From positions 36,766,001 to 36,830,000 of the forward strand of contig NC_135763.1 of NCBI RefSeq assembly GCF_052425735.1: a stretch of 64,000 bases of DNA. Reading direction: 5' to 3'. The stretch's first letter is position 1. Each line of letters starts with the position of its first letter. This document shows positions 1-64,000 of this stretch, one piece after another. The notes under the pieces were generated by a model. That model ran no database searches, was not told where the DNA came from, and was given only the letters and a program-made list of their open reading frames with translations. The translations under genes and the position numbers were made by a program. This stretch comes from Oculina patagonica (lineage: Eukaryota).

Positions 1-344
1 TTTATGGTCACGTGCTAAAATTATGTCACTCTGTATATATATTATCATAATTAAATGCTAGCTAATTTCCTGTTTCTTTGATTGTCATAATAAACTATCA
101 AAAAGAAGTAACTGATCTATTGAGTTTAACCATTGGTTTCTGGTACAACTCGAAGTCGATATGGAACTGACCAAGAAACCAAGAGATTTTCTCATCGTTC
201 AGTTACACATTCAGTAGGCAAATCAATTTGTTTATGTTCATTAAAAAATCATTTAAATCATTTAGACCTTATAGCTTCCGGCGTCAACAAAACAGCATGA
301 TATCAACTTGTTATCTACTTTCGACAGCTCGTTCTCGATTTATG

Positions 345-557
345 AGATGTGATTGGTCCGTGCAAGGAACCAAAGACAATACCAATACGTTAACTGACTG
401 TGACTGAGAAAGAAAATTTAAATATTCTTACTAGAGTTTTCCCATAGCAAAATCTCTGCAACTGCTTTAAAGGGATTTATAAAGAAGTACTTTCACTGGC
501 TTCTTAAAACACCGTTTTCATTATATGATCCCACTTGTCGCTGATCCACAGTGCTAG
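345..557 (+). promoter_or_regulatory. Putative promoter and non-coding first exon of BCAP-like gene copy 1
   Basis: ATTGG/CCAAT boxes at about 352 and 382. Strong donor TAG|gtaagt at 557/558, conserved in copy 2 (52247/52248). TSS not determinable. Confidence 0.4.
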
Positions 558-2221
558 GTAAGTTGCATGGCTCCTTGAAATGTAATCTCTTCTCATGTGC
601 AAAACCATAAATCAAAACATGTACAACGTTCCGATTATGATGAAATTACTACTTGACACACCGCATGTTAACTGGCCACTAGAGGTCTTACCAAAAGCAG
701 ATTACATCATTACAAACCCCAAGAAAAATAATAAAAGTCTGTTTCACATCGAGAAGCGATTGAATCACTGCATTCATGGCATAGATGCATAGAACCTGCG
801 CTGTACTTCGATCATCGTCGCACGAAGCGACTAGAAGTATTGGCTCTCGTACCCCCTGAATGGAATGCTTTTACAGGTTCGAATAATTAGCCTCGAGTAC
901 ATTTCCTGGTGGGGTTTCTGTACCCATTTACACCCTAGTACTTAACGATAAATGTCGTGTAACTCGACCGTGATTAGTATGATCATTGAGTAACTGGAGT
1001 GAGTCCATTTCAATATTAAAATCAATTTGTATTTAATTTGTCTGATCGAAGAATTGCTGTGTACAACGTCTAATATTGGTGTTGTGTTTACATGTAACAG
1101 TGTGGTCGAATTTATTTTCAATTTTGACGAATTTTGATATTTGGAATTAGCTTCGTCGATTAGAAAGGGCCTGATGCAACAGCCTTTGCAGTTAGTTTGC
1201 AGTTGTTTTTATTTCGGAATCATTGGAGGCTAGGTAGAAAAGGAATTGTACAGTGAACTTTAACGAAACAAAGGGAAACTGTGTATGGTGTTAAGTGGAC
1301 GAAGATAGCACATATATGAGTTAAGTTCATCATAATAATTTTTGAAATGTTGATAACAACAATCATGACACAGAAAGCGAAAACGTACCAGTTTCGAACG
1401 ATAGTTTCGCAAAGCAATATGCATTTGTATTTGAATTCTACATGCACATTTAATACTGGTTTAAGTCGTTAAAACGGAACGATAAAATCTGTTTTTTCAG
1501 CAACTCGAGTGCTGAAGCCGCGATCAATAACTCACTTAACAGTTTAGTGTCATTATTAAATTGAAGTCTGAAGTTATTGACCCGTTTCCTTGAATCGATG
1601 GCCTTATTTTTGTTGTTTATTTTTTTAATGCAAATGATGTCAAACAGAATTGAAAACGTTGCCACTGCGTGTTGTCCGAAAACGCTTAGAATCCTATTTA
1701 AAACAGCTAACAAAAGTTTTGATCAAGAGCATCTTATAAATGACATTGATTTGCATCAAAAGCCGTTTTACTTCATAAATTAAGTCGTGTGGATTAATTA
1801 AGCGGAAGAAGGTCAAATTATGTAACAAAAGTTTCTAAAGTAATGCTCAATTTAATTCGTAAAAATGTGACTCACCGTCAAAATAAACAAAATGCTGAAC
1901 GAATTACTGCTGTTTCCGTCACGATGTAAATAGACTGACCCATTTTAGTGTACATTGCTTTCGAATCAGCATAAAATTGAATTACTATTTTAAGTCGGGC
2001 CAAGGTTGGCATTTTCGATTCATATTTAACTTCAATAAGCATTCAGTTATGAAAAAACACTGTACAGGAATGAATGTGTGGCTGCAGACTATTAAATAAA
2101 GTGAAGTAAAAAAACAAGTAGGTAGATGTTGAACATAAAAGAGACTGAGTCACAATTAAGGCCATTTCTGTCAATGATGCGTAAAATTACTTTACTTGAC
2201 GCAAACGTCAACACAATACAG

Positions 2222-2700
2222 TTAAACACCCTAAATTTAGCTCAAAGTGCTTATAACTCAAAAACGAATCCGTTGACCCCCATGTTTTATTATTGAATAA
2301 TGATTGACATGTTTTAAAAATACAAGTTTTTGCAAAGTTAAAAAAATTCTCTGGAGTGGTTTCAGAGCCACCTTTACCATCGCTCGGCAGAATTTTTTTC
2401 CTATTTTGCAAAAACTTGCATTTTAGCATGCTGATCATAACTCAATAATACAAATCGGGGTCACTGGACTCGTTTTTGAGTTATAAGCACTTTATAGAGC
2501 TAAAATTAAGGGTGTTTTACAGCTTAAACCGTTGCTATGGCTAGCAGTGACGTCAAGAAAAATAACCACAATTTGTTTCATAATGATTGGGCATTTGATT
2601 GATATCATTTTTGTAGTGGGAACTGATAAATGTTTGTAGTGGTGACCCATCAAATTATAAAAGCTGGAATATACTGAAAACGGTTTTTAATTTAGCCTCC
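2222..2700. mobile_element. Partial MITE/non-autonomous DNA element with internal inverted repeat, present only in copy 1
   Basis: aaacaccctaaatttagctc..gtgcttataactcaaaaacga (~2224-2270) is inverted at ~2468-2518. A different sequence occupies the equivalent position in copy 2. Confidence 0.5.
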
Positions 2701-2855
2701 ATAAATCATAAATACAATGATGGTTGATATTGGGTCGGGGAATGGGGTGGACTCATTTTCTGTGTAAGAGTTCATCTTTTCCTTATTGTCCCTTTCTATT
2801 ACAGTGAGGATCATTAAAACAACAAAAACATTTTGTTAAAAGCAACGATTACAAT

Positions 2856-5800
2856 ATGGAGGAGGATACGGAATGCATATATGGTATGAACACCACATCA
2901 ATAACTCAATGAGATTCATTCACTTTATTTGTCCCTTTTGTAGTCTGACCATGTCTAAAATAATAAGTGTTTTCCTTTTTACGCACAGAGATAGCCACAA
3001 TCACACTATTCCTTCAACCAAATCGACTGAAAGGGAATTTTTCCGGCCAAACTAATCGAAAGCTATCAATCTCAATCAAACACGGAATAAAAAACGGTTA
3101 GAAAAATGTTCTACTTGAACTCTTCGACCAAATCAATCAAAACCAGTCACTGGTTGATATTGGTTTTGATTACGAGTTAGAGATTTGTGTTAGCCTTAGC
3201 AGAATTACGTGAACTTGCAGTCTGTTTTCAGTCAATGAAAATCGAGATACAAAGTATGGATAACGCAAAATTATCAATTCTCGAAGGATAAACACGTTCT
3301 TGGTTAGCAATTTAAACGGTAATAAGACTTATAACCATTCAGTGTTTTCCGATATTTGCAGATGAGGTCAGGCAGCTGGTTGCTGTGTCCCCAAACAAGA
3401 CACAATATGATGTAAGAAATAAACCAATAAATAAAATGTTTGCCTACAAATATAATTTTAAGCCTTCTCTTCCTGCATTTTTGTTCTTATAATGACGTTG
3501 TATTGGTTTAGTTATTGGGGAGGAGCCCATGATGGTTATGACAACTAGCTCCCCTCTCAGATTGTGGGTCGGTTATGTGACCAATTAAGCAAACCATGTG
3601 TAATGGTCCTAAAAGATTTGGAGAATCTTTCCTAGTTTCCGCACCTGGTTCTCGGACACATGAAGTAAACAAACGTGATTTCATTAATACTTTTAAAGGG
3701 GAAAGGAGCTAAAAGCGCTCCCTCTTTACCTCCGAAAGTAAATAACCTACACGTATGATAATGATAATAGAACGCATTCAAAATGTTTATGACATTTTTG
3801 TTGTCTTATTTTTATATATTCAAATCGTCGTGGATTCTGTACTTATTGTAAAAAAAAATCGAAAATAATAATGGAAAGATGAAAAAAAACGAAACTGTAA
3901 AGATTTTATTTTTCGATTTATATCAATTTTTGGTCTAAATGAAATTTTGATTAAAGCAGCTTTAATTACAATAAAATATGTTTAGGGGCCAACTTAAAAT
4001 AAAGTTGACCTTATTCCATATATGATGAATATTTTCAACAGTCAAAAGAGAGTGTGTTGTTCATCTTCAACAAGCCGTTACTCGTGAATGGTGGCCCTTA
4101 TGAAGTAGAGTTCAGAGGAGAGAGCCATTGCTTAAAAGTGCCCGCTGTCTTACTGAACAGCTGTGTTATTCAAACCCATGCGCCAGGTAGGTATAATTAA
4201 GGTGATTCCTCGGAAATTTAAGTTGTTGAGGGTTTTATTGAAACTTTCCCTGAATGTTTCCTACTAAGCACTGTTTCAAAAAAGTACAATAAATAGGTAG
4301 GTCACAATGCTCGCAAAAGAGATATGATGGGCCAATCTTGCCCTTTATGCCTGTACGTCCTGGTAGGAATCACGCGCGTCATTTCGTCGGGTCCACATTA
4401 CGTTTTGCGGTAGCTGGAAGCAAATATTATCAAAGTAACACTAAAAAAACTTGACAGTTTTCCCTTCCCTTTTCTATACTCCAATTTGTAAAATCCCTAC
4501 CCTTTTATACACTTACAGCCTGAAAAAGCCACCACCCCCTTCCAGGGCGGAGCCTCCCCGTATGGTCCACTATATGGAGCTCCCCCCGGGGGCTTCCGTT
4601 GTACAGAGGTTGTGGCTTATTACTTGATAAATACAGTAACATTGCATTCATTTCCTGTTCTGATGATGTTTATCTTGCAGTTTACTTTCCTCCCGAGACA
4701 ACCATTGTTACCGTATATGACAAAGTCAAACCCCACGAGCCTTTCGTTGCACGATGTACCTTTGAGTTTTTCTCGCGGAGTCAAGTTGTCGAGGAACTGT
4801 TGGACAAAGCTACAGATCCACAGCAGCTACTTTGTGATTCGCTTGGGGCTTCAACGTGTAATATAAAAATGTTTGACGAGGTCATTGCTCGTAAAATTCA
4901 ACAAAAGTCTCCCCATGAGTTTCATTTGCTTGAGATTCCTCAAACTGGACAAGCAGAAGGTTGGTTTTGCATCATGATAATAGTAACAGGAGGAAAGTCC
5001 AAAACCTGTTATTATAACACAGTGCTGAGCGCTTTGAAAATAATAACAATCCAAAAATGTAGTTTCCACGTCTAATTAATTCTTATTTTTTTTATATTTA
5101 TATTTTTTTCCTTATTTTCCATGACAACTAAGTTAAGAGCGGCTTTCTTTGTGTCGAAGTTATTCGCATTTGCTTTGGTTTAATTAACAGCGCTTAGTGA
5201 TTGGGTTTTTTGTTTTAGTTCTACGAAACTCAAGTGAAAACCGTTCTATCCTCAGCTGATCGATTTTAGTGATGTCTTAGGTTATTGACAACTCATAAAC
5301 ACATTTTAATCTTCAGGCGTTGTGGCCAAGAGATCAATTTTTTCATTGCACAATTTCTTATCAGTTCAAGTTAATGTCTTAAACGTACCCCTTAATCTCA
5401 TTTTTCAACGAAGGCCCCGTGGCCCAATGGATAAGGCATCTGACTACGAATCAGGGGATTCCAGGTTCAAGTCCTGGCGGGGTCGCTTAATATTTTTAAT
5501 TCTTTTTTAATTTTTTTTTCTCTCTCTTTGCAAGGACGTAATATTCACAAAATATAAAACATGCTCAGATGATTTCTTTTGGTTCAAAATTACACTGGCA
5601 TCAATAGGTTCCAAAACACAAAGGCTCTATAAACGCCGAACAACTTTCAATTTTTCTGTCCTTTTTTGTTTGCTCATCAAGTTAGTAGCTTTTAAGGTAT
5701 TAAAGAAGCCTCATTATTTCGTCTCCAAATAGGAGCCTTTTTTGAGAGAAATAAGAAGTTCGGACACTCAAATAGCAGAAATAGCTCATGATTTTTAAAA

Positions 5801-8800
5801 CCTGCCAAAATTCCTTGAGCTAAATGGTTTCAACCCACCCACACCCCCACAAATCAGTCACTAAAAGATAATTTTTCAAACTGAAGAAAATTATTACAGC
5901 CGGTAACCATATTATATGACATTGCTTATAATGTGATGTCGTGTTTTTAACAAGCAAAGTCACTTTTTAATCAATTTCAGCTCAATCGAACACCAAGTAT
6001 CCCACCCTTATTCACTTTGGAGCTGCCCATAGACTTCCGCTAACCGTAGCCGCGTGCCTGCGGTACTGCCCAGCGGCACGACAGGCATGCGCACTCAAGA
6101 ATAAAGACGGCATGTGTCCAAAGGAACTAGCAGTAAAGCATGAACATTATGAGCTATCGGAAGATCTTCAAGATTTTCAGGTAAATTTGCAGTTTTGAAA
6201 GAGTTTATTCCAGCTATTGGGTAGATTGTTTACAGTCCTCTGTTTCTTATAATGCATACTTTCTATGGCCGCTATCTTCAGCTTCATCTTTGATCTTGGA
6301 TTCATAGGGTGAGCGCAACCTGGAGAAAATACTAAATTCACCGAGAGTACTAAGCCTACCCCCCTCGGTAGAGTTGGTACCCTCTCCAGATTGCGCTGTA
6401 GAATGCGTATCACTTACATGTAGTATGCGTAATAACTCTAACAAGGCGAACTACTCGATAAAAATAAACTTTTTTGTAGTAGATAAAATATGAGCAGGAG
6501 ATCTGTATAGGCGTTTACAATGGCGAGCCGATAGACGAGCCATTGTTAACGGCCATGCAGATCGGACGCGAATATTTTATTTTACTGTAAAATGAAAACA
6601 ATAAATTGAATGCAAAGTATTGTTATGCGATTCGGTAGAGATCTGTATCAAAAGTTAATGAATACTAATTAGTTGAGCAGGAGTTTGTATCAAAGGTTAA
6701 TTCTATGATTGGATTTGTATTGGGGTTTACAGTTGTGTACATGTGATCCGAATACTCGCTGGGATTGGTTTGCACCCGCGTGAATAGTTAATGAATTTTA
6801 CAAGGGAATTTAAAGCAAATATATAAACATTTTCTGCCATCTGGTTGCTAATTGTGTTGAATCACTGCGAGTTTAATGCGCGGCTTTGGTTATTAAAAAA
6901 GTAAAATACACTTATTTTATGTTTCTCTTTCGCTTCGAATTCCTTTTTTTATATTTTACAATTATTCACCGACACTGAGGTGAACAATTGTTTTAGTACA
7001 TACCACACAAGTTGAATAAAAAGCGGTCCAAAACAAGCCCTTTCGGTAAACAAAGCGACACGCGAAGGCAGTTTGTTTCTCTTTAGCTGCTCGGAGGTGA
7101 ATAGTACTTTGCTATTCACTTCCGAGTTAATCAATCAGCGCGCGAAAAGCACTATTCACTTGTGTGGTATAAGCTAATATATGTTAAGTGTCTTAATCTC
7201 TTAATATTTATTTTATAGGTATAATAAATGAATCATGTTTAAATAACTGATATACCTCAGAAAACATTAACTCGAATCTCCTATATTTATTTCTTTTTTT
7301 AGTCAAACGAACAAAGCTATCTCAAAAATAAAACCCAATCAACAGAATTGGCAGTTAATAACTGTAATGATGAGGAGAATGAGGAGGAGTATATAATGAT
7401 GGGTCCCAAGTTGGCTCTCGATGATTCTGATAGACAATATGACAATATTAAGACGTCTGGGGCTGGAATCAGCAAAAAGGGTAAGCTGTATTAAATGAAG
7501 GTAGAAAACCGAACAATGATGCTCTCAAAATGCAATCAATTCAATATTCCTGTCTCAAATATTTGCAACAATATTGGCTCAAAAGGTCACCTTTGTCTGG
7601 TTAGAAGATTGTCACATTATAACTCATCAGTTGCGATGTTGCAATGTCATTCACATAAGATCAGGATTTGTCATTGATTGTAGAGCGATTTTTACTTTAT
7701 CTGATTAACTAAAAGTAATCCAGAATTGCATCGCACTTGGTTTTGCACTGCTTCAATGGAACACCTTTTTTCGGGACATCTCCGTTAGTTAGCCCTGTTA
7801 TGCCGCAAAATGTAATACTAACGCAAAATGTAATAACAATCGCCGCAAAATGTAATAATATTGACGCAAAATGTAATAAAGTTATTAACGCAACATGTAA
7901 TAGCTTTTTAACGCAAAATGTAATAAATTTATTAACGCAACATGTAATAGCTTTTTAACGCAAAATGTAATAAATTTTCTAACGCATAATGTAATGACGC
8001 AAAATGTAGTAGCCCTTAAATAACATGCCTGTTTCATGAATTAAGCAAATTGTATTCAATAATGTACCTCGTGTAAGTTAACAAAGACCAAATAGGAACT
8101 GTCCTCCCCGAAGCCCTATTTCTTTCCGGCAGGTACTTATTGGAGTTAGGAATTTTGTACCTCCTCAAACCACACTGTCCTTTTAGATCGGATTATAAGG
8201 AGTAGATGGAGCCTTTAATCATTTTTGTTGGAGCAGATTAAAAATCCCCCCCCCCCCCCTTCCAATTCGCAATAATGGCAAAAGAGATACAAGCAAATAG
8301 TCTTCGTTTTCAACGCCATTTTTTCCACCCACCAAAACAAGCACTTTAGCACTAGCGTCAATATTTGTGTATTATCGCATTGAATAAATATACTGTAATT
8401 GAGCAGTTTTGCAATACTTTGACCTCTGCCTTTTCGAGTGAATTTGGGAAATATAAAAAAACACCCACTGATTTCATAATATTATCGATTCAAGTGTTTC
8501 ATTTCATTTCATTTCAAACCTAAAATACTTTTCTTTTTGGTCTGTTTTGTCGAGGAATATCCTGTTGATTACTTCGAAGGCGGAGAATTAGTAGGTGAAG
8601 GATAAACTCAAAAGAACGCTTAATAAAACATTCGCCATTTTACACCGAGCACACGGTAGGACTAAAAAAGACCACAAAGTGTCAGGGTTAAATTCAGAAT
8701 CACGCGCAAGCGTACTCGAAGCCCTGATCAGCACTGATCAACATGCAAGTTAAGTTAAACCGGGGTTTTGTTAAAGCAAATCAGTGGTATGCCTATAATG

Positions 8801-11800
8801 CTGAACTCGCGCAAAACCAACAAAAAGTTTATGTCACTGAGTTTTGCTAAACGATTTCGAAATATATATAAATTTTAGAGTTATTACACTTTGCGTTATT
8901 ACATAACGCGTTAGAAAATTTAGTACATTTTGCATTAGAAAGTTGTTACATTTTGCGTTAGCAATATATTACATGTTGCGTCAATTTTATTACATTTTGC
9001 GTTATTATTACATTTTGCGGCGATTGTTATTACATTTTGCGTTAGTATTACATTTTGCGGCGATTATTACATTTTGCGGAGTAACAACCCCTGTTCGTTC
9101 GCAGCTCAAATCAACGTTCATCAGGACTTGATCAATATGTGCTCATATAAGGGTGGAGAAAGGGACTTCTTGGCCTCCCTAAAAAATCCCGCATCAAGTG
9201 ACGTTATCACCATGCAGGATCGTATAGGGCAGCGATATTAAAGCCGGTTTTCTTTTTAACTGATACCCGTGCGTTATTCCGCAGACATAACCATGACTCC
9301 TGAACTTTGGAAAGCAATTTTCATAGCAGAACAGGCTGTAAATGAAAGCTGGAGGAATAGTGAGCTCGGCGAAGAAACAGCAAAAGCATTCAGTCAGCTG
9401 ATTCAGAAGAGCGCTAGAGAGGTAATCACAGACAAACGAACTGGAACTTCTTCTATTATTTCAATAGAGTTCTACTGTTTTCACTAGCCCTTCTTCTGCT
9501 ACTTGTTTTTTTTTGTTTTGTTTTGTTGTGTTTAGAGTTTGATATAGTTCGAAATATGTCCTCAAACTTTACGTAGGCGTATTGCCTCATTCACCGTTTT
9601 CTCTTGCCCCCTTCGTACAAACTTGCATTGAAAATAAACAAACCTAAATCTCTATGTATGGCTCCATAATCTTCGTTTTATGAGCTTTTATAAGCTATAA
9701 CCATCGCCTCCAGAGGCGAGCTTATCATTTTCCCCTCCTGGCCACTCCCGGCCTATGACAACCTTGATCGTCTCCTCCCCCGCTTCTCGTATATAGTTCC
9801 CCTCGTATAAAAAGTCCCCCGTCGTGTATAAAATTTGGATAAAATTTAACACTTTTTAAAACTAATATGATACTTTACTCCACCATATCGAAAATGCCCT
9901 GATTGTTATTTTGGCCTGTCAAATGATTTTTATTTGCCAGCACCGGGTTATTTTGTGTTTTTCCTTTTGCAGCATAACACCGACTCGTCGCTGACGTATG
10001 ATGTGCCACGTGTAACAGGACCTGCCTTGCCGCCTAAATCCAACCGTTCGACCAATAAACGGCATTCGATACGGTATATTCCTAGGCCTAGCTGCGCTCC
10101 TCCTCTGCCTCCAAGGTCTCCAAGGTCCCCCAGATCAGCACAATTCTTTTTGGGTATGTAGAGGAGCTACAGTGAAATCCGAGTTTTCAAACGTCAAATA
10201 CTCAAGTCTCAAACGTCAAACACTCAAGTTGTGAAACTTCCCGATAACCCGAGCCCAAAGTTGCCAAAAGTTGTCTCTTTTGGACTGCTTTACTCAGTCG
10301 AAAACTGTTAAGTAATTTTACCCCCTATTTCCCGGGCCAATTTTCGTTTTCCTTGGAGGCTAAAGAAATCGACATTTCACTGAGCGTCACAATATTCACA
10401 ATAAATAGAACCTGCACTGAAATTTTTGTCAAAATTTGCCATTGATTGTTTCATTACAGGAAGTCCACGTAATATTTGAAATAAAACTGGGGGTGCCTAA
10501 GATCGTTTAGGAGCAATAGGACCTCGTTTATACTCAATAAATCCTTATAATATCACCATGATTGTAGTCACGATGACTTGCTAAATTGACGTTTCCGACG
10601 ATTATTTCTTATTCTACACTGAGAATTTGTCCATATTTATTCTACAAAAAGAGAGTTTTTACTCAATTTCAAACAACAGGTCACCGTACCCGTTTACGAG
10701 AAAATTACGATTTACCTCTCTGGCGAAGGTCCAGCCGTAAAGAAAAAGCCGCCATTTTTTAGCAGGCGCGGGCTAATCACGCGTGAAATTATGCGCAGTA
10801 GGGATGCGCAATGCAATACTGAGGAATAACCTCAAGTCATTTTTCTTGCCTTTAAAATAATTGTTGGCGTTGGTCATGAGCTTTAGACCTCGAGCCTATA
10901 CGCGGGTGTTGTATCGCAGGGCCTCTCTATAACCAGATGTATAAATGGGCACAGTCAAATTTTTTGTAGTCGTTTAATCGCACAAACATTTCATCCAGGG
11001 GAGAAGTAGAACTCCTTTTCAAGTCGCTTTATCATGCTGTGAAAGCCGGTGTTAAATTACTCAATTAAGTTCAGGCTGTATGCGAACATACCTATAAGCT
11101 ATTAAAATAGCATAAATTTACTTCTTTACCCCTTTAATGAAGAGATAGGATATGCAGAATTTGACAGCTTTCTCGTGTGTAATGTGCCGGCGGAAACATT
11201 TGTTTTAGTAATACTGACTTGCATTGTTTTAACTGTATTATGCAACTAAATATTTCAGACGATCTGGGACTAAGTGATAGACGTGATAGACGTGATAGAC
11301 GTGATAGACGTGGATCAGATCCCAATGTAAGTTCACCTGAATCTAATGGCTGTTTATGTTTCATTCCGAAGACGTTTAGCCTAAACTTCGTCGAAATATT
11401 AAATAAGAGCGATTGTCAGAGAATATCGAGAATTTTGCCCAAATAACCCTTTTAGTGAACTATTTTCAAAAAAGGCAATAAAAGGTTCCGATTTCTTTTA
11501 CTTTTTTCAAACTTCGATAAAGTTGAAAATTGGCCCGCAACGGAGGCCATGAGGGGGGAAATTTGAGGCATATTCAACACGCTCGTGTAGACAAACCAAA
11601 CAGTGCCTTAACATATCCTTTACACTGTTTGTTAGGCATCTCTTAAAGTTTTTTCTGTACTAAATTGTTTTCCATTTGTTTCCTTTTTAAAAAGTTATAA
11701 TCTTCTACAAGAGGCCTACCATAAGCGTCTTAACGATACGTCAAATATTGTAAAACTTCGACCTTCACTTCGACCTTCACTTCAAGCTGACAATCTCTTT

Positions 11801-14200
11801 TTTTTAAGACAATCACAATAGCGCCCAACCGGTATCTGGGAGGCCATGGGTTCGATTCCCGTCGGGGACTCAGAATTTTTCTTTGTCCCATGCTCGTGTC
11901 ATGTAGAACATCTTATCTTTATTATTTATTACCGAGCTTAAAATTTACCATCTTTATTATTTACTACAAAACTTGATGAATTCGACATTGCTGATCCTAG
12001 CAGTATACAGGACGCGTGTCATATATCAACCTAGTAAAATGGCCCAGCTCACAACGAGTCTCTCGTAGCTCAGTCGGTTAGAGCGCCCAACCTGGTAGTG
12101 TAGGTGTATACCCTCTCAGGTCTGACACTTCATGTACGTTTCGCGTATGAGGCCTTCATGTGATAGTCACCCATAGATCCAGTATTAAATAACCCCCACC
12201 CCCCCCCCCCCCACCCCCTCAAGAGCATTCTAACCTTCTCCATGTTAGTTACAAACAGAAAGATTGATAAAACGACATCATGCCATGTTCTTTCAGTTAC
12301 GATAGTTCTTCGTGCTGTGTGGCTATGTTTTTAATTACATGTAGTTTTCCGTTCCTTTATAGCTTTCCCACAGAACTAATAACAAGTAAGTAATACATTT
12401 GATATGTAAAAAGTTATTATTTGGAAACAAATCTAACAAATAAATCGATTATTTTGACTACACAAAATAATAGCCTTGGTACAACTTGCTTACTAAATGA
12501 GACTTAAGGGAAAGTCAAAAGATAGGGTTGGAAATCTTTTTGATTACCCTCACTTAATGCATATTTGATTTTCTGGTGGTTAAAACTTGTCGTGTTGCCC
12601 ATGTTGTTTATTCATTTTCATTGTGCATTCTTTTCTTTTACCCTTTAATTCTAAACGTTATGTTCTAAACGTTATATACAAATCTTGCAGCAACTACGGA
12701 TCTTGTAATGAAGCAAGAAATTCCTTGACTCCGCCGCTAAAACATCCTCAAGGTNNNNNNNNNNNNNNNNNNNNNNNNNNNNNNNNNNNNNNNNNNNNNN
12801 NNNNNNNNNNNNNNNNNNNNNNNNNNNNNNNNNNNNNNNNNNNNNNNNNNNNNNNNNNNNNNNNNNNNNNNNNNNNNNNNNNNNNNNNNNNNNNNNNNNN
12901 NNNAAGGGAGGGAGACACGGATGGGGGAAGAGAGAGACGGAGGGACGCAGGGAGGGAGGGAGGGACGGACGGACGGACGAACCGACGGACGGAAGAAGGG
13001 AAGGAAGGTACGAACAAAGAAGGGAGGGATAGAGGGACGGACGGACGGACGGACGGACGAATGGAAGGGGAAGAGAGGGAGGGAAGGAGGGAAGAAAGAA
13101 GGATCAATTGATGACAGTTATTTAGTATAACATTTGGATTGCTCACGCATAATTTATTATTGTACAGTGAAATATGTTATTTTTAACTCATTACAGCGAA
13201 GAATGGATTGGAACGTCAGCCAAACAAAATATTTACAGTCCAAAAGTGTTATTCCGTTGACGCGACATCTATGGGATTATCCCCCAGGCTTCCACCGAGA
13301 AAACCAGACCCTCATCGCCGCTCCGGAAGCTGTGACTCTGGCGTTCCTGTACAAAACCTTGTTAGGAATCGTAAGTGGATAGATCATCCGAAAGACAGCG
13401 CACATGAATCATGTCTGCTGTCTTTCAATTGCGTTGTTACGATGATAGCACGCCAAGGATTGGACCCAGACCCTACACTTTTTACTTACTCCGATTCCCC
13501 TCTTCATCCGGTAGGCGCTAAAATCCAATTTCTGTAATGTGAGGATCATCTAGGAGTACAATCCTGAGTTGAGAGGGACACTGTCATTAGTGTCATACCT
13601 CGCACAAGAGCACAAATCGTAGTTGGCTCTATTAATTACGCCAATGTAGCTGAAAAAAGAAACGTTTATAATTTACCCAAACTGTATCTACCTGTGTAGC
13701 TTAATGGTGTTGTATGCCAAGTCACTGAAGACCACCTCATTTAGGCTTCGGCTGCCATGTGGGCCTATCACTTACAAGATAAGAACTTGAGTAAAGATGC
13801 AGTAGTGATATCGAATTGAATCTAGTTATTTCTTTCGCAGGTACACTGAGCGAGCCTGTACAAAACCTTGTTAGGAATCGTAAGTGTACAAATCATCCGA
13901 AAGACAGCGGACATGAATCATGTCTGCTGTCTTTCAATTGCGTTGTTACGATGATAGCATGCCAAGGATTGGACCCAGACCCTACACTTTTTACTTACTC
14001 CGATTGTGTATTGGGGGTTTTAATCTTTTTTTTATTTAGGGTTTTAAGCGATTTTTTCGATCACATCGGTTTTTTATAAGTATATATATATATGTAAATA
14101 ATTTTTATAAGTACATTATTGTTGTAATACTGCGATAGTTATTAGTGTAAAGCGCATTAGATCATATGTACATGGATTTTTGCGCTATAGAAATAATAAA

Positions 14201-14255
<55 letters not shown>

Positions 14256-14958
14256 TCCTCTTCATCCAGTAGGCGCTAAAATCCAATTTCTGTAATGTGA
14301 GAATCATCTAGGAGTACAATCCTGAGTTGAGAGGGACACTGTCATTAGTGTCATACCTCGCACAAGAGCACAAATCGTAGTTGGCTCTATTAATTACGCC
14401 AATGTAGCTGAAAAAAGAAACGTTTATAATTTACCCAAACTGTATCTACCTGTGTAGCTTAATGGTGTTGTATGCCAAGTCACTGAAGACCACCTCATTT
14501 AGGCTTCGGCTGCCATGTGGGCCTATCACTTACAAGATAAGAACTTGAGTAAAGATGCAGTAGTGATTTCGAATTGAATCTAGTTATTTCTTTCGCAGGT
14601 ACACTGAGCGAGCCTGTACAAAACCTTGTTAGGAATCGTAAGTGTACAAATCATCCGAAAGACAGCGGACATGAATCATGTCTGCTGTCTTTCAATTGCG
14701 TTGTTACGATGATAGCATGCCAAGGATTGGACCCAGACCCTACACTTTTTACTTACTCCGATTGTGTATTGGGGGTTTTAATCTTTTTTTTATTTAGGGT
14801 TTTAAGCGATTTTTTCGATCACATCGGTTTTTTATAAGTATATATATATATGTGAATAATTTTTATAAGTACATTATTGTTGTAATACTGCGATAGTTAT
14901 TAGTGTAAAGCGCATTAGATCATATGTACATGGATTTTTGCGCTATAGAAATAATAAA

Positions 14959-15022
<64 letters not shown>

Positions 15023-18000
15023 TCCTCTTCATCCAGTAGGCGCTAAAATCCAATTTCTGTAATGTGAGAATCATCTAGGAGTACAATCCTGAGTTGAGAG
15101 GGACACTGTCATTAGTGTCATACCTCGCACAAGAGCACAAATCGTAGTTGGCTCTATTAATTACGCCAATGTAGCTGAAAAAAGAAACGTTTATAATTTA
15201 CCCAAACTGTATCTACCTGTGTAGCTTAATGGTGTTGTATGCCAAGTCACTGAAGACCACCTCATTTAGGCTTCGGCTGCCATGTGGGCCTATCACTTAC
15301 AAGATAAGAACTTGAGTAAAGATGCAGTAGTGATTTCGAATTGAATCTAGTTATTTCTTTCGCAGGTACACTGAGCGAGCCTGTACAAAACCTTGTTAGG
15401 AATCGTAAGTGTACAAATCATCCGAAAGACAGCGGACATGAATCATGTCTGCTGTCTTTCAATTGCGTTGTTACGATGATAGCATGCCAAGGATTGGACC
15501 CAGACCCTACACTTTTTACTTACTCCGATTGTGTATTGGGGGTTTTAATCTTTTTTTTATTTAGGGTTTTAAGCGATTTTTTCGATCACATCGGTTTTTT
15601 ATAAGTATATATATATATGTGAATAATTTTTATAAGTACATTATTGTTGTAATACTGCGATAGTTATTAGTGTAAAGCGCATTAGATCATAATGAGGGGG
15701 GGACTCGCATATGAAAGTGACGGGGATGCTCGTCGTCTCGCTTAGGGGTGTAAATTTCGGACTTTTGGTCTCGCTTAGGGTGTTCCGGGAAAAAACGCCC
15801 AAAACGCCAATATTTTTAGCCATAATGGTCTCGTTTAGGGTTACACACGAAGAAATATACAAATATAAACTCCATTCTAATTTTTTTTGTATCTTTTAGG
15901 GGTCAAGAAAGGCTTGAGCCACACCCAGATTGGTCTCTTTTAGGAGTTCTTTTCAAAATTTCCGACGAGCATCCCCGTCCGTTTCATATGGGAGTCCCCC
16001 CCCCCCCCGAGAGAGGAGCTACAGTGAAATCCGATTTCTCAATTCAAACGTCAAACACTCAAGTCTCAAACGTCAAACACTCAAGTTGTGAAACTTCCCG
16101 ATAACCCGAGCCCAAAGTTGCCAAAAGTTGTCTCTTTTGAACTGCTTCACTCAGTCGAAAACTGTTATTACCCCCTATTTCCCGGGCCAATTTTCGTTTT
16201 CCTTGGAGGCTAAAGAAATCGACATTTCACTGAGCGTCACAATATTCACAATAAATAGAACCTGCACTGAAATTTTTGTCAAAATTTGCCATTGATTGTT
16301 TTATTACAGGAACGTTATATTTGAAATAAAACTGGGGGTGCCTAAGATCGTTTAGCAACAGCACCTTGTTTATACTCAATAAATCCTTATAATATCACCA
16401 TGATTGTAGTCACGATGACTTGCTAAATTGACGTTTCCGACGATTATTTCTTATTCTACACTGAGAATTTGTCCATATTTCTTCTAAAGAAAGAGAGTTT
16501 TCACTCAATTTAAAACAACAGGTCACCGTACCCGTTTACGAGAAAATGACGATTTACCTCTCTGGCGATGGTCCAGCCGTAAAGAAAAAGCCGCCATTTT
16601 TCAGCAGGCGCGCGCTAATCACGCGTGAAATTATGCGCAGTAGGGATGCGCAATGCAATACTGAGGAATAACCTCAAGTTATTTTTTTTCCTTTAAAATA
16701 ATTGTTGGCGTTAGTCATGAGCTTTAGATCTCGAGCCTATACGCGGGTGTTGTATCGCAGGGCCTCTTTACACCCAGATGTATAAATGGGCACAGTCAAA
16801 TTTTTTGTAGTCGTTTTATCGCACAAACATTTCATCCAGGGGGGGGGGGGGGGGGAAGTAGTACTCCTTTTCAAGTCGCTTTATCATGCTGTGAAAGCCG
16901 GTGTTAAATTACTCAATTAAGTTCAGGCTGTATGCGAACATACCTATAAGCTATTAAAATAGCATAAATTTACTTCTTTACCCCTTTAATGAAGAGACAG
17001 GATATGCAGAATTTGACAGCTTTCTCGTGTGTAATGTGCCGGCGGAAACATTTGTTTTAGTAATACTGACTTGCATTGTTTTAACTGTATTATGCAACTA
17101 AATATTTCAGACGATCTGGGACTAAGTGATAGACGTGATAGACGTGATAGACGTGATAGACGTGATAGACGTGATAGACGTGGATCAGATCCCAATGTAA
17201 GTTCACCTGAATCTAATGGCTGTTTATGTTTCATTCCGAAGACGTTTAGCCTAAACTTCGTCGAAATATTAAATAAGAGCGATTGTCAGAGAATATCGAG
17301 AATTTTGCCCAAATAACCCTTTTAGTGAACTATTTTCAAAAAAGGCAATAAAAGGTTCCGATTTCTTTTACTTTTTTCAAACTTCGATAAAGTTGAAAAT
17401 TGGCCCGCAACGGAGGCCATGATGGGGGAAATTTGAGGCATATTCAACACGCTCGTGTAGACAAACCAAACAGTGCCTTAACATATCCTTTACACTGTTT
17501 GTTAGGCATCTCTTTAAGTTTTTTCTGTACTAAATTGTTTTCCATTTGTTTCCTTTTTAAAAAGTTATAATCTTCTACAAGAGGCCTACCTTAAGCGTGT
17601 TAACGATACGTCAAATATTGTAAAACTTCGACCTTCACTTCGACCTTCACTTCAAGCTGACAATCTCTTTTTTTTTAAGACAATCACAATAGCGCCCAAC
17701 CGGTATCTGGGAGGCCATGGGTTCGATTCCCGTCGGGGACTCAGAATTTTTCTTTGTCCCATGCTCGTGTCATGTAGAACATCTTATCTTTATTATTTAT
17801 TACCGAGCTTAAAATTTACCATCTTTATTATTTACTACAAAACTTGATGAATTCGACATTGCTGATCCTAGCAGTATACAGGACGCGTGTCATATATCAA
17901 CCTAGTAAAATGGCCCAGCTCACAACGAGTCTCTCGTAGCTCAGTCGGTTAGAGCGCCCAACCTGGTAGTGTAGGTGTATACCCTCTCAGGTCTGACACT

Positions 18001-19193
18001 TCATGTACGTTTCGCGTATGAGGCCTTCATGTGATAGTCACCCATAGATCCAGTATTAAATAACCCCCACCCCCTCAAGAGCATTCTAACCTTCTCCATG
18101 TTAGTTACAAACAGAAAGATTGATAAAACGACATCATGCCATGTTCTTTCAGTTACGATAGTTCTTCGTGCTGTGTGGCTATGTTTTTAATTACATGTAG
18201 TTTTCCGTTCCTTTATAGCTTTCCCACAGAACTAATAACAAGTAAGTAATACATTTGATATGTAAAAAGTTATTATTTGGAAACAAATCTAACAAATAAA
18301 TCGATTATTTTGACTACACAAAATAATAGCCTTGGTACAACTTGCTTACTAAATGAGACTTAAGGGAAAGTCAAAAGATAGGGTTGGAAATCTTTTTGAT
18401 TACCCTCACTTAATGCATATTTGATTTTCTGGTGGTAAAAACTTGTCGTGTTGCCCATGTTGTTTATTCATTTTCATTGTGCATTCTTTTCTTTTACCCT
18501 TTAATTCTAAACGTTATGTTCTAAACGTTATATACAAATCTTGCAGCAACTACGGATCTTGTAATGAAGCAAGAAATTCATTGACTCTGCCGCTAAAACA
18601 TCCTTAAGGTAATTAGTAAAATTCAGGAAGAAAGGAAGGAAGGAAGGAATGAAGGAAGGAAAGAAGGAAGGAACAAAGAAGGGAGGGATAGAGTGAAGGA
18701 GGGGGAGGGAGGGAGGGACGCAGGGAGGGAGGGGAGNNNNNNNNNNNNNNNNNNNNNNNNNNNNNNNNNNNNNNNNNNNNNNNNNNNNNNNNNNNNNNNN
18801 NNNNNNNNNNNNNNNNNNNNNNNNNNNNNNNNNNNNNNNNNNNNNNNNNNNNNNNNNNNNNNNNNNNNNNNNNNNNNNNNNNGGAAGAAGGAAAGGAAGG
18901 ATGGTAGGAACAAAGAGGGGAGGGATAGAGGGAGGGATAGAGGGAGGGAAGGAGGGAAGAAAGAAGGATCAATTGATGACAGTTATTTAGTATAACATTT
19001 AGATTGCTCACGCATAATTTATTATTGTACAGTGAAATATGTTATTTTTGACTCAATACAGCGATGAATGGATTGCAACGTCATCCAAACAAAAGATTTC
19101 CATTACAAAAGTGTCATTCTGTTGACGTGACATCTATGGGATTATACCCCGGGCTTCCACCGCCGATAAAGCGAGTCTGGCAACTCTGGAATC
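2856..19193 (+). CDS. PIK3AP1-like: BCAP/PIK3AP1/BANK1/Dof-like adaptor (DBB domain + ankyrin repeats + phosphotyrosine/proline-rich tail), copy 1. Exons 2856-2883, 3362-3411, 4042-4186, 4681-4959, 5981-6180, 7303-7480, 9285-9421, 9973-10153, 11259-11326, 12363-12385, 12691-12752, 13197-13370, 13841-13879, 14599-14637, 15366-15404, then either 17111-17196/18219-18241/18547-18607(stop) or 19062-19193
   Basis: GT-AG junctions with continuous phase. Translation VAVSPNK..LFIFNKPL..YEVEF..VIQTHAP..ELLDKATDPQQLLCDSL..YPTLIHFGAAHRL..CPAARQACALKNKDGMCPKELAVKHEHYEL resembles the BCAP DBB-ankyrin region as I recall it (LPTLLHFAAKYGL..CPGALQAYSVANKHGHYPNTIAEKHG). YIMM motif at 7390-7401. Confidence 0.85.
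5413..5485 (+). tRNA. trnR-ACG: tRNA-Arg(ACG), intronic
   Basis: 73-nt cloverleaf GGCCCCG...CGGGGTCG, anticodon loop CT-ACG-AA, GGTTCAAGTCC T-arm, T-run terminator just downstream. Confidence 0.9.
7796..9086. mobile_element. Foldback-type MITE with TGT..ACA termini and arrays of cgcaaaatgtaat repeats in both arms
   Basis: tgttatgccgcaaaatgtaat... versus ...attacattttgcggagtaaca, with roughly 200-bp inverted repeated arms. Confidence 0.8.
10395..10832 (+). mobile_element. MITE family copy (others at ~16245-16675 on + and ~20605-21090 on -)
   Basis: Same internal sequence in three places. The 20605-21090 copy has aggtcattcc...ggaataacct termini. Confidence 0.75.
11820..12092 (+). mobile_element. 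tRNA-derived repeat, circularly permuted (copy at 17691-17963)
   Basis: B-box half (gggttcgattcccg) precedes A-box half (tagctcagtcggttagagc). Flanked by direct repeat agcgcccaacc. Confidence 0.65.
12755..12903. other. Assembly gap in a purine-rich microsatellite (other gaps 18737-18882 and 40412-40635)
   Basis: N runs. Confidence 1.
13346..15690. repeat. Tandem array of ~0.5-0.77 kb intron+microexon units; later units carry an L2/CR1 3' tail with (TTA)n
   Basis: cctgtacaaaaccttgttaggaatcgtaagt occurs four times. Periods of 758 and 767 bp differ by three TTA units. The first unit lacks the LINE tail (empty site ccgattcccctc ~13495). Confidence 0.92.
15696..16008. mobile_element. MITE at the junction between the tandem array and block A2
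   Basis: TIRs gggggggactcgcatatgaaa..cggggatgctcgtcg / cgacgagcatccccg..tttcatatgggagtccccccc. No matching TSD. Confidence 0.8.
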
Positions 19194-19525
19194 GTAAGTG
19201 TACAAATTATCCGAAAGACAGCGGACATGAATCATGTCTGCTGTCTTTTAATTGCGTTGTTACGATGATAGCACGCCAAGGAGTGGACCCAGACCCTACA
19301 CTTTTTACTTACTCCGATTCCCCTCTTCATCCGGTAGGCGCTAAAATCCAATTTCTGTAATGTGAGGATCATCTAGGAGTACAATCCTGAGTTGAGAGGG
19401 ACACTGTAATACCTCGCACAAGAGCACAAATCGTAGTTGGCTCTATTAATTACGCCAATGTAGCTGAAAAAAGAAAGGTTTAAAATTTGCCCAAACTGTA
19501 CCTACTTGTGTAGCTTAATGATTAT
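16012..19525. repeat. Intragenic block duplication A2
   Basis: Near-identical to 10160-13705. Contains CAA>TAA at 18605-18607 and 6 rather than 4 DRR repeats. Confidence 0.93.
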
Positions 19526-19689
19526 CCATGTTGGCCTATCAATTAGAAGTCCACAATTCTTATTTTTTAAAAGCGTTCGGGCAAAGTCCCTTTTAATTCT
19601 TCATTTATCCAAAATTAATATCAACACCCTGTTCACATTTAAGCGATTCCTTATTTCCTTTTTTTTCTCTTTCATTGCTGTAATAACAG

Positions 19690-22600
19690 TGCAAACAAGC
19701 ATGTCTAACCAATCCAGTAGACCATTGTATGGCCACGTCCCGTCTTGGCCGGATGCAGAGGAAAAAGTTAATGAAATCATGGAAAATATTGCAGCAGTCA
19801 GCGACGGATCCAGACCTTCAGGTAAGTGGGGGGCCCGATTATCCAGACCCTGGATAATCGGCCATTTTCATCGTCGAAAACTGGGTGAACTCTAAGGGAA
19901 CGTTTTGGCGAACATCTTTGAAGCATTACCAAGAGTTTGCCTGGTCTCCCCGTCGCAGAGCATTTCAGCTCCAACGGACACAGCGCAGCCGACGCACAGG
20001 TCCGCAGTGTCAAGCTTTGCGGCGGTAATAAATAAGGGAAGAGGCAGAAGATTTGTCTAATATTTCAGCTTGGGACCTGCCAGTCGCTTTGCCTCAACTC
20101 TGACTTTCATTTTTATTGAGGTTCTCGCGCGCGCGCGTGCTAGAGACAACCTTTAAACAAATCTCGTGCGCATCTTCACAGGGCGACCACAACAGTCGAG
20201 GAATGAAATAAATTGATAAGAGAATAAAGGGTAAATATGAAAGTCATGGGGCCCCTTATTTATAATCCGATTAACCCGATTTAAATTTGACGATCAACAA
20301 GGTTGTATACTGATCATCCTATTTCCAAATCCCAATTTAACCTTTCTGAAATATTACCTCCGTATTCCCTCGAACAAAATGATCACGATCTAAGATCTTA
20401 CGTTCTAAGATCAACTGCACAAGGCCATTCTCACGTCTTCTAACTATAACTGTATTAATTGAATCCTTCAAAAATGGAGAAATGTTAAACACAAACGCTT
20501 ATAACTACTTTCTTTCAAGGAAATTTAGCAAAACTTAGGGAGGCGCGTGTGACATCGATGGGGAGATGTACGAAAAAAATTATAACTAATTATATACGGT
20601 GTTAAGGTCATTCCCCAGTATTGCATTGCGCATCCCCACTGCGCGTAATTTCAGGCTTGATTAGCCCGCGCGCACTAAAAAATGGCGGCTTTTTCTTTAC
20701 GGTTGGACCTCGCCAGGGAGGTTAATCGTAATTTTCTCCTAAACGAGTACGGCGAGCGGTCATTTTTTTCTGCTGTTTTGAATTGAGTAGTAACTTTCTT
20801 TCTGTAGAATAAATATGGACCAATTCTCAGTGAAGAATAAGGAACAATCGTCGGAAACGTGAATTTAGCCAGCAATCATGACTGTAATCATGTGCTGTTG
20901 CAATCGTGACTATAATCATGGTGATATTATAAGGATTTATTAGGTATAAACGAGGTACTGTTGCTCCTAAACGAGCATGGGCACCTCCCATTTTAATTTC
21001 AATATTTAAATTCCTGTAACTGCATAAACAGTCAATAGGCAAAGTTTGACAAAAATTTCAGTGCAGGTTCTATTTCAGTGGAATAACCTCAAACAGGCTG
21101 AGTTTTTACACGGGTCGGTTTTTACACGGAATGGGTCTTAAATTTTTTTTTTAGAAATCTCTAAACAATAGTAAAAAAACACCAAGGAAAAAAAAACAAA
21201 TGATCAAAGTCAATATAGAGTACCAATATTAAGAACTGGGTATTACTTTTTAAGGCATTTCGAATTGAGTACAGTCCATCGAATCAATTCCTGATGGGCC
21301 GACCGAGAAATCCCTTTTCTGTTGCTTTAGTTTAACAGGCCAATAGTTCAGAAATCACTACTTGCTCGAAGCCGAGATTTCATCGGCTACTAAATGAGTA
21401 TCTTAAAGTTATCTTTTACGATGGAAGAAGATGCTCAATAATCACCAAACATAGCGTGACCTTAAAGAATAGCAAGACAAGTATTAGATTTGGTTCAGCA
21501 ATACACTGAGGCTGTGTTGTTAAATCTATTATTTTGTTTATGGTAGATTCTAGCTGCGATGGGACTGGCTTGGTTGCTATGGAAACGGATTTCTCGCCCA
21601 GCTTCCTGGAAAACCTCACAACCGGCGAACACGAGATTGCTCAATCCACCTCCCCTTCCCCTGGCAATTACCCTTTAGGTTAGAATTGTAAGAAAAATAC
21701 TTGATTTAATGGTTCAGCAATACACTAAGGCTGTGTTGTTAAATCTTAAATATTAACTATTGTATTATTTATGGTAGATTCTAGCTGCGATGAGACTAGC
21801 TTGGTTGCTATGGAAACGGATTTCTCGCCCAGCTTCCTGGAAAACCTCACAACCGGCGAAAACGAGATTGCTCAATCCACCTCTCCTTTCGCTGGCCGTT
21901 ACCCTCCGGACAGCGACGGTAGTCCAGCTGTCGGATGTGCAACAGACGGGCATCAGTTCAACCTCGATCCCAGGGTCTCTCTCTCCCCACTCTTGGGGAC
22001 GGGGAGAGAGAGACCCTTGGAACAAGGTTGGCATCAGTTGACTTCGGCGCACTGCAATGGAGCGCGAATCATGATCCTTAATCCTAAACAAGAGTACAGC
22101 AAGGTGCCAATAAAGGGTGGGCCCAGAGGGAGATCAGAACAAAGAATTTTATGCGGAAAGGTACCACATGATAGTACTGTTCAATCGATTTTATATGATC
22201 TGTCTCACATTTGCTTGGGTTTTATCCATCCAAGATTTTACTCAGTTAGTTTAGGGTTAATCAATTGACTGATCGCAAAGAAGGTGACCAACGACTTAAT
22301 CGCCAAAAATAGTCTTTCAGAAACGGTCAAAATATTCGCTCGTTATTGCGTTTTTGTTCTTAGGTTGTGATGCAAATAGAAACTGAGCTTCCATTAAATC
22401 ACCTAGAAGTGTACGTAATGCGTGAAATCGAGGCTGAAAAGAAGCTAACTACCAAAGATGCAAATTCATACGGAGTTGGACCCACAAGAATTACCCAGCT
22501 AGATATCACACCAGCTAACGATCCTGGTAAGGGCAATTCTCCCTCCTGATTATGCCATTTAAATGTGAAGTTTTACAACTAGGTTAGAAGTCTATAACAC

Positions 22601-25600
22601 GTAAACGTAATATCACTTCCTTTTTTTAGGTAGCAATCCAACGTACATTTGCAAATTTGATCTTGATTCCGTGTACACGACATCGGATGGCAAAAAAATT
22701 TACAAACTGGAGAAAGTACATGGACTAGAATACAATCGATTTCAGCTCAAGGCTTACCTTCAATTTGTCAATGGAACTGCTGCAGTTCTTTATCCATACG
22801 AGTTTGTCCTCACGAGCGCTAAGATTCCAGGAAAACGTAAGTGAACGTTTTTTGATAGTCGTAATCGAGTGGCCATTGATATTAAGTAATTTTCAGACTT
22901 CCCTAACAATGTTTTAGAATTCAAACCTACGCACCCAGGTGAGTGACACGATACCGGATAGAAATTAGGATAAACTAGTATAACAGAAGATAAACTAAAT
23001 TAAACATAAAGCTTCTTCTCACAAAACTCTAAGCTGCCCCTGAAACTTCTTGCACCTCCTCTCGTACCTCCATTCTTCATGGCTTCCATATCACATCCTG
23101 AGTTAGTTCATTTAATTTGGTGAATTCGAAGTAGTAAAAATAAAATGTAGTGTTACGTAGGTCTGGAGAAGGCAATGTCTTTTATAGTTCTGGAATTGCA
23201 CTTGATAGCTCTTGTGCATCTTACATCTGGGCGCTCATTCTTGGCCAGTAGCTTTAAGGTCTTTTCGTGTCCCCTGTTTGGAATCTCCCGAGGTATGTCT
23301 CTTGGATTATCCTTAGACGGCCGGGTTTACACTTAGACGGAGATCTACTATTCTCGTGCCTGGGTTTTTTATGCTATCAAGCACTGCAAAAGCGAATGAC
23401 CTTCACATGAAAAAATATCCATGCTTCTACTGAGACTTTCTGACCCTTACATTTTCTTTATTCAGGTTCTTTGCCATTGACGGTGAATCGTTCATCTTCC
23501 GATGTTGTAACCAGTGAAGGCGGATCAGTGAGTGTGTATGGCGTCAACCTCACATGCCCTCCTGGTGCTTTAGATGATTCCGTGACCATCAAACTGACAT
23601 TAGAAGAACCTTACAAATACTGTGGTCCTTTAGTCCAACGTGGACTCGAAAACGATGTCATATTTGGTGCATCCGTAGTCAACTGCCAACCAAATGGCCA
23701 GAAATTCAAAGAAAATGTCGAGTTGACAATTGCATTAGATAGCAAGAAATCAAAATCCGCTGAAACCGCAATCGTTTTACATGGCACACGAACCAGTGAA
23801 GGAAAATATTCTTGGGAGGATATCACTCATAATTCCAAGTTCGATTCGAAAAAAGGAGAAATAAAAGCGGAAATTAATCACTTTTCACTAATTGCTGTGC
23901 TGTTGAGATTAACCTGGGTTCAAACAAAAGAAATTGTAACGCGGTTAAACTTGATGTCCTTCAAATACATGTTGTCGGTGCTTTTCAAAAGCAATCAACA
24001 ACATTTACCTTACGACGAGCTCGCTCTCGTGTTCATGAGCCAAGACATCTACCAGGAGCAGTTTTACAGAGAACACGATGATTGCGCTTTGATGCAGCTC
24101 AAAAAGAATGGATTTGAAGAACTTGACTCCAACGTTGGAGAGGAAATCAATTATGTCTACAACAAGGAAACCCTAACAGTCTCAATTCAACTTGGAGAGG
24201 ACTACAAACCGGCCAACAACCAGCAAGAATGCATCACATTTGCCGTGGACTCTTCCGTTTGGTGGAGTACCGGACATGTTATCAAGCTGCCATTGCAAGG
24301 CTCTACTGGCGAGGTCAAAATCATGTGTGGAAAGATCGTTGTTAAAGGCCAACATGGACATGTACTAGAGGATCATTTCTGCCAACGGGGTAAGCTTTAT
24401 ACTAATTGGAATCTGCCAAAAACCTCGCTTATTCAGGAAGTTGTAAAAAACATTTTCAAGACACGATCGAAAAAAAATGTATTTATTTTTAAGGGAAAGT
24501 TCATTTAGTATAACAAGGGGAAGGGGGGTAGCCTGAATTTCAGACATCCCTCTGTGCTCGCCTGCTTGCCAGAAGGGACGTCTGAACACATTTGAGCCTA
24601 ATGCCGTCCGGTGACGTCACTACCCGAAAACCGGGTTGTGATTTTGATTGGTTGATTTAAAAATTATTTGCATAATTATGTGAAATTATGACTGAATTTT
24701 ACCGCGCGAGTTGTAATTTGAAAACGTTTGGAAAGAGTTCGAAGGAGTTCACCTTCCCAGAAATGAATTTATTAGTCATTTACCTTGAGTTAGTGATTTC
24801 TGAACTCAGTGCCCACAGTCAAGTAGGATATTTTTGTATTGAATTCCGTTTCTTGATGCCTCAGTAACCGTCTAAATTGATTCATTTAAGTACTCACGAG
24901 TGTGTTGTATTTGTTCGCTGCGTAACATATTATATTTTGATCGCTAGATACAAGCTTAAAGCAAATCAGTTCAGATTAAATCGGTTCCGTAAAAGAATAT
25001 AGCCTGCAGTCGATTAAAATCTCATTCATTTGTCTCAAGTTTTCAATAGTTTACTATTAAAACAATTTTATACCCTGTAATCCTTTATTGAAGCGATTTT
25101 TCTTTCACAATTTCATGGCCTCGACAGAAACTTTTCCGCATGAATTAAAACCAAAGTGTAGTGACGTCACCGGACGGCATTAGGCTCAAATGTGTTCAGA
25201 CGTCCCTTCTGGCAAGCAGGCGAGCACAGAGGGATGTCTGAAATTCAGGCTAGAGGGGGGGGGTGAAGATATTGAAACTCGAAGCTTGAAATTTTAGCAT
25301 ACCCCCTCGCTAGCGCTTCAATTTTTTAGGAGTCCCTTTGGTAGTCGAAAAAATATCAGAGCCACCCCCTCTCCTGAGATCCTTTGCTCCCCTGATAAAA
25401 GATCGCTAGACTGTACAAATACGTTTACCGTTATTGTCTTCAATGGTTTATACTATGACAGACTTGAGATCCAGTTGTGATGAGGTCCCTGTTAAGTTCT
25501 TGAGTATTTATTGGTTTATTGTCGCAGAGTGCCTACCTCTACTCCGTTGCTTTACAGTTCTCAGTGACCCCATCAAGGGGTCACTGAGAACTGAGAACTA

Positions 25601-28600
25601 CCAATACTTGATTGATAGATTTATTAAAGCTGCAAAGTAGTTAGTTTATACAATCGATCTGACATCTAGTGAGAAACAAACAGTAAAATTTCCTGTTACA
25701 GAGTAATCGATTTTTAAAGTTCCCGTTAGCAGATTTTGAAATCTTGTTGAAACAATGTGTTTTTTTGTAATGAATTTGCCAACCCTACTTACAACACTGA
25801 GGCTAAATACAGTTCATTACACACACTACTTATAATACAAATGTTATACAACACAGCTACTTGCACTACAATACAGTTACCTTACTTACATTACAATACT
25901 AAAGTCGCTACTTACATCATTTACAACACGACTACAATTACATCTACAATCACTTCCACTTCTATACGATTTCGTTTTGTGCTGCTGATAATAACACAAT
26001 TAACGCAGGAGTAAATAACTTACAATAACCATTACTTACAAATTATATGGCTTAATTTATATACTTTGTTTTAAAGAATAATTATTTGGCTACAAAGGAG
26101 TTACCTATTAAGAAATCTATAAACTCTCAGTATATTTTTCCCATTTAAGATTAACATTTTGGCTGTCTTCCTGATTTTTTGATTTCATTGCATATAATTA
26201 TTATGACTATATTATGATAAAAAATTAAATGAGTCCAAAACCAACATGAGAGCTACATGGAGGTTGCTAAACGAGCTCATATACAAAAGGAAACCAAAAC
26301 TAAAATCCAACCAATCATTTAAAGCAGATGATCTGGAAATAACTGATCCAGCAGCAATTGCAAACAAATTTTGTCAATATTTTTCCAACATCGGGACAAA
26401 CCTGGCCAAGGGAATACAATCCAGCATATCCCACAAACATTTTTTATCTGGAACTTTCAATCAATCGATTTTTTTAAACTTGACAACGGAAGAAGAAATT
26501 ATTGCTATTGCAAACCAATTTCAATCAGGTAGAGCTGCTGGCTGTGACAACATTCCTATGTCTATTATAAAGCAGTCTATAAACATTATTTGTTCTCCAC
26601 TCTTGCGCACATTGTTAACTTGTCTATTATGCATGGCATTGTTCCAGACCAAATGAAAATCGCTCGTGTGGTACCCATTTTCAAAACTGGTGACAAAGCT
26701 ATTTTTTGAGTCTAATGCTTGCGTGCGCTTTGCGCATGCGCATTAGACTCTTTGTTATATGAAAAAAGCTGTTAGCAATCCCAAGGGAATGGTTCGGGAT
26801 CGATAATCGTTCGCTGTAATGTAGAAAACAATGATCAGCTGCAAGAACGGACTCCGTACGGACACGCACGATTAGTTTCAATTAAAAACAGCCAATCAGC
26901 GACACGTGTTCCCACGCATAATTAAAAGTTCTTTCTCAAGTCACGATTATTCAACACTTGAACAGGACGTAATAATTTTCCAGTTAAGACATTTAGGGAC
27001 TGGGTCGAGGCATGCGGAGGCTGTAGACGTGTTTCAAACTGCTCCGCGTAACTTCGTCAATTAATGATGTTTTTAGGCCTTAAACTCTTATGAATCCCAA
27101 GCGAACTAGAGAAAGCAGTAATTCGAGCGCGTCTGGTGCATCGCCCGTGGAAAAACGAGCAAGAGAGTTTAACTCGGGTACCTCGCCCGAGCGATCTACT
27201 GAGGTCTTCGAAATGTCGGCGGACGCCTTGGAGACGAAATTAGATCTTATCTTAAAAAGATTAGAGATCATGGACAATAAACTTGAGGAGATAAACACTA
27301 AGGTGTCCAACCTGGAGACCAAATTCAACTCATTAGAAGGCAGAGTGGAAAAATTAGAAAATGCTCATTCGACCACGAGGACGGCCGTACAAGAGTTACA
27401 AGATGGCCTCCAGGAATTCAATACGCAAGTCAACGAAGCGACAGCGGCCCGAGAAAAGGCGAGCGAGTTCTGTGAGAACAGGTACAAAGAATTGGAAAAC
27501 AAACTGTTGTATGCTGAAGTGTATCAAAGGCGAGAAAATTTGCGTTTCTACGGCATTAGCGAGGAAGAAGAAGGCGGAGACTGTCGCATGGTGCTTAATT
27601 CTTTCCTGGAACAGCAATGTGGTGTCCAAACAATGGGTATCGAATTTCAAAGGGTCCACAGGATCGGAAAGCCTCATGATGATGGAAGCCCTAGAGCAAT
27701 AATCGCTCGGTTTCTTAGATATAGCGACAGAGAAGCAGTTTTCTCAAAAGGAAAGTCGTTGAAAGATTCCGGGTATAGGATCGCTGCAGACCTGCCAAAA
27801 GAAATAGTTAACCGAAGGAAGCTCCAGTCGAAGAAGCTGGTCGATGCACGAAAAGCGGGTAAGATCGCGTATTTCAGCCGCGCTGAACCTGATAAATTGT
27901 ATATCGATGGACACTTAAACCCACTTTAATTATTGACGTTTACTTTTTTGTTTGGATTGTTTGATGCCTATATTTAGGCACAGCTTGAACTTATATTGAA
28001 CGCGAATTTGTAACTAGATAAGCTTGCCTCAGTCGTAAATGGCCTTGCTTTCTCCTTATTATGATTTAATAGACGAAGTTATGGGGAACAAAATAACCGT
28101 TGTAATCATCATTTCCCCTCTCCGCTTAGTTTTCGTATTTAGTTTGTGTTTATTTTTATGTTGTTTTTTGTTTCAATCAATTTCCTCGAGTCGTTCTACG
28201 GTGGCACAACAGTGTTTCTGGTCACCTTTTATGTTCTGTCGTTTTCGTTATTCGTTAGTGTCTTGTAGGGTGTTAATTGCAAATGCAATAAGGGAGAGTG
28301 TTAATTTTTTTTTTCCGCAAACAAACGCCTGCTTTACGCAATATTTTTCTTCACAACTTTTGTATGGAAATGAATTCAGGTAACGCTTTTTGTTATTCCA
28401 TTGACAGCTGCATTGGTGGCCTTTTACAAATTCTAAAAGTTGTGGTAAAATCATGACAGCAAGCAACTTTGCATTTAAACTATTATCCTTAAATGCTCGT
28501 GGGATTCGTTCTTTTGAAAAACGGAAAGCAGTATTTGGATGGGTAATGAGACAACAAGTCGACATTTGCTTTATTCAGGAAACCTATAGTACTAAGGAAG

Positions 28601-31600
28601 TTGAAAATGTTTGGAAAAAGCAGTGGAAGGGTGAGATGTATTTCTCGCATGGTTCTGTACATAGCAGAGGCGTGCTTGTTCTAATTAAAAATAATTTGGA
28701 ATTCCAAATCAAGTCCATGCGGCAGGACAAAGAGGGTCGTTTTATTTTTCTCGAGGCGCTGGTGCAAGATCAAAAGTTTTTATTAGTAAACATCTATGCT
28801 CCAAACAAAACGAGTGAGCAAACTCACTTTTTCGACAAAATCAAGGAGGAATTGGATAACATTGATATAGATGACGACTGTAGAATAATCATTGGGGGAG
28901 ATTTTAATGTTATTTTAGACCCCAACCTTGATGGTTGTGGGGGCAAACCAAAATTAAAGGAATCAGCTAAGCAGATTGAGAATATTTGCTTACTGTACGA
29001 TCTAGTAGACATTTGGCGACTTAGGAACCCAGGAATAAGACGTTTTACTTGGACACAGAAAACTCCTGTGATCCAAAGGAGGCTTGATTTTTGGTTAACC
29101 GATAATGCCTTGCAGGAGGAGATCGATCAGGTGAGCATTATTCCTTCCATAAAGTCTGATCACTCAGCCATTCTGTTGTCAGTTAATGGAATAGAAGAAA
29201 AATCACACGGTCCTTCCTTCTGGAAGTTCAATGCAAGTTTATTAGATGACAATGACTATGTAGCTCTAATAAACGATAGATACCAGGTTTGGGTTGACGA
29301 ATTTAGGGATATACAAGATCCCAGATTGCTTTGGGATCTCATTAAATTTAAAATTAGACAGGAGACAATTTCATACAGTAAACGCAAAGCGAGGGAAAGG
29401 AAGGCGAAATTGACATCTCTAGAGGAAAAATTGACAATCCTTCAAGAGCTTTGTGACCAGGATCCATCTACGGATAATCTGAATAGGCTAGAGATTTTGA
29501 AAACCGAGTATGACCTTCAATATGAATACATTGCACAAGGCGCTATAATCCGTTCAAGGGCAAGATGGTACGAGCAAGGAGAGAAAAGCAACAAGTATTT
29601 TTTGAACTTGGAGAGCTCTAGGGGTAAAAAGAGCACAATCCGAAAGATTCTTAAGGAGGATCAATCTCTGACAACGAATCCCAAAGAAATAATGGCCGAA
29701 CTTAGAAGTTTCTACTCAAATCTTTACCAAGTGAACTCTACTGGAGAAAGTGAAGCCTCATTAGACGCATTTCTTAACAGCGTATCCTTACCCACACTGT
29801 CTGAAATACAGAAAGAGAAGTGTGAGGTAGAATTGACTATCGGTGAATGTTTCAACATCTTGAATGGTTTTCAAAAGAACAAAACACCTGGTAACGACGG
29901 CCTTACAACGGAATTTTACTTAGCCTTTTGGCCTATTCTTGGAAAACATTTGGTAGCTTGTCTCAATTATGCACATAATCACGGAGAGTTATCTAACTCT
30001 CAGAAACAAGCGGTGATCACTTTATTAGAAAAGAAAGGAAAAGATAAAAGGCTGATCAAAAATTGGAGACCGATTTCCTTAATTAATGTGGACACCAAAA
30101 TAGCCTCCAAAGCGCTAGCTAAACGATTAGAGAATATACTTCCTGACTTGATTCATTACAACCAAAACGCTTATGTGAAAGGAAGATCAATATTTGACGC
30201 CGTCAGGACCATTGATGATGTATTAGAATATACAAAATGTAGTGATCAGTCGGGTATCCTTGTAACAATTGATTTTGAGAAAGCGTTCGATTCTTTGGAC
30301 CATAGATTCTTATTGAAGGTCCTTCGCACATTCAATTTCGGACCATCTTTTATTCAGTGGATTCGCACCTTTTACTCAAACGTGTCTAGTTGCGTAATAA
30401 ATAATGGATTTGCGACAAGTTACTTTAATGTTGACCGTGGTGTGAGACAAGGGGATCCGTTATCCCCTCTCTTGTTCATTCTTAGTTTAGAAGTTCTAGC
30501 TTGCAGTATTCGACAAAATGACAAGATTCAAGGGATCAAAATTGAGGATGAAGTTGTGAAAATCTCTCTTTTCGCGGATGACATGACATGTTTTTTGAGG
30601 AATAAGTCTTCGTATGAGAACCTGATTGTTAATTTAGATCTGTTTTCGAGATTCTCAGGTTTAAAATTAAATGAGGAAAAAACAGAATTTTTTTGCTTAG
30701 GGGTCCAAAATTTGTCTAAATCACCTTCCTATGAATTTAAACGCTCAATTAAGATTTTAGGCGTACACTTTGATTATGATCAACTTTCTAGGAAAAAGGA
30801 TAATTTCGAGGCAATTATAAAGTCTATTAAAAAAACATTAGGCATGTGGAAATGGAGGGGACTCACACTTATAGGAAAGATACAAATCGTTAAATCTTTT
30901 GCTATTCCGAAATTTATGTCGAAAGCGTCGCTTATTCATGTGTCTAAAGATCTCATACAGGCAGTCAATAAAGAACTTTACAGCTTTATTTGGAAAGGAA
31001 AGGATAAGGTTAAACGGTTAGCTTTGATTAATTGCATTGAAAATGGAGGGCTTAAGATGCTGGATATAGAATCTATGGTTCTAGCGCAAAGAATAATGTG
31101 CGTGAAGAAGTATATTGAGGACTATGTTAGTCCCTGGAAGATCTTCTTAAACCACTATTTGAAAAAACTAGGCGGAAAGTTCATTTTGCAGTGTCATTTT
31201 GATTGCCCAAAATTGCCCATTTTTTTACCCGAGTTTTACAAAGATTGTCTTGCTGCGTGGTCAACTCTTTCAAGTAAAGAAGTGGTTTCGTACGGGGATG
31301 TTATGAACCAATACTTGTGGAATAATAAAAACATTCTATGTGAAGGTAAATCTTTATATCATGCCTTTTTCCGCATAAACTGTGGGATAAGCAAAATCGG
31401 AGATTTAGTCTCTAAAGACAATACGTTTCTGGAAAGTGATAAAGTTCTCAGGTCAAAACTATCACCTAGTCAATTTTTCCTTTTAATGGGAGTAGTCAGT
31501 GCCATTCCAAAGGAATGGCGCTCCATTATCAAAGGTGAGAGTATATACCGTGAACCATACTCCTGCCCTGCAAATTCTTTTGAAGTGCCAATAAAGGGGG

Positions 31601-34600
31601 AAATGTTGGATATTTCTAACATTCCCTCCAAAATAGTTTATGAAGAGTTTCTTTCTCGTAAAGTAATTCCTCCTACTGCCCAAAAGAAATTTAAAAATGA
31701 CTATCCAAATCTCTCCGTCGATTGGAAGAAAATCTATTCTCTAGCGTTTAGAGTTAAGAGCTTTTCAGTACAAATTACTAAACCATATTGTGTATACAAA
31801 TGACAGACTTTATAAATTTAAGATTGTAGACTCGCCATTATGTGCTTTCTGTTACTCTGAAGATGAATCCCTCGAGCATTTATTGTTTCTTTGTAAAGCA
31901 AGCGAGGTATTCTGAAAGAGGTATTGTCGTGGTTGGCCATCCATAAGAATGAAGTTTTAAATTTTTCTCTTACCGATGTTTTGTTTGGTAAGTTTGATAT
32001 CGATACAGACTTTATGGTAGTTAACCATATTCTTCTTCTTGGAAAATATTTTATTTATAGGTGTAAGCTTGATAAGATTAAACCCTCTTTACCAGTTTTT
32101 AAGGCTAAATTAAGAGCTACTCTTAAATTAGAATTTTACATTGCCAGGAAAAAAGGTACACTTGCTCAACATTACAGAAAATGGAATATCTTTATTCCTG
32201 TATTAAGTTAGACTATTTCCTTTTTCCACTCTACCTTTTAAAAAAACTCAACCGAAAATATTTTAGGTCACTCTAATTTTTCGAAACCTGCTTTTTGACC
32301 TTTTGTTTAGAAAGCTGGTGTTTGCTTTGCATGTCTCTTTTTTCTTCTGCTCTCCATAGCATAATATACCTTGTTTATTTTTTAACGTGCGCTTGTTTGT
32401 AGTAAGTAATGTTAAGCTTGTAATAATTTATTGTTGTAGTGTAAGTAAGTATTGTATTAGTGTAAGTAAGTAGCGTTAGGACTGTAAGTAATGTTTAAAT
32501 TGTAAGTAGTGTTTCTTTTTTTCTTTGTATTTTTGTACTGTATGTTTGTATGGCAAGAAATTAAAATATTTAAAAAAAAAAAATAAAAAAAAAAAAAAGT
32601 TAAGACATTTGTAAGCTTTTTGTGAAAATAAATCTTCGTTTTCAGTTCAGTTAAGCACTTGTGTTTTCGTCTTGCTTAAAAAGCAAGACGTCTTTGAGAA
32701 AAAAATATTTCGACGGCGACTCGCGTTTATTTACACAATGCGACCAAATATTTATTTTGTTTTAAAAAATAGAAAACTTTACCTCGTATTTTGTATTTAA
32801 GTCATTCGAATTTTGACCAATTTTTTCTTTACAGTGCAAACAAAAACCTTCAAAAATAAAAGATGTACATGGATAAATGTAAATCAAGTTACGCGACTAA
32901 ATCAAAATGCGTTTGTTTGGCCGCTTTGCAGTATTACACTGTCCCGGCCTTTGCCATACACTGAAATCGAATTTCATGCTTTTACGACTCTCAGAGATCT
33001 TAAGTTCTTCTTACAGCTAGAAAAATCATAAAATGATGGTTACATTGATATGGAAGTGATGATTCGCGAAATTTGTACATCATGATAAACAGTCTTCGCT
33101 CCTGTGTATGGTAGCTCGATAATAATTGCCTAGTTTCCAGCGTTCAAAAGGTCATCATTATATTGACGTGAGCATTTACACCCGTTTTTAGGAAAATCTG
33201 TCACTAAGTGCTTACAGTACAATGGAGTAACAGTCACTATTTCAAGTGCTTTTGTTGCAAAATCTGTTTCAAGAGTCATCATCAAAATGGTGAAAAATCT
33301 GAAAGAAAACGATGTGAAGTTCTTCAACCCTTGTTGTAATGAACATGCTTTTTGTAAATCGTCACGCAATCTTGTCCAAATGTTTAATCGTTTCTGCTTT
33401 TACGGACAATACGGAAGAAGTAACATTAACTCCTGTTCATACTTTAAATTTTGTGAAGCATATAACATTTATGACTGTTTCGTTTTCATCCATAATCATC
33501 CACGATGCCCCTAGCTTGCTATAAGCATTTTAAATTAAACTCCCGAACACAAACCTCTAACCAATTTTAACCGGCTTACGAAAACCGCGCAATCTGTATC
33601 ACTATGCCATACGGCATTAGACTCATGTCACCCTTGGTGACATATTTTTTATAACTATAGACCTGTTTCCATCCTCCCTTGTTTCTCAAAATTCCTAGAG
33701 CGCATTTTGTATAATCGCATTTTAAGTTATCTAAGTGATTTTAACATTCTTTGTAATAACCAATATGGGTTTAGAAAAAATCATTCTACCACTCATGCAC
33801 TTATCGACTTATATGTCAAAATTTCGTCCGCTTTGGATCGTAAAGAGCATGCTGTTGGTGTTTTTTTAGATCTTTCTAAGGCCTTCGACACTGTGAATCA
33901 CGAAATTCTCTTTGACAAACTTTATCACTACGGTATTCGCGGACTGGCGCTAGAATGAGTGAAAAGTTACTTCAATGAAAGATCTCAATTTGTCGAATAT
34001 AATGGATTGAGATCAACCCCCCATAAGATCCGCTGTGGGGTTCCGCAAGGGTCAATTTTAGGCCCGCTATTTTTTATCCTATACATAAATGATTTGAACA
34101 ATGCTTCAAACCTTGAGTCAATCCTATTCGCAGATGATACAAATTTATTCATCTCACACAAAGACCCAGATTTCTTAATTAGTACACTAAACGGTGAATT
34201 AATTAAACTGTCAAAATGGTTCAGAGCAAACAGACTCTCTTTGAACTTAACTAAAACAAATTTAATGGAATTTAAACCACGACAAAAACAATCTTCTTCG
34301 GACTTTATGTTGTTATTAATGAAACAACTATTGCACAGGTCAATGAAACAGTCTTTCTTGGGGTAGTTTTAGATGACAACTTAACTTGGAAGTCTCATAT
34401 ATCTAGCTTAGCGATTAAAATCTCTAAGGGCCTGTTTACATGGAGGTGGGGGACCCCGGGTAGGTGAGGTAACCCGCCCAGCCGTAGTCGAAAATTAGCT
34501 CGCGTTTACATGCAATCTTATCACCCCGGGGTCCCGGGGTGACCTTTTCACATAAACAAATACATTTCATTGAAGTCGCATATCGCATTTCGTTTTGTTC

Positions 34601-44091: not shown

Positions 44092-47000
44092 ACTGAAATT
44101 TGACTGATGTGATATATTCACAATTTACTTCAAGAGGCCATGTGTCACGTATAGTTCAGTTAAGACGATTCGTTCTTCTATACATATTTTTTTTCTTATA
44201 TGTGTTTAATGAAAGCGTATCCTAACTATAGAGTATTAAGATTGTAGAAAAACTGTTCAAGACTTTAAACGACGTATTTGTCAAAATGACAAGACTAAGT
44301 CAAGTTTAAACCTTGACTTTAAATAACGGTAGACACTTTAATTTAAACAAAGACGCATTCACGTCCTTACATTCCAAGACATAGTCTCTTTATGAATTTT
44401 GTTAAAGATGAACAGAGAATTCTCCCTATCAATACGACCGCATGGTTTCCAACATTTACATTTTGGTTTTCACTGCCTGAATTGTGTTAATGGGAGGATA
44501 ACCCAGATTGCAAGATCTGGTTTGCAATTAATCCCAACTGACTGGTTAATCTACTTTGGATTTGGTCTTACATCGGTTTTCCTGTAACCTGCCGGGATTT
44601 GGTAAGTTGTAAATACTTTTATTCAGAGTTCAACAAACTTGTGCGATTGTCGGTCGTACTGTTCAACCAATGGCGTTTGTATACCACGAACGAGAGAAAG
44701 CCAAACTTAGGTTTGTACACTTTTCCTACTTAAAATTCCTAAATCGACTTTGTCTATGTGAATAGCAGATGACAGTATTGCTAATGACAAATCTGTGACC
44801 CTTGGATTCGCGATTGATTTGGAATTAAGAAAAGTGGAGGAAAGAAAACGGGGAATCCAGAGAAAAGCCCTCGGAGCAAGGACGAGAACGACAACACTCT
44901 CTACCCAGACATGTCGCCAGGTTCGGAGTTTAAACCGGACCACGTTGAAAGGAGGTTAGCGCTCTCATCGAGAGCGAGCGCGATCCCCCAGCCATCTTTG
45001 CACTTGCCGCAAATGAATTGTCTCCTGTGTCTTACACTCGCTCGAAAACAAATACACTGTAACTATGGTTATAAAAATAGATACTTAAATTTAGTTTTGT
45101 AGAAAAATAACCCTTCTGTAACTCAGACGGATTAAAATGATATAGACATCCAAGATTGTCCCAGGTTTAGCCAGGACGTAGCTAGAATGGGCAATCATGA
45201 ATCACCCAGAATTAAAGATTAATTCATGGTTTTAGTAGCGGAGCTCGCAGCGCGCGAAGCGCGCCAGCGGAGCACCATGGGTAATGCGGGTAATGATTTT
45301 TGTCAAACCATGAAGCCAGAAAAATTTGGTTGCGTACGCGCGCGCCCCGCGCCTACAGACTCTCGGGGAGGAGGAGGGGTGTCACAAGGCAACCCGACCG
45401 GGGGAGGAGAATGTCCTATTATTATTATTCCCCAACGACTGCTTTTATCTTTATCTTTGATATTTGACATGATTGGACGTCTTTGTTGTGGTCAATTGAC
45501 AGCTGTCAAAACAAGGATTCCGCTGACCAGTATCACATGACCATATCGCGGGCTCAAATGTTGACCACATCGAGGTTAAATGTTTTTTTAAAGTTGACCG
45601 CTGACCGAGACATTTTCGCCATTGAATCGCGGGCGCAAAGACATTTCCATGGTCATTTGCTGTAGATTCACATGAAGGAGCAAGTGAGAAAATGGAAGTA
45701 CGCATTTATGCTCGGCAGACTGTCGGCTCGGCTAAATATTTTCGTACGATTCGGACAAGCGAAAACAAGCTGTATTTTGTACTTGGTTGGGAGCAACTGC
45801 AGAATACCCGACCACTTTTTTTCGTCCATTAATCCACTGTTCCCGAGAACAAAGGAACGGAGACAAAATGAGCAGTGTACTGGTGAAGGTGAGTACACTG
45901 AAGACTGCAGTGTTTTTGTTATTATCTCTACGTTTTGTCTCACTTGATATGCAAAGTAAGCTTATATTTACGGCACATTTTACTTGCTAAAGCTTATGTT
46001 ATTCCCTGGTTTCGCCACTAAGTATTTGCTTGTGACATGGCTACTGTTGAAAAATACTATTCCTTAAAATCCAGTTTTACTGAACGCAAATAGGAGAATT
46101 TGATTTGTAAACATATATTTATTGGACCATTGAGGGACGAATTCACAAATAATTAAGATCAACACATTTCGAAGAAAATTACGATTTTAAAATCAGGTTT
46201 GTGATGTGATTATTTTGTTTTACAGTGCTGGGAGAGCAGCTGCTGGAATTTCGAGATAAAAATGAGAGTGATAGCAGTTTGCAAGAAGCGCCTGAGATTT
46301 TGTTTACTCCGAGTGGAATAGATGCAGTGCATGCAGTTTATTGATATTCGTGATGGAGGTAAAATGACTGTTCATTTAATCAGAGTAAATAAACATCATT
46401 ACTTATCTCATTTCTTAATGCCTTTACTGAAAGCTGGAACTTTTGTGAGTAAATTCATAGCATTTAAGACACTGTATGCATCTGTGTATGCAAACTTTAA
46501 TACATTGACTATTATTATTACAGCTAGTGATGAATGTGTATGTTTGAAGATGTTAGTATAATACTAATACTGTAAGGAGAAAAGCTTTTAGGATATGGCA
46601 ATGTTTTTCCTATGCATGTACATGTGTAATATGTTGCTATAACTTTATATAATTCTTATCAAGGCTTAAAAAATAAATTTGTAACCCATAAAATGAAAAA
46701 AAATTCTTACTGCTTGTACTACCTGTTCAGTAAGAAATACCAGTGATGGTGTCATGGCATTATGTCTTGGGCCAACGGACAGGGCTTCTTGGTCTGTTGC
46801 GCTCAAATTATCAAACATAAATCAACTTAGGTTTACCAGTAATCCAAGAAATCCCCAAGTAGAAAAGCTAAAATTATACCCCGGTGTAGTTAGAATTTAG
46901 TAACACTACACTAGTGTATTTATGGAAGAGGCTAATTTTATATTTTGATGGGCCATAATATAACACAGAAATTTTTGTAAATCATTTTAATAAACAGGGC

Positions 47001-48211
47001 CATTTACAAGAGTTGGTGTGGTGGTTTTTAATAAATATTATTATGTCAATCATTCTTTTAGCTAGTGTTATATTCTACCATTAAGCCATCATGATGAATG
47101 AAGAACACGTACATGTATAGAATGCTCTCTGCAAAGTGGACAACAACAAAGTAAATCAGGTATCTATAGCTACCGGTAGTTTTTATAATTGAAATATGTT
47201 TTCATTGGTTTCATTCAGTTTCTGTAATTTGTTTCAGCTGCTTTAATCTGTATTTGGTTGCTCAGCTGATCTACCTACTTTATGAAATATTTTGCTTTCA
47301 TTACTCCACTCCTCAATGATATATTTCAAAACAAATATTAGTAAACAATTAAATTATAAAGTTTCAATTAAGGTTGGTTTTCATGAAATTCACAGATCTA
47401 AGTACCAGAAAATATCTGGCCCTAGCCTCACTGTGGAAGGTTTAATGGTTTGAACACCTCCCCTCAAACACTCCTTTTAAAATTCCAATGCGTGGTTGCA
47501 GCAGATATCCAGCTTGTCCTCAGTGTATGAACCTGTGAAACTTACCAATGATAAACAAATAATAACCAAGGCATCAATGCAAAGAACCTCAAAACAACAT
47601 AGAGCAGGAAAACAATAGCCCCAAAACAACGACAAAAAATATTTCACAGGTTCTTACACCAAGGAAAATCCAAATATTCAGATCCTTCTCATGTAAGGTC
47701 AATGGAATATCCCAAAGGGCTAGGGGGTGGGGTCAAAGGCCAAACATTTTAATTAAGAAGGGGTGTGAGGGTTTGCAGTGATGTAAATTGAGTTTATTGG
47801 AAAATTTAGCTGACTTCACAGTTATCAGTAAAACAAAATAGTCTGCGCTGATACATCTCAGTTAAATTTCTAATGGATCCTGATCCTTTCACATCCAGTG
47901 GTTTTGCTTCAGTTAAACAAGCTTGAGTATGTGTTTTGTTTTATAAATTATTGATATTGATGCCAATTAATCTGTGGCATTTGACTTAATTTCTTCAGGG
48001 TTAACACAAGTTGCAGAGTTTGCAGTGAGTCACAGACACAAAAACAGAATATGGACAAGGATATAAAAAACCAGGAAAGATTTATTGCTCAATGTTTGGG
48101 TGTCATCATGATGCTATTTTCAAGAGACTTGTAAATTACATGTAAATTAAAATAAAGAGGAGCCTTTTCACCCCTGTGGGAAATACCACATTTTTGTAAA
48201 ACGGTAACTAT

Positions 48212-49171
48212 CCCGGCATATCAAATCGAACGAGATCGAACAAATTTTTCATCGAACTCAATCGAACGAAATAGAATCTAATCGAACGATTAAATTCGAT
48301 TTTGTTCGGTCATCGAACGAAATCGGACAACAACTTTTTTTGTGAGTTCGATTTCCGAACCAAATCGAACGAAATCGAATTAAGCGTTCGATTAAGTTCG
48401 GAAATCGATGTGGCTAAAATTTAAAAAACAAAATTGGAACCTAGCGGAGCGAGTAAAAAGTTAATGATCATTCCTTAAATGGTTTTGGAATAAGTGACTG
48501 GACACGGTATCGTATATCTTTGTCTTTTTATTTGATCCTAAAGAAATAAAACATAATATTCGAGCAATCTAATACGCCCGGGAATACGTTAAAACTCGTA
48601 CGAGGGATCAAATTACAAATACTCAAATACAACCCCCGATGTATCTGCGTATCGTATCAAGTGAAAACCGTATTTTAGAATAACATTTTGCGAATTAAAA
48701 CTTTATATGATCGATTAAACAATACAGCATTGCACATGGGAATGAAGGTGCACGCCGTATGTGACATCAGTGTTAACCGTATTTTTATTGTTGTTAGTGG
48801 CAGAATTATTTCTCCATTTTGACATAAAAAGTATGGAAATAAAGGAAACATAACTTAAGATGGCTTCATCGATGGACGCATTTACCCGGGAATTTATCCC
48901 CGTGATCATCAAATGAAGGAAAACTGAACATTCGCTCGATTCAGATCATATCTTCATACGACGTAAGCCGCTCGCTTTGGCGTCGTTCGACGACCGAACT
49001 AAATCGAACCTCATCGGACTTTATCGAACGTTCGATTTTGTTCGATTTGCATTTATTTTTTGTGAGTTCGATTTCGTTCGATGACCGAACAAAATCGAAT
49101 TTAATCGTTCGATTAAGTTGGATTGCGTTCGATTGAGTTCGAAAACCGAACGTTCGATTTGATACGCCGGG
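48212..49171. mobile_element. MITE with tcgaac-rich arms, 7-bp TSD taactat
   Basis: cccggcatatcaaatcgaacg / cgttcgatttgatacgccggg. TSD at 48205-48211 and 49172-49178. Confidence 0.9.
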
Positions 49172-50125
49172 TAACTATGGACCTGAAGACCACATACTAT
49201 ATTTCATTTAAATGGTATTGTTTGTTTGTAGCATGTCATAAATCAGACTAACAGACATAGAGGAAGTCACTGTTTTAATTCAAAACCCAAAAAATAAAAT
49301 ATTTAAAATATCTCATTCTGCCTATATTTTGGGTATACCCCTAAAGTATAGCTTAATTTTCAGCTGTTAATGTGAGGGTTGTTGTCACTGAGATATTAAT
49401 TTGATTTTTTAAAGTAAAAGAGGAAAAAGTTGCAGGGGTGGGTAATAAGGTCTCATATGCTAGGGTGGGGTATGATTTTATGCTTAAAAGACAGCAGATC
49501 TGTTTAAGACCTTTATATGTTCAAATTTCATAGAAATTGACCAATTATTGAGCATGTAATGGCATCTTGTGCCATATGGCACTCTTGGGAGTGAAAGGGG
49601 TTAACATATTTACTGTGAACTTCAGTAAACAACGACTTGATTGACCTGTCGCTTTCACATCTTGTAAGATGTAACAAGGGCATTATGAAGTGATCTTTTC
49701 AAGAAATTGCAGCAAAAACAGCAACAGAAGAAATGAATGGGAGTTTAAAATTGCTATTTTCAATATTTTGAGTGGTAAGAAACCAGTTAAACCGGCCGGT
49801 TAACATGACCTGCAAGTGTACAAATATTTCGAGCCCTTTACTTCACAGGACGTAGTTATTATTATCATAAGTTCTTTGGATGACCTTGGGGGAGGAAGTG
49901 GAGTTACAAAGCAATGCAATAATTTGAATTTGGATTGGTAATGCCGAAACTGGTGGTACTATAACAACAGTATACAGGAGTTTAAAATCCTGATTGCAAG
50001 CAATATGCAGTACCAATTTTATTCTTATGTACTGTATGCTGTATACAATTTATATGAACAGCTATAATTTTAAAAGTAGTGAAATATTCTAAAGCCAGAT
50101 AAAATTTGCAGAATCCATGCAGTAC

Positions 50126-50320
50126 CTGCCTCGTCCCCAGGCGTCCTCGTCCTTGGTCGTGCACGGTTCGCTTGGTGTTGTGGGACTGACGTGCACGGTT
50201 CGCTTGGCGTTCTGGGCCTGATGCGGACGGGGAAGCGGACTAACCATCAATCCCCGCGCTCCCTGTTTTCCCGCCTTACCGCCTCAACGTCCGGCCAATC
50301 GGCGCCTGGGGATGAGGCAG
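50126..50320. mobile_element. MITE with 9-bp TSD atgcagtac
   Basis: ctgcctcgtccccaggcg / cgcctggggatgaggcag. Confidence 0.88.
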
Positions 50321-53300
50321 ATGCAGTACCATGTAGCAACCAAATTACGACTCATTTGCTTACTTTGTGAACTCCATGACGAATGGGCAACATGTCTCCA
50401 CAAAAATGTGGAAAATAATACATACAAATTATTAACAGAGTACAGTCAAAGTAATGATGTTATATTTTTCTTGCATAGTGACCATAGTTATAATGCACAA
50501 GCAAACATGATTGTATCTTTTTTGTGTAATCAAATAACAAAACTGAGTTGAGACTCACAAACAATTCTAGCTTCCCAGAATTTTTGCTTTTTTTCTGTGA
50601 GTGAAGTGAAACCCCTTAGGGCAAGGGGACGCAAAAAAACATGTAAAAGCTTTCACTACAGTTTGCATAGAGTTGTTGGTTCGGGCAATATGGTGTTTAC
50701 TCTTAGCTATAACCTCTGTAGTTTCCAATCAAAATTTAAATATATGCAAATAAGTGAAAATAAAAAAAAATAAATGAAAATAAACCTTATTCTAAATGTA
50801 GATGTTCACTATTTCCTTTATACTCTAAATGTTAAGTGTCTTTCCTTCTGTTTAACCTGGTAAAGCCCTACTCCCCCCTCCTTTTTCCTACACGAAGGTT
50901 ACATATATGTAACCTTCGTCATTTCTTCGTCATTCAGACTTCTGCTGTCGGTGGAATTATAACTTTTTGATTGATTTTGTTTGTTCTCGTATTTGGTGTT
51001 GCTGTACTCGGTAAAAAAGAATAAGGAATAAAATCAATATTTATAAAAAATAAAACGAATAATGCCAGAATGCCAGAATTTAGAGTTCAATGAAGTGCAA
51101 AATAATTACCTGTGGAGCTCCGCTTTTAGGCTTGCCTAAATCTATATATTATTACTTGTCAATACTAGTTAATATAAGTCAGCTTTATGTACAATATATA
51201 ATTCTAACTAAGACATAAAAGATTTATTTAAACAATAACTTAAGTGAAAGACAAACATACGTTAACCAGTATTGGACGTTATGTCTCGTCTACCTTCTTG
51301 AACTTTCAAAAATTATGTATACGTATTTTAGGCCTTTTAGGGCTTTAGAGCGCGTCTCAAAGGCGTGCCTATACCGTCTGTGACGATAGTTTTACGAGTT
51401 AAAAGTTTATTTTTAACCAAAAGAGTTGCGCTTCAAGCAGCAATAAGTTATTTGTTGCGAGAATATTAATTCACGTTAATTCAGCAATTTGCACACTATG
51501 CGTACCTATAACTCGATGCGTAAAAGATATTTATTTTGATTTTGCTTGAGCGAGCCTGTAATGAGTAGTTTGATGCTGGTCATGGCAAAACGCTCACTTA
51601 TTTAAAAATGATTTTCTTACTTTCTAATTATTGTTATTAGAGAATATTTATTAAAAGAAAAAAATGATTCTCTGCATTCTGTGAATTGTTTTATGGTCAC
51701 GTGCTAAAATTATGTCACTCTGTATATATATTATCATAATTAAATGCTAGCTAATATAATTGCCTGTTTCTTTGATTGTCATAATAAACTATCAAAAAGA
51801 AGTAACTTATCTATTGAGTTTAACCATTGGTTTCTGGTACAACTCGAAGTCGATATGGAACTGACCAAGAAACCAAGAGATTTTCTCATCGTTCAGTTAC
51901 ATTCAGTAGGCAAATCAATTTGTTTATGTTCATTAAAAAATCATTTAAATCATTTAGACCTTATAGCTTCCGGCGTCAACAAAACAGCACGATATCAACT
52001 TGTTATCTACTTTCGACAGCTCGTTCTCGATTTATGAGATGTGATTGGTCTGTGCAAGGAAACAGACAATACCAATAAGTTAACTGACCGTGACTGAGAA
52101 AGAAAATTTAAATATTCTTACTAGAGTTTTCCCGTAGCAAAATCTCTGCAACTGCTTTAAAGGGATTTATAAAGAAGTCCTTTCACTGGCTTCTTAAAAC
52201 ACCATTTTCATCATATGGCCCCACTTGTCGCTGATCCACAGTGCTAGGTAAGTTGCATGGCTTCTTGAAATGTAATCTCTTCTCATGTGCAAAACCATAA
52301 ATCAAAACATGTACAATCTTCATTATGATGAAATTACTATTAGACACACCGCATGTTAACTGGCCACTAGAGGTCTTACCAAAAGCAGATTACATCATTA
52401 CATACCCCAAGGAAAAAAAATGAATGTCTGTTTCACATCTAGAAGTGATTACATCACTGTATCCATGGCAGAGACGATTATAACCAGCGCTTTTCTTCGA
52501 TCGCCGTCGCACGAAGCGACTAGAAGTATTGGCTCTCGCATCCTTGCATGGAATGCTTTTACAGATTCGAATAATTAGCCTCGAGTACATTTGCTTATGG
52601 AGTTTCTGTACCCATTTAAACCCTAGTACTTAACGATAAATATCGTGTAACTTGACGGTAATTATGTAAGACATGTTTTCTATGATCATTTAATTACCTG
52701 CGTCCAATTCGATATTAAAATCAATTTGTATTTGTCTGATCGAAGAATTGCTGTGTTTACGCGTAATAATGTGGTCTAGTTTATTTTCAATTTTGACGAA
52801 TTTTGAGATTCGAATTACAATTAGCTTCGTCGATTAGAAAGAAGGTGCTGCAACAGCCTTTGCAGTTGTCTTTTATTTCGGAATCATTGCAGACTCGGTA
52901 GGAAAAGGTATTTCACAGTAAACTTTATGGAAACAAAGGGAAACAGCGTATGGTGTTAAGTGACGAAGATAGTATGAGTTAAGTTCATCACAATTAATTT
53001 CTTCAATTAAATGCTACTTATAAATCAAGCCAAACAACAATTTATAAAATCTTGATAACAACAATCCTGACACAGAAAGCGAAAAGTACCACTTTCGAAC
53101 GATGGTTTCGCAAAACTATATGCATTTGAATTCTGCATACACATTTAACACTGTTTAAAGTCGTAAATACGGAATGATTAACTCTGTTTTTCAGCAACTC
53201 AACTGCTGACACCACGATCAATAACTCATTTAAAAGCTTAGTCTAATTATTAAATGAAAGTAAGTTACTGACCCGTTTCCTTGAATCAATTGCCATATTT

Positions 53301-53750
53301 TTGTTGTTTATTTTTTAATGCAAATGATGTCAAAGAGAACTGAAAACGTTGCCGCTGCGTGTTGTCCGAAATAGCTTAGAATCCTATTTAAAACTGCACA
53401 CAAAAGTTTTAATCAAGAGCATCATAAAAATGACATTAGCTTGCATCGAAAGCCGTCTTACTTTAAAAATTAAGTCGTGTGGATTAATTAAGCGGAAAGA
53501 AGGTCAAATTATGTAACAAAAGTTACTAAAATATTGTTCACTACAATTCGGAAAAATGTTACTCAAAAAGATCAACAAAATGCTGAACGAATTACTATTG
53601 TTTCCGTCACGATGTAAATAGACTGGCCCATTTTAGTGTATATTGCATTTAATTTATGTACAACGCATAAAATTACATTAATATTAGAACATAAGATGAA
53701 CCAAGGTTGGCATTTTCGATTCATATTAAACTGCAATAAGCATTTGTATG

Positions 53751-54038
53751 CATGCTCGTCCCCATAGCCCTTTCGTTTCTCTTAGCCGGCTGGGCCTTGG
53801 TACGAGGAAACGAAGGGCTCTGGGGACACAAAATTTCCAGTCCTAGATTCTAGGACTTCCGGTCTTCATGTATGCAGTCATGACGTTTCAAAAGAATGTA
53901 TGTGAGAGTCGTTTGGTTTTCGACTTCCGTTTAGGAAATCTTTGTTCCAAACAGCCAATCAAAAAATGTCCCCAGAGCCCTCCGTTTTCTCGTGCCAAGC
54001 CGGCTAAGAGAAACGAAAGGGCTATGGGGACGAGAATG
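53751..54038. mobile_element. MITE with imperfect 9-bp TSD atttgtat(g/c); 37-bp mini-MITE relative nearby at 54064-54100
   Basis: catgctcgtccccatagccctttcgtttctcttagccggct is inverted at the right end. Absent from copy 1 (~2040). Confidence 0.88.
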
Positions 54039-54811
54039 ATTTGTATCAAGAAAACACTGTTTACAACCTCGTTCCCAGGGTCTCTCTGGGAATGAGGTTG
54101 TACTGCATACAGAAATGAACGTTTAACTGCAGACTATTTAGTAAAGTGACGTAGATCGATAGAAGAAAAGGCGTTATATGTTTATCGTTAAAGAGACTTC
54201 GTTACAATTGAGGCCATTTCTGTCAGTGATGCGTAAAATTACTTTACTTGACTAAGGAAACGTCAACACAATACAGTGGAACCTCTTGATACGGACACTT
54301 TCAGAATTATGTTATTTTTTATCTGTTTCTAATACTATTTTATATTAATTTTAGATAGTTTTAGTTAAGTGTCCCCTATTAGCAGTGGGGTATTCCTACT
54401 GCATGATGTTATTGACACATTAATGAAATCATTATTATTATTATTACGCCAAAGGGACTGGGAAAAACGTCCGTGCAGGTGTTCATATCACAGAGAAATA
54501 TTAATTTTTATTATGTGAGGTTTGTCTCTTTCGGACCAAACAAACAGTTTGTAATAATAGGGGGGTGTTCGTATTGTAGATGTGTCCCTAGGGAAAGTTT
54601 CAACGGTACATACATGTAGGTCACTAAAATAGAAAACATCAAATGGGTTGTATTAAATCATAAATACAAGGATGGTTCATATTGAGTCGGTGGGGGGATG
54701 GGATGGATTTATTTTCCGTGAAGGAATTCACCTTTTCCTTATTGTCCCTTTCTTTTACAGTGCGGAGCATTAAAACAACAAAAACATTTTGTTAAAAGCA
54801 ACGATAATATT

Positions 54812-57781
54812 ATGGAGGAGGATACGGAATGCATATATGGTATGAACAACACATCAGTAAATCAATGAGATTTTTTTTATCATTTGTCCCTTTTGTAGTC
54901 TGATCACGTCTAAAATAATGAGTGTTTTCCTTTTTACGCACATGCATAGCCACAGTTACACTGTTCCTTCGACGAAATAGACTAAAATGGAAATTGTCCT
55001 ATTTGAACTTTTTAGCAAAACCAATCAAAACCAGTTATTCGATGAGATTGGGTATGGTAACAAGGTAGATGTTTGTTTTATCAGCCGTAGCAAAATAAAA
55101 CGCTATCGTGAACTTGCAGTCGGTTTTCATTCAATGAAAATCGAGATAGGGAATATTGATAACGTTTAATTATCAATTCCCGAGGGATTAGGGATTAACA
55201 CGTTCTGGGTCAGTATAAGAAAACCGGTGTTATTATAGTGGCGGATCTAGGGGAGATGCCATTTGTTATTTTCTTATATCTTGCAGATGAGGTCAGGCAG
55301 CTGGTTGCTGTGTCCCCAAACAAGGCACAATATGATGTAAGAAATTTACAAATAAATAAATAAATAAATAAAATATTTGCCTACAAATATAATTTTTATG
55401 CTTTCTCTCCCGGCATTTTTGTTCTTAAGTTGTATTGGTTCTTGAGGGGAGCCAATGATATTTAAGTCAACTAGCTCCCCCCTCAGATTGTGGGTAGGTC
55501 ACGTGACCAAGCAAACCGTGTGTAAACGGTCCAAAAAGCCGTTTGAGAGAAATGTCTCCTGTTTCTGCACCTAGTTTTTGTTTCGTCTTGAACTCCATAC
55601 TTATTTTAAAAGTCGAAAATAATAAAAGGATGAAAAGATAAACGAAAACTGTAAAGTTACTGAAAGGAGCTTAATTGACATTAAAAACAATCAATGAACT
55701 GACCTCACGAAAATCCAATAAAACTGTTATTAATGAAATGGAATATAGTGGGGTAAATTCTGAAGATCAAACAGATATAGCAGAAATGCTTCACTCCTTT
55801 TTCACAGAAGTTGGGCCAAGCCTTAGTGGAGACGTAACAGAAGTTGAAAAATCGTTCGACGAATTTCTTACCGCAACTGATAAAAATTTTGTTTTTGAAA
55901 AAACAACACCTACACGTGTTTTTGCACTACTATCAAAGCTTTGTAGGTCAAAGGCAACAGGATTAGATAATATTTCAGCGAAACTTCTAAGGGAATGTCC
56001 TGATTTACTGGCGGAATCTCTCACTCATATATTTAATCAATCCCTAATGACGGGTATCTTTCCCGATGAGTGGAAATCTGCCAGAGTCACTCCATTGTAT
56101 AAAAATTCTGGGAAGCGTTCTGATCCGACGAATTATCGGCCAATATCAGTTATTCCAGTTGTGGCCAAAGTCTTTGAACGGATAATTTACGATCAACTTT
56201 ATCATTATTTAACAAAAGACAACTTTCTCTCGTGCCATCAATCTGGTTTTCGGTCTCTGCATTCCACGCTCACCGCACTTATCGAAGCTACAGATAGCTG
56301 GGCCTTGGATGTAGACCGTGGTCTTGTTAATGCCGTAGTCTTTTTAGATCTCAAAAAAGGCATTTGATACAGTAGATCACGATATTTTGTTGCGAAAATT
56401 GCAATACTATGGGATTTGTTGGACCAGTCATCAATGGTTTGCTTCTTATTTAGATAATCGAACACAGATTTGTCATATTAATTCTTGTAAGTCAACTCCG
56501 AAATGTCTAAGATGTGGTGTTCCCCAGGGAACAATTTTGGGACCTCTTCTGTTTTTGATATATATTAATGACTTACCACACTGTCTGACATATTCGGAAC
56601 CCAGAATGTACGCAGATGATACTAGCCTAACACTTGCTAGCACTGACATTAAGCATATAAATTATCGCTTTAATCACGACCTGAGAAATGTGTACGAATG
56701 GCTGTCTGCTAACAAGCTTACTCTAAATATGACGAAAACTGAGTTTATGCTTATTGCATCAAGGCAGAAGTTATCACAATTTACGGAAAGTCCCTCTCTT
56801 ACTATAAACGAGAACGCAATAGAACAAGTAACCTCCGCTAAATCCCTCGGAGTTTATGTTGATCAAAATATAAACTGGGAGTGTCATATTGAAAACATTT
56901 CTAAGAAGATAGCTTGTGCCATTGGTGCAATTAAACGAATTCGGCATCTTACCCCATTTAATATTTTAATCAAAGTTTATAATAGCCTTATTCAACCACA
57001 ATTTGATTATTGCAACACAGTGTGGGGAAGCTGTAACAAGGGCCTTGCTGAAAAACTGCAAAGGCTTCAAAACCGCGCAGCTCGTACCCTAATGTCTGCG
57101 AGCTATGATAGTAATTGTATCGTGACGATGTTAATGCTTATCGTTTAAGGAATACCGAAAACAAAGTTTGTTCTTCCACAACCTCGAACTGATTATCTCA
57201 AGAAAATTTTTTCGTACAGCGGAGCTCAGTTGTGGAACAACTTACCTATAGATCTAAGGGCCTGTAATGATTCCGGAATACTTTCTCCGGAGCTCATTCG
57301 GAATGAAGTTCGTTCTGCACCGGAGTCGACCGGCCACCGGCTCACGTGAGTGGTTCGCGCGAGATCAAAAACAAAGATGGCGCGGTCGCCACATGTTATT
57401 GTCCCCAATGACCATTCTGACGATTTGACCGAGGGCGCCACGGAACTCACCCCGCTGAGTTCCTGCCTCGGCGGAGAGCGGACGATGACGAACCAGGAGA
57501 GACCGGACGACCGCGGCCCCGGAGTTCGCCCGACAGAACAGAAAGGGAGAGGGAAGGATGAACTCGTTCCGGAGAAAGTCACCGGAATCATGTAAACAGG
57601 CCCTAAGACAAGCATCTTCACTGGCCGATTTCAAATCTAAATTAAGTCGGCACAGTTTAAAGTAATATCTAAATTTTAAGTAAATTTTAGACACGGCCTC
57701 CATGAAAAGCAGACTTTTCTTTTGTAATTTTGAATTTGTTGTTATTAAATTTTTGTAGTTAGTTAGATAGGTAGATAGTCC

Positions 57782-57833
<52 letters not shown>

Positions 57834-64000: not shown

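Follow-up and report, generated by a model that had tools for sequence, protein, structure and literature searches.

A candidate self-cleavage site at the ZU5/UPA junction of a stony-coral protein family

Introduction

In vertebrates, PIDD1, NLRP1 and CARD8 are armed through a switch, namely a self-cleaving junction between ZU5 and UPA domains. A 64,000-nucleotide stretch of the genome of the coral Oculina patagonica (NC_135763.1, positions 36,766,001 to 36,830,000; hereafter the window, whose own numbering is used throughout) encodes a His-Phe-Ser (HFS) tripeptide at what an initial annotation took to be such a junction, and this raises the question of whether the encoded protein cuts itself there. 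We approached it through the gene model, the predicted fold, the conservation of the site among relatives, and comparison with homologous domains that do and do not cleave.

Results and Discussion

Gene model and transcription

Read directly, positions 23879-23887 are cac ttt tca, that is His-Phe-Ser, in frame with an open stretch at 23444-24505, and the 13-residue peptide that the initial annotation had quoted around the tripeptide matches as given. The exon that carries it (Table 1) is preceded by a polypyrimidine tract with AG at 23464-23465 and followed by a GTAAG donor from 24390. Contigs from public runs were placed on positions 18900-24800 of the window, where an 886-nt X1 contig aligned in four blocks (21836-22158, 22362-22525, 22629-22836 and 23466-23665) and an X2 contig had the same first joint. 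Once ambiguous bases are shifted, the introns are canonical GT-AG (22160 to 22364, 22526 to 22630 and 22836 to 23466), and the spliced X1 contig confirms the acceptor of the ZU5-UPA exon. The exons are in phase, and the frame is open from the ATG at 21771 through the ZU5-UPA exon, with an in-frame stop just upstream of that ATG (21747-21749). Since an AG at 21776-21777, within the putative first exon, could act as an acceptor, an extra 5' exon is possible; an alternative ATG lies at 22370 in the following exon. The first coding exon includes a repeat-derived stretch (21950-22039), and the window as a whole contains three runs of N (12755-12903, 18737-18882 and 40412-40635).

Table 1. Features of the ZU5-UPA gene in the window, and modules found upstream of paralogs elsewhere in the genome
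Feature	Position	Strand	Basis or remark
Putative first coding exon	21771-22160	+	ATG 21771; X1 contig, frame, splice sites
Coding exon, no known domain	22364-22526	+	Spliced contigs in X1 and X2; AG/GT sites
Coding exon, no known domain	22630-22836	+	X1 contig joins 22836 to 23466; phase fits
ZU5-UPA exon	23466-24389	+	308 codons; ZU5 to about 23884, UPA from 23885
His105, candidate distal general base ('vLHGt')	23780-23782	+	His359 from ATG 21771; NLRP1/CARD8 type
HFS site	23879-23887	+	His138-Phe139-Ser140 of the exon; H392-F393-S394 from ATG 21771
Predicted scissile bond	between 23884 and 23885	+	Phe139/Ser140
Death-domain exon	36344-36574	+	tblastn with coral relatives; splice sites; Pfam Death 15.7 bits
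Helical-plus-beta domain exon	37655-38998	+	tblastn; adjoins every paralog; AF2 model
Small coding exon	39666-39824	+	Open frame, in-phase AG/GT; putative boundaries; kept next to paralogs
Small tail exon	40053-40146	+	tblastn to residues 856-892 of the Stylophora protein P0070; putative donor 40147
L005 upstream modules	within 8 kb	gene strand	Weak DED, NB-ARC, TPR
L010 upstream module	within 8 kb	gene strand	TPR by Pfam
L007 upstream module	within 8 kb	gene strand	TPR-like by sequence appearance
L006 upstream module	within 8 kb	gene strand	TIR
L012 upstream module	within 8 kb	gene strand	GT4 'conflict-system' glycosyltransferase, E 3.5e-70
L008 upstream module	within 8 kb	gene strand	GBP fragments

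The initial annotation had also assigned an adaptor region to the N-terminus, and here the gene model departs from it. Pfam found no domain and no LRR in the three exons spliced to the ZU5 exon (21.8-22.8 kb), and these exons were not found upstream of other paralogs. DBB (BCAP/BANK/Dof) exons do occur in the window (4-10 kb and 59.6 kb), which contains two of the genome's only three DBB loci; none of the three lies near another paralog, which disfavours DBB as the N-terminal part. It is quite likely that these exons belong to separate neighbouring BCAP-like genes and not to the ZU5-UPA gene.

Fold of the exon and position of the site

The Pfam ZU5 model (PF00791) matched residues 10-89 of the exon (E 2.2e-7, 31.5 bits against a cut-off of 21); in the same scan at E<=1 the only other match was a spurious SNF2, the FIIND (PF13553) and UPA models being unmatched. 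An AF2 model of the exon (pLDDT 90.1) was more informative. Over its residues 6-307, Foldseek and VIA matched it to the ZU5-ZU5-UPA(-DD) structures of ankyrin-B/G with Z scores of 15-16 (ankyrin-B 4d8o, 15.4), to UNC5b (3g5b, Z 12.1), to rat NLRP1 (Z 9.4) and to CARD8 (Z 9.0), while ankyrin ZU5 structures gave Z 13-16 (VIA). The ZU5 half alone superposes on the ankyrin-R ZU5 domain with an rmsd of 2.1 Å and resembles subdomain B of GAIN domains (Z 8.9-10.3). Among AFDB Swiss-Prot models the fold matches were ankyrins, UNC5A-D, UNC5CL, MACC1, SH3BP4 and DTHD1. The presence of a UPA domain after ZU5, which the initial annotation had claimed, is confirmed at the level of fold by the full-length matches to ankyrin-B and UNC5b and by those to UNC5A-D and UNC5CL in AFDB; in the model, the ZU5 fold passes directly into a UPA fold, as in the ZU5-UPA-DD supramodule. 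A PDB search with the single sequence gave chance matches to ribosomal S15 only. A family profile searched against PDB sequences at E<=10 found ankyrins, which were best (E 4e-11), and ZO-1, and did not find NLRP1 or CARD8.

Three lines of evidence place the tripeptide at the ZU5/UPA boundary, as had been suggested from the letters. Firstly, the profile aligns 'ehFSli' of the family with 'aRFWLi' of ankyrin-2, at the end of ZU5C. Secondly, in the AF2 model residues 139-140 belong to no strand and separate the strands formed by residues 131-138 and 141-147, so that in the model the F-S dipeptide sits at a kink where the last ZU5 strand gives way to the next long one. The CARD8/PIDD site has been described in similar terms, as a turn under strain in which the Phe is buried and which a long strand follows directly (PMC3210808). 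Thirdly, the VIA alignments of the ZU5 half with GAIN domains end with model residue 151 on CD97 542 (8ikj), 149 on CD97 540 (9mqr) and 149 on BAI2 921 (8oek). From the end offsets of these three structural alignments, and assuming an ungapped terminal strand, Ser140 would fall on the GPS nucleophiles CD97 S531 and BAI2 S912, although this mapping is indirect. Cleavage of CD97 is blocked by S531A (PMC12519206), and the GPS His of BAI2 is H910 (PMC13062082), its Ser therefore being 912. The F-S position is homologous to the autoproteolytic sites of the PIDD1, UNC5CL, NLRP1, CARD8, GAIN and Nup98 folds.

A coral-restricted family with a conserved F-[S/T/C] core

An exhaustive HMMER search returned only 68 relatives, of which the named ones are all from stony corals, the last few matches being bacterial ZU5 proteins. 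The O. patagonica genome itself (529 Mb) holds no fewer than 13 copies of the exon; stops are absent from 12 of these copies, and four lie in a cluster close to the window. The motif in the 13 paralogs reads HFS (4), QFS (4), GFS (3) or RFS (2), hence xFS in all. Among 57 non-identical family sequences, the position of Phe139 is occupied by Phe in every one, and the residue that follows is Ser in 51, Thr in three, Cys in two and Phe in one, and never Ala or Gly. Because Phe is thus invariant and S/T/C follows it in 56/57, whereas His at -2 is present in only 22/57 (and in 4 of the 13 own-genome paralogs), the conserved core is F-[S/T/C] and not HFS. The emphasis that the initial annotation placed on an HFS motif of the PIDD1/UNC5CL type has to be revised accordingly, and by sequence the core is closer to the 'FS' site of NLRP1/CARD8 than to the HFS of PIDD1. 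F-[S/T/C] is also the pattern that would be expected if a side-chain nucleophile were under selection.

The simplest objection would be that the HFS tripeptide arose by chance and is unrelated to any autoproteolytic site. Taken alone it is indeed unremarkable, because the six-frame translation of the whole window contains 24 occurrences, a frequency within chance. Its position at the ZU5/UPA junction together with its conservation is beyond chance, however, and with an invariant Phe and a conserved nucleophile over 57 sequences we regard a coincidental tripeptide as extremely improbable; the family alignment in effect refutes it.

Candidate general-base histidines

In CARD8 the Phe and Ser are essential, and the -2 residue is marginal and nearly dispensable (PMC3210808), and in rat NLRP1 a His located 27 residues upstream adjoins the Ser and is catalytic and required (bioRxiv 10.1101/2020.08.13.250241). 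The window copy has His138 at -2, and in addition His105, 35 residues upstream of Ser140 and kept in 50/57 family sequences. Each of the 57 sequences has at least one of the two, and all seven that lack His105 have His at -2 (7/7; raw Fisher p = 6e-4, a value that ignores kinship). Most of the sequences without His105 fall in one poorly resolved clade of the tree, and an independent-pairs test on the tree yielded only three supported pairs and p values of 0.25-1. Being not significant once phylogeny is considered, in a test that is underpowered, complementarity of His105 and His138 was dropped as a result, and we retain it as a lead suggested by the alignment.

A non-cleaving supramodule as the main alternative

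The conserved junction might instead belong to a structural ZU5-UPA-death-domain supramodule of the UNC5A-D/ankyrin kind, in which the Phe would be a buried anchor and the Ser would serve in packing or hydrogen bonding, and in which a change between closed and open forms would regulate the death domain without proteolysis. Ankyrins and UNC5b are non-cleaving, and by sequence and fold they are the closest solved relatives of the coral exon, with the same domain order. FIIND is unmatched in Pfam, His at -2 is variable, and in the GAIN fold an intact H-X-S/T is not sufficient, as BAI2 stays uncleaved with HLS (PMC13062082). Autoprocessing is also lacking in the canonical Unc5 proteins (PMC10084454). 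On the other hand, the common Ser-to-Ala and Ser-to-Gly exchanges are absent at +1 of the coral family, and a candidate general-base His is kept in every sequence, whereas the non-cleaving ankyrin has Trp at +1; at the His-Phe-Ser positions it reads Arg-Phe-Trp, and UNC5b has Leu (PMC3210808). On balance we consider a purely structural role of the junction doubtful, albeit worth serious attention.

Downstream exons and the state of the window copy

The rest of the gene was sought by tblastn with Stylophora XP_022786988, a Montipora protein and a Desmophyllum protein, which pointed to regions at about 36343-36576, 37654-39000 and 40055-40162; splice sites set the first two as 36344-36574 and 37655-38998. 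That a death domain follows UPA, as initially annotated, was only partly substantiated: a Desmophyllum relative that is 60-70% identical (P0022) scores 27.1 bits with Pfam Death, above the cut-off of 22.6, whereas the window exon itself remains below it (Table 1). The claim of a helical domain after the death domain holds, as the tblastn exon at 37655-38998 encodes a 447-aa region that AF2 models (pLDDT 83.5) as a helical bundle (residues 1-250) and a beta domain (258-430). Foldseek against PDB gave no match for this C-terminal domain at E<=0.001, and an Atlas feature search gave no usable match; in AFDB clusters it matched two proteins, one from a coral (984 aa, 53% identity, auto-named 'Netrin receptor UNC5') and one of 774 aa, A0A401T1I4, labelled 'CARD domain-containing protein' (E 2.7e-13). 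The tail exon (40053-40146), which if read through would meet a stop at 40226-40228, carries a conserved 16-residue motif that is kept at five other paralog loci. The initial annotation had called the tail RHIM-like; neither RHIM (PF12721) nor any other Pfam family matched 40055-40162 at E<=0.01, a weak negative given a query of only 36 aa, and the resemblance was not upheld, though the tail is conserved among paralogs. From its N-terminus, the predicted protein consists of a region in which no known domain is recognised, then ZU5, UPA, a death domain, the helical-plus-beta domain and a conserved tail of short length.

The intron that separates the UPA exon from the death-domain exon is 11.95 kb long and contains a LINE with intact ORFs (27090-31803) as well as other reverse-transcriptase fragments, whereas in the paralogs the helical exon begins about 1-2 kb past the end of the ZU5-UPA exon. 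It could be argued, then, that LINE and retroelement insertions lengthened this intron to 12 kb, from about 1 kb originally, in a decaying or non-functional paralog, in which the motif was inherited and is irrelevant, the more so as RNA contigs on positions 18900-24800 reach only to about 24170. Against this, every exon of the window copy has an open frame and canonical splice sites that are in phase, the upstream exons occur in spliced form in two runs, and dN/dS of the ZU5-UPA exon against its nearest paralog is 0.39, within a range of 0.21-0.39 among paralogs. Moreover, long transposon-bearing introns are common in animal genes. We therefore regard decay of this copy as very unlikely. At least 13 paralogs in the genome are under purifying selection, and the ZU5-UPA gene of the window is transcribed and under selection, with a nucleophile kept at the autoproteolytic position.

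Modules upstream of the paralogs

Scanning of the same strand within 8 kb upstream of the paralogs revealed NB-ARC, TPR, TIR, GT4 and GBP modules (Table 1), which may be N-terminal parts of the respective proteins, as candidates by same-strand proximity only. In another assembly, an uninterrupted 734-codon ORF encodes TPR repeats and then ZU5-UPA, and is followed by a death-domain-sized ORF and a 446-aa ORF.

Comparison with self-cleaving systems

The FIIND of NLRP1 and CARD8 shares with the coral protein the order of ZU5 and UPA, with a Phe-Ser pair at their junction; as in the coral family, the residue before the Phe is not conserved and a conserved ZU5 His lies about 30 residues upstream. 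A death-fold domain follows UPA in both, being a CARD in NLRP1/CARD8 and a predicted death domain in the coral protein, and the NB-ARC, TPR or TIR ORFs upstream of coral paralogs add to the likeness. In contrast, the coral exon has no Pfam FIIND match, its model is nearer to ankyrin (Z 13-16) than to NLRP1/CARD8 (Z about 9), and the protein has an extra C-terminal domain of some 450 aa. For the coral protein, cleavage as well as restraint of the DPP8/9 type and functional degradation would be predictions.

PIDD1 cleaves at F445/S446 and at S588 (PMC9162469). Like the coral protein it has H-F-S at the end of ZU5 followed by UPA and a death domain, the latter being carried by the C-terminal fragment. 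It differs in having LRRs, two ZU5 domains and two cleavage sites, as opposed to one ZU5 and no LRR, and in the coral family the His is not conserved and a large C-terminal domain is added. PIDD1 was absent from the top 30 AFDB matches of the exon model. An orthologue of PIDD1 was rejected given the single ZU5 and the upstream spliced exons, which contain neither LRR nor any other Pfam domain.

UNC5CL, for which retained autoproteolytic activity is reported (PMC10084454), likewise consists of a single ZU5-UPA-death-domain module and matches the fold of the model with E 1.4e-14. It has a transmembrane helix, in place of which the coral protein has N-terminal exons without a Pfam family, and it ends after the death domain, whereas in the coral protein over 500 aa follow that domain. 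In GAIN domains, subdomain B matches the ZU5 part, and the H-X-S/T of the GPS coincides with H-F-S by alignment end offsets; unlike the coral site, the GPS is extracellular, has Leu in place of Phe at -1, and is associated with neither UPA nor a death domain.

Proposed mechanism

Taken together, we consider it moderately likely, from the conservation and placement of the site, that the predicted coral protein cleaves itself between F393 and S394. In the mechanism that we propose, either His138 or the distal His105 would deprotonate Ser140 (S394) after folding; Ser140 would then attack the carbonyl of Phe139 in an N-to-O acyl shift, and hydrolysis of the ester would follow. Cleavage would leave an N-terminal fragment with ...AEINHF at its end and a C-terminal fragment that starts with SLIAVLL... 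and comprises UPA together with the death domain and the helical-plus-beta domain. If the analogy with NLRP1/CARD8 and PIDD1 holds, these fragments would stay bound non-covalently, and, purely by analogy, the UPA-death-domain fragment might be active only once freed from the N-terminal part.

Significance

Self-cleavage of invertebrate ZU5/FIIND fusions for effector deployment has already been proposed as probable (PMC8195603), and combinations of ZU5 and death domains with cnidarian NLRs have already been listed (PMC8260672). Because the general idea was already proposed, the advance lies in a defined family and site and not in a new principle. New are the coral-restricted family, its F-[S/T/C] site, and a constant C-terminal cassette with an uncharacterised domain below diverse upstream modules.

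It is tempting to extend the proposal to immune sensing: stony corals might possess a family of modular 'tripwire' sensors with the working principle of NLRP1/CARD8. According to this analogy, which we regard as rather unlikely to hold as a whole, interchangeable N-terminal modules (NB-ARC-TPR, TPR, TIR, GT4, GBP-like and novel ones) would be mounted on a self-cleaving ZU5/UPA junction, and destruction of the N-terminal part would release a constant cassette of UPA, death domain, helical-plus-beta domain and an amyloid-like tail motif. If true, it would place activation by functional degradation in cnidarians, and would define a new death-domain-linked effector domain that is also found in a vertebrate CARD protein. 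In this expanded, coral-restricted family a nucleophile is kept at the junction and is coupled to a death domain and a conserved uncharacterised domain, and the family offers a way into the question whether such activation logic operates in cnidarian immunity or cell death, and would open up an uncharacterised candidate effector domain.

Downstream domains of the ZU5 gene and its paralogs

The gene that encodes ZU5, UPA and death domains (hereafter, the ZU5 gene) has a conserved C-terminal domain of 447 amino acids, composed of a helical bundle and a beta domain, which also adjoins every paralog, i.e., every other copy of the ZU5-UPA exon in the genome. A PDB fold search with this domain returned no match at E ≤ 0.001, and in AFDB it matched residues 344–773 (E 2.7e-13) of A0A401T1I4, a protein of 774 amino acids named there as "CARD domain-containing protein." The small tail exon bears the motif KGHVCV[AT]GxNTxL[NH]M, which is kept at five other paralog loci (L015, L016, L017, L021, and L023) and in Stylophora. 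The motif resembles the RHIM core but is one residue longer, and the tail exon gave no RHIM match in a Pfam search (E ≤ 0.01).

Positions of features in the window
Feature	Position	Detail
First DBB exon set	4009–10158	same strand as ZU5 gene
Duplicated segment, ~2 kb	10160–12330; 16030–18190	copies 6 kb apart
Tandem repeat	13650–15601	three copies of a ~760-bp unit
Duplicated first-exon start	21510–21680; 21750–21920	copies ~240 bp apart
X1 contig over upstream copy	21444–21678	
Very high contig depth	21855–22051	4/4 runs
Numerous loose contig ends	21951–21995	
Reverse-transcriptase fragments	26246–26656; 33641–34363	
LINE-type retrotransposon	27090–31803	
447-aa domain exon	37655–38998	
Tail exon	40053–40146	
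7TM receptor open frame	43540–44088	Pfam 7tm_2, E 5.9e-11
Second DBB exon set	59577–60194	same strand as ZU5 gene

Repeats within the ZU5 gene

The putative first coding exon begins with a sequence that, together with the stretch just 5′ of the ATG, is duplicated upstream, and the upstream copy, which is covered by a contig from the public run X1, may be an alternative first exon. Further into this open exon, the very high contig depth and the many loose contig ends mark a high-copy repeat, which the spliced X1 transcript contig traverses with a 9-base gap. Within the intron of 12 kb that separates the UPA exon from the death-domain exon lie reverse-transcriptase fragments and a LINE-type retrotransposon. 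Both frames of this element are open: ORF1, of 279 aa, encodes a coiled coil, and ORF2, of 1116 aa, encodes an endonuclease and a reverse transcriptase.

Neighboring genes and other family members

The ZU5 gene is flanked by two sets of DBB (Dof/BCAP/BANK) exons, and only three DBB loci are present in the genome. After the first set come an ankyrin-like exon, a stretch of the Y-x-x-M type (EEYIMM, near 7.4 kb) and a proline-rich exon with a terminal stop, and the ~2-kb duplication is placed between these DBB exons and the ZU5 gene. An open frame beyond the tail exon codes for the final helices of a 7TM receptor of the secretin/adhesion type, and no further receptor exons were seen near it.

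In the 8 kb upstream of paralogs (L033, L034, L035, L036, L038, and L039), same-strand ORFs encode DED-like, NB-ARC and TPR modules in combination, TPR, TIR, a GT4-conflict glycosyltransferase, and GBP fragments. At L034, a Ty3/gypsy-type element with a pol ORF of 1147 aa lies upstream of the TIR exon.

Among the family sequences, only P0010, a 224-aa fragment whose nearest relative is P0002 from Stylophora, reads GFF, with Phe rather than a nucleophile after the invariant Phe, and it may represent a non-cleaving or decaying copy.
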